Shown: positions 1-64,000 of the stretch, one piece after another
Numbering within the stretch: position 1 is the stretch's first letter
Layout of the letters: each line of letters begins with the position of its first letter
Assembly (NCBI GenBank): GCA_002423155.1
Contig: DIUV01000045.1
Span: 3,276-67,275, forward strand
Source of the DNA: Alphaproteobacteria bacterium UBA6149
GTDB taxonomy: Bacteria; Pseudomonadota; Alphaproteobacteria; Rickettsiales; UBA998
DNA length: 64,000 nucleotides
Direction of reading: 5' to 3'
Position numbers and translations under genes: made by a program
The notes under the pieces: generated by a model
Seen by the model: only the letters and a program-made list of their open reading frames with translations
Told to the model about the DNA's origin: nothing
The model's database searches: none

Positions 1-2
1 TT

Positions 3-1073
3 GTTACGCAAGACGATGTTTTTGCAGCAATTGAACCCGTTTTATACGAAATATTCACCGAATTTGGCAATGGCAAAACCGTAACTAACTTCCCCTTCCC
101 CCGCATTACTTACGCAGATGCGATGTTAAAATACGGCGTAGATAAACCTGATTTACGCAATCCCATCCAAATTGCCGATGTTGGTTCTGTATGGCAAGGT
201 TCAGGCTTTGGAATTTTTAATCAGATTTTAGAAAATGGCGGAGTAATCCGTGCCATCCCAGCTCCAAACACTGCCAGCCAGCCCCGTAGCTTTTTTGACA
301 AAACCATTGCTTTTGCACAGGAAAAAGGAGCAAAAGGCTTGGCATATATTATATTTGAAGAAGACGGCACCCCCAAAAGCCCGATTGCCAAATTTTTAAG
401 CCCCGAGAAATTAGACGAGTTAAAAGCAGTTGCAGGCTTAAAAAATGGTGATGCGGTATTTTTTGCCTCAGGAAATGAAGAAGAAGCCGCTTATATAGCT
501 GGACAGGTGCGGATTGAACTAGGTATCCAACTAGAATTGCTAGAAAAAGACATATTCAAATTCTGTTGGGTAGTAGATTTCCCTTATTTTGAATATAATA
601 AAGACGATAAAAAAATTGATTTCTCTCACAACCCCTTCTCCATGCCCCAAGGCGGAATGCAAGCTTTGGAAGAGCAAGACCCATTAAAAATCATTGCTTA
701 CCAATATGATATTATCTGTAACGGCATAGAATTATCCTCAGGAGCAATTCGTAACCACAAACCAGAAATAATGTACAAAGCTTTTGAAATAGCAGGATAT
801 TCTCGCGATACGGTGGATGAAAGATTCGGCGGCATGATTCGCGCATTCAAATTCGGCGCCCCTCCCCATGGCGGATTAGCTCCCGGAGTGGACCGTATGG
901 TGATGTTATTGGCAGATGAGCCCAATATCCGTGAAATTATCGCCTTCCCAATGAACCAACAAGCACAGGATATTCTGATGGGCGCACCAGCAACTGCGGA
1001 TGAGAAACAATTGCGCGAGTTAAATATCTTGTTATCGCCTAAGGCGTTAAAAATTCTTAGTGAAGGAAAATAA
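3..1073 (+). CDS. aspS: Aspartyl-tRNA synthetase, C-terminal part (5' end cut by window edge)
   Basis: Frame 3 is open from the window edge. The translation reads ...[24 protein letters not shown]... followed by class II core motifs ([27 protein letters not shown]). Confidence 0.9.
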
Positions 1074-1075
1074 TA

Positions 1076-1657
1076 ATGCTAGATCAAGATGCACTAAATA
1101 CGCTTTTCTTAAACGCACGTACACATAATGCTTGGCAAACAAAAGATGTTTCTGACGATTTATTACAAGAAATTTATGATTTAGCCAAAATGGGTCCAAC
1201 CAGCGTAAATTGCCTGCCGATGCGAATTGTATTTGTAAAATCTAGCGAGTCCAAAGCAAAGCTAAAACCATGCCTAATGGAAGGCAACGTAGAAAAAACC
1301 ATGCAAGCCCCCGTCACGGCAATTATTGGCATGGATTTAGAGTTTTACAATAATTTACCCCAGCTGTTCCCTGCGATGGACGTAAAAGGTTGGTTTGATA
1401 GCAACCCAGATTTTGCCAAAGAAACGGCATTCCGTAACGGCAGTTTACAAGGAGCATACTTCATCATCGCCGCACGCGCACTAGGCTTAGATTGTGGACC
1501 AATGTCAGGATTTGACCCTGCTGCCGTAGATGCCGCATTTTTTATGGGCACCAGTTACAAAACTAACTTCTTGATTAACTTGGGTTATGGCGACGAAAAA
1601 GCTTTATATCCCCGTGGTGAACGTTTAAGCTTTGAAGAAAGTTGCCAGGTGGTTTAG
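1076..1657 (+). CDS. Nitroreductase-family protein, RutE-like (malonic semialdehyde reductase family)
   Basis: 193 aa. It is collinear with E. coli RutE as recalled ([71 protein letters not shown]). It starts 2 nt after the aspS stop. No other rut genes are present. Confidence 0.75.
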
Positions 1658-1674
1658 CAATGATATCTCACCAA

Positions 1675-2382
1675 TCAAACCCCACCAAAACGCCGCTCAC
1701 GACCTGCAAATTCATCACATGCAATTTGCAGGTGCGCTGGCGTAAAATCTGGCCAAAGCACTTCGGTGAAATATAGTTCGCTATAAGCGGATTGCCACAA
1801 AAGAAAGTTACTTAGCCGTTGCTCACCCCCTGTACGAATCAATAAATCTGGATCTGGCAAATCATGAGTAAACAGATTTTTGCTTATAATTTCTTCAGTT
1901 ATATCCTGCTCATTTAATTCTTCGCTCGCCAATTGCATAGCTATTTTCTGCATAGCATGGACAATTTCCTGCCGTGCTCCATAACTTAATGCGATTGTTA
2001 AATATAACTTTTGTCCATGCACAGTCTTTAGTTCCGCTTCTTGCACCAATTTACATATGTCCTTGGGCAAACGCTCACGCTCACCAATTACTCGCAAACA
2101 AATATCATTCTTTATCAGCAGATTGATTTCTTTTTTCAGATATAACGCCAACAACTGCATCAAATCACTGACTTCCTCATTGGGACGCCGCCAGTTTTCC
2201 GCCGAAAAGGCATACAAAGTAAGATGAGTAATCCCCATATTCGGACATTCGGTTATTATAGAGCGCAGACTCTCCGCACCTTTACGATGCCCAGCCGCAC
2301 GAGGTAATCCGCGTTGTTTAGCCCAACGCCCATTACCATCCATAATAATAGCTACATGATAAGAATTTTCTAATGCAGGCAT
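1675..2382 (-). CDS. uppS: Undecaprenyl-diphosphate synthase (isoprenyl transferase)
   Basis: HVAIIMDGNGRWAKQRGLPRAAGHRKG and LLIRTGGEQRLSNFLLWQSAYSELYF are hallmark cis-prenyltransferase motifs. It sits in the pyrH-frr-uppS order. Confidence 0.93.
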   Translation of the reverse strand: MPALENSYHVAIIMDGNGRWAKQRGLPRAAGHRKGAESLRSIITECPNMGITHLTLYAFSAENWRRPNEEVSDLMQLLALYLKKEINLLIKNDICLRVIGERERLPKDICKLVQEAELKTVHGQKLYLTIALSYGARQEIVHAMQKIAMQLASEELNEQDITEEIISKNLFTHDLPDPDLLIRTGGEQRLSNFLLWQSAYSELYFTEVLWPDFTPAHLQIACDEFAGRERRFGGV

Positions 2383-2387
2383 ATAAC

Positions 2388-2942
2388 CTACACTTTTAAA
2401 ATATCTTTTTCTTTATCCACCAACATTTCGTCCACTTTCGCAATATGCTTGTCGGTCAATTGCTGAACTTTTTCAGAAATGCTGTGATGCTCATCCTTAG
2501 ATATTTTATTGTCTTTTTCTTGTTTTTTCAAATCTTCCATTCCATCACGGCGCACATTACGCACGGCAACTCGCGTAGCCTCAGAATATTTTGCGGCAAC
2601 TTTTACCAATTCTTTACGGCGTTCTTCGGATAATTCAGGAATAGGCACGCGAACATTCTGCCCATCTGCCGAAGGGTTCAAACCCAAGCCAGCGCTAGCA
2701 ATACCTTTTTCTACTGCTTTTACCATAGTTTTATCCCACACTTGCACCAATAGCAGGCGAGATTCGGGCACAACAACGTTTGCCACCTGATTCAATGGCA
2801 TGGATGAACCATAAGCCTCCACCGTCACATGCTCCAACAACCCAGCCGAAGCCCGACCAGTACGCAACCCAGCAAATTCGGTTGCCAAAGATTTTAACGC
2901 GCCATCCATACGGCGGCTTAGCTCATCTAAGAAAGCACTCAT
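2388..2942 (-). CDS. frr: Ribosome recycling factor
   Basis: 184 aa with the typical RRF sequence ([21 protein letters not shown]..., [26 protein letters not shown]). It lies between pyrH and uppS. Confidence 0.93.
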
Positions 2943-2969
2943 GATTATTTATTCTCCTATTAGAAATCT

Positions 2970-3692
2970 TTATTCTTCATCACTTACTATAGTACATCTT
3001 CCGCGTCCGCAAATAACTTTGGCGAATTCACCCGGCTCATGGATAGAAAACACCAAAACAGGTATGTTATTCTCGCGCGCCAAGGCAAAAGCAGCAGTGT
3101 CCATAACTTTCAAATCTTGCCGTAAAACTTCATTATAAGTCAGATGCTCATAACGCTCCGCATCAGAATATTTATTAGGATCCGCCGTATAAACCCCATC
3201 CACTTGCGTGCCCTTAAGCATCGCATCACAACCCAACTCACTAGCACGCAATGCGGCAGCAGTGTCAGTAGTAAAAAACGGATTACCCGTACCAGCAGCA
3301 CAAATCACCACCCGACCCCGTTCTAAATGGCGAATAGCGCGGCGGCGCACATACGGCTCACACACTTCCATCATGTGAATAGCCGAAAGCACGCGCGTAT
3401 CCACCCCCATAACATCCAAAGTATTCTGAATTGCCAAGGCATTCAGCACGGTTGCCAACATCCCCATATAATCCGCACTCGAACGCTCCATCCCCCGTGC
3501 CGCCGCGGAAATGCCGCGATATATATTACCACCGCCCACCACCACGCAAACTTCCACCCCCATCTGCACCACTGCCTTAATATCCTGACAAATACGGGAA
3601 ATAACCTCCCCATCCTGCCCGTAAGGTTTATCCCCCATCAAGGCTTCACCAGATACTTTTAAAAGCACACGTTTATATAGGGGCACGGTCAT
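2970..3692 (-). CDS. pyrH: UMP kinase
   Basis: [44 protein letters not shown]. 240 aa. Confidence 0.93.
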
Positions 3693-3820
3693 GGCACAAT
3701 TTCTTCTATTTTGGTTGAATAGCGTTTTTCTAAAGCAAAACCGCCTTTATCGCAAATAGATTATTGCGCCAAATTGCACCATCCGCAAATAAAAAATATA
3801 TTCTACCCAACCGACACTGC

Positions 3821-3980
3821 TTCCCCCTCTCCCTCTGGGAGAGGGACGGGGTGAGGGAAGCCTAACTAAAATACAAAGCTTTCTGTCGCTATAATATGTT
3901 GATATTAAAACAACAAAATAGCAAAAAAATTTTATGGATAGTTCCCTCACCCCATCCCTCTCCCAGAGGGAGAGGGAGTT
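3821..3980. repeat. Family-A double-hairpin palindromic element (intergenic copy)
   Basis: The left arm (3821-3860, ttccccctctccctctgggagagggacggggtgagggaag) and the right arm (3942-3978) are near-perfect reverse complements. The same arms recur at 17014-17123, with a half copy at 32833-32857. Confidence 0.85.
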
Positions 3981-4184
3981 AGCCCTCATTTTTTGATATT
4001 TATTGGATAAATAAAAATCTGCCTGGTGGTAAGAAGTATATTTACAAAAATTTATTTACTGTTAAAAAGGGCAGGTTATTTTTTATCTCGTCTTTGGACA
4101 GGTATATATAGCACAAACGTCGCAATTATTATTGCGATACTTTTTTTAAGTTGCGAAGAGCAACTATTTTATCCAGGTGATCTT

Positions 4185-4571
4185 ATGAAAACATTTTTTT
4201 TACCATTATTGTTGGTGGTTTTTTTGACTGGTTGCAAAAAAGAAATTGATGGCCCCAATGTGTGCCCCGTATTAAATAAAGTGTACGATTCAACAATCGC
4301 CGCTTTTTTATTACCAGACATCCTGAAAACTGATATTTTGCGACCTGAGCAGCCTTTTCCTCTACTAAAAGAAGTTGCCGCTTCTTTAAAGAACGACAAA
4401 AAAGCAATCTCGAAAAAATGCGCAGAAAATGATGGCGAGTTCGGAGCCAACACTCTGTATTCACTTCTCAATTTGGAAGTGGAAAACTCCGTGAGCGATA
4501 CGATTCGCCACGATACCGCTACTTTGTTGGGAAATGAAGCAGCAAATTACGCCAAAAACAGGGCTAAATAA
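4185..4571 (+). CDS. Hypothetical lipoprotein
   Basis: The internal ATG at 4185 gives MKTFFLPLLLVVFLTGCKKE, which is a signal peptide plus a lipobox (LTGC). The GTG-extended ORF from 4026 is less plausible. Function unknown. Confidence 0.55.
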   Translation: MKTFFLPLLLVVFLTGCKKEIDGPNVCPVLNKVYDSTIAAFLLPDILKTDILRPEQPFPLLKEVAASLKNDKKAISKKCAENDGEFGANTLYSLLNLEVENSVSDTIRHDTATLLGNEAANYAKNRAK

Positions 4572-4585
4572 ATCGTAAAAAAACT

Positions 4586-4622
4586 ATCTAGCGCTCACTC
4601 CTTCTTGGATTGAGCGCTAGAT
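4586..4622. terminator. Hairpin between convergent genes (possible bidirectional terminator)
   Basis: A 12-bp perfect stem (atctagcgctca / tgagcgctagat) with a 13-nt loop, lying exactly between the two convergent stop codons. The U-tract is weak. Confidence 0.45.
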
Positions 4623-5747
4623 TTACATTACCCTCCCCCAGCGCAAATATTTCCCCAAACTAAACGCATCATACAACTCATCCACAGGCTCCCCCACAAT
4701 CTGCCGCGCAATCCACTCTCCTCCCAAGGGGCAAGAGAGCATCCCACGAGAAGCATGAGCGACGCTGATATATAATCCTTTTTGATAATAACCCTGCCCA
4801 GCTGGTTCAGGCACTTGCCCCAGCAAAGGAATATTTCCCGGTCGCGTACAACGCCAACCCAGCCGCCCAGTAACTCCTTCTAATGCCGAATCTAAAAGCG
4901 TGGGTATAAATTTCTGCAAATGCTTTAAATTAAGCCGATGCGCCTGCCCTGCACTCAAAAAACCAGTATCCTCACGCTCATAAGTTGCGCCAATGCAATT
5001 AATATTATCATGAGTGGGAATGGCATAACCATTATGACAAAGCACTAATTTTAACGGCGCAAGCTGGGGAGAATGCTCGGCGCGGAGCAAGCTCACCTGC
5101 CCTGCCACGGAATATAATTTTAATTGAGGAATAAAGCGCGTTGCCGCCGCCGCATTAGCAATTATAACAACTGGCGCAGATAAAACCTCTCCATTTTTCA
5201 GGTGCACCTGCCAAATATCAGCTATTTTTTGTAGATTATCTACCTCAGCATTCAGCAAAATATTGCTCCCACTGGCTAAAGCAGCACAAAAATCTGGGGG
5301 ACACAGCCAACCGCCCTTGGCAATATGCACGCCTGCTTGCTGTATTTCTAAACCTGATAATTCGCTAGCTTGGGCGACATTCACCTGCCGCACTATATTT
5401 GCATCTAGTCCCAACGAAGTAGGCGTTGCCAATAGTCGCGCAGCATCCTTTGCCTCACGCGGCAATTGCAACATTCCACACCACTCACCTTTTATTTTAT
5501 GCCCCTGCCCACGCAAATCATCCACCAGCTGCATAGTATAATCCAACCCTTGGAAATATAAGTAAGTTGAATCAATCCAATTAGTAGTTAAATGAGGATA
5601 AACAATCCCAGCAATATTTCCCGAGGCTTCACTGGCTAATTGCGAGTTTTTTTCCAACAAATCAACTGACCAGCCACGTTTGCTCAATGCATAAGCCGCC
5701 CCACAACCAGCCAGCCCTCCACCAATTACTATCGCTCTTTGTGTCAT
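4623..5747 (-). CDS. FAD-dependent oxidoreductase (DAO family, similar to the MnmC oxidoreductase domain)
   Basis: The N-terminal Rossmann motif is MTQRAIVIGGGLAGCGAAYALSKRGWSVDLLEK. The overall length and pattern match the stand-alone MnmC C-terminal-type oxidoreductase. Start chosen at the ATG at 5747. Confidence 0.65.
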   Translation of the reverse strand: MTQRAIVIGGGLAGCGAAYALSKRGWSVDLLEKNSQLASEASGNIAGIVYPHLTTNWIDSTYLYFQGLDYTMQLVDDLRGQGHKIKGEWCGMLQLPREAKDAARLLATPTSLGLDANIVRQVNVAQASELSGLEIQQAGVHIAKGGWLCPPDFCAALASGSNILLNAEVDNLQKIADIWQVHLKNGEVLSAPVVIIANAAAATRFIPQLKLYSVAGQVSLLRAEHSPQLAPLKLVLCHNGYAIPTHDNINCIGATYEREDTGFLSAGQAHRLNLKHLQKFIPTLLDSALEGVTGRLGWRCTRPGNIPLLGQVPEPAGQGYYQKGLYISVAHASRGMLSCPLGGEWIARQIVGEPVDELYDAFSLGKYLRWGRVM

Positions 5748-5896
5748 TTGTTTTAGATATAAAGAAATAAGAATCAATTATAGCGGTAAAAAATAAAAAA
5801 AACTTGCATAATTAATCAATCGCTAACCTTATATAGATATGTTTCGCTAGAATTTAAAATTATTTGTTTGTAGTCCCCAACTGAGAATAAAAAAAG

Positions 5897-7705
5897 ATGG
5901 AAACTGAAAATGGTCTAATTTCTTCGCTTAAAATGGCACCTACAGATAGTATGCTGCCACAAGATGCAGGAAAAACCACCCAAGCAGCCCCCTCTACCAT
6001 ATTAGCAACTTTGGCTAAAAACAAGGTGCGCATTGGTGAGCATCTCATCAATATGGGGCTTATCTCGAATGACCAACTAGAAATCGCACTATTAGAACAA
6101 CGGCATAATAAAAAAATGCTCGGGGTTATCATGGTGGAAATGGGCTTTATCACCGAGAGCGCTTTGGCAGAAGCCTTAGCAGAATCTACAGGTAGAGAAC
6201 GCTTTGATGCCAAAAAAACTATTTTAGACCCCCAAGTCCTAAGCCTGCTTCCCAAAGAAGTAGCAATTCGCCAAAAAGTTGTTCCGATTAGTATGGAAGA
6301 TAATGTCATCCAACTAGCAATGGCGGACGTATATAACGTATTGGCGATTGACTATGTAAGACGTTATTTCCCCAAACAAGCTACTGTTTATCCGCTTTAT
6401 TGTACGGAGTCGGAAATACAAGCGCTGATTGCCAAATATTATGAGTACGAGCTATCTATTGACGGTATTTTACGCGAGATTGAAACAGGTATCCGCGAAA
6501 ACAACAATTATAACATGCTCGATGGTAGCCAGGAAGGCTATGTTAGCCCTACTGTCCGCCTAGTAAATGCCCTGTTGGTAGATGCCATCAAACAAGGCGC
6601 GTCCGATATTCACTTCGAGCCTGAGAATGCTTTCTTGCGCTTACGTTACCGTATTGACGGACAGATGATGCAAATTCGCAGCTTCCACCGAGATTATTGG
6701 CCGGCGATAGCAGTACGCATAAAAATCGTTTCAGGTATGAATATTGCCGAAAGTCGTTTGCCGCAAGATGGACGGATAACTTTTACCTTCATGGGGCGCG
6801 AAGTAGATTTTCGTGTAGCATCCCAACCAACTGTACACGGCGAAAATATCGTGATGCGTATTTTGGATAAAGCCCAAGCGCTTCTACCCGTAGAACAATT
6901 AGGTTTTTCCGAACATAACAGCAATATTCTCCGCCGCTTATTAAAAAGACCTGAAGGAATTATTGTAGTAACGGGTCCAACAGGTAGTGGTAAAACCACC
7001 AGTCTTTATTCCATTTTGAGTTATATCAACTCCATGAGCGTAAATATTATGACGCTGGAAGACCCCGTAGAATATCGCCTACCACTAATTCGCCAAAGTA
7101 ACGTGCGCGAAGGTAGTATTGACTTTTTAACAGGCATCAAATCCATGATGCGCCAAGATCCCGACATTATTTTCGTCGGTGAGGTGCGAGATGAAGAAAC
7201 TGCACTCATGGCAGTGCGTGCTTCCATGACGGGACACCAAGTATTCACCACGTTACACACCAATGATGCACTAGGGGTAATCCCGCGTTTAAATGATATT
7301 GGCGTCCCCTCACATTTGTTAGCGGGCGCATTAATTGGTTGCTTAGCACAACGTCTGGTGCGTAAATTATGCAATGAATGCAAAGAACCACACGAAGCAA
7401 CTCCCGAAGAATGCCATATTATGGGACTTCCCTTTGAAAATCCCCCTTCAATCTATAAAGAAGTAGGCTGTCCAGCTTGCCGCCATCAAGGATTCAAAGG
7501 ACGTATGGCAATCGTAGAAATTCTCCGTGTAGATAAAGAAATTGACGAGCTAATAGCAGAAAGAGCAACAAGAAGACAATTACTTAGATACGCACTCGAT
7601 AATGGCTTCATCCCCATGGCAGAAGATGGCATTCAAAAAGTGTTGGAAGGGCTAACCTCACTAAATGAACTAATACGTCATGTGGATATGACCGACAGAT
7701 TATAG
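5897..7705 (+). CDS. GspE/PilB-family secretion/pilus assembly ATPase with N-terminal MshEN-type domain
   Basis: Walker A GPTGSGKTT, Walker B/Asp box DPDIIFVGEVRD, His box GHQVFTTLHTN, and tetra-Cys CNEC...CPAC. The N-terminus carries the tandem motif RIGEHLINMGLISNDQLEIALLEQ-RHNKK-MLGVIMVEMGFITESALAEALAES. Confidence 0.9.
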   Translation: METENGLISSLKMAPTDSMLPQDAGKTTQAAPSTILATLAKNKVRIGEHLINMGLISNDQLEIALLEQRHNKKMLGVIMVEMGFITESALAEALAESTGRERFDAKKTILDPQVLSLLPKEVAIRQKVVPISMEDNVIQLAMADVYNVLAIDYVRRYFPKQATVYPLYCTESEIQALIAKYYEYELSIDGILREIETGIRENNNYNMLDGSQEGYVSPTVRLVNALLVDAIKQGASDIHFEPENAFLRLRYRIDGQMMQIRSFHRDYWPAIAVRIKIVSGMNIAESRLPQDGRITFTFMGREVDFRVASQPTVHGENIVMRILDKAQALLPVEQLGFSEHNSNILRRLLKRPEGIIVVTGPTGSGKTTSLYSILSYINSMSVNIMTLEDPVEYRLPLIRQSNVREGSIDFLTGIKSMMRQDPDIIFVGEVRDEETALMAVRASMTGHQVFTTLHTNDALGVIPRLNDIGVPSHLLAGALIGCLAQRLVRKLCNECKEPHEATPEECHIMGLPFENPPSIYKEVGCPACRHQGFKGRMAIVEILRVDKEIDELIAERATRRQLLRYALDNGFIPMAEDGIQKVLEGLTSLNELIRHVDMTDRL

Positions 7706-7713
7706 GTATAAAA

Positions 7714-8925
7714 ATGTCTAAACTATATCATTATCGTTATTCAGCAATGAATATCAAGGGTCGAAAAATCAGCGGAGAGATTACCGCCGAGAATGAAGTT
7801 GACTTAGAATGCCGCCTAAAAGAAATTGGGCTGGATATGGTTAATTACCGTGAAGTTAAGCAAGCAAAAGCAGGCTTTTTCTCACGCATAAAAATCCGCG
7901 ATATGATTGTGTTTTGTTTGCACATGGAGCAACTATATCGCGCAGGGGTTCCATTGTTAGACGCATTGGCAGATACACGTGATGCAACCGAGTCACCTAA
8001 ATTGCGTGACGTTCTCACCAATGTTTACGAAAGCGTTAAGTCAGGTAATTTATTATCGCAAGCTATGGCATTATACCCAGATGTGTTCAGCGATGTATTT
8101 GTAGGATTAATCGCCGCAGGAGAAAAAACCGGAAGCTTAAACGAATCTTTCCATAATATTTCCGAGCACATGAAATGGAACGCGGATTTACGCCGCAAAA
8201 TCAAAAAAGCGATGACTTATCCAATTGTACTGGTTGTAGTATTAATTGGGGTAATTTCGGTAATGATGCTCTTTGTAGTACCTAAATTAATGGAATTTAT
8301 TATCTCACAAGGCTTCCATATTCCCTTCCACACACGCGCACTAATGGCATTTTCTAAGTTCTTCGGGGATTATTGGTATCTAATTATCGGGCTACCCGTA
8401 ATTACTTTTATATTTGCAGGAATATTATACCGCACCTCCGAAGCTTTCGCCTATCAGATTGACCGTTTCGTTCTAAAAATCCCAGTAATTGGTGGAACTG
8501 TGCGCAAGATTAATCTTTCACGCTTCACCCATTTCTTTTCAGTTATGTTCAACAGCGGCATCGACATATTAGACTCGCTGGAAGCTGGCAAAAAAGTAGT
8601 AGGAAACCGAGTAATAAAAGATGCAATTGAGTTAGTACATCGCAGCGTAAGCGAGGGTAATCGCATTGCGGATTCCATCAGTCGCTCCAGCCAATTTCCT
8701 AATTTAGTTATCCGCATGTTTAAAGTAGGAGAAGATAGCGGAAACATGTCCGAAGCGTTAGAAAACATAAATTTCTTCTATAACCGCGAAGTATCCGACT
8801 CAATTGACTCCATGATTAGTTTTATCCAACCCGTAATGACGGTAATCCTCGGCAGTATGATTTTCTGGGTGATTGCCGGGGTGTTCGGTCCGTTGTATGA
8901 ATCATTCAGCAAAATGAATATATAA
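7714..8925 (+). CDS. GspF/PilC-family inner-membrane platform protein
   Basis: 403 aa with two GspF-type repeats and three TM segments. It starts 8 nt after the ATPase gene. Confidence 0.85.
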   Translation: MSKLYHYRYSAMNIKGRKISGEITAENEVDLECRLKEIGLDMVNYREVKQAKAGFFSRIKIRDMIVFCLHMEQLYRAGVPLLDALADTRDATESPKLRDVLTNVYESVKSGNLLSQAMALYPDVFSDVFVGLIAAGEKTGSLNESFHNISEHMKWNADLRRKIKKAMTYPIVLVVVLIGVISVMMLFVVPKLMEFIISQGFHIPFHTRALMAFSKFFGDYWYLIIGLPVITFIFAGILYRTSEAFAYQIDRFVLKIPVIGGTVRKINLSRFTHFFSVMFNSGIDILDSLEAGKKVVGNRVIKDAIELVHRSVSEGNRIADSISRSSQFPNLVIRMFKVGEDSGNMSEALENINFFYNREVSDSIDSMISFIQPVMTVILGSMIFWVIAGVFGPLYESFSKMNI

Positions 8926-8946
8926 TCATCAAAAAAGGGCACATAA

Positions 8947-9462
8947 ATGCAACCACTAATCCTCCCCTACCAAGGAAAGCTTCCACGCATCGCACCAGAC
9001 GTGTTCATCGCCCCCAACGCCACCATCATCGGCGATGTAGAAATTGGCAGTGGCAGCAATATCTGGTTTGGTTGCGTAATTCGTGGCGATGTCTGCCCCA
9101 TCCGCATTGGCGAACGCACCAATATACAAGATGGCAGCATCATCCACGTCACCCGCAAAGTCGGTCCCACCAATATCGGCTCCAATGTTACTATCGGACA
9201 TGGCGCAATAATCCACGCCTGCACCATCGAAGATAATAGCTTTGTCGGCATGCACAGCACTATTTTAGACCATGCAATCATAGAAAGCGGCGGCATGTTA
9301 GCGGCTGGCGCCCTGCTAGCACCCAAAAAACGCGTCCCCCAGCACCAATTATGGGCAGGCAACCCCGCAAAATATTTCCGCGACATGAGCCAAGCAGAAA
9401 TTGATTTCATTGCTGTTTCTGCAGAAAATTATGTACAATTAGCGAAAGAATATATGAGCTAG
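8947..9462 (+). CDS. Gamma-carbonic-anhydrase-like hexapeptide-repeat protein (YrdA/PaaY family)
   Basis: 171 aa with left-handed beta-helix repeats (IGDVEIGSGSNIWFGCVIRGD, IGERTNIQDGSIIH). Confidence 0.8.
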   Translation: MQPLILPYQGKLPRIAPDVFIAPNATIIGDVEIGSGSNIWFGCVIRGDVCPIRIGERTNIQDGSIIHVTRKVGPTNIGSNVTIGHGAIIHACTIEDNSFVGMHSTILDHAIIESGGMLAAGALLAPKKRVPQHQLWAGNPAKYFRDMSQAEIDFIAVSAENYVQLAKEYMS

Positions 9463-9519
9463 ATATAATCTTATTTTTTTGTTACAATTAAAGAAGATAA
9501 TGTAAAACAGAGAAATATA

Positions 9520-9882
9520 ATGGGTTTAACTTACGTAACCACTACCGTACAAAATCTAGCAGAAACTGGCATACCTTTTGAGGAAGAATTTTTGGTAGAT
9601 ACTGGTGCAATTGATTGTATGGCTCCAGCTGCACAGCTCCATGCTGCAGGAATAAAAATCCAAGGGAAGGATGCTTATGAATTGGCAAATAATTCGTTAG
9701 TGGAATACCCTTACGGATTCGCACGTGTAACTTTCATGGGTTCAGAAACCGTAACACGTATAATATTTGGCGAAGATGATTGCGAACCAATCTTGGGAGT
9801 AGTCGCACTAGAAAGCACAGGAATAGGGGTTGACCCTGTCAGTAGAACTCTACACAGAATGGCAGCCAAACCATTGAAATAG
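9520..9882 (+). CDS. Retropepsin-like (clan AA) aspartic protease
   Basis: 120 aa with an FLVDTGAIDCMAP active-site-like D-T-G motif and an LGVVALESTGIGVDP C-terminal pattern. Confidence 0.6.
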   Translation: MGLTYVTTTVQNLAETGIPFEEEFLVDTGAIDCMAPAAQLHAAGIKIQGKDAYELANNSLVEYPYGFARVTFMGSETVTRIIFGEDDCEPILGVVALESTGIGVDPVSRTLHRMAAKPLK

Positions 9883-9887
9883 ATGTA

Positions 9888-10376
9888 TCAATGCGCGTGC
9901 GGATAATCACAATGTTTACCATGCCCATCGGCTAATTCACCCGCGGTTTTCGCGCCAAAATGGCTAGAAGCATGCTCTTCTAATTCATGATGAAAAATAT
10001 CCTGCATGTGATGATGGAAACTCGGTAAATTAATCACCCCCCCATTTTTATATAAACCAGCGACAAAACTTTGAATTTCACTGCGCACATTATGTAATAT
10101 TTTGTTCCATCTACTGGGGTCAACACGCATCTGGCGATTATTTTTATCTAAATTACCCAGCACTTGCCGCATTAACTCTTCAACTAAATGATGGTTGTTA
10201 TCTTGCCTATCATCAGCAATCAGGTTCGCCTCAGCCGCCTCCCCAAGCAAGCCAATCAATATATCACGCTCAGAACGAACATCACCAATAGCTGCACAAT
10301 GCGCTTCCATAACATTTCCCATTCTATGTTCTTGTGTATTCATCATATTGTAACTATACGCCAAAAAATCCACCAA
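9888..10376 (-). CDS. Hypothetical His-rich protein
   Basis: A long ORF with His clusters (SFHHHMQDIFHHELEEH, DGHGKHCDYPHAH). I recognise no family. The start is uncertain. Confidence 0.4.
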   Translation of the reverse strand: MVDFLAYSYNMMNTQEHRMGNVMEAHCAAIGDVRSERDILIGLLGEAAEANLIADDRQDNNHHLVEELMRQVLGNLDKNNRQMRVDPSRWNKILHNVRSEIQSFVAGLYKNGGVINLPSFHHHMQDIFHHELEEHASSHFGAKTAGELADGHGKHCDYPHAH

Positions 10377-10400
10377 TAGTGTGACAATTTAATGAAATCA

Positions 10401-13400
10401 TTACTTAGCCACTTTCTCCTTTTCATCAAAAACATCAAACAAGCCCCGCAAAAACCCCGGAGTCAGCAAAGAGAGGGGATTAATCATCACGCTCGGATCG
10501 GCGGATTTTCCTTTCATCGAATAATTCGCCGCAAAGACACCGCCGCCTTTACCAACCAATAAATTACCCAACACCGGAATATTTCCTAATATAGAATTCG
10601 CGGTGTAAGCAGGAACTAAAGTACCGCGTATATCCATATTTTCTGCTACGCCAAAGGGAATAATTTTACCCTCAGCAGTAATACCAATTTCACTACCATA
10701 AGCCTTGCTTTCTTTTAGCAGCAGTAAATTATTACCAAACTCAATATTGGCAGAAAGTTTCTTAAACCACACACCCTGCCCCGTCAAAATATCCAATAAA
10801 CCGCTCAAAGATGCAAGAGTAAAAAGTCGAGCAAATACAGGGCTTTTCAGCACACGGAAATCTTCAATCAGCATTTTTCCTTGCAACAGATTATCTACAA
10901 ATTTCCCGTTAAAATTCAGTTTTCCACCTTCTAAATGGTCATTTACATTAAACGCCTTCATCACCCCACCAGCATCTTCAGAACGCATAGTAACTTCGCG
11001 TTTGCCATCGCTAGAACTCAGATTAAATATAAAAGGTTTGCCGCTAACTGTCTGAGCACTTATACGACTTTGCGTGCAATGTTCTTTACCACAATTGATG
11101 CTGGCAGTTAAATTCTTCAACTCCCGACCTTCAGCAAAGCGAATTTTTTCTAAATTAACATCCAGCTTTAAGTTACTGAATTTGTCTAAAGGATTCTCAT
11201 TTGCGCTATCTTTATTCGCAACCGACAAATCCAGAGTTTTACCGCGCAAACTAATATCTGACACCCCATTACTCGCCAAACTATAAGTCAACGCAATATC
11301 ATTATCACCTTGTTTTAAATGGTCTAGCTGCAAATAAGTCATCACCCCATCAACCTGGCGATTACGCGCCGAACCACTAGCTTGCAAACCAGCAATATCA
11401 AATTTAAAACTCTCAATATTATCCTCAGCTAAACCACCAGAATTCATCAAAACATCCAATGTTCCTGCGCTACCCACTGGTTTTTTCCAACCCAACACTG
11501 CAAAATTAACCTCAGCTGCCTGCAAATCCAATTTTGCTTTAGTTTTACTCAACTTACGCCCATCTTTTGCCGCAGATTCTTCCACATGCGCTTCTACCCC
11601 GGCAGTTCCACTTAACCATTCAGGTCTATTCAAGCCAAAATCCGCAAAACGGCTAGCAGGAATATCTATCTGCAAATCATAAGTAGTTTTACCAGCCTTA
11701 CCCATTTGCAAATTAACCTCCAAATTAGCTGGCAAGCCATTCAGCACCAAATCGGAGGCAAAATTCAGTTCTTTATCATCCGCATCCAATTCTCCATCCA
11801 ACCCACTAATCCGCCATTTACCCAAAATATTTTCCTGCGCAAGATTTGTAAGCTGTGCAGTTATTTTATATTTCAAATATTTTTCAGTATCTTCCAGTTT
11901 AATGCCCAAATCTTCTGGATATAAGGGAAAATCAAAAAATAATTTTCCTTGCACCGCGCCACTGATTTTTTGCTCATTTAGTTGCAAATCTTTACCAATT
12001 CCCAATCTTTTATTATTAGCAATTGCCGCCACTTCATTTGCAGGAGCGGCCACCTCAAAATCCACCTGCATGGGCACCCCGGTTTTTAAGGCATTGAAAT
12101 CAGGTATATTAATCTTCGCCTTACTAACCTTAGTAGCTTGCAACAACGAGCCAGATTGAATATCCACCGCCATAGCAGTTCCCGTAAAATGCACCTTCCC
12201 ATTAACCGCATTCAGTTCAGGCAACCCCTCTAAATAACGCACCACCCCATCTTGCAAAGTTAAATCCGCACTAATAAAACTACTGGGCAAGAAGGGTGCA
12301 GCCAAATCCTCGGCACGCAAATTAATATCCGCTTTTGCTTCGGTAATTTTGCCCTTCGTAATATTACTCACCACCCAACTTCTGGTTAAGGGCGATAATG
12401 TCAACGGCCAAAAATCATTTATTTTATCCATACTCATGCCAGCAATATTAGCTTTGCCAACAAAATTCCCCTGATTATAATCTCCCAACAAGTTAATCTG
12501 CACTTCTTGGGTGGAAGATATTTTAGAATTTAATTGCAAATTCTCTATTTTATTTTCCGAGAAATTACGCAACGAGCTAAGCTGTAAAGTAAATTTATCC
12601 ACCGAAATTGGCTGGGGAAGAATCATCCGATTTTCATATTTTCCAGCCTCCCCACTAGATTTAAGCAAAAATTTATCCACCCCACTGCTACTCAAAACAA
12701 AATCCGCATCCGCATTTAACAATAAATTCAATCCATCCAGGCTAGAAAAACGATTATCCAATTGAGCCAGATAACTAATATCCAAGTTACTAATCCGCGC
12801 ATTACCCTGCGCCGCCCCCATAGGCAGAATTTTTATTTTACTATGCAACGAAGTTTCCGCCGATTGCAAAGCGCCCCCCACATTGCCCATTGAAAAACGT
12901 AAACTTAACTCAGCATCCAACTGTTTTTTATGTTTTTTCAAATCAATCCGCAACTCAGGAACCGATAATTTAAATAAAACAGCAGGATTCTTATCAACAA
13001 AATTAATCAGCGTCTTACCATCACGCAAAACCACCTCACGTAAGCCCGAACCAGCTAAAGCGCCAGCAATTTGCGCCAAATTAAAGGCCGATTTATCATC
13101 CGCCACCTTCACCTGCACAGAATTATCCGCATTAATAGCAATTTTTAATTCGGGTTTATCCACTTCCAAAGATTCAACTGCGATTTTGCCCACCAGCAAT
13201 TTAAGCAACCCCAAACCAATTTTAGTCTGCGGCAAAACCAGATTTTTTTGACCATCAGCATCCAATAAATTAACACTCCCCAAATCAACATCCAAAGTTT
13301 CATTGGAAATATTAACCCGAGCAATCAAATTTCCCACCTCCAAATGATAAGGAGCAATTTTCTTTTCTACCGCGCTCAGCAAATAAGGTTTTAACCAATC

Positions 13401-13541
13401 CACCTGCCGCGGCGCACTAGAAAACCACAATAAAGCGCCCATTAATGCGCCCAAAGGAATACAAAATACAAATAAGAACCACTTCTTATAGATATGCGAA
13501 CTCTTTCCCACCTCCAGACTATCATTAGATTTAAAGAGCAT
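10401..13541 (-). CDS. AsmA/YhdP-like large envelope protein (N-terminal TM anchor, AsmA-like C-terminal region)
   Basis: 1046 aa with a single N-terminal TM helix, a long beta-rich body, and a conserved C-terminal block (GTLVPAYTANSILGNIPVLGNLLVG...INPLSLLTPGFLRGLF) typical of the AsmA-like family. Confidence 0.7.
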   Translation of the reverse strand: MLFKSNDSLEVGKSSHIYKKWFLFVFCIPLGALMGALLWFSSAPRQVDWLKPYLLSAVEKKIAPYHLEVGNLIARVNISNETLDVDLGSVNLLDADGQKNLVLPQTKIGLGLLKLLVGKIAVESLEVDKPELKIAINADNSVQVKVADDKSAFNLAQIAGALAGSGLREVVLRDGKTLINFVDKNPAVLFKLSVPELRIDLKKHKKQLDAELSLRFSMGNVGGALQSAETSLHSKIKILPMGAAQGNARISNLDISYLAQLDNRFSSLDGLNLLLNADADFVLSSSGVDKFLLKSSGEAGKYENRMILPQPISVDKFTLQLSSLRNFSENKIENLQLNSKISSTQEVQINLLGDYNQGNFVGKANIAGMSMDKINDFWPLTLSPLTRSWVVSNITKGKITEAKADINLRAEDLAAPFLPSSFISADLTLQDGVVRYLEGLPELNAVNGKVHFTGTAMAVDIQSGSLLQATKVSKAKINIPDFNALKTGVPMQVDFEVAAPANEVAAIANNKRLGIGKDLQLNEQKISGAVQGKLFFDFPLYPEDLGIKLEDTEKYLKYKITAQLTNLAQENILGKWRISGLDGELDADDKELNFASDLVLNGLPANLEVNLQMGKAGKTTYDLQIDIPASRFADFGLNRPEWLSGTAGVEAHVEESAAKDGRKLSKTKAKLDLQAAEVNFAVLGWKKPVGSAGTLDVLMNSGGLAEDNIESFKFDIAGLQASGSARNRQVDGVMTYLQLDHLKQGDNDIALTYSLASNGVSDISLRGKTLDLSVANKDSANENPLDKFSNLKLDVNLEKIRFAEGRELKNLTASINCGKEHCTQSRISAQTVSGKPFIFNLSSSDGKREVTMRSEDAGGVMKAFNVNDHLEGGKLNFNGKFVDNLLQGKMLIEDFRVLKSPVFARLFTLASLSGLLDILTGQGVWFKKLSANIEFGNNLLLLKESKAYGSEIGITAEGKIIPFGVAENMDIRGTLVPAYTANSILGNIPVLGNLLVGKGGGVFAANYSMKGKSADPSVMINPLSLLTPGFLRGLFDVFDEKEKVAK

Positions 13542-13557
13542 ATATATTGCCTACTAA

Positions 13558-16440
13558 GTGTATTTAAAAAACCCTGCCATCATAAAAGCCATGCAAATTA
13601 TTATCAAACCTTATCTTCCCAATGAAGCTGCAACACAATATGAAAATTTGTTGAAAAAACTATCTCCACCACAGCAAGAGCCATTTCAAACCGCAAATTT
13701 ACATGATTTAAGCATCGCCATTTTCGGCAATTCACCATATCTAAGCGGACTAATTGAGCGCCACCCACAATTAGTCATTGATTTTTATGAACTTGGCATA
13801 GAAGAATGCGTAAAACAAGTATTTAACGAATTAGAAACCCCCAGCACTAGCCGCGATATGCTGATGCAAAAACTGCGCCTAGCAAAGCAAAAAATTGCCC
13901 TACTAGTAGCAATGGCGGATATTTCTTTGCAATGGAATGTCGCACAAGTCACCTTAGCTTTAAGCAATTTCGCCGCACTTTGCCTGCAACAAACCCTACA
14001 ATATCTAACTAAAATAGCCATCGAAACCCACGCGCTAGCGCCCGAAACCAGTGGGATCTTCATCCTTGGTTTAGGAAAACTCGGCGCCCAAACACTGAAT
14101 TACTCTAGTGATATTGATATTATCATCTTTTACGATGCCGACAAATTAGCCTATCAAGGCAAGCAATCTGCGCAAAATTTCATGAGCAAATTAGCGCAAG
14201 ACCTCACCAGTATCATGCAAGAACGCACAAGAGATGGCTATGTTTTCCGCACCGATTTACGCCTACGCCCCGATCCTGCCTCCACCCCCCCAGCGGTAAC
14301 CACCCGTGCAGCGATTATGTATTACGAAACCGTAGGACAAAACTGGGAACGTGCAGCTTTAATAAAAGCCAATCTAGTGGCAGGAGACGGCGCCACCGCG
14401 CAAGAATTTATGCAAGCAATTGCCCCCTTTATCTGGCGCAAACATTTAGATTTCGCCGCCATCAGCGATATTTTATCCATCAAGCGGCAAATGCGCGGAC
14501 ATTCAGAGGATGAAACCCTGAATATCTTCGGACATAACATAAAAACAGGGCGCGGCGGCATTCGCGAAATTGAGTTCTTTGCACAAATTCACCAGCTAAT
14601 CTGGGGCGGCAGACACCCCGAACTACGCCTACGCAACACGGTGGACACACTAGAAATGCTCGCCCAAACCAAAATGACTGCCGCAGAAGACATTGAAGCA
14701 CTGATAGATTCCTATTATTTCCTCCGCCATATAGAACACCGCCTGCAAATGATTGCCGACGCACAAACCCATACAATCCCCCAAACCGAAGCCGAATTAG
14801 AACATTTGAGCATATTTGCAGGCTTTCCTGACGCAGAGAGTTTCCGCAAGAAACTACTTTACCACTTAAAACGGGTGAATAAATTATACGCTGCCGCTTT
14901 CTGGCAATCCGCTCCCTTAGGTGGTAGTGGCAGCCTAGTTTTTACAGGAGTTGACCACGACCCCGAAACGCTGAATACTTTACGCACCATGGGTTTTATT
15001 GAAGTAGAACGCATCAGTTCCGCGGTGCAAGACTGGCACAAAGGACATCGCCGCTGCACACGCACCCCACGCTCACGTGCTCTACTCACCGAATTAGTGC
15101 CCGATTTATTACAAGCCTTAAGCCAAACCATCCACCCAGACACTGCCTTCGCGCAGTTTGACCAATTCATGCAACATTTACCAGCAGGCATCCAAATATT
15201 TTCGCTATTTACCTCACGCCCCGAACTTTTAAAATTAATTGCCGAAATCATGGGTAGTGCACCCGCCATGGGAGCCTTGCTAAGCAGTAATCCCCATTTG
15301 TTAGATGCAGTAATAACTGGCGGTTTTTACGAACCACTCGCCAATGAAAGCGCCTTACAAAAAGAATTAAACGAATTATTAGAACACGCACACGATGAAG
15401 AAGACGCACTGAATATCTTACACAGTTTCCGCAACGAAAAACAATTTCAAGCAGGAATACAATTGCTTAAAAAAATGGCAACTCCAGCCGAAATTGGCTT
15501 TTTCCTCTCACAACTCGCACAAATAATCTTACAGCAAGTGCGCGATATTATGACTCGCAGTTTTGAAAATATTTACGGCAAAATCAATGGTGATTTAGCC
15601 ATCATCATGATTGGGCGCTTAGGCAGCCAAGAAATGACTTTTCATTCGGATATGGATTTAATCTTTGTCTATCATTTAGAAGACGAAAACCAGATGTCTG
15701 GCGGAGAAAAACCCTTAAGCCCCAGCGCTTGGTTTAACCGCCTAGCCCAACGCATAGTCGGCGCCCTCACCGCAAAAACCAAACATGGCAGCCTGTATCC
15801 CGTAGATACACGCCTACGCCCCTTTGGCAAAGATGGCGCGCTGGCAGTTAGCTTTGCCGCTTATCAAAAATATTTGAGTGATTCAGCATGGACCTTTGAG
15901 TTCCTCGCTCTCACGCGTGCGCGCATCACCTGCCAAAACTCAAATTTCACCGAAAACCTCCAGCAACTTTTAAGAAAACAACTAAACCGCCCCCGTTCCC
16001 CAGCTCGCATCGCCGCCGCCATCCACGACATGCGCGAACGCCTAGCAAAAAGCCAACCACCAAAAAATGATTGGGATCTAAAACATATTACCGGCGGATT
16101 GATGGATATGGATTTTATCTGGCAATATTGGGTGATGATAAATTACGGCAAATGCCCAGAAATCATGGGACAAGGCTCGGAAGCTAGTTTTGCTATATTG
16201 GCGAATAAACAACTGATAGACCCAGAAATTTTATTTCAACTGCGCCAAGCACGCAGATTATTCTATGATTTATTAAGTTTTTTAAGATTATGTAATAATG
16301 GCTATTTGGAGGAGACCAACGCATCCGAAGGGCTGAAGCACACATTAGCAGATGCGATGGGGAAAGTGGATTTTATGCAGTTAAAAACAGAGATGCAAGC
16401 AGCGCGGGAGAAGGTGGTTAAGTTGGTAGAGGGGCTGTAG
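13558..16440 (+). CDS. glnE: Glutamine synthetase adenylyltransferase/adenylyl-removing enzyme
   Basis: 960 aa with duplicated nucleotidyltransferase domains (GKLGAQTLNYSSDIDIIIFY and GRLGSQEMTFHSDMDLIFVY; FRTDLRLRP and YPVDTRLRP). The start may instead be the ATG at 13591. Confidence 0.92.
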   Translation: MYLKNPAIIKAMQIIIKPYLPNEAATQYENLLKKLSPPQQEPFQTANLHDLSIAIFGNSPYLSGLIERHPQLVIDFYELGIEECVKQVFNELETPSTSRDMLMQKLRLAKQKIALLVAMADISLQWNVAQVTLALSNFAALCLQQTLQYLTKIAIETHALAPETSGIFILGLGKLGAQTLNYSSDIDIIIFYDADKLAYQGKQSAQNFMSKLAQDLTSIMQERTRDGYVFRTDLRLRPDPASTPPAVTTRAAIMYYETVGQNWERAALIKANLVAGDGATAQEFMQAIAPFIWRKHLDFAAISDILSIKRQMRGHSEDETLNIFGHNIKTGRGGIREIEFFAQIHQLIWGGRHPELRLRNTVDTLEMLAQTKMTAAEDIEALIDSYYFLRHIEHRLQMIADAQTHTIPQTEAELEHLSIFAGFPDAESFRKKLLYHLKRVNKLYAAAFWQSAPLGGSGSLVFTGVDHDPETLNTLRTMGFIEVERISSAVQDWHKGHRRCTRTPRSRALLTELVPDLLQALSQTIHPDTAFAQFDQFMQHLPAGIQIFSLFTSRPELLKLIAEIMGSAPAMGALLSSNPHLLDAVITGGFYEPLANESALQKELNELLEHAHDEEDALNILHSFRNEKQFQAGIQLLKKMATPAEIGFFLSQLAQIILQQVRDIMTRSFENIYGKINGDLAIIMIGRLGSQEMTFHSDMDLIFVYHLEDENQMSGGEKPLSPSAWFNRLAQRIVGALTAKTKHGSLYPVDTRLRPFGKDGALAVSFAAYQKYLSDSAWTFEFLALTRARITCQNSNFTENLQQLLRKQLNRPRSPARIAAAIHDMRERLAKSQPPKNDWDLKHITGGLMDMDFIWQYWVMINYGKCPEIMGQGSEASFAILANKQLIDPEILFQLRQARRLFYDLLSFLRLCNNGYLEETNASEGLKHTLADAMGKVDFMQLKTEMQAAREKVVKLVEGL

Positions 16441-16442
16441 AT

Positions 16443-16862
16443 TTAGCCCATTGCAAATCCTTGGCTTTGTCTTGGAGCTTGAGAAACAACATGAGCAGGA
16501 GCAGAAAAATCTCCATAATCATGAACAGACACATCATTACATTTAAAACCTGATAAATTTACGCCTGACAATGCTGTGTTCAAAGAACTATTTTCGGACA
16601 ATGAAGGAGAGCGCTCAACCTGCGGTGTCGCAGCAGCCTCAATTTTTGGACTAGCTGAAGGAGACAAACTATTATCTCCACCAAAAGATGGAAGACTGTC
16701 TTTTAGTACCGCAACTCCATCCTTAATAGAAGAGGTAACACTGCTCATAGCACCAGAAAGAGCCTCACCCCATTCAGCCAAAGACTCCCCTATGGGCTTA
16801 TCCCACCAACCCGGTTTTAATGCGCTAAGTATCATCATATCAACAACCTTTCTTTTCCACAC
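16443..16862 (-). CDS. Hypothetical Ser-rich protein
   Basis: An ORF only. It is low-complexity and Ser-rich, with no recognisable motif. It is convergent with glnE. Confidence 0.3.
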   Translation of the reverse strand: MWKRKVVDMMILSALKPGWWDKPIGESLAEWGEALSGAMSSVTSSIKDGVAVLKDSLPSFGGDNSLSPSASPKIEAAATPQVERSPSLSENSSLNTALSGVNLSGFKCNDVSVHDYGDFSAPAHVVSQAPRQSQGFAMG

Positions 16863-16902
16863 TTCTCTACTTAACTTTAATATAGCAAATTTTAACTAAT
16901 CT

Positions 16903-17733
16903 TTGTATGACAATTTGATGACAATTAACCAAAACCACATAAGCAAAAATTTCTCCCAAGCTGCCCACCAATATGATGCGCATGCCCATTTACAAAAACA
17001 GGTGGCAGAAAACTCCCTCTCCCTCTGGGAGAGGGTCGGGGTGAGGGAAGTATCTGCAAATTCGAATTCTTTCTTTGTGTTGAAGCTTCCCTCACCCCAG
17101 CCCTCTCCCAGAGGGAGAGGGAGTTTAGCCCTTGACCTGGGCTGTGGCACTGGTTATCTATCGCAGCTCCTACCAAAACAAAAAATCTACCAACTAGATA
17201 TATCCGAGAACATGTGCCGCCTTGCCCAGCGCAAAAACCCGAGCATCTGCGCGGATGCCCATACTTTGCCCTTTGCAAACGCCAGCTTTTCGCTAATATT
17301 TTCCTCCCTCTGCCTGCAATGGGCAATCAACAAACCGAAAACATTGGAAGAAATCTACCGCGTCCTCCAACCCAATGCCCACGCCATCATCAGCGTACTC
17401 GGCACCCAAACCTTGCAAGAACTCCGCCAAGCTTATACCTGCGCGCACATTCCCTCCCCCCTATTAAATTTTTTAACCTTAGAAGAATGGAGCAACCTAG
17501 CGCAGACGGCTGGTTTAAAAATCCTCACCCAACATAGCGAAATAATCACCCAAACCCATGAATCTCCGCTGGCACTGATGCGCTCATTAAAAAACATCGG
17601 CGCCAATACCCCAAGCATTACCATTAAAGGACTAAACGGACGCCAAACCTTGCGAAAAGTTGAAAATGCCTATATTGGTAAGCAAGCCAGCTTTGAAGTA
17701 ATTTATTTAGTCTTACAAAAATGCCCCCTCTAA
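16903..17733 (+). CDS. bioC: Malonyl-ACP O-methyltransferase (BioC-type SAM methyltransferase) carrying an in-frame repeat insertion
   Basis: ISKNFSQAAHQYDAHAHLQKQVAE, then the SAM motif LDLGCGTGYLSQLL. It overlaps bioD by 13 nt. Codons at about 17014-17123 derive from the family-A repeat (LSLWERVGVRE...PSPQPSPRGRGS). Confidence 0.8.
   Translation: MYDNLMTINQNHISKNFSQAAHQYDAHAHLQKQVAENSLSLWERVGVREVSANSNSFFVLKLPSPQPSPRGRGSLALDLGCGTGYLSQLLPKQKIYQLDISENMCRLAQRKNPSICADAHTLPFANASFSLIFSSLCLQWAINKPKTLEEIYRVLQPNAHAIISVLGTQTLQELRQAYTCAHIPSPLLNFLTLEEWSNLAQTAGLKILTQHSEIITQTHESPLALMRSLKNIGANTPSITIKGLNGRQTLRKVENAYIGKQASFEVIYLVLQKCPL
17014..17123. repeat. Family-A palindromic element inside bioC
   Basis: Arms at 17014-17050 and 17087-17123 are reverse complements of each other and near-identical to the arms at 3821-3980. 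Confidence 0.85.
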
Positions 17734-18551
17734 ACAGAAAATTTTTCATCAGCGCAACCGGCACGAATATGGGCAAAACCTTCGTCACCTGCCTATTAAC
17801 TCGCCAATTAATCGCTAGTGGCGAAAAAGTCCGCGCTATTAAACCAGTAATCAGCGGATTTTCCGAGCCAAGCACGAGCGATAGCGGACTTTTGCTTGCT
17901 GCCCAGAATCTATCTTCGCATGACTTAGAAAAAATCTCCCCTTGGCGTTTTGCTGCGCCCATCAGCCCCCACGCAGCAGACAGCGAAAAAACCATTTCCC
18001 TTGATAAACTAACCGCTTTTTGCCAACCCAAAACGCAAGAGATATTACTAATCGAAGGCGCAGGCGGAATCATGACCCCCCTCACCGACCATGCCACCAA
18101 TCTTGATTGGGCAAACGAACTAAACGCGCAAATAATATTAGTAATCGGCGATTATCTGGGAACTTTAAGCCACACGCTTACCGCTATAGAAGCCATAAAA
18201 ACCCGTAACTTACCCATAGCGGCAGTTATAATAAATCAATTTACCGCAAGTAGCCAACCAAAGCAAAGTAACCAATCGCTAATTTCATTATTTTTTTCAC
18301 AACACTTTCCGTTGTCATCCCGCCGCAGGGCGGGATCCATGCCTAACCACGAACTGTTCAGCCAATTGATTGACATGGATCCCGCCCTGCGGCGGGATGA
18401 CAACAAAGAATTTGGAGAAAAAAACATACCTGATAAATTTACCAATACCCGACAAACCTTACAAACTTTCCACCCCCAGATAAAATTTATGCTATTACCA
18501 AAAGCCACAAAAAATGTTAAGCTACCTGACTTAACAGGAATATGCACATGA
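17721..18551 (+). CDS. bioD: Dethiobiotin synthetase carrying an in-frame long-form repeat insertion
   Basis: The N-terminal P-loop is FFISATGTNMGKTFV, followed by LLIEGAGGIMTPL. At 276 aa it is about 60 aa longer than a typical BioD, and the excess maps to the family-B element at about 18260-18450. Confidence 0.8.
   Translation: MPPLNRKFFISATGTNMGKTFVTCLLTRQLIASGEKVRAIKPVISGFSEPSTSDSGLLLAAQNLSSHDLEKISPWRFAAPISPHAADSEKTISLDKLTAFCQPKTQEILLIEGAGGIMTPLTDHATNLDWANELNAQIILVIGDYLGTLSHTLTAIEAIKTRNLPIAAVIINQFTASSQPKQSNQSLISLFFSQHFPLSSRRRAGSMPNHELFSQLIDMDPALRRDDNKEFGEKNIPDKFTNTRQTLQTFHPQIKFMLLPKATKNVKLPDLTGICT
18260..18450. repeat. Family-B nested palindromic element (copy B1) inside bioD
   Basis: The core at 18311-18404 (gttgtcatcccgccgcagggcgggatccatgcc ... 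catggatcccgccctgcggcgggatgacaac) is a perfect-looking inverted repeat. The left flank (accaatcgctaatttcattattttttt) matches the outer arm of copies B3/B8/B9. The right outer arm is degenerate, so the boundaries are approximate. Confidence 0.75.
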
Positions 18552-19156
18552 AAGAACAGCTCGAAAAATTACTAAAATGGCAGCCTAAACCTCTGTTCAG
18601 CTCCCGCCCAATAGAAGATTCACAAACAGGCATGTATTATGCCAGCACCAATGACCGAGTTTTTGCTTCGGTAATTGATACTGCATGGACATCTTTTTTA
18701 TTATTACCTTTATTCAGCTGGTTAGACCAATTATTCTTCACAGGAATGGACGCATCACAATTTCTACTTAGCCTGAGCACCGCCCCCAGCGTGCAAGAAA
18801 AACTAGAAATAATCCAAAATAGCGGCGCTATTAACCGCATATTAGGCAATAATTTAATACAAACCACCATCTTATCCGCCATCATTTTAAGCCTATGGTT
18901 TTACGGCGGAACCACCCCGGGTAAGTGGCTATTAAAAATGCGCATAGTCGATGCAAAAACAGGTGCGGCTCCCTCACGCAAACAATTTATAAAAAGGCTC
19001 CTCGGCTACATCCCCTCCGCCTTATTTTTCATGCTGGGATTTTTCTGGATTAGCTGGGACAAAAAACGCCAAGGCTGGCATGACAAAATCGCCAACACGG
19101 TGGTAATTAAAGAAAAAAAATGGTCGCATCCAAGGAAAAAGTATCAGCAATTCTAA
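18542..19156 (+). CDS. RDD-family membrane protein
   Basis: The C-terminal half (GKWLLKMRIVDAKTGAAPSRKQFIKRLLGY...GWHDKIANTVVI) has the RDD-domain pattern with TM helices. It overlaps the bioD end. Confidence 0.7.
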   Translation: MHMKEQLEKLLKWQPKPLFSSRPIEDSQTGMYYASTNDRVFASVIDTAWTSFLLLPLFSWLDQLFFTGMDASQFLLSLSTAPSVQEKLEIIQNSGAINRILGNNLIQTTILSAIILSLWFYGGTTPGKWLLKMRIVDAKTGAAPSRKQFIKRLLGYIPSALFFMLGFFWISWDKKRQGWHDKIANTVVIKEKKWSHPRKKYQQF

Positions 19157-19332
19157 AACCATTTTTTATCCGCCAAAATATCCTTGTCATACCAGCGTAG
19201 GCTGGTATCCATGCCTATCCGCAAGAGAAATTTCTCAATAAATTATAGAATTCACCGTTATAGATAGGCATGGATACCGCCCTGCGGCGGTATGACAACG
19301 GATATTTTGGCGGATAAAAAATAGTTTTAGAA
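19151..19332. repeat. Family-B nested palindromic element (copy B2)
   Basis: The outer inverted repeat is ttctaaaaccattttttatccgccaaaatatcc (19151-19183) against ggatattttggcggataaaaaatagttttagaa (19300-19332). The inner core is gtcataccagcgtaggctggtatccatgcc / ggcatggataccgccctgcggcggtatgac. Confidence 0.85.
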
Positions 19333-19364
19333 TTGCTGAAAAAGTAGGGTTTAAAAAAGTAAGA

Positions 19365-20528
19365 TTATTTCTTTCTCAAAAAGGGCAACTCCACATATCT
19401 ATAAGATAATATAGAAGCAAAAAGCACCAACCCAATGGCGAATAACAATACCAAAAGCAAATTCTCATTAGGATTAGCTTGAATATATTTTTTAATCTGC
19501 GGATTTTGAAAAACAAACAACAAAAGCGGCATGTGCCAAAGATATGTACTATAACTTATCTCGCCCAAATACACCACCAAACGATTAGCAAACAATATCT
19601 TAGTTAGCTTACCCTGAATAGTTATTCCCAAAACTATCAATAAAATAGCCACTCCTAACAGACTATCATAAAAAAACAAACTCGGATGCCCCAACCAAAA
19701 TTTCCCCTCCATACTCATCAAAAATTTAATCAGCAACCACACCGCAAAAACACCTCCGGCTAACAGCCCAAATTCTAAATAATTTTTATATTTAAATTGC
19801 TGTATCTGCTGATTATATTTCTCATAAATAAAAGCTCCCAACATCCCAAAGGCAAATAAATCAATTCTTCCGGGAAGTTGCCCAAATAGCCAAACCTTAT
19901 AAATAACTTCTTTATCAATAGCATAAGAAAAAACCATCATTTTATAGATTATAGCACCCCCCAAAGCAGCTAACACAAAATTATAAATTCCACTTTTGCG
20001 AATAAATAAAAACAACAACGGCAATAATAAATAAAAATCAAACTCCACAGGAACAGTCCAACTCACGCCATTAAGTTCCCAATTATAAACCGACGAAAAA
20101 TTATGAATCATCAATCCATGCATAATCCAATTAGTCCAGGTGGTGGATTGATAAAGCCCAAAGAAAGACAAAACTGCCAATATTACTAATTGAAAATAAT
20201 AAGCAGGCAAAATACGCTTAAAACGACGCTTAAAATATTCCAATAAATTTATTTTTTCACGCTGCCCCAACAAAACTCGTGCAAACGGCAAAAACAACAA
20301 AAACCCCGAAAGCACAAAAAACACCTGCACCCCCATCCAGCCATAAAAAAGCGGACGAATATTAACATGCAAAATCCGTTGCCAAGATTGCACCAGAGCA
20401 GAAACCATATCTGCATTTAAAAACAGCGGAATAATCACTGTCCGCACATGAAACAACACTACCCACCAAGCAGCCACCCCTCGCAACCCCGTTAATCCGT
20501 CAATCGTCGATGATAATTTTTGCGTCAT
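19365..20528 (-). CDS. Acyltransferase family 3 membrane protein (probable glycan O-acyltransferase)
   Basis: 387 aa with about 10 TM helices. The N-terminus (LTGLRGVAAWWVVLFHV) is typical of the acyltransferase_3 family. Confidence 0.75.
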   Translation of the reverse strand: MTQKLSSTIDGLTGLRGVAAWWVVLFHVRTVIIPLFLNADMVSALVQSWQRILHVNIRPLFYGWMGVQVFFVLSGFLLFLPFARVLLGQREKINLLEYFKRRFKRILPAYYFQLVILAVLSFFGLYQSTTWTNWIMHGLMIHNFSSVYNWELNGVSWTVPVEFDFYLLLPLLFLFIRKSGIYNFVLAALGGAIIYKMMVFSYAIDKEVIYKVWLFGQLPGRIDLFAFGMLGAFIYEKYNQQIQQFKYKNYLEFGLLAGGVFAVWLLIKFLMSMEGKFWLGHPSLFFYDSLLGVAILLIVLGITIQGKLTKILFANRLVVYLGEISYSTYLWHMPLLLFVFQNPQIKKYIQANPNENLLLVLLFAIGLVLFASILSYRYVELPFLRKK

Positions 20529-20675
20529 AAAAAAATTGAAATAAAAAGATAGGCATATATATTGCTTAATTAAGAGTATAAATTAAGATATGTCAAAAAG
20601 GTAATAATTTGAAACCGCTATTACTCGCCGCTAGCCTCATCAGTTTAACCAGCTGGGTGTTATTATCCGCCAATA

Positions 20676-20684
20676 CCCCCCCCC
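20676..20684 (+). repeat. Homopolymeric poly-C tract (9 C by manual count)
   Basis: caata-ccccccccc-gatt. It separates a TTG-initiated signal-peptide ORF (20609-20740) from the long ORF frame, which is open from 20649. Confidence 0.8.
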
Positions 20685-20732
20685 GATTATCTGCCAATTT
20701 CACGCAATACGCCTTTATATATCACACCACAA

Positions 20733-22310
20733 ATGCGTGAATTAAACTTGCTAGACGCAGCCAGCCGCAAGAATTTAAATAATCTCTTTCAAGAATTAGA
20801 GCCAGAAGGTGCCAAAGGGATGGTACAAATGGGCTACACGCTTAGCCTACCTATTTATAATTTTTATAAAAAAAAGCACGGAAATTGGCAATTCAACCAA
20901 AAAGCCATCGAAGATATTCTCGCGCAAGCCGCAATTATCAACCGCCCCTTTGTTGTATATATCGCTGCTGACCATTTCTTTGGTGAATCTGATTATGGAA
21001 AATATCTTGCGAGCCTGCCTGAAAGCCTAATGCAATTTCAAGATGGTAGCGTGCCGAAGGAAAAATATTTCCAAACTGCCATCATACCCTTTCGCATCAG
21101 CAACAATCCTAATTTACCGCATATTAGAGCAAAAATTACCGCATTAAAAATTATTGCCCAACAATTAGCGGATTTTCGCAAAAAACATCCTAATTTATTA
21201 ATTGCTATAACCCTCAATGGTGAAACCCATTATTTATTTGAAAATTTTTTCTCAGGAACGGGAAATTTTAAGAACCCCCGCTTCACCGATTTCAGCCCAG
21301 ATGCAGTAAATGAATTTCGAACCTATCTAAACAAACAATCCGAATATAGTTTACGCGCAAAGGAAATAAAAAAAATAAATTTTGAGCATTACCCATGGGG
21401 TACTTATCCTTTTTTTGGCTGGTATTGCGGCAATCATGAGCAAGAAAAAATCATTATTTATCATAATGGAGCTCGCCTAGCCCCCGCAGAAATGCAACTA
21501 AACCGCATGGATGTTTATGAAGCGCTACCACAATTACAAAACCCCAATTGCGGATTTCGTTACGATATTGATTTTAGCAAATGGTCGCGAGGGACGCACC
21601 GCATTGAAGCGATATTAGAATATAACGACAAGCAATACTCGCTAGATAACAACCAATTAATCTTGCAATTAGGCGACAAAATCACCCCAACCAGCGAGCC
21701 CAAAATTCTACCTAATATCCGCAAAATAAATCGGTTTAATCCCCTTAAAAATAAAGGATATGTAGACCGTGGAAGTAACCAACCCGTATTAGTAAATTAT
21801 ATTCCCCTCGCTCGCCACTGGATGAATTTTCGTGCCGATTCCATAGTTTTGCACCAAAACATGCTAGGAAAAATATTTTCTGATGCAAGTATTCCAACCG
21901 ATATTATTTATAATTATCAACTGCCCCCATTTATGAATGGGGACTGGAATAATGAATTATTTGGCATAGGAAAAGATTTTTTTCAGCAATCAAATTTACT
22001 ATCAGGGGTCACCTTATATGGGGGAAACACCCTTAACCAAGAATTATTTAAACATATACCTCACAACAAAAAATATGGCATACCTGAATTTCACCCTCAA
22101 ATAGAACAAAACCCCTATATTGCTGAGCAGTCCTTACGCTTCCACGCCGCCCAAGGAGCTAGCTTCATCTCCCCTTATTTTATGGATACAGGTGACAAAC
22201 GCCTAAATGATGGCAGCGGCACCCATAAACAAATGCTGATTGAAGCAAACAACCCTCATAAAGGCTCAAATTATCTTTATAAAGCAATCAAAAAAATTCT
22301 CGCCTACTAA
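20733..22310 (+). CDS. Hypothetical protein, possibly a glycoside-hydrolase-like TIM-barrel protein; 5' end apparently frameshifted
   Basis: A 525-codon ORF, but the reading frame is already open from 20649. An upstream out-of-frame leader encodes (M)KPLLLAASLISLTSWVLLSA. The functional guess rests only on a weak resemblance (FTDFSPDAVNEFRTYL) and on its glycan-gene neighbours. Confidence 0.5.
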   Translation: MRELNLLDAASRKNLNNLFQELEPEGAKGMVQMGYTLSLPIYNFYKKKHGNWQFNQKAIEDILAQAAIINRPFVVYIAADHFFGESDYGKYLASLPESLMQFQDGSVPKEKYFQTAIIPFRISNNPNLPHIRAKITALKIIAQQLADFRKKHPNLLIAITLNGETHYLFENFFSGTGNFKNPRFTDFSPDAVNEFRTYLNKQSEYSLRAKEIKKINFEHYPWGTYPFFGWYCGNHEQEKIIIYHNGARLAPAEMQLNRMDVYEALPQLQNPNCGFRYDIDFSKWSRGTHRIEAILEYNDKQYSLDNNQLILQLGDKITPTSEPKILPNIRKINRFNPLKNKGYVDRGSNQPVLVNYIPLARHWMNFRADSIVLHQNMLGKIFSDASIPTDIIYNYQLPPFMNGDWNNELFGIGKDFFQQSNLLSGVTLYGGNTLNQELFKHIPHNKKYGIPEFHPQIEQNPYIAEQSLRFHAAQGASFISPYFMDTGDKRLNDGSGTHKQMLIEANNPHKGSNYLYKAIKKILAY

Positions 22311-22313
22311 TAA

Positions 22314-24704
22314 TTAATCTCCCAGCTTAACAAAAACCCCCACCTCATTAACCGCCAAACCATAATAATCATTCAATAAATTAGCATAGGCAACATCATC
22401 AGGCTTATACATTTTCCGAGAAGTATCAATCGCCAACAAAGTGTCATTCAGCGCAGCAGGATTTTTTGCCAATTCCAGTGGCAAGACCACGCCTCCAGCT
22501 TCTTTAACCCGACGACCATGCGCCCCCAAATCAAACGCCACAGCAGGAATACCAAAGCGGAAGGCATGCGACAAAGCATAACAATAAGTCTCAGGCCAAA
22601 CAGAGGCGACGAAAATCAAATGTGGTTGATTCTTTTCTAATAAATCGCGCATATCTTCGTCTTTATATGCGCCTGTAATAGTCAATTTTTCATTTTCTTC
22701 ATACAAATTCGGATGGTTAGCATAACCAATAATAGTAAAATGAATATGCAGATTACGCACAAATGCGTCTCCTAACAAATCATTCAGCACATTTGCCCCT
22801 TTAAATCCACTCAGCGCACCAATAATAGCCACTTGCAGAGTCTCTTCCGGATCACGTGGGGCGAAGTTTAAATCATTATCATTAGAAAAACTTTCCGCAT
22901 GAATCTTTAGTTCAACAGGCGCTTGTGGAAAATAAGTTAAAATACGTTTTTCCACATCCATATCGGGCACAAATACCTTACGCGCATTTTCTAATAAACG
23001 CTGATATTGTAAACGCCATTGCCAAACAGGCCACGCCCCTGCGTGGGAAGGATTGCTGGTGATGCAGCGCTCACAATCCGACATTTCCGGCTCACCACAA
23101 TAAAAATCATTTCCATCCACCATATTAATACGTGGACAAACATAATAATAATCATGCACCGTCACATCATAAGCTACATCTAAAGCCTTAGATAATTCTG
23201 TAATAAAATCAACAATCCGCTGCTCAAAACTAATCGTGTGATGAATATGCACATGACCAATTGCCAATTCTAACAAAGCCGAAAAAAACGAGTGCTGATC
23301 CAGCTCCATCGAATAATCTAAATTGGGAGTATGTAAAATATTAGTGTGTGAAAGATTGATTATACCCTTAATTTCCAAATCATTAACTGGCTGCAACAAA
23401 AACGCGCCAATATTTTCCCGCTGTAATTCCTGCGCCATCTCCAACAGATGCTTATGTGTGCCGCCACCAAGATTATGGCTAACCAACAACATATTACCTT
23501 GCCCACAAGCCCGACGCAGCCGTGCCACATCTAAATTTCTTCGAAGCGGCAAAGCGGGATCATCAGCAATAAAACGCTGCACGCTTTGCGCATAATCAGG
23601 ATATAAATTATTGATTATTTTCAGGGCTTTTTCCACCCGTTTTTGCTTTTCTCCAGCAAAAGAGGTGCCGCCTAAATGGCGTACAAAAATTTCCCCAGCT
23701 AATTTATGCTTCCAGCCTTTACGGAGCGCACGCAGGCAAAAATCATTTTCCTCACCATAACCACGCCCAAAAGTTTCCTCATCAAAATAGCCAACTTGTT
23801 TCAAACAGCTGCGTTTAATAAACATACAAAAACCCACCGCCGTAGGCACATCACAACTCAAGCCCTCATTTACATTGGCGGCTAACGCATCTAATTCACC
23901 ATAAGGCAATTCCAATGCCATCCAATTATCACGCACAAAATAGGGATAACTGCAAATCTCGGCATTGTTAGATAAAGGCGTAACTGTCCCCGTTGCTTCC
24001 TCGGCATAGGCAACGGCGCATAATCTATCGAGCCAATTATTATAAACTTCGGTATCGGCATTCAAAAGCACCACATCACGCACCTCATGCAGACGCATAC
24101 CGCGATTAACCGTTGCCACAAATCCCTGATTTTTATCATGCTCTAACAGGGTAAATAATCCTTCCGCCGACAAACGCCGCAAACTCGCCGCCAAAACATC
24201 ATCCGGACTGCGGTCATTAATTACCACCAACTCAAAAGGTGTTTTATTAGGTGATGCCAAAACCGAATAAATTGCATTTAAAGTCTCTGCCAGACCTGAA
24301 TAAACAGGCATAATCACATCAATAATCTTGCGCGTATCCACATCACGCACTCTATCTCCACGATGATGCGCCCAAGTGGGCAAAGCATTCCACATCAGTT
24401 CAGTGGGTGTACTGGGCACAGGTGCAAGATTTTCCTTTGCTGCCGCTTCATCATTAAAAATCGCATTAATCCGCCGTGCACCGGAACGCTGCTTCAACCA
24501 GGATTGATAAGTAGAACTACGCAGAACAAACATGTCCAAAGAAAGAAAAATCATATCTTTCAGTACAATGCGCGTCTTATGGGGAATGGGTAAAAAACGA
24601 TATAATGCCAGCCCAAGCGAAGAAGAACTCCGCACCAATTGCACAATTTTGTGCTTTCTACGCCAGATTTTTTCTAGTAATGAGGCTTTAGAATCATTGC
24701 GCAC
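22314..24704 (-). CDS. Two-domain glycosyltransferase (GT2 domain plus C-terminal GT1/GT4-like domain)
   Basis: The GT2 core is VIMPVYSGLAETLNAI...VVINDRSPDD...NQGFVATVNRG...LLNADTEV...GEENDFCLRALRKGW. The C-terminal part has a GT-B-like ending (FVASVWPETYCYALSHAFRFGIPAVAFDLGAHGRRV). Confidence 0.75.
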   Translation of the reverse strand: MRNDSKASLLEKIWRRKHKIVQLVRSSSSLGLALYRFLPIPHKTRIVLKDMIFLSLDMFVLRSSTYQSWLKQRSGARRINAIFNDEAAAKENLAPVPSTPTELMWNALPTWAHHRGDRVRDVDTRKIIDVIMPVYSGLAETLNAIYSVLASPNKTPFELVVINDRSPDDVLAASLRRLSAEGLFTLLEHDKNQGFVATVNRGMRLHEVRDVVLLNADTEVYNNWLDRLCAVAYAEEATGTVTPLSNNAEICSYPYFVRDNWMALELPYGELDALAANVNEGLSCDVPTAVGFCMFIKRSCLKQVGYFDEETFGRGYGEENDFCLRALRKGWKHKLAGEIFVRHLGGTSFAGEKQKRVEKALKIINNLYPDYAQSVQRFIADDPALPLRRNLDVARLRRACGQGNMLLVSHNLGGGTHKHLLEMAQELQRENIGAFLLQPVNDLEIKGIINLSHTNILHTPNLDYSMELDQHSFFSALLELAIGHVHIHHTISFEQRIVDFITELSKALDVAYDVTVHDYYYVCPRINMVDGNDFYCGEPEMSDCERCITSNPSHAGAWPVWQWRLQYQRLLENARKVFVPDMDVEKRILTYFPQAPVELKIHAESFSNDNDLNFAPRDPEETLQVAIIGALSGFKGANVLNDLLGDAFVRNLHIHFTIIGYANHPNLYEENEKLTITGAYKDEDMRDLLEKNQPHLIFVASVWPETYCYALSHAFRFGIPAVAFDLGAHGRRVKEAGGVVLPLELAKNPAALNDTLLAIDTSRKMYKPDDVAYANLLNDYYGLAVNEVGVFVKLGD

Positions 24705-24995
24705 GTTTTTATCCCATAAGTTTTAAGAGCATTTTTATAATTGCCAACTAAATAGCCTGTTCCTCCCCTCTCATGCAACCCCGAATTTTATGTTGCATAA
24801 ATACAACAATCATATAAATCAACCCCTTAAAACGGAGGGTAAGCTTTATTTATCATGCACCGCAACAATAAATGATTATAGTAGATCTATCATCGTTACA
24901 ATTGTGCTTAGATTTAATTAACTGCACAAATATAAGTGGCGAGCGTAAATTTATAAAATATTCAAATTACAAAGATTAATATAAGGATTTTCAAA

Positions 24996-25538
24996 ATGGC
25001 TTCTCTTAAAACTATCTTGCTTACCAGCGCAATCGTGCTTGCTCCGTTGGCAGTTTCTGCTCAAACTTTCGATGTAGTTAAAAACACACATGGTCACATA
25101 GTTAAAAACTCTTTCAACAATTGCGTAATTACTAAATGGGAAAATAGTGCAGCTGCATGTTCTGACGACACTATCAACCAAGACATGCTAACTGTTTATT
25201 TCGGTTTCAACTCTTCTGCTTTAACTCCTGCTACTACGCAAAAACTAGACATTATTGCAAAACTTATCCTAGATAAAAAGACTGTACAAAATGTTGACAT
25301 CGTAGGCTATGCCGATGTTATCGGAAGAGATGGTTACAACGAAAAACTTTCTCAAAAACGCGCGAAAAAAGTAGCAAAATACTTAAAATCTCGTGGTATT
25401 GACACAGCAAATATCTCTATCCAGGCTCGCGGTTCAGATGCTCCTGTTTCTGATTGCTCAGGCACTAAAGGTTCAGAGCGCAAAGCTTGCCTATGGCGCG
25501 ACCGTCGCGTTGAAATCAAATTAAACGAAGTGAAATAA
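24996..25538 (+). CDS. OmpA-family peptidoglycan-associated protein
   Basis: The signal peptide is MASLKTILLTSAIVLAPLAVSAQT. The OmpA-like domain reads VYFGFNSSALTP...IVGYADVIGRDGYNEKLSQKRAKKVAKYL...RDRRVEI. Confidence 0.85.
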   Translation: MASLKTILLTSAIVLAPLAVSAQTFDVVKNTHGHIVKNSFNNCVITKWENSAAACSDDTINQDMLTVYFGFNSSALTPATTQKLDIIAKLILDKKTVQNVDIVGYADVIGRDGYNEKLSQKRAKKVAKYLKSRGIDTANISIQARGSDAPVSDCSGTKGSERKACLWRDRRVEIKLNEVK

Positions 25539-25560
25539 TTTTGTTTAGTCTATAAAAAGA

Positions 25561-25590
25561 GGGAAGCAGGGTAACCTGCTTCCCTTTTTT
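25561..25590 (+). terminator. Rho-independent terminator after the OmpA-family gene
   Basis: A perfect 10-bp GC-rich stem (gggaagcagg / cctgcttccc) with a gtaa tetraloop, followed by tttttt. Confidence 0.85.
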
Positions 25591-25624
25591 GTATAAAATA
25601 ACCACACCAACGAAAAAAAACAAA

Positions 25625-26401
25625 ATGCAAAAAATCGGCTGTGTAGCAGACATTACAAAAAAAGCGCAAGATACCATGCGTGAGTTAATCTCGCGTTATA
25701 ATGTCATTGATTTAATGGCGAATAAACGCAGCAATGTCGATGTAATCGTCGTACTCGGCGGTGATGGCTTCATGCTGCAAATGTTACATAAATTCATCGA
25801 ACGCAAAACTCCAATTTACGGCATAAATTGTGGAACCGTGGGCTTTTTGATGAATAATTACAATATCAATGAACTGCCCGACCGCATCAACGGCGCAAGC
25901 GAAACTCGCCTACACCCACTTTCCATGTACACTCGCTGCGTAAATGGCAAAGAAAGTGAAACCCTCGCCATAAATGAAGTTTCTCTCTTCCGCGAAGGTC
26001 GCCAAGCTGCCAAAATCCGCGTAACTATCGACCATGTAGTGCGCTTACAAGAATTAATTGGTGATGGCATATTAGTTGCCACCCCCGCAGGCAGTACTGC
26101 TTATAATTTCTCCGCTGGCGGACCCATCATCCCTCTGGGCGGCAACGTAATCGCCCTCACCCCACTTGCCCCCTTCCGCCCCAGACGCTGGAAAGGCGCA
26201 TTATTAAACCATAATGCCTGCGTAAATTTTGAAATATTAGAATCCGATAAACGCCCAGTAAGTGCAGTAGCTGATTTCACCGAAATCCGCGACGTAATCT
26301 CGGTTGCCATTAGCGAACAACGCAAAATCAGCATTCCCTTATTATTCGATTTAGAACATAATTTGGAAGAGCGGATTACCAAGGAACAATTTATTTATTA
26401 G
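25625..26401 (+). CDS. nadK: NAD kinase
   Basis: VVLGGDGFML, ATPAGSTAYNFSAGGPI. Start chosen at the ATG at 25625, because the TTG at 25589 lies inside the upstream terminator. Confidence 0.88.
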   Translation: MQKIGCVADITKKAQDTMRELISRYNVIDLMANKRSNVDVIVVLGGDGFMLQMLHKFIERKTPIYGINCGTVGFLMNNYNINELPDRINGASETRLHPLSMYTRCVNGKESETLAINEVSLFREGRQAAKIRVTIDHVVRLQELIGDGILVATPAGSTAYNFSAGGPIIPLGGNVIALTPLAPFRPRRWKGALLNHNACVNFEILESDKRPVSAVADFTEIRDVISVAISEQRKISIPLLFDLEHNLEERITKEQFIY

Positions 26402-26414
26402 TTGAGAACTATAT

Positions 26415-26526
26415 ATGTATTATTTTAAATTACGCCCGTAATTTAAAATAATACATTCAGTCGCCACTAAGGCTAACGCGGCACTCGCCGCGGTCTTGCT
26501 ACGCTAAGACTATAGCAATTTCAAGT
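26415..26526 (-). repeat. Family-C composite repeat (copy C1, inverted orientation)
   Basis: The reverse complement reads acttgaaattgctatag-[hairpin]-ccgcggcgagtgccgcgttagccttagtggcgactgaa, followed by a 19-bp AT-rich palindrome (26415-26456). It matches the copies at 33828-33944 and 57342-57414. Confidence 0.75.
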
Positions 26527-26545
26527 ATCTTTTATGTAAATAAAA

Positions 26546-26953
26546 TTAGAAATTGCTATACTTACTCAATTCCTGCAACAAATCCTGCCGAGTTTCTTCC
26601 GAGATAATCATATTGGCTTTATTTTGCACCAACTTATTTTGCACCAACTTATTTTCCAATGGCTTATTTTCCAATGGCTTATTTTCCACAAGCGGAGTCA
26701 CAATTTTTGCCTCAAGGGGAACAACAGGAGCAGGCTTCGCATTGCCAAAACTGCTAAGTAACAAAGCCAAACACACATTAACCATCACCACCAATACAAT
26801 CACCGCCCAGGTAAAATTCTTTACCACCAGCAAATCCTCGTCCGCGGGTTCCAACAAGGGTGATTTACTCTCAATATATTTATTTTCACTATATTTGCTT
26901 TTAATATCATCAAGCGGCTTCAGTGCTTCTGCTTTGAACAATATATTGTCCAT
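26546..26953 (-). CDS. Hypothetical single-pass membrane protein with pentapeptide tandem repeats
   Basis: 135 aa with a central TM helix (FTWAVIVLVVMVNVCLALLLSSF), then ENKPLENKPLENKLVQNKLVQNK encoded by 15-bp tandem repeats. Confidence 0.5.
   Translation of the reverse strand: MDNILFKAEALKPLDDIKSKYSENKYIESKSPLLEPADEDLLVVKNFTWAVIVLVVMVNVCLALLLSSFGNAKPAPVVPLEAKIVTPLVENKPLENKPLENKLVQNKLVQNKANMIISEETRQDLLQELSKYSNF
26621..26688. repeat. 15-bp tandem repeat, about 4.5 units in two variants
   Basis: attttgcaccaactt x2, then attttccaatggctt x2, then a partial unit. It is in frame within the ORF at 26546..26953. Confidence 0.85.
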
Positions 26954-27001
26954 TAGCCAACCTCTTTGTTGTAATTGTATAATAAACTGCTAAAAGCATG
27001 T

Positions 27002-27192
27002 TAGACTAAATAATAAACTAATTGTAGCAACACATCTGCGCCGTTTTTTCCTCTTCAAAATCCTCACGTAGCACAGCTACGCTGCCCCTTCTCTAAAAAC
27101 ATGACATTAAGTCATGTTTTTTAAACGTTCAGGGTTTCATCAGAAAGAAACGACACATCTGCGTTACTACAATTAGTTTATGGTGCAGTCTA
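27002..27192. repeat. Family-E palindromic element
   Basis: The terminal inverted repeats are tagact..ataaactaattgtagcaac (27002-27030) and gttactacaattagtttat..agtcta (27163-27192). The internal hairpin is aaaaacatgac-attaa-gtcatgttttt. Confidence 0.7.
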
Positions 27193-27244
27193 TTTAATAT
27201 TAAATATAAAATATATTACAATATAAAACTAAAAGGCTTATGCA

Positions 27245-28291
27245 ATGAAATCTGCTCCGAGTGAAGCTTTACCCGACTTTTTTGAAATATCATCTAATTC
27301 AAAAAAAGCTTTAAAAATAATGGAAGATAATCAAATTGCGCCTAACCCACGTAATTATTCTATCTGGTATCATTACGCACAAGCGGATGACAGCACGCTC
27401 ACCCAAGAAATAGACCGTGCCATTGAAGGAGGGGTAACCTTTGATGATAATGTAAGCTCATATATTTATGACAAATATCTGCTGAATGATGAAAATAACC
27501 TGAACAAGGTAGCCAATGAAAGCACACAAACAAAACAAATATTGAATGATATCTTCAATAGTGTCAGCAAATTATCTGGCAATGCAGATGAATACCAACA
27601 ACAAATGGAACAACATATCAGCAGCTTACGCAATGTGGGCGACAGTAAAAACATTGCTGAATTGCTCTCCAAAATCATAAAAAGCTCAGTTGCCCTCCGT
27701 GAGAACAGCTTGCAAATGCAAAAAAAATTAGATGAATCACAACAAGAAGTATCTAACTTACGCCAAACTCTAGCAAAAACCACAGCAGAAGCCGAACGGG
27801 ATTTTCTCACCGGAGTTTATAACCGCAAAGTATTAGACAAACGCTTTGACGAATTATCCACCATCGCCAACGAACAGAAAACTCCGTTAAGCCTCCTAAT
27901 GGTAGATATAGATTTCTTCAAGAAACTCAACGACAAACACGGACATTTAATTGGTGACGAGGCTTTAAAAATCGTCGCCCGCATCCTCAATGACGGCGTG
28001 CGCGGAAAAGACGTAATCGCCCGTTACGGCGGCGAGGAATTCGCCATATTACTCCCCAACACCCCTTTACAAGGCGCCATGGTAGTGGCAGACTCACTCC
28101 GCCAAGCAATTGCCAGAAAAGAAATAAAACGCACTGACACGGATGAAATGATTGGCAGAATAACCGTATCCATCGGCACCACCGAATGGAAGCCAGAAAT
28201 AGACTCGGTTCCTTTGTTCATCAAACGCGCCGATTCAGCATTATACCGCGCTAAGCATGAAGGCAGAAACCGCGTGATTGGCGAAATTTAG
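27245..28291 (+). CDS. Diguanylate cyclase (GGDEF domain, GGEEF active site plus RxxD I-site) with a coiled-coil N-terminal region
   Basis: The A-site is RYGGEEFAILL (GGEEF at 28028-28042). The I-site RGKD lies 5 residues upstream (28001-12). Also DFLTGVYNRK and the DIDFFKKLNDKHGHLIGDEALK pattern. Confidence 0.88.
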   Translation: MKSAPSEALPDFFEISSNSKKALKIMEDNQIAPNPRNYSIWYHYAQADDSTLTQEIDRAIEGGVTFDDNVSSYIYDKYLLNDENNLNKVANESTQTKQILNDIFNSVSKLSGNADEYQQQMEQHISSLRNVGDSKNIAELLSKIIKSSVALRENSLQMQKKLDESQQEVSNLRQTLAKTTAEAERDFLTGVYNRKVLDKRFDELSTIANEQKTPLSLLMVDIDFFKKLNDKHGHLIGDEALKIVARILNDGVRGKDVIARYGGEEFAILLPNTPLQGAMVVADSLRQAIARKEIKRTDTDEMIGRITVSIGTTEWKPEIDSVPLFIKRADSALYRAKHEGRNRVIGEI

Positions 28292-28332
28292 ATAACTATA
28301 AAACAATGAGAAGAAAGGCCAAAAATAATTAG

Positions 28333-28526
28333 CAGGGCAAAAGCACCAATCGTTAATTTTGTCTTTTTGCGATAAAATTCACCATTGTCATACCGCTGTA
28401 GAGCGGTATCCATGCCAAACCATTGGCTTTTCAGCTTGTTGATAGGCATGGATACCGTCCTGCGACGGTATGACGATGGATAATTTAGTAAAAACAACGA
28501 AATTAACGATTTATGATTTTGCCCTG
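28333..28526. repeat. Family-B long-form nested palindromic element (copy B3)
   Basis: A palindrome of about 194 bp, from cagggcaaaagcaccaatcgttaattttgtcttttt... to ...aacgaaattaacgatttatgattttgccctg. The core is gtcataccgctgtagagcggtatccatgcc / ggcatggataccgtcctgcgacggtatgac. Confidence 0.85.
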
Positions 28527-28649
28527 AAAATAATTATAAGAAAAGATTGACTTTTATATTCCCGACCATTAGAAGAAACCCTCTTTTAAAAGCTTAGAGC
28601 TTGTTAAAAAGTTCTTATTTTAAGAAATATTATTATTTTAAGAAATAAG

Positions 28650-28726
<77 letters not shown>

Positions 28727-28794
28727 TCCTTCGCTATGCGAGCTTCTGGTGGCGCAGCCATGCGAAACAACGAAGACGGGATTATAAAAAGCGT

Positions 28795-31170
28795 ATGAAA
28801 TATGCAAATATCCGCGAAGAAGAGCTGAAAAACAAAGTAGCTTACGACTACTTTAAGGGTTACGATTGCACAAAAATAGTTGGCAATGTGGATTTTTGCG
28901 TTTGCCCGTTACACCCTCATGGCGATTTTTTTGAACATGACGAATCCCTGCTCTGGGCAGAGGCTAAAAAAGGTGCTTCTGATATTTATAACTCCATCGT
29001 GCAATTGATACTTACCATTGGTAAAGCGCGCACCTTTGATAAATTTCTGCCACCGCCAATGCTAGGGGCGTTTGACGGTGAAAAAATCGCTTTTATACCC
29101 TACAGCGAAATTCACGAAATTTTTTACCAGAATGATTTTAACTGGAATGTGACGCCTTCTGACCACTCCACCAAAGAATTCAAGCTGGTGCATACCAAAG
29201 TAAAAGGTGCGATTGATAGCGGGGCTCTGCTTTTTCATTTTGATAAAGACGAAAAAGAACTAAAAAAATTCATTAAAACTAATTTTATCGCAGGGAAACA
29301 AGAACTCACCAAAACCAGAATTGATAAAAACAATTTCATGGTGATTTACAATAAATGGTTGCAGGCGGTGAAGCCAACCATCGCCGTGAATTGGGATTTC
29401 GCCAAGAAAACAGGCATTATTGATGGCGATTTTTACCTTGCGGATTTGCTCTCACAAGAAAACAAAACCATCAAAGAAAAACTTTTTGTATTGCTCAAAA
29501 ACGACCATTATGAGCTAGACCGAGAAGTGGATGCTGCGGGAATGTTTAGCCGTAAAAGTGCGGAATTCACCGACAAACAAACTGCCCATAAGCAATTTTG
29601 GAACAGGTACGACCGCCCACCCAAAGAGCAATATTGGGAATATATTATCGGGCGTAGGGATTTGCTGGTGCCGCAAGATGTGCGCGAGCGCAAGGGCAGC
29701 TTTTTCACGCCGCAAATTTGGGTGGAACTTTCGCAGAAATATCTCACCGACACACTGGGCGAAGATTGGCAGGATGAATATACCATCTGGGATTGTGCGG
29801 CGGGCACGGGCAATTTGCTGAGTGGGCTGACCAATAAATATACTATCTGGGCATCGACGCTCGATCAGCAGGATGTGGATGTGATGCACGACCGCATCAA
29901 AAACGGTGCCAACCTACTCGACAGCCATGTGTTTCAGTTTGATTTCCTCAATGATGATTTTTCCAAGCTGCCAGCCCCATTGCAGGAAATCATCAACGAC
30001 ACCGAAAAACGCAAGAAACTGGTGATTTATATCAATCCGCCTTATAAAAGGGGGCTTGGAGTAGCAAATACAAGATGGCATAAAGATGAGTTAGGTGAAG
30101 CAAAAGACGAGTTATACATTCAATTTATTTATCGTATTTACAAAGAAGTTCATGGAAGTAAAATCGGTGTTTTTTCTAAGCTAAAATTGTTAAATGCTCC
30201 TGATTTTTCAACCATGAGAAGTATTTTTAATGCAAAACTTGAACGGCTTTTCGTTGTACCTGCAAATACATTTGATAATGTAAAAGGTAAGTTTCCTATA
30301 GGGTTTCAAATTTATGATACGAGCAAATATGAAACTTTCCAATCTATTGATGCAGATGTTTTTGATGCCTATCAAACTTTTTTAGGCACAAAAAAGTTTT
30401 CAACTTATGATAATTCTGTTTTCCTGAATAAGTGGCTTGCTACATTCAAAGATAAAGAACTGCCTATTGCCAAGTTGATTTACAATAGTAACGATTTTCA
30501 ACATCAGAATCGTATTAGAATTACTCATCAAGATGAGAAAGTTTTGGGAGGCGATGGAAAATTCTCAGTTTCTAAATCAAATCTTATAATTGCAAGTATC
30601 TATTTATCCGTTCGCCATGCAATAGATGCTACTTGGTTGAATGACCGCGATCAGTTTTTATATCCGAATGACGGCTGGAAAAGCGACACCGAATTTCAAA
30701 ATAACTGCCTCACCTTCACTTTGTTTAGCAACAATATTCAATCGCAATTTGGCGTAAATCACTGGATTCCCTTTACGGAAGATGAGGTGAAGGCGCGGGA
30801 GAAATTTGAGAGCAACTTTATGAGCAAGTTCATCAGCGGAAAACTAAAAACCGAAGCTCCAGCTCAAATCGATGCTTTTGCCACTACAAAAGAGCGCACC
30901 ACGCCACTGACATTTTCCGCCGAGGCACAAGCCGTTTTTAAGGCAGGGCACGAGCTTTATACCTATTACCACCAGCAACCGAAATGCAATGTCAACGCCA
31001 GCCTTTATGACATAAGGGAAAATTTCCAAGGCAGAAATGCAGCTGGCAGAATGAATAATATAAGTGATGATGAGGCGTATAGCTTCTTAATCAAAAACTT
31101 GCGCGACAAACTAAAAATATTACAAAAAACCATAGAACCAAAAATATATGAATATGAATTCTTGAAATAA
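28795..31170 (+). CDS. Single-polypeptide restriction-modification-like enzyme (N-terminal PD-ExK-like motif, gamma-class N6-adenine methyltransferase, C-terminal putative target-recognition region)
   Basis: D44-X11-E56-A-K58 (GDFFEHDESLLWAEAKK), the FFTPQ motif, SAM motif I WDCAAGTGNLL (29791-), and catalytic motif IV NPPY (30034-30045). 791 aa. No separate R or S gene is adjacent. Confidence 0.6.
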   Translation: MKYANIREEELKNKVAYDYFKGYDCTKIVGNVDFCVCPLHPHGDFFEHDESLLWAEAKKGASDIYNSIVQLILTIGKARTFDKFLPPPMLGAFDGEKIAFIPYSEIHEIFYQNDFNWNVTPSDHSTKEFKLVHTKVKGAIDSGALLFHFDKDEKELKKFIKTNFIAGKQELTKTRIDKNNFMVIYNKWLQAVKPTIAVNWDFAKKTGIIDGDFYLADLLSQENKTIKEKLFVLLKNDHYELDREVDAAGMFSRKSAEFTDKQTAHKQFWNRYDRPPKEQYWEYIIGRRDLLVPQDVRERKGSFFTPQIWVELSQKYLTDTLGEDWQDEYTIWDCAAGTGNLLSGLTNKYTIWASTLDQQDVDVMHDRIKNGANLLDSHVFQFDFLNDDFSKLPAPLQEIINDTEKRKKLVIYINPPYKRGLGVANTRWHKDELGEAKDELYIQFIYRIYKEVHGSKIGVFSKLKLLNAPDFSTMRSIFNAKLERLFVVPANTFDNVKGKFPIGFQIYDTSKYETFQSIDADVFDAYQTFLGTKKFSTYDNSVFLNKWLATFKDKELPIAKLIYNSNDFQHQNRIRITHQDEKVLGGDGKFSVSKSNLIIASIYLSVRHAIDATWLNDRDQFLYPNDGWKSDTEFQNNCLTFTLFSNNIQSQFGVNHWIPFTEDEVKAREKFESNFMSKFISGKLKTEAPAQIDAFATTKERTTPLTFSAEAQAVFKAGHELYTYYHQQPKCNVNASLYDIRENFQGRNAAGRMNNISDDEAYSFLIKNLRDKLKILQKTIEPKIYEYEFLK

Positions 31171-31264
31171 ATTTTTTACCTAGAACTATAAAACCTCTAA
31201 AGACAAGCTCACCATATTTAAAAATTAAGTTGCCACTCATAAAAACGGCACCTACAATCCTCCG

Positions 31265-32764
31265 ATGAGCACTAACTTCCACTCCCTGCGCGATTTTCTC
31301 ACCCATCTTGAAAAAGAAGGCGAGCTAGTACGTGTAAAAACTCCCGTTTCCACCTATTTAGAACTAACCGAAATTCAAACCAGGCTGCTTGCCGAGCAAG
31401 GACCAGCAGTATTATTTGAAAATATTATTGGCAACCCCACTCCCGTATTAGTAAATCTCTTCGGCACCGTAAAACGCGTCGCCATGGCAATTGGCAAGCG
31501 CCCCGAAGAATTACGTGAAGTGGGCGAGGCACTGGCATTTTTGCGCCAGCCTTCCCCACCCAAGGGCTTAAAAGAAATGTGGGAGATGCTGCCATTAGTA
31601 AAACAAGCACTGGCAATGCGCCCCAAGACCATAAAATCCGCTCCCTGTCAGGAAATCATCTGGCAAGGTGAAGAAATTGATTTAGGCAAATTACCCATTC
31701 AAACTTGCTGGCCGGGAGAACCTGCGCCCTTAATTAGCTGGCCATTAGTGGTCACCAAAGGTCCTACTAGTTCAGAGGAAGATAATTTTAATCTTGGCAT
31801 TTACCGCATGCAGGTTACCGGCAAAAACACCACGCTTATGCGCTGGTTAAAACATCGCGGCGGCGCCTTGCAGCATCAGCGCTGGGCAGAAACCAAACCC
31901 GAGCCTTTTCCTGCCGCAGTAGTCATCGGCGCGGATCCTGCCACTATATTAGCCGCAGTAACTCCCGTGCCCGAAACGCTTTCCGAATATCAATTCGCAG
32001 GGCTACTTAGCGGAAAATCCGTCGAGCTAGTAAATTGCAAAACCATCCCCCTAAAAGTCCCCGCCAGTGCTGAAATCGTGCTAGAAGGTTATGTAAGTCT
32101 GGATGAATATGCTGATGAGGGCCCTTATGGTGACCATACGGGTTATTATAACTCGGTAGAGCAATTCCCCATATTCACCATCACCGCCATCACCATGCGC
32201 AAAAACCCTATTTATATGTCCACCTTCACCGGCAGACCGCCCGATGAACCATCCATATTGGGAGAGGCATTGAACGAAGTTTTTATTCCGCTCATCCAAC
32301 AACAATTCCCCGAAATAGTTGATTTCTGGCTACCCCCCGAAGGCTGCTCTTACCGCGTGGCAGTAGTTAGCATAAAAAAAGCATATCCAGGGCACGCACG
32401 TCGGGTGATGATGGGCGTGTGGTCTTATCTGCGCCAATTTATGTACACCAAATTCGTAATCATCGTCGATGAGGACATCAACGCAAGGGATTGGAAAGAA
32501 GTTATCTGGGCAATCTCCACTCGCATGGACCCAGTGCGCGATATTATGTTAGTCGAAAACACCCCCATAGACTATCTCGACTTCGCCTCCCCCATATCTG
32601 GCTTAGGCGGAAAAATGGGCATGGATGCTACGAATAAGTTTACAGGTGAAAGCAACCGCGAATGGGGAAAACAAATCCGCATGGATGATGAGGTGATTGC
32701 GGAAGTTACCAAAAAATGGGCAGAATATGGGCTGCCGTGTAGTGGCAAGCCTATTTGGAAGTGA
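31265..32764 (+). CDS. ubiD: 4-hydroxy-3-polyprenylbenzoate decarboxylase (UbiD family)
   Basis: 499 aa with a characteristic N-terminus ([30 protein letters not shown]) and [10 protein letters not shown]. Confidence 0.9.
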
Positions 32765-32832
32765 TTTTTACTATTATCTGACCACCCAACAGATTATTAT
32801 TTACCCAATAAATAGCCAAAAACAAGGACTAA

Positions 32833-32857
32833 CCCCCTCTCCCTCTGGAAGAGGGGG
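32833..32857. repeat. Half copy of the family-A element forming a GC hairpin between convergent ubiD and lipA
   Basis: ccccctc-tccctctggaa-gaggggg. The sequence matches one arm of family A. It could serve as a terminator, but there is no U-tract. Confidence 0.6.
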
Positions 32858-32862
32858 AACTG

Positions 32863-33786
32863 CTAAATATTCGCCAATCTTGCTGCGCGCATTTTCTCAA
32901 AATCATCACCTGCATGATAAGACGAACGCGTCAATGGTGAGGCGGATACCATTAAAAATCCCTTCGCATAAGCCATGCGTGTATAATATTCAAACTCTTC
33001 GGGGTCCACATAGCGATCTATCGGCGCGTGTTTGGGAGTGGGTTGTAGATATTGCCCAATGGTGATGAAATCTACATCGGCGGAGCGTAAATCATCCATC
33101 ACTTGCAAGACCTCGTCCTTATCTTCGCCCAAACCAACCATTATGCCCGACTTGGTAAATATCGTGGCATCTGCTTCTTTGACTTGTTTAAGCAAGTGTA
33201 AGGATTGGAAATAACGTGCTCCCGGGCGGATGGATTTATATAATCTCGGTACCGTTTCGATATTATGATTAAATACGTCAGGTTTCGCTTCTACAACTTT
33301 TTTGAATACGCCGTCTTTGCGTAAGAAATCAGGGGTTAGTACTTCGATAGTAGTATTAGGGGAAGAGGAGCGAATAGCAGTGATGGTTGCGGCGAAGTGC
33401 CCTGCTCCACCATCTTCCAAATCATCGCGGTCAACCGAAGTGATAACTACATGCGCCAGCCCCATGCCACCCACGGCACGGGCAACATTTTCAGGCTCAT
33501 GCGGGTCTAATTTGTCAGGCACGCCTGTTTCTACGTTACAAAAAGCGCAAGCTCTTGTGCAAATACTGCCGAGAATCATCACGGTTGCGTGTTTTTTCTT
33601 CCAGCACTCACCAATATTGGGACATGCGGCTTCTTCGCAAACCGTATTGAGCTTCAAATCACGCATAAGCTGGCGAGTTTCATTATATTCTTTAGAAACA
33701 GGCGCTTTTACACGTATCCACTCTGGTCTTTGCAGGTTTTTGCTTTCCAGATTTTTGATATATTGAGTGTTGGGCATAATAGGCAT
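32863..33786 (-). CDS. lipA: Lipoyl synthase
   Basis: The radical-SAM clusters are [12 protein letters not shown] and [10 protein letters not shown]. 307 aa. Confidence 0.93.
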
Positions 33787-33827
33787 ATATAGTGCTTCTA
33801 CTTAAAAATTACTTAAAAATCAGAAGC

Positions 33828-33944
33828 ACTATAGGCTTGCCCTCTATAATTTGAGTTTAAGCTGGCAAGCCCGCGCCTCGTGGCCGTTAAGCCTTAGTTG
33901 CGTCTGAACGTTAACTTTTATTTTGGCACAAAATAAAAGTTAAT
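33828..33944 (+). repeat. Family-C composite repeat (copy C2)
   Basis: actatagg-[ggcttgcc...ggcaagcc hairpin]-cgcgcctcgtggccgttaagccttagttgcgtctgaacg, followed by a 14-bp AT palindrome (ttaacttttatttt / aaaataaaagttaa). Confidence 0.75.
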
Positions 33945-34028
33945 ATACACTATATGATATTTTTAGTTGCACTTTTCAAGCAAATAGATTAAAAATTCGC
34001 TCTTTTATAATTCCAAGGGGTACTCCGC

Positions 34029-34412
34029 ATGGCTCGCGTCACAGTCGAAGATTGTATTGAAAATGTTACTAACCGTTTTGAATTGGTAATTCTTGCCGCT
34101 ATGCGTGCTAAGCAGATTTCCGCTGGCGCACCACTTACCGTAGAACGTGACAATGATAAAGACGGCGTAGTTGCCTTGCGTGAAATCGCCGAGAAAACTG
34201 TCAGCCAAGATGAACTACGTGAATCAGCCGTACAGGGCTATTGCCGCCGCAATAATGTGGAAGATTTTGAAGCCGCTCCATTTGGTGAAGAAATGAACGA
34301 ACAATTTGCCGAACAAGTGCGCTTAGATATGGAAGCGAATATGAGCAAAAATATCCGCAGCGAAGATGATGATGATGGCTTCGCGTTTGAAGATGAAGAA
34401 ACTGAAGATTAG
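34029..34412 (+). CDS. rpoZ: RNA polymerase omega subunit
   Basis: [30 protein letters not shown], with an acidic C-terminal tail. Confidence 0.92.
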
Positions 34413-34430
34413 TTTTTACCAGCTACTAAA

Positions 34431-34466
34431 AAGGTTCGCTCCGCATTGGAAGCGAACCTTTTTTTA
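34431..34466. terminator. Bidirectional Rho-independent terminator between rpoZ and ftsA
   Basis: A 10-bp perfect stem (aaggttcgct / agcgaacctt), followed by ttttttt on the plus strand and by a T-run on the minus strand. Confidence 0.75.
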
Positions 34467-34476
34467 TGCCTAAAAA

Positions 34477-35751
34477 TCAAAAATTCTCGCGCATCCAATT
34501 CATCAATTTATGCGTGCGGCTAGACAAAGCCGAAGGCTGACGAATGGCTTGAAATAAAGTATCTTCCAATGGGCGATTAGTAGCGTAAGTTAACATTCCT
34601 ACCGTAGCCGAAAAAGCGGGTCCGCTTACAGAATCTGCCAAACCATTGACTAAATGTGGTTTAGCAATGCGCACTTGCTTGTTTAAAATCCGCGTTACCA
34701 ACTCACGCAGACCGATTAATTGGCAAGCACCACCTGTTAGTACCACATTACGCCCAGCCTTAGAAAGCATTCCGCTCATCTCTAAACGTTCGCGGAGAAT
34801 TTCAAATATTTCCTCCAAACGGGGGCGGATTATACCGATGAGCATCGCTCTGGGTACTAAATTAGCCTCTTCACTATGCTCATCTTCGCCCAATAATGGT
34901 ACTTCTACCATTGCTTGATTATCTTGTGAGAGGGCAATTGCACTACCATGTAGTACTTTTAGGCGTTCCGCATGTGCCATGGAGGTGGAAAGTCCCCGCG
35001 CAATATCGCTGGTTACATGTTGACCGCCAATGGGAATAACGTCTGAATAAATATTCATTCCGCCCAAAAACACCGAGAAACTGGTTTCCCCTGCTCCCAT
35101 ATTGACTAACACTACCCCTAAATCCATTTCGTCAGCATCCAAAACGCCCAAAGCAGCAGCGTGGGATCCGACTATAAATTCTGAAACATTCAGGTGACAA
35201 CGCCCAATACAACCAGCCAAATTACGAATTTTTACATTATCAGCAGTAATTAAATGTAAATTAGCGGCTAATCTCTGCCCGAACATGTGCCGAGGATCAC
35301 GAATTCCGCGTGCGCCGTCAATTTCATAACCCGCGGCAAAACAATGAATAATACTTCGTTCTTTACTCTGAACGGAATTACAACCTTCACGCAATATATC
35401 GGCAATGTCGCGCTCGCTCACGCCCTCACCCGCTACGCGTAACTCTACTGATACATTATGAGAGCGCAAATGAGAGCCTGAAATGCTCACCACTACATTT
35501 TCGACCGTATTTCCTTCACCTGCCATTTGTTCTGCCGCATGCACCGCAGAAATAATCGAACTTTCTGCTTCGTGCGAGTCGGTAATCATCCCTCCACGAA
35601 TGCCTTTTGCCAAATGATGACCAATGCCCTTAATCTGGATATTTCCCTCTGCATTTGGCTGAGCAATAAAGCATGCAACTTTATTGGTGCCAATATCCAA
35701 CACCGCCAAACTATTTTTTTTACCCTTAATTGCGTAGTTGGGAAATCCCAC
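34477..35751 (-). CDS. ftsA: Cell division protein FtsA
   Basis: 424 aa with the actin-like fold pattern (LAVLDIGTNKVACFIA, VLVNMGAGETSFSVF, VVLTGGACQLIGL). It follows ftsQ. Confidence 0.92.
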   Translation of the reverse strand: MGFPNYAIKGKKNSLAVLDIGTNKVACFIAQPNAEGNIQIKGIGHHLAKGIRGGMITDSHEAESSIISAVHAAEQMAGEGNTVENVVVSISGSHLRSHNVSVELRVAGEGVSERDIADILREGCNSVQSKERSIIHCFAAGYEIDGARGIRDPRHMFGQRLAANLHLITADNVKIRNLAGCIGRCHLNVSEFIVGSHAAALGVLDADEMDLGVVLVNMGAGETSFSVFLGGMNIYSDVIPIGGQHVTSDIARGLSTSMAHAERLKVLHGSAIALSQDNQAMVEVPLLGEDEHSEEANLVPRAMLIGIIRPRLEEIFEILRERLEMSGMLSKAGRNVVLTGGACQLIGLRELVTRILNKQVRIAKPHLVNGLADSVSGPAFSATVGMLTYATNRPLEDTLFQAIRQPSALSSRTHKLMNWMRENF

Positions 35752-35753
35752 GT

Positions 35754-36656
35754 TTAAGTTTCCTTTACTGAGTTTTTAGATGGCTTCTTTGGTGGCTGCG
35801 GAACTATTTCAGGAAGCAGCCGCAAGAATACCTTACCTTCTAAACGCAAATCAATCGCTAATATAGGTTTTTCTAATACATCTCGCTCTTGTTGCAATTG
35901 TGCCAGATGTTTCCACGCATTTTGAGGATTATCCTCGGGTAACATAATATTTACATTGTTCTTTAGGCGAATATTCCACCTACGATTACCCACCCAGGTT
36001 GCGGTTGTCACTTGCATAGCAATATTGTTATCTTGGCTGGCTTGACCATTGGTGGATTTACCAACTTGCTCCAACAAAGCAAGTAGCTCCTTAGTATGCG
36101 CCAATGCGCCCTCTCCGCTCATAATCAATAAATTCGGATAATCTTTGGCATTAGCATCTTCCATTACGGCACCTTCGGCATCGACCACATAACGCTTGCC
36201 TTCAGATTGCCAGACTATGGCAGGAAAACGCTCTTCTAAGCGAATATGCAAAGTATTGGGCAATATTCTATCCACCGAGGCAGTGCGCACCGTGCTTATT
36301 TCCTCTAATTTACTCTGCACCTCACGAGGAGATATAGACAAAATTGGAGTTCCCATAGATAAATTAAGAGTTTGCAAGACCATTTCTTTAGAAGTACGCA
36401 CTCTCCCCTCAACATATAGATGCTCAAAGCGCAAACCAGTACGCGCGGATAATTTTAAGCTATTATCCGCAACCACCTGACCAGCACTTTCCAAAAGCCC
36501 CGAACGATAAAGCTGCCAACCGCCGCCACCCACAGCAAAAGAAGCGGCAATCAACATTCCTATGCTGGCACGACGCACCAAGACCTCTCGACGCTTTTGA
36601 CGTGCGCGATCTTTGGATATTTTTTGAGAATTTTCCTGACGCTGCGTTGGTTTCAT
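35754..36656 (-). CDS. ftsQ: Cell division protein FtsQ
   Basis: An N-terminal basic tail and a TM helix, then POTRA-like and FtsQ-type regions. It lies between ddl and ftsA. Confidence 0.85.
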   Translation of the reverse strand: MKPTQRQENSQKISKDRARQKRREVLVRRASIGMLIAASFAVGGGGWQLYRSGLLESAGQVVADNSLKLSARTGLRFEHLYVEGRVRTSKEMVLQTLNLSMGTPILSISPREVQSKLEEISTVRTASVDRILPNTLHIRLEERFPAIVWQSEGKRYVVDAEGAVMEDANAKDYPNLLIMSGEGALAHTKELLALLEQVGKSTNGQASQDNNIAMQVTTATWVGNRRWNIRLKNNVNIMLPEDNPQNAWKHLAQLQQERDVLEKPILAIDLRLEGKVFLRLLPEIVPQPPKKPSKNSVKET

Positions 36657-36722
36657 TATTGATTACCAAGTTTTAGGCTCATTGCCAGTTCGTTATTACC
36701 AAGTACAGTTAAAATATAATAA

Positions 36723-37610
36723 CTAGCAATTAGCAACTAACTTTTCTATTAAACTTACAAAATCTATACCTACATAAGCAGCAATTTCTGGAGCGAGTGA
36801 CAAAGGTGTCATCCCCGGTTGAGTATTTACTTCTAAAATATAAAATAACCCTTCCCCCAGACTAGTATCGTCATAACGAAAATCTGCACGCGTTAATCCT
36901 GAACAACCCAATGCTTTATGCGCACGCTCGGCTAATTCCATAACTTCCGCATATTCATGAGCTGGTAAGGGTGCGGGCATAATATGCGTGGCTTTTCCTA
37001 CGGTGTATTTCGCTTCATAATCATAAAAACCTGCTTCGGGGCACATTTCTACTACCCCCAGAGCCTTACCATTTAGCACGGCTACTGATACTTCACGTCC
37101 AGGGATATATTCTTCCACCAGCAAGCGTGGACAATCTGCTTTCCAACCAACAAAATCAGCAGTAGAAAAAGCAATTTTTACTCCCACGCTGGAGCCTTCA
37201 TTGGCTGGTTTTACAACCAATGGAAAATTTATTACCGATTGACTTAATATGTCTTTTTCATCTAACTCAATTCCTTTAGCGCAACGAATTCCAGCAGATT
37301 CAAATAATTTCTTCGCCATGGGCTTATCCATCGCCAAAGCAGATGCCAAAACTCCCGAATGAGTATAAGGAATACCCAACATTTCCAACACCCCCTGCAC
37401 GCAACCATCCTCCCCATAGCGTCCATGCAGGGCATTAAATACTAAATCTGGCTTTAAATTAGCCAATATCTGCGCAATATCCCGCCCAACATCTACTTGC
37501 GTAACTTTATGCCCCAGCGTTTCTAACGCCTTCACCACTGCCGCACCAGAAGAAAGCGAAACTTCACGCTCGGCGGATAATCCCCCCATTAATACAGCTA
37601 TATGCTTCAT
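36723..37610 (-). CDS. ddl: D-alanine--D-alanine ligase
   Basis: IAVLMGGLSAEREVSLSSG, LHGRYGEDGCVQGVLE, EVNTQPGMTPLSL. Confidence 0.93.
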   Translation of the reverse strand: MKHIAVLMGGLSAEREVSLSSGAAVVKALETLGHKVTQVDVGRDIAQILANLKPDLVFNALHGRYGEDGCVQGVLEMLGIPYTHSGVLASALAMDKPMAKKLFESAGIRCAKGIELDEKDILSQSVINFPLVVKPANEGSSVGVKIAFSTADFVGWKADCPRLLVEEYIPGREVSVAVLNGKALGVVEMCPEAGFYDYEAKYTVGKATHIMPAPLPAHEYAEVMELAERAHKALGCSGLTRADFRYDDTSLGEGLFYILEVNTQPGMTPLSLAPEIAAYVGIDFVSLIEKLVANC

Positions 37611-37728
37611 TTTTACTCAACCCTTTGACTTGTATTTATCCACCAAGTTTAGGAATATCCGCTTAATATTGCAAATACAATTAGCTTATGTTACAATTAA
37701 GAAGTCAGTTAATGTATGGGATACAAAA

Positions 37729-38052
37729 ATGAGCGCAATTACTTTTGATTCTTTAGAATTTGTAAAAACCATAGAAAGCTCTGGCGTTGAACGCAAACAG
37801 GCAGAAGCTTTTGCGAAAGCCGTTTCAACTATTAGGCTGGACGCTGATGCTTTTGCTAGTAAGGAAGAATTTCAAAAACATGAGCGAGAAATCACCAATA
37901 TTCACCATGAAATCACAATAATACAAAAAGATATAGCGGATATAAAAAACAACATGGCAACTAAAGCAGACCTAAAAGACATGCAGATAAAAACTGGCGC
38001 GATGATTATGGCGCTGGGCGGTTTTCTCGTGGCGATTAAATATTTAGGATAA
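37729..38052 (+). CDS. DUF1640-like coiled-coil protein with C-terminal TM helix
   Basis: MSAITFDSLEFVKTIESSGVERKQAEAFAKAV...ATKADLKDMQIKTGAMIMALGGFLVAIKYLG matches my recollection of the DUF1640 pattern. Start chosen at the ATG at 37729. Confidence 0.6.
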   Translation: MSAITFDSLEFVKTIESSGVERKQAEAFAKAVSTIRLDADAFASKEEFQKHEREITNIHHEITIIQKDIADIKNNMATKADLKDMQIKTGAMIMALGGFLVAIKYLG

Positions 38053-38182
38053 AGCAACCTACCCTCCGACCACCCAAATAACCACCCCCTGAATTTTTCC
38101 TGAAAAAACTAAATATAGTAGTGGAAAACTGCGTTATAAGCATATATTATCTCTTCAAATATCTGCATAGAGGAGACATCGT

Positions 38183-39892
38183 ATGAGCATCAACCTGCAT
38201 CTTCCCACCCAAGGTGAATCACTACGCCCGACCATCACTGTTATTGGTGTGGGTGGAGCTGGCGGTAACGCAGTGAACAATATGATTAGCTCTGGCTTAT
38301 CTGGTGTAGAATTTGTGGTTGCAAATACTGATGCGCAAGCGTTGGACAATGCCTTAACTGATCGCACTATTCAGCTAGGCGCTAGCCTGACACGTGGTTT
38401 GGGTGCGGGTGCAGATCCCGATATTGGCTCACGCGCAGCCGAGGAAGCTTTGGACGAAATCGCTGGCTTTATCCAAGGTAGTAATATGGTGTTTATTACT
38501 GCGGGTATGGGCGGTGGAACTGGCACCGGCGCAGCTCCCGTAGTGGCGCGAATGGCGCGTGAACAGGGAATTCTCACTGTGGGAGTGGTAACTAAGCCAT
38601 TCCAGTTTGAAGGCACCATGCGTATGCGCTTAGCTGAGCAAGGTTTGCGTGAGTTACAACAATATGTTGATACGCTTATTGTTATCCCCAATCAAAACTT
38701 ATTCCGCCTTGCTAATGAAAAAACCACTTTTGCCGAAGCGTTCCGCATGGCGGATGAAGTTTTGCATTCAGGCGTACGTGGTGTGACTGATTTGATGGTT
38801 AAACCGGGCTTGGTAAACTTGGATTTTGCTGATATTCGCACCGTAATGCGCGAAATGGGCAAAGCAATGATGGGCACTGGTGAAGCAACCGGACAAAAAC
38901 GCGCAATTGAAGCAGCGGAATCAGCTATATCTAATCCTTTGTTGGATGATGTATCTTTGAAGGGTGCGCGTGCGGTGTTAATTAACATCACTGGTGGACC
39001 AGATATGACCTTGTTTGAGGTGGATGAAGCCGCGAATCGTATTCGTGAGGAAGTTGATGCGGATGCTAATATTATCTTTGGTTCAACCTTTAACCCAGAG
39101 TTAGAGGGTTTAATGCGCGTTTCCGTAGTGGCAACGGGGATTGATGCTGCTAATATGGCGAATTTAAGCAACGCAAACACCAATAAAAACACAGAAACCC
39201 AAGCAGATAAGAAAAACGATGCTTCAAAGCGCCCCTTTAGCTATATGCCCATTCGTGGGCTAGACGCTAACCGTCGGGAAATGAAACCAAATGAGAGCAA
39301 TCAAGCAACTGAAAATACTCAAAAATCAAATGCTAACTTGCCGCGCGAAGAATATACTGCCCCAGAGGCGCAAAATAATTATGAGACGCAAATACAAGCA
39401 GCGGCACAAAATGCTGCATCTACTTCCGCAGCACAGAATTTTCATAATAATATACCTACGAATTTTCCAACCGAGCAGTTTTTTGCTGCTGAAGAAGCAC
39501 CAGAAAATAATTATGCCGATAATTCCCAAAATTCTGCGCAACAAAATACCCCGCAAACCCCAGGTCCGCTTTTTGTAAATCCTACCCCTGCACCAGCTCC
39601 GCATAACCCAGCTCCACGCGGTTATGAAACTTCTTACTCGCGCAACCGTGAGGAAAAATCCGCACCGGTATCTTCTTCTGCCAATAATGGGTTTGGATTA
39701 TTTAATAAATTAGCTGGCGTGGGTCGTGCCATTTCCGCAGCACGTGCACAAGATGAAGAAAAAGGACGTGGCAGTGCTCACGCAGTGGAAGTTTTTGATC
39801 GCCAACGAGTTGAAGCCACTGAGAATGTAAGCAATAAAGCAATGGAAGAAGATTATGACATCCCAGCTTTTTTGCGCCGACAAGCTAATTAG
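38183..39892 (+). CDS. ftsZ: Cell division GTPase FtsZ (long Q/N/P-rich linker)
   Basis: [37 protein letters not shown]. It has a low-complexity linker of about 220 aa and a conserved C-terminal peptide ([13 protein letters not shown]). Confidence 0.95.
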
Positions 39893-39920
39893 TTAATTAC
39901 AGGCTGCTTAAACATTTTTT

Positions 39921-40166
39921 GAACTATAGAAAGCTCTGCGAAAGCGGAGCTCAGGGCAAAATGCTAGATTGTTAATTTGGTTGTTTTTGCTAAAATCATC
40001 TCCTTTGTCATGCCGCTGTAGAGCGGCATCCATGCCAAGCCATTGGCTTGATAGCTAGTTGATAGGCATGGATACCGTCCTTCGACGGTATGACAATGGA
40101 TAATTTAATAAAAAAAGAAAAATTAACGATTTAGCATTTCACCGTGAAGCAGAGATTTCTATAGTT
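39921..40166. repeat. Family-B long-form nested palindromic element (copy B4) with an extra outer inverted repeat
   Basis: The outermost inverted repeat is gaactatagaaagctctgc (39921-39939) against gcagagatttctatagtt (40149-40166). The inner arms and core are as in B3/B8/B9. Confidence 0.85.
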
Positions 40167-40226
40167 TTTTTGTTTTATGGGATCATTCTACTTTAAAATT
40201 CTCCACAAAATATTGGAATTGCTATA

Positions 40227-40429
40227 GGCTCGCTCGCACTACCCGACACTTTTTATTTTTTTTCGTGCTCTCCGTCGTCATCCCCGCCTTATGCGGGGAT
40301 CTAGGGCTACAAATTCGGTCTTTTTTGTGTCCCGAGATCCCCGCACAAGGCGGGGATGACAACCGAGTGTGTTGGTATTTAATAAACATTTTATAGCACA
40401 AAAAAAGTGTCGGGTAGTGTGAGGCTCGC
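40227..40429. repeat. Family-B variant nested palindrome (copy B5)
   Basis: The outer inverted repeat is gcactacccgacacttttt / aaaaagtgtcgggtagtg. The inner one is gtcgtcatccccgcc..ggggatct / agatccccgc..ggcggggatgacaac. It is preceded by a family-C fragment (ttggaattgctatagg, 40213-40229). Confidence 0.8.
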
Positions 40430-40522
40430 TAAGCGGTATTGTCTGATTACAATGATTTTATTTGCATTTATATACAACCTATGAAAGAATGAATAATCAA
40501 AATAACAATCAAGGATGGTAAT

Positions 40523-41017
40523 ATGTGCCCACAATATAATAGTGCAGCAAATATAGAATCCGTAAATTCACCATCAATATCTTTCAAATTTCGCACATTA
40601 GAAGATGTGCAAATAATATCTGAGCAAGTATCTAATCTATGCCCACACCCCTCTCAAGCAATTTTGGGGATTATAGAAATGATGTTAAATGCGGTTGAAC
40701 ATGGCAATCTTGGTATAGAATATTTTGAAAAAACTAAGCTCATGTTTGAAAATAATTGGCATAAAGAAATTGAAAAACGCTTAAAAATGCCACAAAACCT
40801 AGATAAATTTGCCACCATAAGTTTAGATAAAACTAAAACCCAAACCATAATCACCATAAAAGACCAAGGAAATGGCTTTGATTGGAAAAATTATCTGGAT
40901 ATATCCCCCGAAAGAATGGCAGACCCAAATGGTAAAGGCATTGCCATTAGCCGCATGTCTTTCAATGAAATAAAATATAATGACTGCGGAAATGAAGTTG
41001 TGTGCTTTATCGGTTAG
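40523..41017 (+). CDS. Stand-alone GHKL ATPase-domain protein, RsbW/SpoIIAB-like (anti-sigma-factor-type Ser kinase fold)
   Basis: N-box EMMLNAVEHGN, G1 KDQGNGFDW, G2 GKGIAISRM. 164 aa. There is no STAS or PP2C partner gene nearby. Confidence 0.6.
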   Translation: MCPQYNSAANIESVNSPSISFKFRTLEDVQIISEQVSNLCPHPSQAILGIIEMMLNAVEHGNLGIEYFEKTKLMFENNWHKEIEKRLKMPQNLDKFATISLDKTKTQTIITIKDQGNGFDWKNYLDISPERMADPNGKGIAISRMSFNEIKYNDCGNEVVCFIG

Positions 41018-41046
41018 TTTTTTTCATCGCCGCACAAAAAATCAGA

Positions 41047-41305
41047 GCAATTTCCACCCTACACGACAGTACCGTTAATATTACGAAGCTATTGAATGGT
41101 AAGTATTTATTTCTTAAAATCGCTCTCTCCGTCGTCATTCCTGCTGCGGCTAAGAATCTCTTTTTCCGCTTGTGAGTGCCTCGTTTAGGGCGAAAGAGAT
41201 TCTTAGCCGCAGCAGGAATGACGACGGAGAGAGCGAACTTTTTTATTGTATTTCAATATATAAATGCCTTGTTAATACTACTGTCGTGTAGGGTGAGCAA
41301 TTTCA
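41047..41305. repeat. Family-B variant nested palindrome (copy B6)
   Basis: The outer inverted repeat is caccctacacgacagta / tactgtcgtgtagggtg. The inner one is cgctctctccgtcgtcattcctgctgcggctaagaatctcttt / aaagagattcttagccgcagcaggaatgacgacggagagagcg. Confidence 0.8.
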
Positions 41306-41562
41306 CCAATTATTAAGATCTTAACTATTGTTTTTCTATACACAACAATGCCATCAATAACAGATCCATAATATTGATATATAATATTTTTTATGAAGAA
41401 TACATCCATCGTAATCCCGCCGCAGGGCGGGATCCAGGTTTAGCCACATACTGCGTATTCGTGGTTAGGCATGGATCCCGCCCTGCGGCGGGATGACAAC
41501 GTCTTGTTCTATAACAATACTAAAAAACAATAGTTAAAATTTTAATAATTGGTGAAATTTCC
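41297..41562. repeat. Family-B nested palindrome (copy B7), abutting B6
   Basis: The outer inverted repeat is gcaatttcaccaattattaagatcttaactattgttttt / aaaaacaatagttaaaattttaataattggtgaaattt. The core is cgtaatcccgccgcagggcgggatcc / ggatcccgccctgcggcgggatgacaacg. Confidence 0.8.
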
Positions 41563-41749
41563 CTGCACAAAAAATATCTTGACATTTCTTAAGCAAGTAT
41601 TAAGAAGAGGTTGTTACTTTCCTTTTTTGTCAGGTTCATTAGAATTTTACGGATTAGGCTAAGCTGACTTAAGGCACACATAGATGTGGGCTGGATGTTT
41701 GCAAGGATAGCTTCAAAATTTAATTTTTTAAAATTTCGGAGTTCCAATC

Positions 41750-42163
41750 ATGAAAAAAAATATAGTAGCTATACTGTTATTGTTATCTGCATCTTTTGTA
41801 GCGTCCGCCGATGCAACTTGGGCGACTAAAGCCCCTGACATTGACGTGGATCTTCCTACGACGAGAGCAGAACAACTGGTAGCATCGACCCCTTACGTTT
41901 CGGCGGCGGGAAAAACGATTACTATCACCGATGCTGCTGGAAAAAAACGCCTTGCGCGTGTATTGTTTCGCTGTTCTTGGTCAGTTCGCAACGGCAGGGT
42001 TTTACATGACGGTGTCACTTGCGTAACCGATCAAGTACAACCTGATTTTGCCTTCGTTCCAAAAGTGAGCGGCAAAACGGTTGCACTGCGCTTCACTCCG
42101 CATCTTGCTGCGGTTTTATCAGCAATTACGGCAACAGCTGAAGGTGTTTTCTCTAAGCTCTAA
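41750..42163 (+). CDS. Hypothetical secreted protein
   Basis: The signal peptide is MKKNIVAILLLLSASFVASADA. I recognise no family. By eye it is richer in G+C than its neighbours. Confidence 0.5.
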   Translation: MKKNIVAILLLLSASFVASADATWATKAPDIDVDLPTTRAEQLVASTPYVSAAGKTITITDAAGKKRLARVLFRCSWSVRNGRVLHDGVTCVTDQVQPDFAFVPKVSGKTVALRFTPHLAAVLSAITATAEGVFSKL

Positions 42164-42178
42164 GCTTTAGGGTGGGTC

Positions 42179-42212
42179 TGGGCGCTCCCTCGTTTTTACG
42201 AGTGGGCGCCCA
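42179..42212 (+). terminator. Imperfect hairpin after the secreted-protein gene
   Basis: tgggcgc-tcc-ctcgt-tttt-acgag-tgg-gcgccca, followed by ttctttt. Confidence 0.4.
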
Positions 42213-42340
42213 TTCTTTTAACCAGCAACAAAAAATAAAAAATTCCCCTTGTCCAACATTCCTGTCATAATTCTGTCACTCATAAATGCTACCTGCTTGC
42301 CTACAAATAAAAAAAAACATAAAAATAAAAAACGGTACAC

Positions 42341-43330
42341 ATGAAAAAATACCATTATTTAGTAACGGGGGGTGCAGGGTTTATTGGGTCGCATCTGGTG
42401 CGTATTTTGCTGAAATCTGGCTGTCAGGTTACGGTTTTGGATGATCTTTCTACAGGAAAATCCGAGAATGTGCCAGCGCAAGCGCGTTTGATCGTGGGGG
42501 ATACGGCGCAGGCGAATATTTTTGATAATTTATTGAAAAATATTGATGGGATCTTTCACCTCGCGGCGATTGCCTCGGTTGAGCGCTCGCAGTTAGAGGG
42601 ATTTCGTGCACATCAGGTGAATTTGGGGAGCATGGTTAATTTGCTAGACTCCATCCAGCGCAGCCGCCGCACTATCCCGGTGGTTTATGCTTCCTCCGCT
42701 GCTGTTTATGGTAATAATACTGAAAAACCTATTTCAGAAAACACGCCCACTGCACCGCTTTCGGCCTATGGGGCGGATAAATTAGGTTGTGAATTTCATG
42801 CGCGGATTGCCTCGCATCTGCATCTTACTCCCACAATTGGGCTACGCTTATTCAATGTTTATGGACCGGGGCAAGACCCTTCCTCGCCTTACTCGGGGGT
42901 TATATCCTTGGTGGGCAAACGCATAACTAATGGTGAGGCAGTTAATATTTATGGCGATGGCAAACAATCGCGCGATTTTGTGTTTGTGGGAGAAGTGGCG
43001 GATAGTTTTTATCGGGCGATGAATTTATTACATGGTGAGCAGACCCGTTTTGGCATTTTGAATGTTTGTACAGGCAAATCTACCTCTATATTAGAACTTA
43101 CCGCTTTGATTGCGGATATTGCTGGGGTTCAGGCGCAGATTTGCCATCTGGCACCACGCGCAGGGGATATTCGCTTTTCTCAAGGGGATGCTAGTTTGCT
43201 TAAAAAAATGCTCGGACGTGCTCCCTCTATGCCCTTGGCAAATGGTTTGAACTTTACTTTATCTAGTTTTTCGGAATTTTTATTGCCCAATTTTAATAAA
43301 AAGCTTGGAAATCAATTAAACTTCGGTTAA
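42341..43330 (+). CDS. NAD-dependent extended-SDR sugar-nucleotide 4-epimerase (PelX-like position at the head of the pel locus)
   Basis: VTGGAGFIGSHLV Rossmann motif, a catalytic YxxxK (SAYGADKL), and the SSAAVYG pattern. It ends 9 nt before the pelB-like gene. Confidence 0.8.
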   Translation: MKKYHYLVTGGAGFIGSHLVRILLKSGCQVTVLDDLSTGKSENVPAQARLIVGDTAQANIFDNLLKNIDGIFHLAAIASVERSQLEGFRAHQVNLGSMVNLLDSIQRSRRTIPVVYASSAAVYGNNTEKPISENTPTAPLSAYGADKLGCEFHARIASHLHLTPTIGLRLFNVYGPGQDPSSPYSGVISLVGKRITNGEAVNIYGDGKQSRDFVFVGEVADSFYRAMNLLHGEQTRFGILNVCTGKSTSILELTALIADIAGVQAQICHLAPRAGDIRFSQGDASLLKKMLGRAPSMPLANGLNFTLSSFSEFLLPNFNKKLGNQLNFG

Positions 43331-43339
43331 CAACCCCTT

Positions 43340-45781
43340 ATGAAAACTTCGCATTGGATAATATTTGGCACAACTGCCGTAGCAGCTGTTGCGGTTAGTG
43401 CACTATTAATACCCAGTGCGCAGGACTCCGCGCGTATAAATTTACGTGGGGGCAATACAGAAAAAGCGCGCACTCAATTAGAAGCGGAGCTTGCTCAATC
43501 AGGTGAATTAACCACCGCATTAGCGCGTGATTTATCCGAAGTTTACCTACAAGAAAATAATATAGAAAAAGCCGTTTATGTGATGGATAGTTTTGTAAAA
43601 AAACATCCCCAAGATAAGCAAGCCACAGAAAGATTGGCGAGTCTTCAGACTATGCTGCCAAAGCCAGCAGCAGAACCAACGCCATTATTACCTGCCGCAG
43701 AGCCAGCTAAATTAGCAGAAATTGCTCCCCTGCCCTCGCTCCCTCCCATTGAGGTTAAAAATAATATTCCTGCGGTAACTAATATAGTACCAACGGCGCA
43801 GCCAGTTAAACTTACCCCTCTAAAAAACAAAACAAAGCCCAACAACAACTTACCAAAAAAACCTGATTATAATTCACTAGCCTATCAGATGTTAGAGCAT
43901 GGTGATAAAAATAAAGCGGTTGCCATGTTTGAAGTAATGGCAAAAGGTTCACAACCTGGTAGTGCAAAAATCAAACAACTATTATTTGCCGTAGCCCAAC
44001 TACCTTCCGCGCAGGCAATCAGCTGGATTGAAGCACGCCCATTATTGCTAAAAGATAAAGGCGTTCGCGATTGGTATGCAGAGCAACTAGGCAAAAGCCC
44101 AGATTTCCCTGAACATTTCTCCAAGCTTTTACCCAAAGCAAAAGCCGATAAAAATTATGCGGCAATTCTTGCTAGGGCCGCAAATTCAGGCGGATATGAC
44201 AAACAATCCGCGCAAATATTGGACATACAAGCTAAGTTAGAGCCAGAAAATCCACTTCCTTTGCGCCAATTAGCGATGAATGCCTGGCAGATTGGCGATT
44301 ACACAGCAGCGAAAATATATTTAGAAGAAGCAGTGCACTCAAAAGGAAGCGACCCTGAGAAATGGCGGAGTTTTTTCTATCTTGCTGAAATTTATCGAAG
44401 AGAAGGTGCAGGTAAAGATACGGATTACTATCAAAAATCTTTACAGGAAATTAAGCCTATTAGCACAATAACTGCTGATGTGGTTTCTGCCAAAGCGCGT
44501 TCTTTATTATGGATAGGTGAAGCTAGTGCAGGCATAAAAATCTTTGATGAAGGATTAAAACAATTCCCCAAAGACGAAAATCTCCGCGCAGATTATATTG
44601 CGACGCTGATAGAATTGAAACAATATAAACCTGCCATCGCATTATTTCCGCAGGAAATATCGGCGGATGTAAATATGCAAATACGTTACAAATTATTAGG
44701 CGCACGCATTGCTTTAGAAACAGGGCATGCACAAGATGCTACGGATAGACTCACCGAATTAGAGGCAGAAACTAATTATAGAAATTCCGAAGTAATGGGT
44801 TATGCCGCCAGCGCTGCCTGGTATGTGGGCAATAGTGAAAACGCATTACGCAAAATTGCCCAAGCAAAAGCCTTGGCTTTGCATAATGAAGACATCAGCA
44901 AATTAGCGCGAGATATAGAGCGCAATACTGCACCACATGTTTTGGCAGATGAAGAATGGATAAATCGTTCGGGTGGCGTGCAAGAGCGTGTGGATACAAT
45001 AGGATTTAGTGCCGCCATTAATGACAAAATAGATGTGGGCGTCACTGGACAAAACCGCTTGATTGACACCAGAGAGCGCAAAAAACAGAACCAACAATCA
45101 GCTGAAATTTATGGACAAATCATGCTGAATGATGAAAGATGGTTACGCGCTGCGCTTTATGCGAATGAGCGTACTTTAGGCGCAGGACTAGATTATAATT
45201 TCTTAAATAGTCTGGGTACGACTAAAATTACGGCTGAATTGCGCCGCCCGTATTTTGAGCTGCCACAGGCAAGTTTGCAAAATATCACCCGGGATAGAAT
45301 TGCCCTCACCCAGCGATGGCAGCCTTCTAATGATTGGGATATAAAAGGCAGTGTGGGGCTGAATAATTATGGCATAGATGACGAAGATAATGCTTATAGC
45401 GCTACTTCAGTGGATGCTTCAATCGTGCGGCGCATATTTGATTCTCCTTATGTGGGAATTGGTTATGGCTTAAACGCTGAATATAAAGCCCATAAAGCAA
45501 AAAAAGCCGATGGCACGCCGCAAGTTAATTTACAAACCAGAGAAATCCATGCAGTGGCACTTAGCAGTAGCTACGAGATAAACCAAAATCTACTGGCAGA
45601 AGGTTTAGCAGGTTATGCAGTAGATAGATTTGGCGGTAATGGACCATTGGTGGAAGGAAAACTCACCCACACAATAGCAGAAAATTGGGACATCAGCACC
45701 CATGCAGGTTACGGGTTTGATAATAATAATGGCGGTGGAGATGTTGCCCGTTTTGGCATTTCTTTACGGCGTAGATTTTAG
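43340..45781 (+). CDS. pelB: PelB-like outer-membrane export protein (N-terminal anchor, Pro-rich linker, TPR-like repeats, C-terminal beta-barrel)
   Basis: 813 aa with an N-terminal TM/signal segment and helical repeat regions. The C-terminal third is rich in alternating beta-strand patterns and ends FGISLRRRF (an OMP-type terminal Phe). It occupies the position directly upstream of pelD. Confidence 0.65.
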   Translation: MKTSHWIIFGTTAVAAVAVSALLIPSAQDSARINLRGGNTEKARTQLEAELAQSGELTTALARDLSEVYLQENNIEKAVYVMDSFVKKHPQDKQATERLASLQTMLPKPAAEPTPLLPAAEPAKLAEIAPLPSLPPIEVKNNIPAVTNIVPTAQPVKLTPLKNKTKPNNNLPKKPDYNSLAYQMLEHGDKNKAVAMFEVMAKGSQPGSAKIKQLLFAVAQLPSAQAISWIEARPLLLKDKGVRDWYAEQLGKSPDFPEHFSKLLPKAKADKNYAAILARAANSGGYDKQSAQILDIQAKLEPENPLPLRQLAMNAWQIGDYTAAKIYLEEAVHSKGSDPEKWRSFFYLAEIYRREGAGKDTDYYQKSLQEIKPISTITADVVSAKARSLLWIGEASAGIKIFDEGLKQFPKDENLRADYIATLIELKQYKPAIALFPQEISADVNMQIRYKLLGARIALETGHAQDATDRLTELEAETNYRNSEVMGYAASAAWYVGNSENALRKIAQAKALALHNEDISKLARDIERNTAPHVLADEEWINRSGGVQERVDTIGFSAAINDKIDVGVTGQNRLIDTRERKKQNQQSAEIYGQIMLNDERWLRAALYANERTLGAGLDYNFLNSLGTTKITAELRRPYFELPQASLQNITRDRIALTQRWQPSNDWDIKGSVGLNNYGIDDEDNAYSATSVDASIVRRIFDSPYVGIGYGLNAEYKAHKAKKADGTPQVNLQTREIHAVALSSSYEINQNLLAEGLAGYAVDRFGGNGPLVEGKLTHTIAENWDISTHAGYGFDNNNGGGDVARFGISLRRRF

Positions 45782-45793
45782 GGATAAATAAAT

Positions 45794-47137
45794 ATGCAGC
45801 CTGATAAAAAAACTTGGGATAGAAAAACTTGGTTAGGCATACGCGTAGTTGCTTTTGCAGAAATCGCTATCTTACTGGCATTTATACTTATAATCGCTAT
45901 GTTTGCTGGCGATACAGAGCGGTTTCGCAATGTTAATCCGCATCCATTTTGGCTAGTTATATTACTACCTGCTTGTCAATATGGTACGCGTGAAGGGGTT
46001 TTGGCAACTATTGCCGCATCTTTTGCCTTATTATTAGGCAACTTACCCCCCGAAAATATTACCCAAGATCATTATAGCTGGTGGTTAGGTGTATGGAAAT
46101 TGCCGATATTATGGTTAGGCACGGCGGTTATTTTAGGTGAGTTGCGCCAGCGTCATCGTCGGGAAAATGACCGTTTAGTTACTCAATGCCATGAAGCAAA
46201 TATGCGCGAGAATAACATTGCCGAGGCTTATGCCAAAGTACGCAGCAGCAAGGAAGAATTAGAATTACGCATCAGCGGAAAATTACGCTCCGGCTTAGCC
46301 GCGTGGCAAGCTTCTAAAAGGTTGGAATCACTAGACAAATCCGAGATAATTGCCGGGGCAGCAGATTTAATCAGCGCAGTATTATCTGCGGAGAGTTTTT
46401 CTATTTATACGATTGAAAATGGCAAACCATTTTTAGCTTATGCGCATGGTGAATTATCAAACGGCAATTTAGACAAACCAGATTTTCATTTTGGCAGTCA
46501 GCTCTATAATGCCTTATTGGCAGAAACTCAGCCATTATGTGTTATCAATCCTGACCATGAATTATTATTGTCTGGCAAAGCGGTATTGGCAGGAGTATTG
46601 CGCGATAAAGTTACTAATACTGCGATGGGTTTTTTATTGATTGATAAACTGCCCTTTAGCGAACTACATTTTTCGGGTATTGCTAGTTTTTCTGCGCTTT
46701 GTGAATGGGTGGGTACTTCTTTGTCCGCTACGCAAAAATATAAAGATGTGCGGGAAACCAGTATATTAAATCCTGACCATCAATGTTATAGCAATGGTTA
46801 TTATACTCGTTATGTTGATTATATTGAGTCACTGGCTAAACGCCTGAATTTTGATGTAACCCGCATCAACGCCGCTTTGAAAAACCCCGAAAATTTATCC
46901 TCGCATGAGCAAGCAAATGCTGCCCGTTCACTTGGTGCAAGTGTGGATGAAGTGTTGCGGCAAGTAGATTTAGCATTTGATTATCGCAAAGATGGTAGTG
47001 ACATCGCGGTTATTTTGCCTGCTACCAGCCTTAATCAGGCGCAATTGGTAATTAGCAAGCTCGAAGCCGCTTTGACTAATCGTGGGGTGGACAAAAAATT
47101 ATTTAATTTTACGGTGCAGGCAATCCATGCAGCGTAA
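45794..47137 (+). CDS. pelD: PelD-like c-di-GMP receptor (4 TM, GAF-like, degenerate GGDEF-like domain)
   Basis: 447 aa with four N-terminal TM helices, a central GAF-like region, and a C-terminal region that has RQVD (RxxD, 46958-46969) but no GG(D/E)EF. Its position and size match PelD. Confidence 0.72.
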   Translation: MQPDKKTWDRKTWLGIRVVAFAEIAILLAFILIIAMFAGDTERFRNVNPHPFWLVILLPACQYGTREGVLATIAASFALLLGNLPPENITQDHYSWWLGVWKLPILWLGTAVILGELRQRHRRENDRLVTQCHEANMRENNIAEAYAKVRSSKEELELRISGKLRSGLAAWQASKRLESLDKSEIIAGAADLISAVLSAESFSIYTIENGKPFLAYAHGELSNGNLDKPDFHFGSQLYNALLAETQPLCVINPDHELLLSGKAVLAGVLRDKVTNTAMGFLLIDKLPFSELHFSGIASFSALCEWVGTSLSATQKYKDVRETSILNPDHQCYSNGYYTRYVDYIESLAKRLNFDVTRINAALKNPENLSSHEQANAARSLGASVDEVLRQVDLAFDYRKDGSDIAVILPATSLNQAQLVISKLEAALTNRGVDKKLFNFTVQAIHAA

Positions 47138-48236
47138 TTATAATAATTATAATAATTATAGTAATGATGATAATGTAATCAGCCTGCATGTTGCTGCGCA
47201 AGAAACCAGGCCACAAATTGCTGTCTGGGCAATTGCTTTGTTTATGAGCGTTATGCATGGTTTAAACCTGATAGTATTATTAGCTAATGCACATTTTTAT
47301 GGCTGGCTAATTTGCCATTTTGCTTTGGCGATAATTACTTTTTTTATCACTGCCATCATTAATAAAAATGCTAATGAAGATAGCCGCTTTTTGCAGTTGC
47401 TTTCCTTGGTCTCGCTGCCGTTAGGTATTTTCGGTACGCTGGGGGTTTTGCTTAGTTTAATTCGCATAAAATCTTACCTGAAACGCGCCTTATCTTTTGA
47501 ACAATGGCGTGATTTTATTTTCCCCCCCTTGGTAAAAAGCTTAGCACAAAATATTGATGAATCCTTGTTATCGGGGCGCGATGAGGCGGCATCTACTTAC
47601 CAAGTAACTTCTTTTTATGATGTTATTTTATACGGAAATGAAGCACAAAAACGCCAAGCCTTAACGCGGATGACCATGAATTTCAGCCCGGTTTTTGCTC
47701 CTTGTTTTTTACGTGCCCTACAAGATTCCTCGCCAACTATTCGTGTGCAAGCAGCTACTTCTATTGTGCGGATTGAACATGAATTTACCCAAAAAACTTT
47801 TGAGCTGGAAGCTGCCTATAAAAAGAATCAAAAAGTTAGTTTGGCATTGGCAAACCATTATGATGAATATGCATTCACAGGCTTGTTAGATGGACAACGA
47901 GCACAAGAATATCGTGAAAAAGCGCTTAAATTATACAGCGAAGCTTTTGCACAAGGTGCAGGACGCAACGAAAGAACTCGCCTGATTTATGGTAGATTAT
48001 TAATGCGTAGTGATATGCTCGAAGATGCTATCCAATGGTTTAATCAATGTATAAAAACTGGGGATGAACCAAGCATGATAGTGCCATGGCTGGCAGAAAG
48101 TCTATATGCGGCACAAAAATGGGAAGAATTACGCGAAATATCCCGCCGTTTCCATACTCAGCTTACAGGCGGAGTTGGTGAAGCATTACAATATTGCTCT
48201 GCTCCCGCTTGGGCAAGAAAGGCGGTGGCTTTATGA
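47127..48236 (+). CDS. pelE: PelE-like inner-membrane TPR protein
   Basis: The start MQRNYNN overlaps pelD by 11 nt. It has N-terminal TM helices and then helical-repeat (TPR-like) sequence. The stop overlaps the pelF start (ATGA). Confidence 0.62.
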   Translation: MQRNYNNYNNYSNDDNVISLHVAAQETRPQIAVWAIALFMSVMHGLNLIVLLANAHFYGWLICHFALAIITFFITAIINKNANEDSRFLQLLSLVSLPLGIFGTLGVLLSLIRIKSYLKRALSFEQWRDFIFPPLVKSLAQNIDESLLSGRDEAASTYQVTSFYDVILYGNEAQKRQALTRMTMNFSPVFAPCFLRALQDSSPTIRVQAATSIVRIEHEFTQKTFELEAAYKKNQKVSLALANHYDEYAFTGLLDGQRAQEYREKALKLYSEAFAQGAGRNERTRLIYGRLLMRSDMLEDAIQWFNQCIKTGDEPSMIVPWLAESLYAAQKWEELREISRRFHTQLTGGVGEALQYCSAPAWARKAVAL

Positions 48237-49723
48237 TTAATCATTTTAATAATAAAACTGCGGATGTTTGCTTAATCTTAGAAGGAAGCTATCCGTATGT
48301 GCGCGGTGGAGTTTCTTATTGGACGCATGATTTAATCTTGCAACATCCGAATTTAAGCTTTCATATTGTAAGTATTTTACCGCGCGATGCTCGGTTAGAA
48401 TCTTATTATGAAATGCCTGCTAATGTGGTGGGTTGCACTAATATTCATCTGCAATTATTGCCTAAACATAAAATTAGCAATAATACCAACTCGCTCTTGC
48501 ATAAAAAAATAATTCATAATCTGCACAAGCCTCTGAAAGCGCTAACCACAGGCACGGCTAATTTAGAAGATTTTAGAACTATTCTAAATGCAGTTTCCCA
48601 AATACAAGATCCACAAACATTGCTGGATAGCCCAGAAGCTTGGGCATTGCTTTGCACGCTTTATGAAGCATCTTACGAAGAAAGTTCCATGCTGGATTAT
48701 TTCTGGTCTTGGCGTGCGGTAATGGGGGCATTATTTTCTTTGAACAATGCCAAAATACCCAAAGCACGGATTTATCATGCGATTAGCACCGGTTATGCAG
48801 GCTTGTTTGCCACTCGTGCCCATTTGGAAACCAAGCGTAACATGCTGATTACCGAACACGGAATTTATACTAATGAGCGGCGCATCGAAATTGCTACCGC
48901 CGATTGGCTGGAAGAAACCGCCTCTAATAGCCTGACTATTGACTATACTCGCCGCGATTTACGCGATTTTTGGATAACTAGTTTCACTAATTATTCACGC
49001 ATTGCCTATGAAGCAGCGGCGCAAATCATCACCTTGTTTGAAGGTAATCGCCAAGCACAATTAGCCGATGGTGCTCCGGCTGAGAAATCTATTGTTATTT
49101 CTAACTCGGTAGATTTTGATAAATTCTCACGCATAAACCCGCAGGCAAAATCACGTCCAACTATTGGCATGATTGCGCGGATTACCAACATCAAAGATGT
49201 TAAATGCTTCATTCGCGGTATGGCAATTTTGCGGCAAGCGCACCCAGAAGCACAAGCAATGATAATTGGTCCGACCGAAGAAACCCCTGATTATGCACAA
49301 GAATGTATCGAATTAGTTGCCCATCTCGGACAAGCTGAACATATTATATTCACAGGAATGATGGATATTGTAAAAGCGCTGGAAGAAATAGATGTAATCG
49401 TGCTCACCAGTATCAGCGAAGCACAGCCGTTAATCGTGCTAGAAGCAGGTGCGGCAGGTATTCCTATTATTGCTACTGACGTGGGTGCTTGTGCAGAAAT
49501 GCTGCGCGGCAAAGCGGATGAGAAACCTAATTTGGGCGATGGCGGCATTATTATTCCTACTGCCAACCCCGTAGCCTTAGCTAATGCCGCGCAATATCTC
49601 TTATTAAACCCACAAATGCGTAAGCAATATGGGGAAAATATGCGTAAACGCGTAGCCACATATTATACGGTGGCGGTGCAACAAGAGGCATATAAAGAAA
49701 TATATAAAAAATGGATGGATTAG
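48233..49723 (+). CDS. pelF: PelF glycosyltransferase (GT4)
   Basis: The N-terminus (ADVCLILEGSYPYVRGGVSYWTHDLI) closely resembles P. aeruginosa PelF as I recall it. It has a GT-B C-terminal motif (LTSISEAQPLIVLEAGAAGIPIIATDVG). 496 aa. Confidence 0.88.
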   Translation: MINHFNNKTADVCLILEGSYPYVRGGVSYWTHDLILQHPNLSFHIVSILPRDARLESYYEMPANVVGCTNIHLQLLPKHKISNNTNSLLHKKIIHNLHKPLKALTTGTANLEDFRTILNAVSQIQDPQTLLDSPEAWALLCTLYEASYEESSMLDYFWSWRAVMGALFSLNNAKIPKARIYHAISTGYAGLFATRAHLETKRNMLITEHGIYTNERRIEIATADWLEETASNSLTIDYTRRDLRDFWITSFTNYSRIAYEAAAQIITLFEGNRQAQLADGAPAEKSIVISNSVDFDKFSRINPQAKSRPTIGMIARITNIKDVKCFIRGMAILRQAHPEAQAMIIGPTEETPDYAQECIELVAHLGQAEHIIFTGMMDIVKALEEIDVIVLTSISEAQPLIVLEAGAAGIPIIATDVGACAEMLRGKADEKPNLGDGGIIIPTANPVALANAAQYLLLNPQMRKQYGENMRKRVATYYTVAVQQEAYKEIYKKWMD

Positions 49724-49741
49724 TATGGATGGATTAGTTAA

Positions 49742-51157
49742 ATGGCAGGCATAGGTTTCGCATTAAAGAGCTTAACTCGGCAAGATAATTTGCTCGGAGT
49801 ATGGGGAGCTTTTATCCATGCGGCATTAGTAGTGGCAGGTCCATGGATTTTTACCGTTTTAGGAATTGCACTAATTGCCCTGGTAACTGGTGGAAATAAT
49901 GACCTGACTACCTTAAATTTTCGCGGCATTATAACTTATAATTTTTCTTTTTCTTTAGTATTAACCGCGCCTATTACCATTGTAGTTACACGCTTTTTAG
50001 CCGATCAAATCCATCTACGGGATGTAACTCAAGCACCTGCAGTGTTGTTTTACGCACTAAAGATTATCATGATGGGCCTGTTTCTAGTCGGAGGTTTATT
50101 TTATTTTTTAGCGACCAGCTATCAATTTAGCATTCAAATCTCTGCCATAGTTAATCTCTGTCTAATCGGAGGAATTTGGCTGCTGGGGATTTATTTATTG
50201 GCATTAAAAGATTATTTAAGTGTGAGTTTTTCTTTTGCTACTGGCATGTTAGTCGGAGTAATCGCGGCTTTTTTATTGAGTAATTATGGAGTGCTGGGTG
50301 TTTTAAACGGTTTTTCTATTGGTTTAACCTGGATTTTCTTTTGCCTGTTGGCAAAAATATTGGCGGAATATCCTTCACGCCTAGATGAGCAAACAAATTG
50401 GAATACACCCACCCAAATTCAGCCCACCCAATTTAAAGGATATTTCAAACACCATCGCTGCTTGATGATTTTCAGCTTTTGCTATAGCGCAGCAATCTGG
50501 GTGGATAAATGGATATTTTGGTATTTTGCCCCCGAAGCGGAATCTTTGAGCGCAGGACTACATTATTTTGGGATATATGATAATGCATTATTTCTTGCAT
50601 ATCTCACCTTATTACCTGCCCTTGCGCTATTTGTGATTAATGTGGAAACTGATTTTTTCAAGAATTATCAAAGATTCTATGAGGATATTTTATCTCATCA
50701 ATCTTTGCGAATTATCCGTAGTAATCAGAAAAAAATTCTCAGCTCTTTATTGCGAGGATTGCGGCATTTTCTAATCTTACAAGGAGTCTTTTCCTTGCTC
50801 ATTATTACTACTGCCCCTGCTTTATTAGATTTTTTACATCTTTCTTTTCTGCAAGTCGGCATGTTTAAATTAGGAACTTTGGGTGCATTTTTTCATGGAT
50901 TAATTTTATTTGGATTAGTGCTGTTATCTTACTTTGATTGTCGGCGTGAATTAGTAATTTTATCGGCTAGTTTTCTCATCAGTAATATTATTTTCACGTT
51001 CACGAGCATTTTTCTAGGTTTCAATTGGTATGGCTATGGATATTTCTTCTCCTGCTTACTAACCAGCTTATTAACAATGATAACTTTATTAAACCACGTG
51101 CGCCATTTGCCTTATCACGCTTTTGTAACACATAATCAGGCGGTTGAAGCGGTTTGA
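49742..51157 (+). CDS. pelG: PelG polysaccharide exporter-like membrane protein
   Basis: It starts MAGIGFALKSLTRQD..., like PelG MAGIGFELRK. 471 aa and polytopic, with about 12 TM helices. Confidence 0.88.
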   Translation: MAGIGFALKSLTRQDNLLGVWGAFIHAALVVAGPWIFTVLGIALIALVTGGNNDLTTLNFRGIITYNFSFSLVLTAPITIVVTRFLADQIHLRDVTQAPAVLFYALKIIMMGLFLVGGLFYFLATSYQFSIQISAIVNLCLIGGIWLLGIYLLALKDYLSVSFSFATGMLVGVIAAFLLSNYGVLGVLNGFSIGLTWIFFCLLAKILAEYPSRLDEQTNWNTPTQIQPTQFKGYFKHHRCLMIFSFCYSAAIWVDKWIFWYFAPEAESLSAGLHYFGIYDNALFLAYLTLLPALALFVINVETDFFKNYQRFYEDILSHQSLRIIRSNQKKILSSLLRGLRHFLILQGVFSLLIITTAPALLDFLHLSFLQVGMFKLGTLGAFFHGLILFGLVLLSYFDCRRELVILSASFLISNIIFTFTSIFLGFNWYGYGYFFSCLLTSLLTMITLLNHVRHLPYHAFVTHNQAVEAV

Positions 51158-51170
51158 TAACAAATATGTC

Positions 51171-51209
51171 TGGGAGAGTATCTGGCTGGGAGAGTATCTG
51201 GCTGGGAGA
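51171..51209. repeat. 16-bp tandem duplication that includes the 3' end of tRNA-Gln
   Basis: tgggagagtatctggc (51171-86), tgggagagtatctggc (51187-202), tgggaga (51203-09). The last unit is the tRNA acceptor strand. Confidence 0.85.
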
Positions 51210-51272
51210 CTAGGATTCGAACCTAGATTGACGGAGTCAGAGTCCGCTGTCCTACCATTAGACGATCTCCCA
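51199..51272 (-). tRNA. tRNA-Gln (anticodon CUG), CCA encoded
   Basis: A manual cloverleaf on the minus strand fits: TGGGAGA acceptor, D arm GTCT/GGAC, anticodon arm GCGGA-CTCTGAC-TCCGT, T arm CTAGG-TTCGAAT-CCTAG, then TCTCCCA-G-CCA. 74 nt. Confidence 0.9.
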
Positions 51273-51333
51273 AATAATAAACCCAGCAATCCCTAGCGCA
51301 AATGTTCTATATATAGCAAGCAGTTTTTGTTAT

Positions 51334-51522
51334 GGCAATTTCACCAATCGTTAATTTTGTCTTTTTGCAATAAAACTCTCTATTGTCATGCAGCACGTAG
51401 AGCGGCATCCATGCAAAACCATTGGCTTATCCGCTAGTTGATAGGCATGGATACCGCCCTGCGGCGGCATGACAATAGATATTTTAGTGAAAAAAGACAA
51501 AATTAACGATTGGTGAAATCGC
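51334..51522. repeat. Family-B long-form nested palindromic element (copy B8)
   Basis: ggcaatttcaccaatcgttaattttgtctttttg ... caaaattaacgattggtgaaatcgc. The core is gtcatgcagcacgtagagcggcatccatgc / ggcatggataccgccctgcggcggcatgac. Confidence 0.85.
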
Positions 51523-51631
51523 ACTGTAGTTTTTGCGAGATATAAAATTCATAATAAAATACCTAATTGCATCAAGCTACATCTCCTGTTACTTATCCAA
51601 CAAGTTTGCAAAAAAATTGAAAGGAACTATT

Positions 51632-52195
51632 ATGAAAATTGACGGCGTATCTATTCGTCCCGGCTATGTACTTGAATATAACAACAATCTTTGGGCAGTG
51701 ACCAAAACACAGCATACGCAACCAGGAAAAGGTGGCGCCTATATGCAGGTGGAAATGAAAGATGTTAAGCATGGCACCAAAACCAATGTACGCTTTCGTT
51801 CGGACGAAAAAGTAGAAAAAGTTCGCCTGGATCAAGTTGATTTCCAGTTTTTATATGTAGAAGGTAATGATATTCATTTCATGCACCAAGAAACTTTTGA
51901 ACAAATAACTCTACCTGTTAGCCTGCTAGATGAGCGCGTTGCCTATTTGCAAGAAGGTATGATTGTGCAAATAGAAATGTATGACGAAGACGCAATCAGC
52001 GCACAATTACCTGAACATGTAGTTTTAGAAGTAGTGGAAACTGAGCCCGTGGTTAAGGGTCAGACTGCGGCTTCTTCTTATAAACCTTCTATTTTAAATA
52101 ATGGGGTTAGGGTTATGGTGCCACCTTTTATTGAAACCGGCACTAAAATCATTGTAAATACTACTGATTCTTCGTACGTTGAACGTGCGAAATAG
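51632..52195 (+). CDS. efp: Elongation factor P
   Basis: [44 protein letters not shown]. An RBS (aaagga) lies 7 nt upstream of the ATG at 51632. The longer ORF from 51533 runs into repeat B8. Confidence 0.92.
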
Positions 52196-52244
52196 TTTAT
52201 TTAAGAAGCGGAGATAATATATAGTGGAAGCAGCCAGTAATAAT

Positions 52245-53036
52245 ATGCCCATCCAATCACCATTAATTAATGTGATGGTGTCGGCGGTACGTAAAGCCTC
52301 TCGCGGATTGATGCGCGATTTTGGCGAAGTGGATCATTTGCAAATTTCGCGCAAAGGTCCTTCTGATTTTGTTACTGAAACGGATTTGCGTACCGAAAAA
52401 TTATTAAAAGCGGAGCTGCATAAATCGCGCCCTAAATTTGGTTTTTTGCTGGAAGAAAGTGGCGAATTTCCTAGCGAAGAATCCGAATTTCGCTGGGTGG
52501 TCGATCCTTTAGACGGCACGACTAATTTTATCCATGCTATACCTTATTTCTGTATTTCTATTGGGGTAGAAAAAATCACCGATAAAGGGAGTGAAATCAT
52601 TGCAGGGGTGATTTATGATCCTATCCATGATGAATTATTCATGGCGGAAAAAGACAAAGGCGCTTATCTGAATCAAAGACGTTTACGGGTTTCCCCTCGT
52701 CGTTCTGATTTTTATTTCGTTACGGGTACGTCGCGTAGTTCTAGCCCTTATGCTGGGGCATCTGCTAAGTTAAATCAACATGTTACTACGTTAGACGGCG
52801 TTTTTCGTCGCAGTGGTTCCGCCGCTTTAGATTTGGCTTATGTGGCAGCTGCGCGTTATGATGCTTGCTGGTTTCCTAATTTAAAAAAATGGGATATGGC
52901 AGCAGGAATAATTCTGGTAAAAGAAGCAGGCGGCATTATCTCGCCACTTGGTCACGCGCAAGACGCCTACCAAGATGGCGCAATCTTGGCGGCCAGCCCT
53001 GAATCTCATCCGTTATTAATTGTCGGACAATCTTAG
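52245..53036 (+). CDS. suhB: Inositol monophosphatase family protein (SuhB-like)
   Basis: WVVDPLDGTTNF, WDMAAG, and the EESG pattern. Start chosen at the ATG at 52245. Confidence 0.82.
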   Translation: MPIQSPLINVMVSAVRKASRGLMRDFGEVDHLQISRKGPSDFVTETDLRTEKLLKAELHKSRPKFGFLLEESGEFPSEESEFRWVVDPLDGTTNFIHAIPYFCISIGVEKITDKGSEIIAGVIYDPIHDELFMAEKDKGAYLNQRRLRVSPRRSDFYFVTGTSRSSSPYAGASAKLNQHVTTLDGVFRRSGSAALDLAYVAAARYDACWFPNLKKWDMAAGIILVKEAGGIISPLGHAQDAYQDGAILAASPESHPLLIVGQS

Positions 53037-53198
53037 AACCTGTCGCCAATCTTTTTATTTTGGCAATTTTTTCTAGTTTTGAGCGAAAATAGCAAGACAA
53101 TTCGAGAGTATAGCTATTCTATTTCAAGAATTGTCTTGCTATTTGCAGCCAAAATTGGGAGAAATGGACAAATAAAAAGATTGGCGACAGGTTCTTAA
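53033..53198. repeat. Family-D palindromic element
   Basis: The terminal inverted repeat is agaacctgtcgccaatctttttatt / aataaaaagattggcgacaggttct. The inner one is aaaatagcaagacaattc / gaattgtcttgctatttg. The left end overlaps the suhB-like stop codon. Confidence 0.8.
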
Positions 53199-53213
53199 TT
53201 TTAAGCAGGTTAT

Positions 53214-55013
53214 ATGCACTACAATCGTACTAAAAACTTATTAATTGCCACCTCATTATGCATTGGGGGAGCAATCATGCTTTCTAATTCCGCACAAGCA
53301 CGCATTCGTTTGCTGCCTAAACAACCAAGCATAGAAGTGCATTTAGAAGTTTTGGATAATTTAAGTGCAGAATTTTATCCACCAGCTTTTGAAAAAACTC
53401 CGTTGGTAAAACCATTGGCAAAACCATCATCGGCAAACGCAAATAAAGCAACCGAGCCAGCAAAAGCTGCGCCGATTGCTACTCCTGTAACCGCAACACC
53501 TCCTGCAGATAAAACTAACGCAAGCATAGAAAAAGGTCTGCCTGCTATTATTAGCGCACCTCCTGCGTTTAAAAGTACTAAACCATCGACAACTAAAACC
53601 GAAAAAGCCGAAGAATTTAAACCCATAAAGCCAAAAATAGAAAAGCCGAAGGAAAAAAGCCGAAAACCAGCCAAAAAAACAGAGCCGAAAACTCCCCCTA
53701 AAAAGCTGGAAAAACTGCCCGAGCCTGAGCTAAAACCTTCTGATTTAGATGATTTTTCCAAACTTCCAGCGATGAAACCACGCGAGGAAGCTCCAGAGGA
53801 AGTTAAAGTAGAAGACAAAAAAGCGCCTGTGCTTATTCCATTGCCAGAAAAAGCTAAAAAAGCCCCAGTAATAAAACCAGAAGTAATGGAACCAACATTA
53901 CCAGCAATGCCCGAAGCAAAAAAGGAATCATTGCCTGCGCTGCCGCCTGTTCCTGCTTTAAGAGTAAAACCAGCTGAACTACCAGCAAAATTACCAGCAG
54001 CACCAATAGCGCCCACCGAACAAGCCGCGCCTTTGCCGCCAATTTCAGCCGATGAATTGCCAGCCCCTCCACCAGCTGATGCAGCAAAACCAGAAGCCCC
54101 CAAAGCAATAGAAGATAAAAAATCAGAAGGTTGGTTTGGAAAAATCAAATCCAAAATGTTTAGTGGAGATAAACCAGAAACAATAGAGCCAAAAACTGAA
54201 GATAAAGCATTACCAAAGCCGCCTAGCGCTGATGATATGCCGCCAATTCCTGCTGTTCCTGCTAACTTGCCAACGGCGGCGGATAAATCTGGCTTGCCAG
54301 AATTACCCACAGGAAATGCTCCCAATATGGAACTTCCCGAAATGCCCGCATTACCCGTTATGCCTGCGGATAAAGCTCCGTCTGGTAATGCAAGCAATAA
54401 CGCGGCTTTACCTGATCTGCCAGGATTACCATCCAAAACCCCTCCCGCTCCATTGCCTGATGCAGCGAAGAAGGCGGTTGATACGGCAGTAACCCCAGTT
54501 GCCGAAACGCAATTACCAATGTTGGACGCAAAAACTCCCCCCAGCAAATTACCAACCCCAGACTTGCCAACACCAGCATTACCAAGTTTGAGCCCAGAAC
54601 CTACACTACCGCCGATAAAAGAAGCGGTGAAAAAACCTGAGCCACAAAAAACAGAGTCCCCAAAGCCAGAGCAAGTAGAACCCGCTCCAGCTAAATCAAC
54701 CAGTGATAATGTATCATTAAGTATAGCTTATGGTGCAAATGAAACCGACGTACCTGCCAGCGTACAAGGTAAACTAAAAGAACTAGCACAAAAACTAATT
54801 AGCGATAAAAAATTGACAGTTAGCGTTATTTCTTACGCCGCAGGAACCGAAGATCAAGCAAGCATTGCTCGCCGCGTATCACTTTCTCGAGCATTAGCAG
54901 TGCGTGCATTTATTATTGATCTGGGCGTAGATAATTTACGCATTAATGTTCAAGCACAGGGCAATAAAAATCCCAGCGGCAACCCAGAACGTACCGATAT
55001 TGTTATAAATTAG
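53214..55013 (+). CDS. Pro/Ala/Lys-rich envelope protein with C-terminal OmpA/MotB-like domain
   Basis: An N-terminal signal/anchor (LLIATSLCIGGAIMLSNSAQA), about 450 aa of P/A/K/E-rich low complexity, and a C-terminal peptidoglycan-binding-like domain (SIAYGANETDVPA...ISYAAGTEDQASIARRVSLSRALAVRAFIIDLGV). Confidence 0.7.
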   Translation: MHYNRTKNLLIATSLCIGGAIMLSNSAQARIRLLPKQPSIEVHLEVLDNLSAEFYPPAFEKTPLVKPLAKPSSANANKATEPAKAAPIATPVTATPPADKTNASIEKGLPAIISAPPAFKSTKPSTTKTEKAEEFKPIKPKIEKPKEKSRKPAKKTEPKTPPKKLEKLPEPELKPSDLDDFSKLPAMKPREEAPEEVKVEDKKAPVLIPLPEKAKKAPVIKPEVMEPTLPAMPEAKKESLPALPPVPALRVKPAELPAKLPAAPIAPTEQAAPLPPISADELPAPPPADAAKPEAPKAIEDKKSEGWFGKIKSKMFSGDKPETIEPKTEDKALPKPPSADDMPPIPAVPANLPTAADKSGLPELPTGNAPNMELPEMPALPVMPADKAPSGNASNNAALPDLPGLPSKTPPAPLPDAAKKAVDTAVTPVAETQLPMLDAKTPPSKLPTPDLPTPALPSLSPEPTLPPIKEAVKKPEPQKTESPKPEQVEPAPAKSTSDNVSLSIAYGANETDVPASVQGKLKELAQKLISDKKLTVSVISYAAGTEDQASIARRVSLSRALAVRAFIIDLGVDNLRINVQAQGNKNPSGNPERTDIVIN

Positions 55014-55083
55014 ATTGATTGCGCACAACTACCCTACACGTTTTTGTCGCCATAAAATGCTTATAATACATTACACTACTATT

Positions 55084-56094
55084 TTAGCTAGCAATTCTGT
55101 GCACATGTTGTGCTTGCATCGCGTAAAAATCGTTGAGCGATTGCTTAACTTCTTCAGGATTTTCTAACTGATTTACTTTATGTCGAAACTCAGCTGCGCC
55201 GTATAAGCCACTGACATACCAGCCTAAATGTTTGCGTGCAACGCGGATGCCATTTTCTATTCCATAGAGTTCAAGCATTTCTTCGTAATGTTCTAACACC
55301 ACTTGTTGTTGAGTTTCTAAGCTGGGTGCTGCTGGGGATGCTTCGCCGCGTAAATGCGCACATATTTGCGCTAAAAACCATGGGCGACCATAGCTGCCCC
55401 GTCCAATCATCACTCCATCTGCGCCCGATAGCTGTAATGCATTATCCACATCCGCTAAACTAGTTATATCACCATTTACGATAATCGGCAGATTTACCGC
55501 CTCTTTCACCTGCCTAACAAACCGCCAATCTGCCTCGCCTTTATACATCTGGCAACGGGTGCGCCCGTGAATAACAATCATTTTTATGCCTACTTCTTCG
55601 GCAATTTTAGCGATTTTGGGGGCATTTAAGCTGTTACTATCCCAACCCATACGCATTTTTAAAGTTACGGGGATTTTTACTGCTTTAGCAACTGCTTCTA
55701 AAATCTGCCCAGCTAGTGGCTCATCACGCATCAGCGCGGAACCAGCGTAGGAATTTACCACTTTTTTTACTGGGCAGCCAAAATTTATGTCGATAATATC
55801 TGCGCCCTGCGCCTCGTTAATGCGTGCCGCTTCTGCCATAACATCGGGTTCGCAACCAGCTAGTTGCACCGCCATAGGAGATTCCACTTTTTCCATGCGT
55901 GACATGCGCATGGTATTTTTAGTTTGTAAAATCATTGCTTTACTCGCAATCATTTCGGAAACTACCATACCCACGCCAAATTTTTTCACTAATTTACGAA
56001 AAGGTAAATCCGACACTCCCGTCATGGGAGCGAGCAAAACGGGGTCGCTTAAGGTGATATTGCCTATGGTAATTGGTGTGCGGTTTGCTATCAT
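55084..56094 (-). CDS. dusB: tRNA-dihydrouridine synthase (DusB / NifR3 family)
   Basis: [42 protein letters not shown]. Confidence 0.9.
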
Positions 56095-56135
56095 GACACT
56101 TAACTATTAAATTCAAAGCGAGTATCTTAATTTAT

Positions 56136-57308
56136 ATGTTAGAAAAAAGCAAGGTTTCTGCGCTAATCGTTGCGGCAGGTAGTGGTAGTCGTTATGTTTC
56201 GACTACCCCAAAACAATATGAAAAATTGCGCGGAAAAACCGTATTATCTATGGTTATACAAACATTTATGAATCACCCCCAAATAGATGAGGTTTGGGTA
56301 GTTATTGGACAGGGGCATGCTGAATTATTTGCGCAAAATTTTAATGATTTGTCTGTAAAAACTGTGCAAGGTGGGGCAACGCGGCAAGATTCTGTGCGCT
56401 TAGGTCTATCGGCAATGCAACATTCAAGCACAGATTTTGTACTGGTGCATGATGCTGCGCGTGCTTTGGTAGATGCAGAGTTAATTAGTCGGGTGATTAA
56501 TCAACTGCAATTAGGTGCTGCGGCGGTAATTCCCGCTTTGCCAGTGGTGGATAGCTTAAAAAATACAAAAGACAATATATTAACTAATAATTTGCCTCGC
56601 GAGGGGGTAGTGGCAGCACAAACTCCTCAAGGATTTATCTTTGCGGAGTTATTATCGGCGCATCAACAAGCAAGTGCAGGGCATAATGATGATGCTTCTT
56701 TGATGGAAGAATTAGGAATAAAAGTACATTGGGTCATGGGTAGCCGCGCAAATATGAAATTAACTACACCAGAAGATAAGAAATTTATGGAAAATATATT
56801 GAATAGCTGGGAAACTCGCGTAGGGAATGGTTTTGATGTGCACCGCCTAGTTGCCTTTGCTGATGATGTTTTGCCCGTTGATAAATTTATTATGTTAGGG
56901 GGGGTGAAAATTCCTCATACGCATTATTTAGAAGGTCATTCTGATGCAGATGTAGTTTTACATGCGGTGGTGGATGCTATTCTAGGAACCATTGCTGCTG
57001 GAGATATAGGACAACATTTTCCTCCGAGCGATGCTAGCTTAAAGGGCATGGATTCCGCGCTATTTGTAGCTAAAGCATTGGAAATGCTAAAGAACAACGG
57101 AGGAGAAATTGTTAATTTAGATGTGACTATCATTGGTGAGAAACCAAAAATTTCTCCTTATGCAGCGCAAATAAAAAATCGTTTGGCAGAAATATTAGAA
57201 TGTAGTGCTGGACGAATTAATATTAAGGCTACCACCACTGAGCGATTAGGTTTTACAGGACGTGGTGAAGGATTAGCCGCGCAAGCGATTATTGCTTGCA
57301 AGTTTTAA
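56136..57308 (+). CDS. ispDF: Bifunctional MEP cytidylyltransferase / MEcPP synthase
   Basis: The N-terminal IspD part is ALIVAAGSGSRY. The C-terminal IspF part is GNGFDVHRL, GHSDADVVLHA, and the TTTERLGFTGRGEG pattern. This fusion is typical of Alphaproteobacteria. Confidence 0.92.
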   Translation: MLEKSKVSALIVAAGSGSRYVSTTPKQYEKLRGKTVLSMVIQTFMNHPQIDEVWVVIGQGHAELFAQNFNDLSVKTVQGGATRQDSVRLGLSAMQHSSTDFVLVHDAARALVDAELISRVINQLQLGAAAVIPALPVVDSLKNTKDNILTNNLPREGVVAAQTPQGFIFAELLSAHQQASAGHNDDASLMEELGIKVHWVMGSRANMKLTTPEDKKFMENILNSWETRVGNGFDVHRLVAFADDVLPVDKFIMLGGVKIPHTHYLEGHSDADVVLHAVVDAILGTIAAGDIGQHFPPSDASLKGMDSALFVAKALEMLKNNGGEIVNLDVTIIGEKPKISPYAAQIKNRLAEILECSAGRINIKATTTERLGFTGRGEGLAAQAIIACKF

Positions 57309-57341
57309 TATAGTAATTTCTAATTTTACTTACGTAAAAAT

Positions 57342-57414
57342 ACTTGAAATTGCTATAGGTTTGCGACCGCAAACCCGCGGCGCGTGCCCGTTAAGCCTTA
57401 GTAGCGACTGAACG
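57342..57414 (+). repeat. Family-C repeat (copy C3), upstream of pgpA
   Basis: acttgaaattgctatagg-[gtttgcg-acc-gcaaac hairpin]-ccgcggcgcgtgcccgttaagccttagtagcgactgaacg. Confidence 0.75.
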
Positions 57415-57433
57415 TCATAAATAGAGAAAATAG

Positions 57434-57904
57434 ATGCAAAAACATAAATTAAATAATTGGGATATTTGGTTAGTAACTTGGTTTGGTGCTGGCCTATCCC
57501 CTAAGGCTCCGGGAACTATGGGTAGTTTGGCAGGCTTGCCTTTTGCCGTGGGGATTTTTTATTTTGCTGGTTGGCAGGGGCTTTTATTGGCGGCTATATT
57601 GGTTACTATTTTAGGGGTTATGTGCTCGCATCATTATATGCAAAGAATTGGCAAAACTGAAGACCCACAAGAAATTGTTATAGACGAAGTGGCAGGTCTA
57701 TGGATTGCTTTACTGCCCATGCCTTTAGATGTTCCTCATTATATGCTGGCATTTTTGCTTTTTCGGCTGTTTGACATCACCAAACCCTCCTTTATTGGCT
57801 GGATTGACCGCGAGGTAAAAGGAGCAAATGGAGTAATGTTCGACGATGTCGCCGCAGGTATAGTTGCAGCAATCATTGGCTATGTGGTTACTATCTATTA
57901 TTAG
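57434..57904 (+). CDS. pgpA: Phosphatidylglycerophosphatase A
   Basis: APGTMGSLAGLPFA, IDEVAGLWIAL, FRLFDITKP, MFDDVAAG. Confidence 0.88.
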   Translation: MQKHKLNNWDIWLVTWFGAGLSPKAPGTMGSLAGLPFAVGIFYFAGWQGLLLAAILVTILGVMCSHHYMQRIGKTEDPQEIVIDEVAGLWIALLPMPLDVPHYMLAFLLFRLFDITKPSFIGWIDREVKGANGVMFDDVAAGIVAAIIGYVVTIYY

Positions 57905-57918
57905 ATTTTATAGTCTGG

Positions 57919-58074
57919 CTAAACAGCAGTCGCCATTTTGCTGATTTCTTGCTCCACCAAGCGTTCTACTGTTTGCGCAAGATTGGCTTCCATCCAGTCT
58001 TTTAGCATGGGTCGTAATAACTCCAGCATTATATCTTCTGCGGTAGCGCCAGAGCGTAAGATTGGAGTTTCCAT
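57919..58074 (-). CDS. Unannotated 51-codon ORF encoding a stand-alone PopZ C-terminal-domain paralogue
   Basis: My translation of the minus strand is METPILRSGATAEDIMLELLRPMLKDWMEANLAQTVERLVEQEISKMATAV*. The ATG starts 1 nt after the popZ stop (TAA-T-ATG). About half of roughly 42 aligned residues are identical to the popZ C-terminus (TTVEDLIIEFMRPMLQEWVNENLPQTVERIVKQEIRKLSESA). Confidence 0.6.
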   Translation of the reverse strand: METPILRSGATAEDIMLELLRPMLKDWMEANLAQTVERLVEQEISKMATAV

Positions 58075-58075
58075 A

Positions 58076-58897
58076 TTATGCACTTTCAGATAATTTACGA
58101 ATTTCTTGTTTAACTATACGTTCTACGGTTTGGGGGAGATTTTCATTTACCCATTCTTGCAGCATTGGGCGCATGAATTCGATGATTAAATCTTCCACCG
58201 TGGTGCTCGATACATTCGCATTTTTTTCCACTGGTTTAGGATGGCGATTCGCCGCTTTTTGTGCCAATGCCCGGAAGGCAGAAGTAGCACCACTGGCAGC
58301 ATTAGCCGAAAGTAGGCGATCAATATCACCCAATAATTCTGATTTTGAGGGTTGTTCAGCAGGTGTAGATGCTTCAATGCTGATTACATTATCTTCTATA
58401 ACTGAGCTGGACTTTTTATTATTCATATAATTATCAATTTGTTGCATGGAAGAAACTTCTAAAGTTTCCATTTCTAAAACCGCTTCATTAGAAGAATCAT
58501 CCGATATAGTGGAATCTTCATCAACATTATCATCATTGCTATTATTATTATTGCTCTGTGCAATTTCTACTTCTTCATTAGTATCAGCTACGATAGGATT
58601 ATTATCGTTAAAAGAAAAATCATTATCCGCAGCCGTTAGAATAGCAGTAGATAATACATCACTATTTTGAGATTGGTTATCTTGAGGTGGGGTGAAATCT
58701 TCAATTATATCTGATAGTTCCAATATATCTGCACTATCAGATTTAGTTGAAGCTTCAGCCACATCATCTTTTGAATCAGCTGCTTTTATTGGGGATGCAA
58801 TATTTGGGGTAGTTTCCTCATCGGCAATTATGCGTTTGATTGATTGGAGTATTTCCTCCATCGACTGATCTTGCGCCGCGCCATTACTGCTTGCCAT
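58076..58897 (-). CDS. popZ: Pole-organizing protein PopZ (DUF2497)
   Basis: The N-terminus (QDQSMEEILQSIKRIIADEE), the long acidic low-complexity middle, and the conserved C-terminus (VEDLIIEFMRPMLQEWVNENLPQTVERIVKQEIRKL) together mirror Caulobacter PopZ architecture. Confidence 0.85.
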   Translation of the reverse strand: MASSNGAAQDQSMEEILQSIKRIIADEETTPNIASPIKAADSKDDVAEASTKSDSADILELSDIIEDFTPPQDNQSQNSDVLSTAILTAADNDFSFNDNNPIVADTNEEVEIAQSNNNNSNDDNVDEDSTISDDSSNEAVLEMETLEVSSMQQIDNYMNNKKSSSVIEDNVISIEASTPAEQPSKSELLGDIDRLLSANAASGATSAFRALAQKAANRHPKPVEKNANVSSTTVEDLIIEFMRPMLQEWVNENLPQTVERIVKQEIRKLSESA

Positions 58898-58985
58898 AAT
58901 ACCTAACCCCTATAGTAGTTTTTGTGCAATGCATATAAAACCGCAAGTAACCGCAGAAGTAAAGCAAAAATATGCTTTTTATCAA

Positions 58986-59174
58986 GGCGATTTCCCCAAT
59001 CGTTAATTTTGTCTTTTTGTAATAAAACTCTCCATTGTCATGCAGCACGAAGAGCGGCATCCATGCCAAACCATGGGCTTATCCGCTAGTTGATAGGCAT
59101 GGATACCGTCCTACGACGGTATGACAAGAGATATTTTAGTGAAAAAATGTCAAATTAACGATTGGTGAAATCGC
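58986..59174. repeat. Family-B long-form nested palindromic element (copy B9)
   Basis: ggcgatttccccaatcgttaattttgtctttttg ... gtcaaattaacgattggtgaaatcgcc. It is nearly identical to B8. Confidence 0.85.
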
Positions 59175-59218
59175 CCTGTGCTTTTTATGCATTAGTTCCG
59201 CACTGGATATTATCTAAA

Positions 59219-60574
59219 TTAAAACCCAATAAATTGATATTTAACGCTATCATAATTTTCTTTAGGGTCATAAATTTCGGCTTTAATGCCTAAATTAGGT
59301 AAATTCATTCTGCCCATAGTTCCTAGCAGATTGAATATTGCCACGGCGCGGTCATGTTCAGCGCGGACTAATGAAACTTTGCTGGCAAATAATTCTTGTT
59401 CAGCATCCAAAACATCTAATACAGTTCTGGAACCATAAAGTTGTTCTTGTTTAACACCTTCAACCGCAATTTCGGCTGCCTTAATCGCATCTTTAGTTGA
59501 TTTTATGGATGCTATAGCGGTTTGCAGCCCTTCCCAAGCGCGGGACACGTTTTCTTTAGTAACATCACGTTGGGTGCTTAGCTCAAATTTTCTTTGGCTG
59601 GCGATTTGTTTGGCGGCACGCACGCGTGAATATTCAGCACCAGATTGATATAAGGGGATACGAAAATCTACTAATAAAGAATCAGTATCAAACTCATCCA
59701 CGCCTCTTACTCCAGCACCATCTTGTCTGCGCATACTGCCCACCAGAGATGCATTGGGTAAAATTTTTGCTATGGTTGCATCAGTTTGATCTTCGCTGGA
59801 TTTTTGACGAAAATCGGCTGATTTTAGATTAGGATTTTCTTTTAAAGCAATATTTTGTACTTCTTCTAAAGTTGCAGGAACCGCAGGAAAATCTTTGGGC
59901 ATAACTAGTTTTTCGGGCTTGTAACCAACCACTCGTTCAAAATGAGCGCGCGACGCTTCCAGATTACCCTTTGCTTGAATAGTGCTGGTTGCCGCATTAG
60001 AAGAGCGAGCTTCCGATTGTGCCACGTCTGTGCGAGTTACTTCTCCCACTGCAAAACGCTCGTTTGATGCATCTAGCTGTTTTTTAAGAACTATTTCGTT
60101 GTTTTTGCTCAATTCAAGTACTGCTTCATCTCTTACTACATCCAGATAAGCGGTTGCCGCTTCTTGTAATAAAGCTTGCTCAACATTTCTTAAATCTTCT
60201 CTGCCTGACAAAACCTGATTTTTGGCACTGGAAGTATTGGCAATAGTTTCGCCGCCATTAAAAAGCGGTTGTTGTAAGCTTAAACTTCTTATTTCCTCGT
60301 CACTTCTAGTACTGCTTGGTGCATTTCTATGGTCGTCATAGGTATTTTTTTGCCGACCTTTTTGGTAGCCAGCAGAAACATTGGGGAGCCAGCCAGATAA
60401 AGCTTGCGGCACACTCTCATCGGTTGCTTTTAGGGCTTCGCGCTGCGATTTAATGCGGGGATTGTTTTTATAAGTATTGGCTAATGCGTCAGAAAAGCTA
60501 TCCGCCAATGCGCTATTAACCAATGCAACGGAACAAATTCCTGAAAGAGTAATTATTTTAAGCTGTTTAAGCAT
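59219..60574 (-). CDS. tolC: TolC-family outer-membrane channel
   Basis: 451 aa with a signal peptide and duplicated TolC repeat patterns (LADSFSDALANTYKNNPRIKSQREAL, VTRTDVAQSEAR, RTVLDVLDAEQELF). Confidence 0.85.
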   Translation of the reverse strand: MLKQLKIITLSGICSVALVNSALADSFSDALANTYKNNPRIKSQREALKATDESVPQALSGWLPNVSAGYQKGRQKNTYDDHRNAPSSTRSDEEIRSLSLQQPLFNGGETIANTSSAKNQVLSGREDLRNVEQALLQEAATAYLDVVRDEAVLELSKNNEIVLKKQLDASNERFAVGEVTRTDVAQSEARSSNAATSTIQAKGNLEASRAHFERVVGYKPEKLVMPKDFPAVPATLEEVQNIALKENPNLKSADFRQKSSEDQTDATIAKILPNASLVGSMRRQDGAGVRGVDEFDTDSLLVDFRIPLYQSGAEYSRVRAAKQIASQRKFELSTQRDVTKENVSRAWEGLQTAIASIKSTKDAIKAAEIAVEGVKQEQLYGSRTVLDVLDAEQELFASKVSLVRAEHDRAVAIFNLLGTMGRMNLPNLGIKAEIYDPKENYDSVKYQFIGF

Positions 60575-60589
60575 TTTTGTTCTCTTTTT

Positions 60590-61273
60590 TTAAAAAGTAA
60601 ATTGGTTGTTATCGTAAAATCCCGGCAGCAAATGCGCAAAAGCATCAATTCCCATATTAATATTAGAGGCATCCCCATTTTGGGAAATAGAAAAATATCT
60701 GCCTAATCCTGCTTTTTCATCAATGCGGGAATTTTGGCTTTTGATGGTAACTAATCTGCCGTTTGGTTTTAGTTGTTTCATTAATTGTTCAGGAATTTCT
60801 TGTACTGCACCCTCTATTATTATCACATCATAATTTTGTGATGAATTGGGAAGATTATCCAGAATCTCTACATTTTTTAAATTAGCTTTTTGGAGATTCT
60901 TTCGAGCTATTTCAGCTAATTGAGGGGCAGGTTCAACCATAGCAACCGATTTGGCAATATGTGAACAAACCGCAGACGAATAACCAAGGCAACCACCAAT
61001 AATCAGCAGTTTTTCATCCATATTGATAGCGGCAAATTCTAAAAGACGCGCAAAAGTAAGCGGTTTTAACAAAAATCTTTGGAAGCCCAGCGGTATTTCT
61101 GCATCGCTATAGGCAGTGGTAGTGAATGCTGGGGGAACAAAATGCTCACGCTCGGTAAGTTCTATCGCTTTCAACACGGATTGACTCAACACATTGCAAG
61201 TTAGCAATTGTGATTTTTCCATCAAACAACGTGCAATTTCGTTGCTAGCGCAATCTGCCGCAGATATTTTCAT
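60590..61273 (-). CDS. pcm: Protein-L-isoaspartate O-methyltransferase family protein
   Basis: REHFVP, a SAM-binding region (LLIIGGCLGYSSAV), and IIIEGAV. The pcm-tolC adjacency is common in Alphaproteobacteria. Confidence 0.75.
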   Translation of the reverse strand: MKISAADCASNEIARCLMEKSQLLTCNVLSQSVLKAIELTEREHFVPPAFTTTAYSDAEIPLGFQRFLLKPLTFARLLEFAAINMDEKLLIIGGCLGYSSAVCSHIAKSVAMVEPAPQLAEIARKNLQKANLKNVEILDNLPNSSQNYDVIIIEGAVQEIPEQLMKQLKPNGRLVTIKSQNSRIDEKAGLGRYFSISQNGDASNINMGIDAFAHLLPGFYDNNQFTF

Positions 61274-61414
61274 ATAATATTCCAGAAAGTTTACTTTAAT
61301 CGCGACACATTAACCCTCATCAGCTTGTTTTGCAATTAAATGCAAGGAAAACTTGATGTTTTTCGCCAATATTTTTTTTAGTGCTTAATTATTGTCACGT
61401 AAATATAGTTAAAT

Positions 61415-61624
61415 TTAGGCGATTATGTCGGGATACAGAGATTTCTCCAATGAAAGTATCTGGTCACGCAGGACTAATTTTTCTTTTTTTAGTCTATGTA
61501 GGGCAAATTGATCATGCGCTAGGTTCTTTTTTTCTACTGCTTCAATTTCAGAATCTAATTTGCGGTGGCGAACTCTTAATGAATCTAAGCGTTTTAAGAT
61601 GGATATTTCGTCTTCATCAGTCAT
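61415..61624 (-). CDS. DUF465 (YdcH-like) small coiled-coil protein
   Basis: 69 aa. LDSLRVRHRKLDSEIEAVEK...LHRLKKEKLVLRDQILSLE fits the DUF465 pattern. Confidence 0.65.
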   Translation of the reverse strand: MTDEDEISILKRLDSLRVRHRKLDSEIEAVEKKNLAHDQFALHRLKKEKLVLRDQILSLEKSLYPDIIA

Positions 61625-61882
61625 GGTAAGTTGCTATAATGGTTGGTTTATTGTTACACGAAGCACCATTATAGCAAAAAAACAGCCTTATTGCATCTGC
61701 TAATTGTAGTTGATTAGTAAATAATCATCTATAATTAGCCGCAACAAACATACTGCCCAAAACTTTTTGTGCTTCTTCGTGATCTCTTATTGTCATCCTC
61801 GTCTTTCGCTCACTACTATCCAATTAAAAGCGCTTCCCCTTTAAAATCATACTAAATAAGAAGCATTATAAAATGCAACAAT

Positions 61883-63757
61883 CTATTTCTGAGCAATCCG
61901 ACTGGCAGGGAAACGCAGATAAATCCGTGCTACTTGGTTGCTAGAAACGCGAATTTCCATATTTCCTTGATGCAATGACACTAACATACGGGTTAAAGCT
62001 AGGCTTATACCCTCGGAACGTAATAGTAATTGGCTGTTTTCGGGCGTGAAGAACTGTTTAGTAAAGTCGCTTTTTTCTAATTCTGGATGGTAAGAATCCA
62101 CATCTTGCAATTGATATTTAAGCATTATTGCATATTCTGGCGCATTACTATCACCCGCTTCTATCTGACATTCCAACAATAGGGGCGTACCACTAGCTAA
62201 TTGCTGGGCGGCTCCTGATAATAAATTAAGCAATATCTGGTTAAAACGCTCTTGGTCAACAATCAGCGCGGGTAGATTCTCATCTACACGTAATTTTACC
62301 TCAATATGCTGGTTGCTAGGATTATCATGGAATATTCTTAAAGCACGATGTACCGCATAAGATAAATTAATCGGGCGGTCATCCAGGATAATTACCCCCT
62401 GCTCTAACTCGGATACTGCCATTATATCCAAAATCATATATTGTAATTGGGTGCTATTGCGGAAAATATCAAAAGCATATTTCAAATAAGTATCATTTCC
62501 CTGCCCCCCAAAATGCTGCTCTTTAATAACTTCCGCCGCATCTTGAATAGCACAAACGGGTTTATTTAATTCTTCCGCCAGCGATTGCAAAAACTTTGCC
62601 CGCGCACGCGAAACTAGCTGCATATTTTCTTTTAATTTTCCTAAACGCTTGTTCTTTTGCCGCATTTCATCTTCAACACAGGTGCGCTCATGCATATAAT
62701 CGCTCAATTTACTGATTTGCTCAGCTAATTGCTCTAGCTCTAAAGGTGCACCAGAAGGCAATTTGCTATAGGGCTCGCCGCGTACTACTTTGGCAGTGAT
62801 TTCGTTTAATTTTTCTACCGGGCTAATAACATGTTTGCGTACCATCCACAGCAAAATAAGCAAGAAAATTCCAATGGCTAAAACTTGCAAAAGTCGCGGA
62901 ATAATAAGGCTAGTTATTTCAGATACCACCCGCGCACCATCATAACCAATTAAAATTACATAGGGATAATGTTCAGATAATTTATAATTATAATAATCTT
63001 TATGCTTACCAAGTAATTCTGGAAGCGAAATTGTACCTGAAGGCTTCACATCAAAATCTACGCCAGTTAAAGCATCTATCGGCATGGTATTATTTTTGCG
63101 TGCATCCTCTGGGTCTTCAGTAAGTGGCGCTAATGTTTTACTTAATATTTTAAATTCAATATTTTGTTTGGAAAGATCTTTTTTTAATTCCTTGCTAAAA
63201 AGGTTCACGTCCATACTGAACATAATAATGCCCACATGCTTGCCCGTATAGTCGGTCATCCCCATGGCGATTGGCAAAACCCATTTTTCTGACACTCTCC
63301 CTAAAATTGGGCGACCTATTTGAATTTTCCACGGCTCGGATAAAGCTTTTTTTACATAATCTCTGTCGGATACATCAATAGATTTTTCTAAAAGCCCATT
63401 ACGGCTGGTGATAATGATTTTTTGATTATTATCAATCCATAACAACATATCCGCTTTACGAGATGAATCATCAAAAGAGCGCAATAAACGCGCAGTAGAA
63501 ACTACATCCTGCACACCAACTTGGCTGATTTGCCGCCCTAAAGATTCTAAAACAAAAGAAGCATTTTGAATTTCGATGATTAAGCTACGATCAATGCGAG
63601 TTGATTCATTGCTTAGCTGCGTAGTAATTTTTTGGGCATGCTCCTCATAAGCACGAAAAGACACCCACAGGGAAACCATCAGCAGGATTAAAACAATAAC
63701 CGCAGATAATAAAAAGAAATCCCGTGATAAGGATGGTTGAGTTCTAATACCCTTCAT
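61883..63757 (-). CDS. Sensor histidine-kinase-like protein with degenerate H-box and ATP-binding boxes (pseudo-kinase candidate)
   Basis: It has two TM helices flanking a periplasmic region of about 250 aa, a HAMP-like linker, and a DHp-like helix (AKFLQSLAEELNKPVCAI) with Glu (62573-62575) where the His is expected. The N-box reads LLNLLSGAAQ, lacking the Asn, and there is no clear DxGxG. Confidence 0.7.
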   Translation of the reverse strand: MKGIRTQPSLSRDFFLLSAVIVLILLMVSLWVSFRAYEEHAQKITTQLSNESTRIDRSLIIEIQNASFVLESLGRQISQVGVQDVVSTARLLRSFDDSSRKADMLLWIDNNQKIIITSRNGLLEKSIDVSDRDYVKKALSEPWKIQIGRPILGRVSEKWVLPIAMGMTDYTGKHVGIIMFSMDVNLFSKELKKDLSKQNIEFKILSKTLAPLTEDPEDARKNNTMPIDALTGVDFDVKPSGTISLPELLGKHKDYYNYKLSEHYPYVILIGYDGARVVSEITSLIIPRLLQVLAIGIFLLILLWMVRKHVISPVEKLNEITAKVVRGEPYSKLPSGAPLELEQLAEQISKLSDYMHERTCVEDEMRQKNKRLGKLKENMQLVSRARAKFLQSLAEELNKPVCAIQDAAEVIKEQHFGGQGNDTYLKYAFDIFRNSTQLQYMILDIMAVSELEQGVIILDDRPINLSYAVHRALRIFHDNPSNQHIEVKLRVDENLPALIVDQERFNQILLNLLSGAAQQLASGTPLLLECQIEAGDSNAPEYAIMLKYQLQDVDSYHPELEKSDFTKQFFTPENSQLLLRSEGISLALTRMLVSLHQGNMEIRVSSNQVARIYLRFPASRIAQK

Positions 63758-63854
63758 GCGTGCGTGCCAATAAATTCTATTTCTTACGTTACTATAATAT
63801 AGATATAGTAATATAGCTATATAGTTAAAGAATTATTAGAATTTATATAAAATT

Positions 63855-64000
63855 TTAAATTTCTCGGCTTTTACGCTTTTTACTAGCACGAATATTAAGT
63901 ATTTCTACCCCAATTGAGAATGCAAAGGCGAAATAAATATATCCACGCGGTATTTCATAATGTCCACCCTCGGCAAGTAACATTACGCCAATCAATAGAA
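63855..64000 (-). CDS. TerC-family membrane protein, C-terminal fragment (cut by window edge)
   Basis: The minus-strand translation is ...LLIGVMLLAEGGHYEIPRGYIYFAFAFSIGVEILNIRASKKRKSREI*. This pattern is typical of TerC/YegH-type C-termini. Confidence 0.55.
   Translation of the reverse strand, partial: LLIGVMLLAEGGHYEIPRGYIYFAFAFSIGVEILNIRASKKRKSREI

Follow-up and report, generated by a model that had tools for sequence, protein, structure and literature searches.

Is an uncultured alphaproteobacterium able to sense c-di-GMP through one of its pilus motors, and how far can this be told from the gene of that motor? The question is raised by a stretch of DNA of 64 kb (the window), in which a PilB-type ATPase of the GspE/PilB superfamily of extension ATPases (5897..7705, +) carries a tandem motif resembling the c-di-GMP-binding site of the MshEN domain. 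The answer given here is that the protein is probably a PilB-type pilus motor with an MshEN domain predicted to bind c-di-GMP, which would promote pilus assembly or attachment.

A PilB-type ATPase behind a tail predicted to be disordered

The gene encodes a protein of 602 aa, and independent metagenome assemblies yield the same gene with the same length. Three codons are candidates for its start (M1, M13 and M19), none of them with a clear Shine-Dalgarno sequence, and the motif is unaffected by the choice. The ATPase domain (6545..7678, +) is matched by Pfam T2SSE over residues 217-594 (E 5e-123) and contains the core of the GspE/PilB family, namely, at computed motif positions, the Walker A motif GPTGSGKT (residues 360-367; 6974-6997, +), the His box TLHTN (residues 452-456; 7250-7264, +) and the tetracysteine motif with its parts CNEC (residues 492-495; 7370-7381, +) and CPAC (residues 525-528; 7469-7480, +). 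Full-length alignments are obtained with T. thermophilus PilF and with the PilB proteins of Myxococcus and Geobacter (E 1e-113 to 4e-128). The NCBIfam model for PilB (TIGR02538) aligns along the full length, residues 46-595, and gives 504.1 bits where its cutoff asks for 675.65; that for GspE (TIGR02533), whose cutoff is 630.25, gives 504.4 bits in an alignment that starts only at residue 118. Since TIGR02538 stays below its cutoff, the ATPase is to be considered a divergent PilB-type subfamily and not a certified PilB equivalog.

Upstream of the motif there is a poorly conserved extension (residues 1-44; 5897..6028, +) predicted to be disordered, with an AlphaFold pLDDT of 47-56 and no secondary structure. 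The alignments with homologues begin only at about residue 40-46, and the start of the motif in the relatives ranges from 35 to 67 or more. The preliminary description had placed the motif at the N-terminus of the protein; it does occupy residues 45-97 as described, but is preceded by this 44-residue segment. Downstream of the motif, the α/β subdomain MshEN_C (residues 98-197; 6188..6487, +) is matched by Pfam PF05157 over residues 103-186, and contains D144 (6326-6328, +), which corresponds to MshE Asp108 at a mapping offset of 36 and is invariant in 43 aligned sequences.

The tandem motif

Residues 45-97 (6029-6187, +) read RIGEHLINMGLISNDQLEIALLEQ-RHNKK-MLGVIMVEMGFITESALAEALAES, a unit of 53 residues organised as 24 + 5 + 24. 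Motif I, RIGEHLINMGLISNDQLEIALLEQ (residues 45-68; 6029..6100, +; helices α1 and α2), fits the consensus at 11 of 11 specified positions when I is counted for L at position 2, so that position scoring bears out the earlier assertion of a fit to the published motif on those terms. The spacer RHNKK (residues 69-73; 6101..6115, +) has the five residues of the published spacer (PMC5013675), and motif II, MLGVIMVEMGFITESALAEALAES (residues 74-97; 6116..6187, +; helices α3 and α4), is slightly degenerate, both as previously described. It departs from the consensus by M for R at position 1 and S for Q at position 24, with further changes at positions 6 (M for L/V/I) and 11 (F for L/V/I), and retains G76, G83, L75, L90 and L94.

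The alignment to V. cholerae MshE (5HTL) pairs residues 41-161 with 5-125 without net indel and with all the contact residues in register (R45 = R9, Q68 = Q32, M74 = R38, S97 = Q61, D144 = Asp108), the whole unit corresponding to MshE 9-61. The glycines at positions 3 and 10 are present in both motifs (G47, G54, G76 and G83, equivalent to MshE G11, G18, G40 and G47), and both hydrophobic triangles are complete, with L61/L65/L75 and I46/L90/L94 standing for L25/L29/L39 and L10/L54/L58. At position 1, R45 of motif I lies within the R/K/L set of the consensus extended in 2024 (PMC11731258), and M74 of motif II is hydrophobic like Leu, though outside the published set. At position 24, Q68 is kept in motif I and S97 replaces the Gln in motif II; Ser at this terminal position is among the residues that Wang et al. 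2016 allowed in their relaxed search.

In a six-frame translation of the whole window, the motif I pattern (with I/V allowed at position 2) matches a single time, at the ATPase, and so does the relaxed pattern used by Wang et al. 2016, the chance expectation of motif I alone being about 3e-6 per window. Residues 45-96 score 63.9 bits on the NCBIfam model NF053729 (‘c-di-GMP_motif, MshE-related’), whose cutoff is 38. As far as the sequence goes, the tandem motif on this PilB-type ATPase is therefore of the bona fide MshEN/GSPII type.

The contact residues are also widely kept in the clade. The relaxed motif I is matched by 113 of 120 homologues, among the matches listed, and in those 113 the R, G, G, L, L and Q of the motif are kept at 97-100%. 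The near-invariance of the contact residues in this set speaks for selection acting on the ligand site. The glycines at positions 3 and 10 are conserved at 85-100% in the clade, and position 2 of motif I, Ile in the window's ATPase, is Leu in 51%. The departures of motif II are likewise shared, since its first position is occupied by L in 82% and by M in 15% of the relatives, and its position 24 by S in 90%. The supplement of Wang et al. 2016 holds no entries for Micavibrio, Rickettsia or Alphaproteobacteria.

Predicted fold

The AlphaFold models of the MshEN domain (pLDDT 83) place helices at residues 46-52, 58-71, 75-81 and 87-98, followed by the α/β subdomain. The best PDB match found by Foldseek is the MshE-c-di-GMP complex 5HTL (target-normalised TM 0.85, rmsd 2.2 Å) and the next is the c-di-GMP-bound PilF GSPII-B; the matches also include the non-binders XpsE-N, Xanthomonas PilB-N and GSPII-A.

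In GSPII-A, the ligand is blocked by an N-terminal elongation with a capping box of helix α1 (PMC12002112). The sequence upstream of the motif, which is specific to the window and has no Pro at position -2, was tested for such an extension of α1. In a second model (residues 1-200), helix α1 begins at I46 with residues 1-45 unstructured and no elongated helix is predicted, and the upstream TLAKNKVR lacks an S/T/D-xx-E/Q/D capping box.

How much do these matches say about binding itself? The preliminary description had proposed an HMM search and a structural superposition as checks. The former gives a score above the cutoff with NF053729, but the same model admits a proven non-binder (PilF GSPII-A, 55.5 bits, run as a control), and was consequently rejected as a test for binders; Pfam PF05157, despite its ‘MshEN’ name, is confined to residues 103-186, that is, to MshEN_C, and is therefore silent on the binding helices. 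The latter does return 5HTL as the best match, but XpsE-N, Xanthomonas PilB-N and GSPII-A share the fold, and the fold search was discarded for this purpose as well. As neither HMM nor fold separates binders from non-binders, c-di-GMP binding by this domain is a strong prediction rather than a demonstration.

A model for c-di-GMP binding

According to the model proposed here, one MshEN (GSPII) domain, with its four-helix bundle at residues 46-98, lies between the disordered tail and the ATPase core, and its tandem motif would clamp one c-di-GMP, as the corresponding motif does in MshE of V. cholerae and PilF of T. thermophilus. The backbone amides of G47-E48 and G76-V77 would read O6/N7 of the guanines, L61, L65 and L75 would stack on one base and I46, L90 and L94 on the other, both bases being capped by R45 and M74, and Q68 would form hydrogen bonds with the ribose-phosphate backbone. 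The clade-wide S97 in place of the second Gln is expected to lower the affinity by roughly one to two orders of magnitude without doing away with binding, and the hydrophobic first residue of motif II might compensate for this in part.

These expectations lean on published affinities. The Gln at the end of motif II supplies two hydrogen bonds; MshE Q61A keeps 1:1 binding at 5.9 µM, 11.8-fold weaker, and PilF Q218E binds at 460 nM, 77-fold weaker. At position 1 of motif II, L is better than R in PilF and Ser abolishes binding, Met not being among the residues tested. Swaps of I for L cost about 2.4-fold, and those between large aliphatic residues about 2-4-fold.

As for the output, high c-di-GMP would in vivo favour the assembly of pili or the attachment to surfaces, presumably through an altered engagement of the machine or protein stability and not as a switch of ATP turnover, by analogy with MshE, PilB2 and PilF. 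The in vitro ATPase activity of MshE is shifted by less than 10% by c-di-GMP (PMC5013675), and that of C. perfringens PilB2 is unchanged in vitro according to a review (PMC11656802). Regulation of the prototypes by c-di-GMP has been seen in vivo only, with binding-site mutants of V. cholerae and T. thermophilus showing altered piliation, twitching or adhesion. Because c-di-GMP barely alters the ATPase rates of the prototypes in vitro, the initial wording that the motor is ‘directly gated’ by it was too strong.

The ligand could come from the window's own diguanylate cyclase (27245..28291, +), a possible local source of c-di-GMP with a GGDEF domain (Pfam GGDEF, E 7e-45; TIGR00254, 182 bits at a cutoff of 37.4), an RxxD I-site and the active-site sequence GGEEF, in which the sequence RGKDVIARYGGEEF begins at 28001. 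This cyclase had been announced in the preliminary description together with PelD, and only the former is confirmed: the candidate ORF for PelD (45794-47137) finds no match in Pfam, NCBIfam or the PDB sequences apart from a sub-threshold one to GAF_3 (19 bits, the cutoff being 27), and its identity as PelD is not supported.

Pilus or secretion?

The gene of a PilC/GspF-type inner-membrane platform protein (7714..8925, +; 403 aa; Pfam T2SSF in two stretches, E 8e-55) starts 8 bp after the ATPase gene, with which it is probably co-transcribed, and adjoins it in 77 of 80 related loci. In the relatives, the cluster around this pair comprises three unannotated proteins (X, Y and Z), an ABC ATPase and PilT/PilU-like ATPases, to which Micavibrio adds a prepilin peptidase beside the pair. 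In the 64-kb window, by contrast, no pilin, secretin, PilM-P, PilD or PilT gene was found; a class-III signal pattern scan of it yielded no prepilin gene, and a tblastn of it with the relatives' X, Y, Z, ABC ATPase and PilT/PilU retrieved no partner gene, only a self-match of the ATPase core. None of the flanking genes of the window is syntenic across the 80 related loci. Since the window lacks these genes, the assignment to a pilus rests on the relatives, in which the ATPase-platform pair is part of a type IV pilus system, whereas in the window it stands alone.

The ATPase might instead drive a type II secretion system in the manner of GspE (cf. P. aeruginosa PA14_29490): TIGR02533 and TIGR02538 tie at about 504 bits, both under their cutoffs, homologues are annotated as ‘GspE/PulE family protein’, and the window has no pilin gene. 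Such a role is nonetheless most improbable, for the alignments with the GspE model and structures begin only at residue 118 or 217 and those with PilB and PilF already at 44-46, the relatives possess two PilT/PilU-type retraction ATPases (in Micavibrio also the prepilin peptidase by the pair), and prepilin-like ORFs appear in the flanks (up to 10 kb) of 5 of the 80 relatives. Furthermore, no gsp genes were found in the window or in the inspected relatives, with GspC, D, L and M unseen in the inspected loci.

Alternatives to a c-di-GMP-responsive motor

Even with a pilus motor, could the domain be a look-alike that no longer binds at physiological c-di-GMP, like PilF GSPII-A, XpsE and the PilB of Xanthomonas and Pseudomonas, and serve only as a protein-protein module, for instance for a PilZ/FimX-like cofactor or for the platform protein? 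We regard this as unlikely. It is true that motif HMM and fold match proven non-binders too, that motif II has lost its terminal Gln throughout the clade, that the 44-residue tail could influence helix α1, and that restoring a perfect consensus failed to rescue GSPII-A, where it is insufficient for binding because of the structural context (PMC12002112). However, the known non-binders have several disruptive changes (G11V, I19R, L29R, R38G, G40L, L54H, L58C and Q61V in XpsE; H33, S39, A41 and R62 in GSPII-A), while here all the Gly and Leu contact positions are intact and one polar contact is lost, a single loss of the motif II Gln leaves binding at 0.46-5.9 µM elsewhere, and the model predicts no elongated or capped α1. 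The domain might, on the other hand, bind c-di-GMP as a quasi-permanent structural cofactor, or for another output such as a Pel-type exopolysaccharide (as proposed for the PilB of Myxococcus and Chloracidobacterium), and not as an on/off gate of pilus extension. In line with this are the ATPase rates of MshE and PilB2, which c-di-GMP does not change in vitro, the suggestion by the PilF authors of a structural cofactor for the nanomolar GSPII-B site, the regulation of EPS by PilB independently of pilus assembly reported in PMC6957770, the PelF and PelG genes within the 64-kb window, and the detachment of the window's ATPase-platform pair from the rest of the pilus cluster that its relatives have. 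Nevertheless, S97 makes an affinity in the signalling range (sub-micromolar to micromolar) likelier than a nanomolar one, the Pel genes are 35 kb off with unrelated housekeeping genes in between, and the mutant phenotypes of V. cholerae and T. thermophilus concern piliation, twitching or adhesion, so this second possibility is quite improbable too.

Comparison with known systems

With V. cholerae MshEN (5HTL; Wang et al. 2016, PMC5013675), the domain shares the tandem 24 + 5 + 24 motif in identical register, and the four-helix bundle followed by an α/β subdomain with the Asp108 equivalent D144. Both domains are also fused to an ATPase of the GspE/PilB family that has a platform protein beside it. 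In contrast to MshE, motif II starts with Met and ends with Ser (Arg and Gln in MshE), the motif follows a 44-residue disordered extension instead of starting at residue 9, the identity between the domains is 25%, and the host is an uncultured alphaproteobacterium without an adjacent MSHA-type pilin cluster. The GSPII-B domain of T. thermophilus PilF (8PDK/8PKZ; Neissner et al. 2024, PMC11731258) is closer at position 1 of motif II, which is hydrophobic in both (L196 there, M74 here, Leu in 82% of the clade); this residue of GSPII-B is the basis of the R/K/L consensus and has been linked to higher affinity (PMC11731258). PilF is moreover a PilB-type extension ATPase and the top full-length match among PDB sequences (E 4e-128), but has three tandem GSPII domains versus one here, keeps both terminal Gln (Q190 and Q218) in GSPII-B and has Lys, not Arg, at position 1 of motif I.

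The architecture of a single MshEN domain on a PilB ATPase is that of the PilB/PilB2 proteins of M. xanthus, C. thermophilum and C. perfringens (review PMC11656802), and the ATPase domains align full-length with Myxococcus PilB (3JC8, E 1e-114). Binding of c-di-GMP is experimental in those three (PMC11656802) and predicted from sequence here, and their genes are part of complete pil clusters or close to them; here only pilB and pilC are together. Lastly, the non-binders PilF GSPII-A (9G1W), XpsE-N (2D28) and Xanthomonas/Pseudomonas PilB-N (7LKM) share the fold and can be matched by NF053729, but show multiple disruptive changes in the Gly/Leu/Arg/Gln contacts or an N-capped, elongated α1, the former not seen in the sequence here and the latter not in the predicted model.

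Significance

The ATPase is an ordinary addition to the well-studied MshEN class, and its mechanism is not new. The gain is incremental, because the mechanism, the domain and the PilB-type fusion are well known, and sequences of this sort receive their label from an existing curated NCBI model. There is a lesson of method in it, in the sense that an HMM match, the Pfam name ‘MshEN’ and a fold match all fail to tell binders from non-binders. If the prediction were confirmed, the variant motif II of the clade would offer a natural test of a partly mapped tolerance (Met/Leu at position 1, Ser at position 24). It is very doubtful, but conceivable, that this variant constitutes a distinct MshEN subclass with an affinity window of its own, and that the detached ATPase-platform pair is a c-di-GMP sensor feeding mainly another output, such as a Pel-type polysaccharide, rather than a conventional pilus motor. 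Returning to the pilus motor favoured here, its confirmation would extend the set of organisms with pilus assembly wired directly to c-di-GMP by an uncultured lineage, made up of MAGs that are labelled Rickettsiales or Alphaproteobacteria and have relatives resembling Micavibrio.

Tandem motif and identity of the ATPase

The 602-aa protein encoded at 5897-7705 (+) contains a tandem MshEN motif at 6029-6187 (+), whose translation, RIGEHLINMGLISNDQLEIALLEQ-RHNKK-MLGVIMVEMGFITESALAEALAES (residues 45-97), consists of two 24-mers separated by the 5-residue spacer RHNKK. Scored against the consensus RLGxx(L/V/I)(L/V/I)xxG(L/V/I)(L/V/I)xxxxLxxxLxxQ, motif I satisfies all the specified positions, counting I for L at position 2, and motif II deviates by M for R (position 1), S for Q (position 24), and M and F at two aliphatic positions. 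Six-frame scans of the window, either with motif I (I/V permitted at position 2) or with the relaxed pattern of Wang et al. (2016; PMC5013675), returned this motif as the single match, the chance expectation for motif I alone being ~3e-6 per window. Translation, scoring and scans thus confirm the motif reported in the preliminary description, which had placed it at the N-terminus; it does belong to the N-terminal domain, but not to the very N-terminus, since a 44-residue extension precedes it.

Farther along, the protein has a T2SSE ATPase domain (residues 217-594, E 5e-123; Pfam) with the Walker A sequence GPTGSGKT, the His box TLHTN and the tetracysteine CNEC...CPAC. The NCBIfam equivalogs for GspE and PilB score ~504 bits each, both under their cutoffs (630 and 676, respectively), the PilB model aligning from residue 46 and that of GspE only from residue 118. 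The best full-length matches in PDB are Thermus thermophilus PilF and the PilB proteins of Myxococcus and Geobacter (E 1e-113 to 4e-128), and alignments to GspE structures are restricted to the ATPase core. The nearest homologues (~70% identical) come from MAGs labelled Rickettsiales or Alphaproteobacteria, and those from Micavibrio share ~50% identity. Most likely, the protein is an extension ATPase of the PilB type whose single MshEN domain takes one c-di-GMP.

Homology to MshE and probable ligand binding

With phmmer, residues 41-161 align to 5-125 of the MshE crystal construct (PDB 5HTL) with zero net indel, which fixes the residue correspondence: R45=R9, I46=L10, G47=G11, G54=G18, L61=L25, L65=L29 and Q68=Q32 in motif I; M74=R38, L75=L39, G76=G40, G83=G47, L90=L54, L94=L58 and S97=Q61 in motif II; and D144=Asp108 in the C-terminal subdomain. 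A relaxed motif I is matched by 113 of 120 homologues, in whose 53-residue segments its R, G, G, L, L and Q are 97-100% conserved; position 1 of motif II is Leu in 82% and Met in 15%, and position 24 is Ser in 90%. D144 is invariant across 43-sequence alignments.

The AlphaFold model of residues 38-194 (pLDDT 83) has four helices, with an alpha/beta subdomain after them, and its top PDB match is the c-di-GMP complex of MshE (5HTL; target-normalised TM 0.85, rmsd 2.2 A), followed by PilF GSPII-B structures with the ligand bound. Modelling, proposed earlier as a check, thereby gave the MshE complex as best match, but it does not discriminate binding, as the non-binders GSPII-A, XpsE-N and Xanthomonas PilB-N are matched too. 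Another proposed check, an HMM search with the T2SSE_N/MshEN model, misses the binding helices: PF05157 (Pfam 'MshEN') covers only residues 103-186, the C-terminal alpha/beta subdomain, and since it lacks the binding four-helix bundle, its label is no evidence for a c-di-GMP site. The curated NCBIfam model NF053729 ('c-di-GMP_motif, MshE-related') does cover the motif (residues 45-96, 63.9 bits vs a cutoff of 38). However, in a comparison in which the window fragment (57 aa, residues 43-99) scores 69.8 bits, GSPII-B 63.6 and GSPII-C 60.2, the experimentally proven non-binder GSPII-A still reaches 55.5. GSPII-A stays non-binding even with a perfect consensus restored, because close contacts between its subdomains and an alpha1 helix that is elongated and N-capped block the site (Neissner et al., 2025; PMC12002112). 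What the HMM and fold matches establish is therefore homology; they do not show that the ligand is bound.

Calibration against mutants favours binding. At position 1 of motif II, MshE has Arg; PilF GSPII-B has Leu, and its replacement by Arg (L196R) weakens binding 4-fold. The consensus has been widened there to (R/K/L), a hydrophobic residue being tied to high affinity (Neissner et al., 2024; PMC11731258). Ser at this position abolishes binding; by sequence, Met74 resembles Leu. As to the terminal Gln of motif II, MshE Q61A retains 1:1 binding (5.9 uM, 11.8-fold weaker) and PilF Q218E binds at 460 nM (77-fold weaker), with loss only in the double mutant Q190E+Q218E; by analogy, Ser97 should weaken binding without abolishing it. 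An Ile-for-Leu swap costs ~2.4-fold in affinity, and known non-binders deviate at many contact positions (eight changes in XpsE). Upstream of the motif, the window protein has no Pro at position -2, unlike most relatives, so that an elongated helix alpha1 as in GSPII-A might be suspected; nevertheless, this upstream stretch contains no capping box, and a second model (residues 1-200), in which residues 1-45 are unstructured (pLDDT 47-56) and alpha1 begins at I46, predicts no such elongation. On balance, the single MshEN domain probably binds c-di-GMP, with an expected affinity in the sub-micromolar to low-micromolar range.

In the Micavibrio-like branch (L041-L077, loci of relatives at ~50% identity), position 24 is Lys in motif I (…LQEK) and S/T/A in motif II, so that neither motif has the canonical Gln; although both are absent, a fragment from this branch scores 76.7 bits on NF053729, above that of the window.

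That the motor is "directly gated", as initially suggested, is too strong: stimulation of MshE ATPase by c-di-GMP in vitro is below 10% (PMC5013675), and the PilB2 rate does not change (reviewed in PMC11656802). Since these rates hardly move and binding-site mutants nonetheless show altered piliation, twitching or adhesion in vivo, c-di-GMP would more likely act on machine engagement, oligomerisation or protein stability.

That MshEN domains on ATPases of the PilB/MshE/GspE family bind c-di-GMP has been known since 2015-2016, and several structural characterisations and a curated annotation model exist. The present protein would be a new member of this kind, its motif II slightly divergent, from an uncultured lineage of Alphaproteobacteria; the supplement of Wang et al. 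(2016) has no entries for Micavibrio, Rickettsia or Alphaproteobacteria.

Genomic context

A PilC/GspF platform gene (7714-8925, +; Pfam) starts 8 bp 3' of the ATPase gene, and the two adjoin in 77 of 80 related loci, in none of which the window's flanking genes accompany them. Downstream of the pair, relatives carry proteins of ~570-600, ~220 and ~290-370 aa without Pfam match, which may be divergent alignment-complex (PilM/N/O/P-like) components, and then an ABC ATPase, two convergent PilT/PilU-type ATPases and a TPR protein (L003:13001-21456 in one related locus; similarly in L007, L010, L024, L045 and L080). A prepilin peptidase also lies beside the pair in Micavibrio and, together with the PilT/PilU-type ATPases, it identifies the family as belonging to a type IV pilus system. 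Searches of the window found neither these partner genes (no-Pfam proteins, ABC ATPase, PilT/PilU-type, prepilin peptidase) nor prepilin genes. Here the pair has a flavin oxidoreductase gene on one side and a hexapeptide-repeat gene on the other, within housekeeping chromosome. An assembly artefact is ruled out, because the identical arrangement recurs in independent metagenome assemblies.

The GGEEF cyclase announced by the preliminary description is borne out by a 348-aa protein (27245-28291, +) whose GGDEF domain retains the active site GGEEF intact as well as an RxxD I-site. Over its N-terminal ~180 residues the protein has no match to a known sensor domain, and it is a plausible local source of c-di-GMP. 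PelD, also announced, could not be confirmed. A six-gene Pel-like operon (42341-51157, +) does include PelF (48194-49723, +; DUF3492 plus GT1) and PelG (49742-51157, +), both confirmed, and upstream of them an epimerase and an 813-aa TPR protein, PelB-like but shorter than that of P. aeruginosa. However, the ORF that occupies the place of PelD (45794-47137, 447 aa) has no match in Pfam, NCBIfam or PDB sequences beyond a sub-threshold GAF_3 (19 bits vs a cutoff of 27), and its identity as PelD is plausible from gene position. The 384-aa protein in the PelE position has no family match, and neither the six genes nor the other large window ORFs scanned (at least 150 aa) match PelA or PelC families.

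ORFs 28795-31170 (+, 791 aa) and 20733-22310 (+, 525 aa) match nothing in Pfam or NCBIfam. Three further ORFs are consistent with an origin in the Alphaproteobacteria, as is the taxonomy of the closest MAGs: an FtsZ of unusual length (569 aa; 38183-39892, +), a fused IspD-IspF (56136-57308, +) and a PopZ-family match below threshold (58076-58897, -; 94.5 bits vs a cutoff of 125).

Follow-up and report, generated by a model that had tools for sequence, protein, structure and literature searches.

BoxC/TM inverted pairs within reading frames: a palindromic insert in bioC and a candidate DUF559 partner

Introduction

Palindromic repeats that colonise housekeeping genes in frame are known best from Rickettsia, and we know of no putative protein partner for the Rickettsia palindromic elements (RPEs). 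The BoxC/TM repeats have, to our knowledge, been a puzzle for about 30 years and have been explained through DNA structure alone. In the 64-kb stretch of DNA analysed here (the window), a palindromic segment lies within bioC, which raises the question of which repeat it is, how it could have entered the gene with the reading frame left open, and what became of the gene. A preliminary description had proposed an RPE-like invasion of the coding region by a repeat unrelated to RPEs.

Results

The bioC frame runs through an inverted BoxC pair

The element and its surroundings comprise the following features.

16918..17733, plus strand: bioC ORF, malonyl-ACP O-methyltransferase, 271 aa from ATG 16918, with an in-frame alternative start TTG at 16903
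17010..17126, no strand assigned: whole palindromic element, 117 bp = 39 codons, about N32 to S69 of BioC, bounded by the inverted repeat
17015..17047, plus strand: left BoxC/TM unit, CCCTCTCCC-TCT-GGGAGAGGG-TCG-GGGTGAGGG, protein SLSLWERVGVR
17048..17088, no strand assigned: spacer, 41 nt, A/T-rich, without an ORF of its own, protein EVSANSNSFFVLKL
17089..17121, minus strand: right BoxC/TM unit, inverted, 2 mismatches, protein PSPQPSPRGRG
17122..17133, plus strand: right flank, AGTTTAGCCCTT, encoding S-L-A-L, the start of beta1
3825..3976, no strand assigned: second TM(+)...TM(-) pair, intergenic, with a longer A/T-rich spacer

The arms of the element form a 41-nt inverted repeat (17010-17050 / 17086-17126) that is 95% complementary with a gap of 35 nt, and the ORF (16903/16918..17733) is uninterrupted through it, with the translation ...AENSLSLWERVGVREVSANSNSFFVLKLPSPQPSPRGRGSLALDLGCGTG...; the insert-spanning stretches of the predicted product are ...QVAENSLSLWER... 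and ...GSLALDLGCGTGYLSQLLPK. The inverted repeat, the open frame and a match of the product to TIGR02072 thus bore out the claim of a palindromic element in frame within bioC, and the translation, without stop or frameshift, was exactly as first quoted. Four of the six frames of the element are free of stops. RNA folding of the element region gave -97.2 kcal/mol against -44 for shuffles (z = -13.4), and its 41-bp stem, at -97 kcal/mol, would be well suited to cleavage by RNase III and would impede translation.

At up to 2 mismatches, the 33-nt arm occurred four times in the 64-kb window against an expectation of 0, so that it is a repeat and chance is excluded; the four occurrences are the bioC pair and the intergenic pair (3825-3857/3944-3976). 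Each arm in bioC is a near-perfect match to the E. coli BoxC/PIT/"TMECO type B" intrastrand-triplex motif, and differences between the left unit and E. coli TMECO no. 20 (Table 1 of PMC4666352) are confined to the hairpin loop. The architecture described for BoxC/PIT/TM, namely 9-nt blocks CCCTCTCCC (pyrimidine), GGGAGAGGG (complement) and GGGTGAGGG (second purine) with short loops over 33-37 nt (PMC4666352), was found in all four units of the window, and both window loci have the closely spaced inverted arrangement TM(+)...TM(-); in E. coli, 5 of 18 BoxC loci are pairs. The repeat in bioC is BoxC/PIT/TM, a family that is not new but already known and very widespread, and a scan for its motif found more than 120 loci in many phyla among the matches listed. 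Rfam at gathering thresholds gave two tRNAs only over the window and no match to the element, and the 40-aa insert peptide, used as query in a word-indexed protein search, shared words with two candidates only, neither of which scored.

The 41-nt spacer sequence was found in the bioC copy only; the intergenic copy has a different spacer, of 86 nt, and one open frame in six. The right flank AGTTTAGCCCTT recurs to the right of the intergenic pair (AGTTAGCCCT, 3977-3986), and because it stands beside both copies, positions 17122-17133 may, on the slight evidence of two copies, still be element DNA. Further GGGTGAGGG 9-mers at 26154, 35423 and 45303 were chance matches within ordinary coding sequence.

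The segment is absent from other BioC proteins

In two syntenic orthologues, both in bioF-bioH-bioC-bioD-RDD operons (L127 and L129), the segment is absent, with the linker RLAAILSPYLSVDAT at the insert position in L127, and repeat-like peptides were found in 0 of 101 BioC homologues. The distance from the invariant Q to the D of motif I (Q26-D73) is 46 aa here, compared with a median of 21 in the 101 homologues, 90 of which have 20-22 aa. Judged by this difference in spacing, the 39-aa insert appears to have displaced ~14 native residues. An extra loop of ~40 aa, as first proposed, therefore holds for the 39 residues encoded and not for the length gained, which is only ~25 aa. The in-frame insertion in bioC is lineage-specific; the closest BioC in the protein collection searched has at most 39% identity, and no near relative was found there.

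Two readings would remove the insertion altogether, and both are hardly credible. One takes the segment for a BioC loop, ancestral or peculiar to the lineage, whose likeness to the repeat is due to chance, and MAFFT can indeed match ENSLSLW and SPQPSP to the native xNxLxxL and SPxxSx of the orthologues. However, the arms are a 41-nt inverted repeat, fit the 33-nt motif with 0 or 2 mismatches, and recur between genes in the window and, as the same motif, in E. coli. Repeat identity and absence from L127, L129 and the homologues effectively refute an ancestral loop, the outcome against which the preliminary description had set its own claim. The other reading is a repeat-induced chimera of two contigs assembled within bioC. 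A short JGI contig (L121) ends within the left arm, a break typical at repeats, but a 43.8-kb JGI contig from a different sample agrees base for base with the window over both junctions, NCBI, ENA and GEM assemblies give the same 271-aa product, and the flanks are two halves of BioC in the same frame. The allele with the insert is present in independent assemblies (JGI 3300001605 and 3300012990, and also ENA, NCBI and GEM records). Extension of the genome past the window gained ~2.9 kb at one end and none at the other.

BioC is predicted to keep its fold around the insert

The bioC product matches TIGR02072 (E = 2e-49, 168.5 bits) in two stretches parted by the insert, and Methyltransf_11 as a second domain. 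The score lies below the NCBIfam TIGR02072 cutoff of 184.95, which suggests that such inserts drive real enzymes under family-model cutoffs. The hallmarks of BioC are present, including SAM motif I, the N-terminal FxxAAxxYDxxAxLQ helix, the bioC-bioD context and the BioC fold. AlphaFold modelled the insert-bearing protein at pLDDT 88.9 and pTM 0.87, with core pLDDT >90, and the best fold match of the prediction is A. baumannii BioC (8x8i/8x8j, TM-score 0.74-0.76), where 8x8i aligns with residues 1-37 and the alignment resumes at residue 70. In the model, a helix at residues 24-41 takes in the left arm (NSLSLWERV), at a confidence that is partly an effect of alignment placement, and residues 42-69 form a loop at pLDDT ~50. 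The core fold is thus predicted to be kept, with the loop outside it, and the notion of an extra loop fits residues 42-69, whereas the left arm is predicted to stand in for a lost half-helix. The predicted loop directly adjoins SAM-binding motif I. Taken together, bioC is probably still functional, with enzyme activity predicted, and the insert would be retained and translated in the protein.

The gene next to bioC has been invaded as well, by a different repeat.

17721-18551: bioD, carrying a second in-frame palindromic insert
18291..18424, no strand assigned: bioD insert, of a different repeat family, ~45 aa added in frame

Synteny of bioC-bioD-RDD is common to the window, L127 and L129, and bioF/bioH adjoin bioC-bioD in the orthologous operons. 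A tblastn search of the 64-kb window with the orthologous BioA, BioB, BioF and BioH found none of them, and since these genes are not near bioC-bioD, the biotin pathway here may be in decay.

This context bears on whether the insertion inactivated bioC and left a young pseudogene, which we consider unlikely but not negligible. Such a pseudogene would owe its open frame solely to an element whose length is divisible by three and which has few stops, and with four of six element frames open, openness is cheap. The apparent loss of ~14 native residues of conserved helix and linker, the score under the curated cutoff, the lack of bioF, bioH, bioA and bioB nearby, and the invasion of the adjoining bioD, as relaxed selection might predict, all speak for inactivation. 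The arms are also nearly undiverged; the insertion is therefore possibly recent, in which case there was perhaps too little time for decay and the intact ORF says little on selection. On the other side, the 232 non-element codons contain no stop or frameshift and the invariant and near-invariant BioC residues are all present, with F12, Y19 and Q26 retained in the N-terminal helix before the insert. The inserts in bioC and bioD are both in frame, for which the chance is ~1/3 each from length alone, the ORFs bioC/bioD and bioD/RDD still overlap in the style of a coupled operon, and the fold outside the insert is predicted with high confidence. The disruption that would have told against the preliminary description was not seen, and we keep to a BioC that tolerates its insert.

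BoxC pairs recur in frame in unrelated genes

BoxC was also found in frame in HsdR, IspG, Lpd, Mfd, LigA, a radical-SAM protein and an IcmF-like mutase, and the BoxC pair in Mfd is read in the same frames as in bioC (ERVGVR...PSPQPSPR). Recurrence in unrelated genes bears on whether the bioC insert has been co-opted. Conceivable roles are control of bioC-bioD expression through an mRNA hairpin or a DNA triplex, switching by recombination or excision, and a new functional loop in the protein. The very stable secondary structure, the left arm as predicted substitute for a structural helix, and the triplex formed by BoxC DNA in vitro together with the rearrangement-prone BoxC loci of E. coli (PMC4666352) would fit such a role. 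In contrast, earlier work, as summarised in PMC4666352, saw BoxC/PIT act in vivo neither as a promoter or terminator nor as a block to polymerase, no terminator was predicted on the sense strand at the element, where no convincing promoter was found either, and the loop is predicted to be disordered. Because the same phenomenon occurs in unrelated genes, passive tolerance fits better than a bioC-specific role, and we regard co-option as very unlikely.

BoxC pairs are associated with DUF559 genes

The gene associated with BoxC pairs is DUF559 (PF04480; YcjD-like). Among 80 metagenomic DUF559 loci, 56 have TM within 250 bp; the loci were collected by protein pattern alone and are those most closely related to a single BoxC-flanked copy, so that 70% is no family-wide estimate for DUF559. 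TM was counted 119 times in 36.8 kb near DUF559 and 27 times in 214 kb farther off, an enrichment of ~25-fold (Poisson p ~1e-120). The full arrangement TM(+)-DUF559-TM(-), 396-650 bp long, is present at 34 of the 80 loci and additionally at L002 and L018, and left and right ends taken from one element are more alike than ends taken from different elements (0.85 vs 0.72, p = 1e-14). Full elements lie in frame inside MetRS (twice), HrpA, a Type ISP enzyme, an MmeI-like enzyme and DNA methyltransferases. All these show an association between DUF559 and BoxC in metagenomic loci. Since the same inverted-pair arrangement bounds the DUF559 elements, the bioC element looks like a miniature, ORF-less derivative of them; no DUF559 gene is present within the 64-kb window.

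E. coli, with 23 BoxC units and one ycjD, supports the association loosely. The BoxC nearest to ycjD there is TMECO no. 9, ~160 bp downstream and not in the canonical orientation; a duplicated remnant of the 3' end of ycjD precedes it.

The step of mobility can also be explained otherwise, with DUF559 homing into, or persisting beside, existing BoxC units that spread by another route, such as structure-driven recombination or some transposase. Holder et al. detected no genes for mobility around the copies of E. coli, for which they proposed instability or horizontal transfer (PMC4666352), the 23 units of E. coli face a single ycjD, and no target-site duplications were found. Such a spread is less easily reconciled with the 25-fold enrichment, the fixed order TM(+)-gene-TM(-) and the co-variation of the two ends of an element; the Vsr-like fold, moreover, includes the known homing endonuclease I-Bth0305I (table in PMC3424549), and REP/RAYT likewise combine a single protein gene with many ORF-less copies. 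We regard spread by a route other than DUF559 as somewhat unlikely, though a serious contender for this one step.

Discussion

The reading that we favour, with a probability of roughly 0.7, is that a selfish, ORF-less BoxC pair entered bioC in frame and is tolerated there, with mobility of DUF559 type acting in trans. In this lineage, a miniature, non-autonomous BoxC/TM inverted pair would have inserted into bioC where the N-terminal helices meet strand beta1 of the Rossmann fold, and the insertion itself or later trimming would have taken out ~14 native codons, with 117 bp (39 codons) left in frame. A single BoxC unit meets a stop in just one of six frames, and the others give linker-like peptides rich in Pro, Ser, Gly, Glu and Arg; the element may persist in a coding region because it is ORF-compatible, with few stops and a short stop-free spacer. 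The left arm (NSLSLWERV) would prolong the helix whose native second half went missing, and ~28 further residues would form a floppy surface loop into LDLGCGTG, with the methyltransferase core intact and an insert that is tolerated but of no use to BioC. A YcjD-like DUF559 nuclease would mobilise the MITE-like or REPIN-like bioC element in trans.

More broadly, and tentatively, since we put it slightly below even odds, BoxC/TM may be the terminal inverted repeats of a pan-bacterial class of mobile elements that has gone unrecognised, with a YcjD-like DUF559 (Vsr/PD-(D/E)XK) nuclease as its protein. Full and ORF-less elements alike would be read through and would colonise essential genes in frame without intron or intein, and the bioC insert would be one such miniature. 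If the link to DUF559 is true, it offers a testable mechanism for the spread of BoxC over bacterial phyla, and it explains both the abundant annotated peptides of the types 'PLPLGEGRGEG' and 'PSPQPSPRGRG' and the DUF559 fusions in many unrelated proteins.

Several known systems share parts of this pattern. Homing endonuclease genes and inteins, such as the Vsr-like PD-(D/E)XK enzyme I-Bth0305I, listed together with VSR/DUF559 in PMC3424549, have the nuclease fold class of DUF559 and likewise place a small nuclease gene within conserved genes (here MetRS, HrpA and restriction-modification) with the frame intact. No intron or intein splicing module was seen in the DUF559 elements, and the insert would therefore remain in the protein; unlike homing endonuclease genes, the bioC copy has no nuclease gene. 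The bioC element also resembles MITEs in being small, in having terminal inverted repeats and in lacking coding capacity, and the TM(+)-DUF559-TM(-) elements provide the longer coding element with the same termini. A target-site duplication, the remaining MITE trait, was sought by eye at both window copies and at the 34 full DUF559 elements, and none was seen. Intragenic MITEs such as ERIC/IRU in ORFs (Delihas 2007, cited in PMC10969869) are also small inverted-repeat elements with occasional in-frame fusions, but they belong to another repeat family, and the candidate partner here is no IS transposase.

REP/REPIN with RAYT (Nunvar 2010, PMC2817692; Ton-Hoang 2012, PMC3333891) are similar in their short hairpins, single or in inverted doublets, in many ORF-less copies, and in a small, often single-copy protein gene between the same repeats. 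RAYT, however, is an HUH Y1 transposase, whereas the BoxC partner is a PD-(D/E)XK Vsr-like nuclease; no GTAG or CGTC tag like that of REP/REPIN was seen at the ends of BoxC elements, and REPs are extragenic, whereas BoxC elements can be intragenic and read in frame.

The likeness to RPEs (Ogata et al. 2000, 2002; summarised in PMC10969869) lies in palindromes of ~100-150 bp in frame within alphaproteobacterial housekeeping genes, with the ORF preserved; the bioC insert may, to judge from the low-confidence loop predicted at residues 42-69, also share the surface position predicted for RPE inserts. The bioC insert is palindromic, of that size, in frame, ORF-preserving and absent from orthologues, and the proposal of an RPE-like invasion therefore stands; so does that of an unrelated sequence, as the arms are BoxC and Rfam gave tRNAs only. 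Whereas RPEs are genus-specific repeats hosted by Rickettsia, the bioC arms are a pan-bacterial G/C-rich motif in a host that is not Rickettsia, and the insert, unlike RPEs, appears to have replaced native residues. Judged by FtsZ, which has 81-86% identity to MAGs labelled Alphaproteobacteria or Rickettsiales, the host is an uncultured alphaproteobacterium. The same in-frame behaviour is thus now seen for a far more widespread repeat, in a relative of the Rickettsia group.

The closest system is BoxC/PIT/TMECO itself (Bachellier et al. 1990s; Hoyne et al. 2000; Holder et al. 2015, PMC4666352), whose sequence is virtually identical to the bioC arms and which shares the inverted pairs and the multi-phylum spread. 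[quoted passage not shown] 2016 (PMC5100583). Neither PMC4666352 nor PMC5100583 reports an associated protein gene, whereas DUF559 is linked to BoxC here. Every BoxC copy of E. coli K-12 is reported to be intergenic (PMC4666352, PMC5100583), a descriptive trait and no sequence criterion, which the 3825-3976 pair shares and the 17015-17121 pair does not. The latter lies inside a gene and is predicted to be translated, which contradicts the textbook view, derived from E. coli, of a strictly intergenic BoxC/TM.

The palindrome in bioC is an inverted BoxC pair

An inverted-repeat search resolved the element inside bioC into two 41-nt arms that are 95% complementary and separated by a 35-nt gap. 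Folded as RNA, the element forms a single long hairpin of -97.2 kcal/mol (shuffle mean -44; z = -13.4), and the 33-nt core of the arm has four window copies at no more than two mismatches, against 0 expected. The preliminary description was thus right that the element is real, repeated and correctly placed, and also that the plus-strand frame (16903/16918..17733) passes through it without a stop codon or frameshift, as the translation, which ends in LDLGCGTG, is exactly the string quoted there. The two BoxC pairs of the window are:

17010-17050 and 17086-17126: inverted arms of the bioC element, in frame in bioC
3825-3857 (+) and 3944-3976 (-): intergenic pair, with a different and longer A/T-rich spacer than the bioC pair

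The arm, CCCTCTCCC-TCT-GGGAGAGGG-TCG-GGGTGAGGG, is BoxC of E. coli, also named PIT or 'TMECO type B', and is the same as entry 20 in Table 1 of Holder et al. 2015 except for the hairpin loop (PMC4666352). Published descriptions of BoxC give it as highly conserved, with occurrences in over 260 genomes (Holder et al. 2015, PMC4666352; Kaplan et al. 2016, PMC5100583). With each GTDB species represented by one genome, a scan found GGGAGAGGGNNGGGGTGAGGG at at least 120 loci, those listed belonging to Proteobacteria, Planctomycetota, Verrucomicrobiota, Acidobacteriota, Cyanobacteria, Chloroflexota and others. Because the arm is the E. coli BoxC and is widespread across phyla, the repeat, called 'family A' in the preliminary description, is not a new family. 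The G+C content of the units is about 73%, against about 42% for the genome around them. In E. coli K-12, BoxC is invariably intergenic, at times in inverted pairs, and neither a function nor a mobility gene is known for it (PMC4666352, PMC5100583); mobility functions were never observed near the motif (Holder et al., PMC4666352), and neither paper reports an intragenic E. coli copy, all being called intergenic (PMC4666352, PMC5100583). For the bioC element, then, the repeat is known but its setting has not been reported before.

Both BoxC pairs of the window have in common a right flank, AGTT(T)AGCCCT, located outside the inverted repeat (17123-17133 and 3977-3986), which may point to an asymmetric end of the element or to a target preference. 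With two copies to compare, there is a weak suggestion that this flank is element-derived, in which case it may also be the source of the S-L-A-L at the start of beta1. Three further GGGTGAGGG 9-mers in the window, each within an ordinary gene, were rejected as chance matches.

The element stands in place of a native segment of BioC

The FtsZ encoded in the window is of the alphaproteobacterial type, with its nearest relatives (81-86% identity) in MAGs labelled Alphaproteobacteria or Rickettsiales bacterium. The same DNA was found in two JGI metagenomes, on a 43.8-kb contig of 3300001605 (0 mismatches over 20.6 kb) and on a contig of 3300012990 that is broken within the left arm, and the identical 271-aa BioC is on record in NCBI, ENA and GEM assemblies. 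An assembly artefact at bioC is unlikely because these independent assemblies agree.

The ORF at 16918..17733 matched BioC (TIGR02072, E = 2e-49) in two separate stretches, with a score of 168.5 bits, below the curated 184.95, and matched Methyltransf_11/25 in Pfam. The closest BioC proteins are just 36-39% identical; two of these (P0002 and P0003) are encoded in bioA-bioB / bioF-bioH-bioC-bioD-RDD clusters and are true orthologues, since the bioC-bioD-RDD order is common to them and the window. Only these three genes are still together in the window: bioA, bioB, bioF and bioH were not found in the 64 kb, and glnE and an unknown 139-aa ORF lie upstream of bioC (16443-17733 region). Compared with the two syntenic orthologue loci (L127 and L129), the bio cluster of this genome is fragmented.

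When the window BioC was aligned with both syntenic orthologues and with the A. baumannii BioC of known structure, its extra residues fell exactly at the element. The distance from the invariant Q of LQ to the D of LDxGCGTG, 20-22 aa in 90 of 101 homologues (median 21, range 10-32), is 46 aa in the window BioC, and BoxC-type peptides were found in none of the 101. These comparisons show that the element is an insertion; the alternative that the segment is ancestral in BioC, named beforehand as a refutation, failed on the orthologue alignment, from which the segment is absent. The element codes for 39 aa, and about 14 native residues, which make up the latter half of the helix following LQxxV plus the linker to beta1, are gone, giving a net gain of about 25 aa. 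The event therefore appears to be a replacement insertion, and the clean added loop of about 40 aa that had been described does not hold. In the bioC frame the left arm reads NSLSLWERV, at the position of xNxLxxLLx in the homologues.

Coding status of bioC

The window bioC has no stop and no frameshift, and all invariant and near-invariant columns of the 20- and 102-sequence alignments are kept, both upstream (F12, Y19, Q26) and downstream (D73, G75, G77, D94, W135, E168) of the insert. The ORFs overlap in the style of a coupled operon, bioC/bioD by 13 nt and bioD/RDD by 10 nt. AlphaFold2 with the 102-sequence alignment gave a confident model (pLDDT 88.9, pTM 0.87), with A. baumannii BioC as the best PDB matches (8x8i and 8x8j; target-normalised TM-score 0.74-0.76). 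Residues 42-69 are modelled as a low-confidence loop (pLDDT ~50), with beta1 from residue 70; the left arm is modelled as a continuation of helix 24-41, so the insert is not all loop.

We consider that BioC probably tolerates the insert and is still functional (roughly 0.55-0.6), in which case the insert would be translated and the enzyme active. That bioC is instead a young pseudogene is unlikely: the intact frame, conserved residues, ORF overlaps and predicted fold argue against it, whereas the extremely stable mRNA hairpin, the loop directly beside the SAM-binding motif and the broken operon point towards it. The arms are nearly undiverged, so the event may be recent and the intact frame a weak sign of selection. 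An open frame is also cheap here, as four of the six frames of the element contain no stop codon; in a lone BoxC unit just one frame is closed, by the TGA within GGGTGAGGG. The intergenic copy, whose spacer is A/T-rich, has by contrast one of six frames open.

BoxC units lie in frame in other genes and flank DUF559 genes

We screened 137 motif matches in the GTDB loci (at least 120) for long open frames across them. In most of ten frames tested with Pfam, host domains were found on both sides of BoxC, so intragenic, in-frame units are recurrent. The host genes were:

HsdR: directly ahead of Walker A
IspG
Lpd: lipoyl linker
Mfd: inverted pair, its two frames matching those of the bioC pair (..RERVGVRV..PSPQPSPRSRGEG..)
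LigA: adenylation domain split
YgiQ-like radical-SAM protein
IcmF-like mutase: linker
MetRS
Loci with single or paired units, from unrelated phyla: L042, L117, L053, L005, L061, L098, L012 (HsdR, IspG, Lpd, Mfd, LigA, radical-SAM, IcmF-like)

In the Variovorax MetRS locus (L002, 1306-1795), an inverted BoxC pair surrounds a DUF559 domain (PF04480), a Vsr-like PD-(D/E)XK nuclease domain, all in frame, and in Acinetobacter (L018, 821-1469) a free-standing DUF559 gene lies between BoxC units. The last codons of E. coli K-12 ycjD (SPSP and the stop; L123, NC_000913.3 1351204-1351760) are a degenerate BoxC block, followed by a remnant duplicate of the gene's 3' end and, about 160 bp downstream, by TMECO no. 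9, which is rearranged and in non-canonical orientation.

Eighty metagenomic loci (L131-L210) were then retrieved by DUF559 protein patterns alone. A BoxC unit lay within 250 bp of the DUF559 gene in 56 of them, a 70% figure that describes the subfamily nearest to one BoxC-flanked copy, not all DUF559. Near DUF559 there were 119 units in 36.8 kb versus 27 in 214 kb of distant flank (~25-fold; Poisson p ~1e-120). The full TM(+)-DUF559-TM(-) element, which has the same configuration as the bioC element, was present at 34/80 loci with a total length of 396-650 bp, TM(+) lying ~50-100 bp upstream and TM(-) ~20-50 bp downstream of the gene. Ends within one element were more alike than ends between elements (0.85 vs 0.72, p = 1e-14), and variant ends retained the three-block pattern. 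The element in L145 is free-standing and has a start and a stop codon of its own, and full elements in frame occurred in a second MetRS locus, an HrpA-like helicase, Type ISP and MmeI-like restriction-modification enzymes and DNA methyltransferases, with no recognisable intein or intron module in these:

L134 314-3259
L138 1553-5215
L136 2-3448
L141 2-2686
L193 815-5002
L133 1658-4177

We found no report of a DUF559/YcjD-BoxC link in the literature; the Vsr/DUF559 fold group contains a known homing endonuclease (PMC3424549). This association is the most worthwhile lead for follow-up.

The bioC element is a miniature, ORF-less BoxC pair, analogous in this to MITEs and REPINs. We propose that TM-DUF559-TM elements gave rise to it or act on it, with DUF559 as the putative mobilising nuclease. 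It inserted into bioC, with loss of about 14 codons possibly in the same event, and would have been retained as a sequence compatible with read-through that codes a helix-compatible stretch and then a flexible loop. No DUF559 gene was found within the 64-kb window, and no target-site duplication at the window copies or the DUF559 elements.

A second in-frame palindrome in bioD

Another palindromic insert, of a non-BoxC family with the core GTCATCCCGCCGCAGGGCGGGATCCATG and its inverse, lies in the neighbouring gene:

17721-18551: bioD (276 aa)
18291-18424: in-frame palindromic insert in bioD, ~45 aa
19144-19339, 28324-28535, 40233-40423, 41299-41559, 51335-51522, 58983-59178: bioD-type repeat between genes, nested in larger inverted repeats

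The insert is absent from BioD of the syntenic orthologues (228 and 224 aa) and of E. coli (224-225 aa), and the native C-terminus (...LLP...LPDLT...) picks up again past it. The GTCATCCCGCCGCAGGGCGGGATCCATG family has six window copies, five of them counted as intergenic and nested, and three of the outer inverted pairs have arms of the form CACCAATCGTTAATTTTGTCTTTTT. In-frame inserts in adjacent bioC and bioD support invasion of coding regions in this genome in the manner of Rickettsia palindromic elements, and the interpretation given earlier for bioC is supported with the corrections described; two neighbouring inserts could instead point to relaxed constraint on the bio genes.

Nested palindromic elements are dense in this genome, with at least four families. 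The RDD-family gene (18542-19156) ends within the palindrome at 19144-19339, which provides its last codons and stop (19144-19156). A further family is represented by an intergenic perfect inverted repeat at 41120-41236, with 44-nt arms that are 100% complementary and a 29-nt spacer.

Follow-up and report, generated by a model that had tools for sequence, protein, structure and literature searches.

A composite palindromic repeat read in frame within the bioD gene of an uncultured alphaproteobacterium

The bioD gene in the analyzed window, i.e. the whole stretch of 64,000 nucleotides, carries an in-frame nested palindrome of family B that is read through without a stop, as the first-pass annotation had proposed, and the characteristic BioD motifs are retained. 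The insert probably arose by transposition of a non-autonomous composite repeat into bioD, where it was tolerated. The element consists of two layers, a lineage-specific MITE shell around an inverted dimer of 28-nt CGTC-1 REP hairpins.

The bioD product and the extent of the insert

The gene and the parts of its product discussed in this section are the following.

17721..18551, + strand: bioD ORF, 276 aa including the insert; it contains the peptide quoted in the first-pass annotation
18261..18437, + strand: the extra 59 codons (K181-K239) relative to the orthologues, from the best-fitting excision
18438..18551, + strand: native C-terminal BioD segment, FTNTRQTLQTFHPQIKFMLLPKATKNVKLPDLTGICT, from the orthologue-profile alignment

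The product matches TIGR00347 with 120.3 bits (cut-off 83.3), and the PF13500 match covers aa 6-189. With these profile matches, it is a member of the dethiobiotin synthase family BioD, and the corresponding activity is predicted. The ATG at 17721 is taken as the right start because a start at M17, as annotated in one public record, would truncate the P-loop. The next-closest BioD is just 49% identical, no close relative being found. The protein had been described as oversized for its family, and it is indeed longer than the 76 orthologues of the comparison set (276 aa vs 210-244 aa), by about 59 codons. An alignment with BioD orthologues, suggested in the first-pass annotation, gives an excess of 59 aa and shows that the residues of all 16 columns invariant among the 77 sequences are kept (G14, T15, G18, K19, T20, K41, P42, G46, D54, P74, P83, E112, G115, G116, G147, and H151). 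The P-loop and catalytic residues (GTxxGKT, K41, D54, and E112-GxGG) are all conserved, and N172 of the strand VIIN aligns with N175 of the E. coli enzyme. The core of the AF2 model has a pLDDT above 90, and the model matches BioD crystal structures with target-normalized TM scores of 0.72-0.75.

The extent of the insert was obtained by scoring every deletion against an HMM of the 76 orthologues. Deleting residues 181-239 lifts the score from 260.8 to 272.3 bits, and a deletion of 59 aa is favored at 22 of the 32 starts tested (all of 173-190 and 192-194), although shifting the boundaries by a few codons leaves the score nearly unchanged. The DNA boundary at 18259 coincides with Pro180 (codon 18258-18260), the last native-looking residue. 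The copy follows Pro180, within the loop that links the last core strand (VIIN) to the C-terminal helix. Stop codons are absent throughout the insert in the bioD frame, which stays intact, and a native tail of 37 residues follows in frame and can be aligned, residues 239-274 corresponding to positions 185-221 of the orthologue profile. The mean pLDDT values of the 10-residue blocks at residues 251-276 are 71, 79, and 92. In the insert, the AF2 confidence is mostly low, with pLDDT below 50 at 199-207 and 220-250. AF2 also puts an element-encoded helix (182-193) where the alignment placed the last helix of the orthologues, and because of this conflict the model leaves the packing of the C-terminus undecided. 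The preserved frame (59 codons, no stop) and the permissive surface loop suggest that the enzyme is still working.

Anatomy of the composite repeat

The insert is composed of the following parts.

18259..18310, + strand: left outer arm (MITE shell), CAAAGCAAAGTAACCAATCGCTAATTT..., corresponding to the family terminus CAGGGCAAAATCACCAATCGTTAATTT...
18311..18341, + strand: left inner arm with unit 1 (TGTC tag, 8-bp stem ATCCCGCC/GGCGGGAT, loop GCAG, tail CCA)
18342..18373, + strand: spacer of 32 nt between the two units, a sequence common to the intergenic copies
18374..18404, - strand: right inner arm with unit 2, inverted and a perfect complement of unit 1
18405..18426, + strand: recognizable part of the right outer arm; the family profile alignment ends at 18426
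18427..18450, + strand: junction of uncertain origin; the family-terminal ~28 nt, AAATTAACGATTGGTGAAATCGCCCTG, are unrecognizable here

A perfect inverted repeat of 31 nt (18311-18341 / 18374-18404, with a spacer of 32 nt) lies exactly where the palindrome core had been placed, at 18311-18404. It includes the 29-mer TGTCATCCCGCCGCAGGGCGGGATCCATG at 18313-18341 (+) and 18374-18402 (-), for which the window has 6 occurrences (expected 0.00) when as many as 3 mismatches are allowed. The extended arms (18291-18341 / 18374-18424) are 86% complementary, and the RNA of 18259-18453 folds with -77.3 kcal/mol (z = -9.7 vs shuffles). We have also considered a CRISPR-like reading of the 29-nt repeat and the 32-nt spacer, which was discarded as the units are inverted and not direct.

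The inner part of the element is an inverted dimer of 28-nt hairpin units of the type TGTC-AT-stem-GNAG-stem-AT-CCA. Judged by their sequence, these units are CGTC-1 REPs and, equally, Ssn-related motifs (SRMs), a class that has already been described (PMC3733652, PMC11893778). The published CGTC-1 unit has the tag CGTC, often TGTC, an 8-bp stem starting from AT, a 4-nt loop, and a CCA tail; such REPs occur mostly as inverted dimers with spacers of 20-100 bp, and intragenic copies are known (PMC3733652). Both bioD units display this tag, stem, loop, and tail (TGTC-ATCCCGCC-GCAG-GGCGGGAT-CCA), and the dimers of the window are multi-copy, with spacers of 32-57 nt between SRM-matching units. The published degenerate SRM pattern, HGTCWYN(0-2)YYVSBRHN(0-5)WNVSBRGN(0-2)RNCYNB (PMC11893778), has 8 matches in the window against 0.08 expected from 100 dinucleotide shuffles, those in bioD being at 18313-18340 (+) and 18375-18402 (-). 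Among 55 distinct units, stem pairs 1 and 2 are fixed as A-T/T-A and the loop is GNAG, while pairs 3, 6, and 7 covary through all four Watson-Crick types. The inner units are also found at 40 loci in other genomes, mostly alphaproteobacterial.

Ssn-related motifs are recognized by the small GIY-YIG ssDNA nuclease SsnA, which cuts adjacent to them (Chenal 2025, Nat Commun 16:2388, PMC11893778). In all contexts sampled, the inner units flank a GIY-YIG gene of ~96 aa. One such gene, at locus L042, comes from the same metagenome sample as the contig; this locus shares the TCGCTCTCTCCGT and ACAACGGAT-TTTTGG flanks with the copies of the window, and the GC content is similar. Further motif-flanked GIY-YIG genes are present at L015, L025, L026, and L043-L046, and the 64-kb window itself holds no GIY-YIG homologue. 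Pfam assigns the protein to PF01541 only, NCBIfam gives only a weak, sub-threshold match to group I intron endonucleases, and a PDB search with it returned spurious WD40 matches and no SsnA structure.

The outer shell is part of a MITE family specific to this genome. The left flank of the insert had been said to match the outer arm of intergenic copies; this homology is confirmed, and it extends over shell, core, and spacer, with the bioD copy 73-76% identical to the others. The intergenic family-B copies end in CAGGGC... terminal inverted repeats and have target duplications of 8-10 bp. Both terminal repeats are present in the intergenic copies c28, c39, c51, and c58, and target duplications are seen at five of six related intergenic copies. 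Those read directly are listed here.

c58: TGCTTTTTAT, 10 bp
c28: AAAATAATTA, 10 bp
c51: AGTTTTTG, 8 bp
c39: AAGCGGAG / AAGCAGAG
c19: AAAAGTA

From the CAGGGC... repeats and the 8-10 bp duplications we infer a DDE-type transposase acting in trans. The parent of the shell may be an element with ISAs1-type ends (CAGGG, 8-10 bp repeats). No autonomous partner with family-B termini lies within the 64-kb window, and the family-B arm pattern gives 0 matches in the fetched loci and metagenome contigs, a collection that evidently does not include the contig's own sample. An Rfam scan of the window at the gathering thresholds returned two tRNAs only, with the repeats unmatched.

The copy in bioD had been called complete, which does not hold. 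It has the left terminus, at 18259, and lacks the right one; of the 194 positions of the profile built from four intergenic copies, only 3-165 align, at 18263-18426, and a clear target-site duplication is absent beside the copy. The insert thus reads as a decayed copy of the composite repeat that lacks the final ~28 nt of its right terminal arm. After the insertion, the bioD copy would have lost this end, together with any target duplication, so that it should no longer be able to move. Because neither of them is visible, the transposition into bioD is deduced from the relatives alone. An 8-bp direct repeat, AATTTACC (18238, 18436), was examined as a possible target duplication. Its left member lies 13 nt out of place, the repeat is only marginally above chance (45/2000 shuffles), and the excision of 66 aa that it implies scores 257.7 bits vs 272.3 bits for 59 aa, i.e. 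14.6 bits worse.

The arms of the bioD copy differ in their state of preservation, with 0 mismatches in 31 positions of the inner arms and 7 in 20 of the outer ones. In addition, 44 consecutive nt are identical between the bioD copy and the one at 41454-41497. Perfect inner arms, diverged outer arms, and this identity to the 41.4-kb copy show that the core has been homogenized or is young, which blurs the age of the insertion.

The first-pass annotation had also raised the possibility of a mis-assembly. A metagenome assembler could have misplaced a repeat inside bioD, as the contig is metagenome-assembled, repeats of the family are frequent, and the public assemblies probably go back to one set of reads. 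However, the two flanks belong collinearly to a single BioD, the length of the insert preserves the frame, and the bioD copy, given its divergence from all others, has no template for a chimeric join and is not a collapsed repeat. Moreover, a separate JGI assembly of the same organism provides a contig (99.93% identical) that shows 0 mismatches over 6783 bp and encodes an identical BioD. We consider such an artefact extremely improbable.

The bioC neighbor and the fate of the insertion

The adjacent gene also hosts a different palindrome in frame, as had been noted before.

16903-17733: bioC, adjacent to bioD
17010..17126, + strand: unrelated palindrome of 117 bp, family A (CCCTCTCCC...GGGAGAGGG type), in frame in bioC

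TIGR02072 matches BioC in two stretches, the best of which resumes at aa 76. The alignment with E. coli BioC has a gap of 26 aa. Among the 13 palindromic elements of the window, 11 are intergenic even though 85% of this stretch is occupied by ORFs of 150 aa or more, which indicates that genic insertions are mostly lost and that the bioC/bioD pair are survivors. That both genic insertions sit in adjacent biotin genes could also mean a relaxed constraint on biotin synthesis.

The data do not bear out the suggested selection for open frames in these elements, since the six copies located outside genes have just one open frame out of 36, the other 35 containing stops. Each of the four full intergenic copies has 2 stops in the frame equivalent to that of bioD; three of them have TAG where the bioD copy reads CAA, and two have TAA where it reads GAA. 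The sole long ORF across a core elsewhere, at L012 (422 aa), turned out to be a spurious GC-rich frame between convergent genes.

The location of the only two intragenic elements in adjacent bioC and bioD would also be expected if both genes were in early decay, biotin synthesis being dispensable, insertions not purged, and the open frame only temporary. BioC scores below the curated NCBIfam cut-off (168.4 vs 184.95 bits), the near-invariant Arg of the C-terminal 'PR' motif of the orthologues is a Lys in the native segment of BioD, and the stretches of the window that were read showed no further biotin gene. On the other hand, the bioC and bioD ORFs are both intact, the TIGR00347 score is well over its cut-off with every residue invariant in the 77 sequences kept, the 37-residue tail past the insert is still in frame and alignable, and the bioD copy has sense codons at two positions of intergenic stops. 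The first-pass annotation had stated that a decaying pseudogene would be recognized by interrupted motifs and a loss of homology downstream; here the motifs are kept and the BioD homology resumes after the insert. Early decay is judged unlikely.

Tolerated transposition of a selfish element, the preferred explanation, needs no function of the insert, and the bioD copy would owe its persistence to the same survivorship as the Rickettsia palindromic elements in genes. As side effects, the bioD message would contain a perfect RNA helix of 31 bp, and the gene two intact predicted Ssn sites, one per DNA strand. No intrinsic terminator is predicted within bioD.

Such features could alternatively have been co-opted, either as a new surface segment of BioD or as a cis element, the latter being an RNase III-sensitive helix that would tune bioD expression, or an Ssn pair that would limit recombination or transformation at the bio locus. 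The helix is very stable, and the two Ssn-related units have stayed perfectly conserved inside a decayed shell. Both bioD units retain the GTC preceding the stem and the C following it, which matter for SsnA cleavage and binding (PMC11893778), and a cognate-type GIY-YIG gene with flanking units exists in the same sample. The perfect core is, however, explained equally well by recent gene conversion from the sister copy (44-nt identity, 41.4-kb copy). Just 2% of such sites in N. meningitidis fall within genes, and no role is known for genic sites. As for the peptide, its low AF2 confidence speaks against a new surface segment, as does a HMMER scan of 1.84 billion representative proteins, which found only the parent protein and two spurious repeat proteins. 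Co-option is considered very unlikely.

It is worth mentioning a quite unlikely scenario in which Ssn-linked CGTC REP dimers spread by two undescribed routes. By the first, the dimers would be carried within a target-duplicating MITE shell, as in this genome. By the second, SRM-ssnA-SRM cassettes or their miniatures would insert with long (~25-30 bp) imperfect target duplications. The second route is suggested by a 28-bp duplicate of the pccA start at L044 (0/2000 shuffles) and by the counts for L043 (9/500) and bioD (45/2000). If true, it would provide the first handle on the movement of CGTC REPs, and bioD, through its intact SRM pair, would be a substrate for the ssDNA nuclease of the cell itself.

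Comparison with known systems

Ogata et al. (2000, 2002) reportedly described the Rickettsia palindromic elements (RPE). As with RPE-6 and RPE-4 (PMC10969869), the bioD element is a palindromic repeat in frame in an alphaproteobacterial housekeeping or metabolic gene, read through as an extra peptide presumably at a tolerant surface position. RPE-6 and RPE-4 of R. conorii are CGTC-1 and CGTC-4 REPs, respectively, and the CGTC-1 class also includes the Neisseria dRS3 (PMC3733652); the likeness of the inner units to RPE follows this class statement. The present case differs in its host, an uncultured alphaproteobacterial MAG, and in its MITE shell, which encloses the REP dimer and whose relatives show target duplications. 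The bioD insertion is thus a clear new example of a phenomenon long known from Rickettsia, and no new kind of system. It brings a distant, uncultured alphaproteobacterium within the range of the Rickettsia-type 'coding palindrome' and joins three literatures, on RPE/CGTC REPs, on MITEs, and on the newly found Ssn nuclease motifs. It also offers a natural test case for the tolerance of an enzyme to a 59-residue insertion beside the nucleotide pocket, and for whether genic Ssn sites have consequences.

The inner part agrees with the CGTC-1 REP dimers (Di Nocera, De Gregorio, Rocco 2013, BMC Genomics 14:522) in tag, stem, GNAG loop, tail, and inverted arrangement. The class predominates in Alphaproteobacteria, and in H. 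neapolitanus every CGTC-1 dimer lies inside a longer palindrome, as in bioD (PMC3733652). That paper, however, gives no account of a shell of ~50 nt per arm or of the 8-10 bp target duplications seen here.

The fit of the units to the SRM pattern relates them to the NTS/SRM and SsnA system (Chenal 2025) and to the Neisseria dRS3, and related genomes as well as the same sample show an arrangement like NTS-ssnA-NTS around the single-domain GIY-YIG gene of ~96 aa. In contrast to Neisseria, where genic sites are rare (2%), the bioD units are genic, and they are sites predicted from sequence; neither MITE-nested dimers nor in-frame genic copies are discussed by Chenal (2025).

REPINs and their RAYTs (Bertels and Rainey; PMC3337134) likewise consist of two inverted REP hairpins with a short spacer that form one long hairpin, as a miniature of a unit whose hairpins flank a small nuclease gene. 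They have a GTAG tag and a Y1 (IS200-like) transposase, whereas a CGTC/TGTC tag and a GIY-YIG protein are found here. Finally, intragenic ERIC, the Coxiella QMITE1, and the Anabaena MITEs (PMC10969869, PMC2759123) are also non-autonomous inverted-repeat elements fused in frame to host ORFs, but they belong to other families, none of which is reported with an Ssn-related REP dimer such as that of the bioD copy.

The bioD gene and its insert

The bioD open reading frame (17721-18551, +; 276 aa), which includes the peptide quoted in the first-pass annotation, encodes a BioD, scoring 120 bits with TIGR00347 (cut-off 83.3); the PF13500 match covers aa 6-189 and ends there. The nearest public protein is identical; it is encoded by a JGI metagenome contig, an 89-kb NCBI contig and a GEM MAG, all of them further assemblies of the same organism. 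The next-nearest BioD is only 49% identical. The top matches are unnamed metagenome proteins, while the named ones are alphaproteobacterial. In an alignment with 76 BioD orthologues of 210-244 aa (A3), all 16 columns that are invariant across the 77 sequences are kept, including the P-loop, K41, D54 and E112-GxGG. Judged from its sequence, the BioD carrying the insert looks functional. The predicted start at 17721, overlapping the bioC stop, fits the orthologues; one public annotation (P0001, 260 aa) places it at M17 (17769), with which part of the P-loop strand would be lost. N172 aligns with E. coli N175, which contacts the adenine in the E. coli structures, so that the insert starts ~8 residues beyond this position, where the last helix begins.

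The sequence TGTCATCCCGCCGCAGGGCGGGATCCATG occurs in bioD at 18313-18341 (+) and 18374-18402 (-), and at up to three mismatches it has six matches in the window, with 0 expected. Two perfect 31-nt arms (18311-18341 and 18374-18404), read directly off the sequence, enclose a 32-nt spacer, and the extended arms (18291-18341 and 18374-18424) are 86% complementary. As RNA, the 195-nt segment 18259-18453 folds with -77.3 kcal/mol (z = -9.7). A 103-aa antisense ORF, 18236-18547 (-), encodes a mirror version of the peptide of the insert (...LSSRRRAGSM...GMDPALRRDDNG...); being a by-product of the palindrome, it does not count as evidence of a gene.

The extent of the insert was evaluated with an HMM of the 76 orthologues, against which each possible internal deletion of the protein was scored.

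Scores of the window BioD and its internal deletions against the orthologue HMM
Full length: 260.8 bits
Minus 181-239 (59 aa; nt 18261-18437): 272.3 bits, the best
Minus 194-252 (element-encoded helix serving as the last helix): 261.9 bits
Minus 66 aa (between the AATTTACC repeats): 257.7 bits

A length of 59 residues is optimal for 22 of 32 tested start positions, among them every one from 173 to 190. Beyond the insert, the segment KFTNTRQTLQTFHPQIKFMLLPKATKNVKLPDLTGI matches profile positions 185-221; the BioD homology downstream of the insert, whose absence the first-pass annotation had named as refuting its reading, is thus present. By ~10 bits, the HMM comparison favours this segment over the element-encoded helix as the probable native last helix. 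Modelled with AF2 from the 77-sequence alignment, the protein has pLDDT above 90 in the core and below 50 for residues 199-207 and 220-250; over the final 26 residues, the means of 10-residue blocks are 71, 79 and 92. The model matches BioD crystal structures with a target-normalised TM of 0.72-0.75. The model is silent on which helix takes the native position, because MAFFT put the orthologues' last helix on the element-encoded residues 182-193.

An 8-bp direct repeat, AATTTACC, flanks the insert in frame (QFT/KFT) at 18238-18245 and 18436-18443, 198 bp apart. It barely exceeds chance (45/2000 shuffles) and does not match the left terminus of the insert. Slippage between its copies could remove the insert exactly and in frame.

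The outer shell

Family B is a composite repeat, with an outer MITE shell around an inner inverted dimer of 28-nt hairpin units. By blastn and a four-copy nhmmer profile, bioD 18259/18263-18426 is homologous to four full-length copies.

Full-length family-B copies
28334-28529
39957-40141
51334-51523
58983-59178

The bioD copy is 73-76% identical to these four, which are 82-91% identical among themselves; the same inner core with diverged outer arms is found at 19144-19339 and 41296-41562. The intergenic copies, with CAGGGC...GCCCTG ends and 7-10 bp direct repeats on either side (TGCTTTTTAT, AAAATAATTA, AGTTTTTG, AAGCGGAG/AAGCAGAG, AAAAGTA), behave as MITEs. Two of the four full copies lie within ~120 bp of tRNA genes (28334-28529, tRNA 28650-28723; 51334-51523, tRNA 51202-51272). 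The 19144-19339 composite, with target duplication AAAAGTA, lies at the extreme end of an RDD-family gene (18542-19156), which now terminates within it (...KKYQQF*); since the downstream duplicated site reads AAAAAGTAG, the original end would be ...KK*.

The proposal of a family-B palindrome in frame within bioD holds up, and the in-frame insertion is real and clean. The copy is not complete, as had been claimed. It begins at 18259, the last native-looking BioD residue being Pro180, with CAAAGC in place of CAGGGC, and its profile alignment ends at 18426, so that the right arm lacks its last ~28 nt; no target duplication is visible adjoining it. With these lost, the copy is incomplete and no longer mobile. 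Its inner arms have 0/31 mismatches, the outer arms have 7 in the 20 nt next to them, and a 44-nt block is identical to the 41.4-kb copy. This pattern points to recent homogenisation of the inner core, and the divergence of the shell is therefore no clean clock.

The inner units and GIY-YIG genes

SsnA, a GIY-YIG nuclease of 94 aa, binds the Neisseria NTS (CGTCATTCCCGCGMAVGCGGGAATCYRG) and the Ssn-related motifs (SRMs) akin to it as ssDNA and cleaves a few nt upstream of them; its gene typically has the motif on both sides (Chenal et al. 2025, PMC11893778). The degenerate pattern published there finds 8 units in the window against 0.08 expected, both bioD arms among them. The same class is that of the CGTC-tagged REPs, whose tag is often TGTC, with an 8-bp stem starting with AT, a 4-nt loop and a CCA tail (Di Nocera et al. 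2013, PMC3733652). According to the same study, these are predominant in Alphaproteobacteria and include dRS3 in Neisseria and RPE-6/RPE-4 in Rickettsia conorii; they mostly form inverted dimers with spacers of 20-100 bp, occur also within genes, and in one species all dimers are nested in a longer palindrome. A second CGTC/SRM-like unit type, CGTCATCCCCGCCTTATGCGGGGATCTAGG, is present at 40233-40423 (inner arms 40270-40313/40324-40367), with a tail nearer the Neisseria NTS consensus; it lies in a palindromic shell of its own, with GCTCG directly repeated at the ends.

An exact-pattern scan covering a single genome of each species located the inner unit, without the family-B shell, in 40 loci, mostly of Alphaproteobacteria (Rickettsiales-labelled MAGs, Nisaea, Hyphomicrobiaceae, Azospirillaceae) and a few MAGs labelled otherwise. 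In 3 of these, and in every further context sampled, a single-domain GIY-YIG gene of ~96 aa lies between one unit in each orientation.

GIY-YIG genes with inverted hairpin units in loci outside the window
L025, 5044-5418
L026, 5007-5380
L015, 4331-4771
L043, L044, L045 and L046, around 1461-1833
L042, 1342-1895

The contexts are unrelated (glyA-nrdR, ftsW-murD, a flagellar operon, between carboxylase genes, comEC-trpC, iscU-iscA), and the stems vary across genomes with complementarity kept. The loci match the published NTS-ssnA-NTS architecture, and the two studies cited account for the arrangement. The metagenome sample of the window contig also yielded L042, whose gene, between iscU and iscA, is flanked by two complete dimers. 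The first 13 nt of a window palindrome at 41120-41236 (44-nt arms, 100% complementary; TCGCTCTCTCCGTCGTCATTCCTGCTGCGGCTAAGAATCTCTTT) recur beside these dimers.

A stem survey anchored on the unpaired flanks alone gave 55 distinct units with at least 7/8 stem pairs among the sequences analysed. Pairs 1-2 are always A-T/T-A, each of the four Watson-Crick types is seen at pairs 3, 6 and 7, and the loop sequence is GNAG. At the flanks of the L044 ssnA cassette (1430-1462, 1843-1871), the 5' end of the downstream biotin-carboxylase-type gene is repeated as an imperfect 28-bp direct duplicate, which is clearly significant (TGTTCGAAAAAATTCTCATAGCCAACCG vs TGTTCGAGAAGATATTAATAGCCAACCG; 0/2000 shuffles reach the score). 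In L043 a weaker duplicate, of 24 bp, covers the RBS and start region (9/500 shuffles). These duplicates could be a clue to how such cassettes insert.

Reading frames and placement in genes

The bioD copy is open in the coding frame and, because of the palindrome, in the mirror antisense frame. The suggestion that the frames of these elements are selected to stay open is not supported by the six copies outside genes, which have stops in 35/36 frames; in the frame equivalent to that of bioD, every one of the four full copies contains two stops. At two positions with stop codons in intergenic copies, bioD has sense codons, CAA for TAG (3/4 full copies) and GAA for TAA (2/4). The family-B element is not built for coding.

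The adjacent biotin gene bioC (16903-17733) does carry a different palindrome in frame, as had been noted. This unrelated 117-bp element, of family A, encodes ...SLSLWERVGVRE...PSPQPSPRGRGS...; TIGR02072 matches the product in two stretches, resuming at aa 76, and the alignment to E. coli BioC has a 26-aa gap at the element.

Family-A palindromes, CCCTCTCCCTCTGGGAGAGGG...GGTGAGGG type
17010-17126, in frame in bioC
3825-3976, intergenic

Two more long palindromic elements, 27002-27192 and 53035-53195, are unrelated to families A and B and are intergenic or touch a gene end.

That both genic insertions fall in neighbouring biotin genes is the main argument for a relaxed constraint on the biotin pathway, which we consider improbable. 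ORFs of 150 aa or more take up 85% of the window, yet 11 of its 13 palindromic elements lie between genes, and none of the 32 dimers in other genomes is convincingly intragenic. The simplest reading is that genic insertions are strongly selected against; the rare survivors would be those that preserved the frame by chance or were repaired to preserve it.

The bioD insert is a decayed composite repeat, a MITE shell with a CGTC-1 REP/Ssn-motif dimer. The coding palindromes of Rickettsia are the same, already known phenomenon, here in a new lineage and with a nested architecture.
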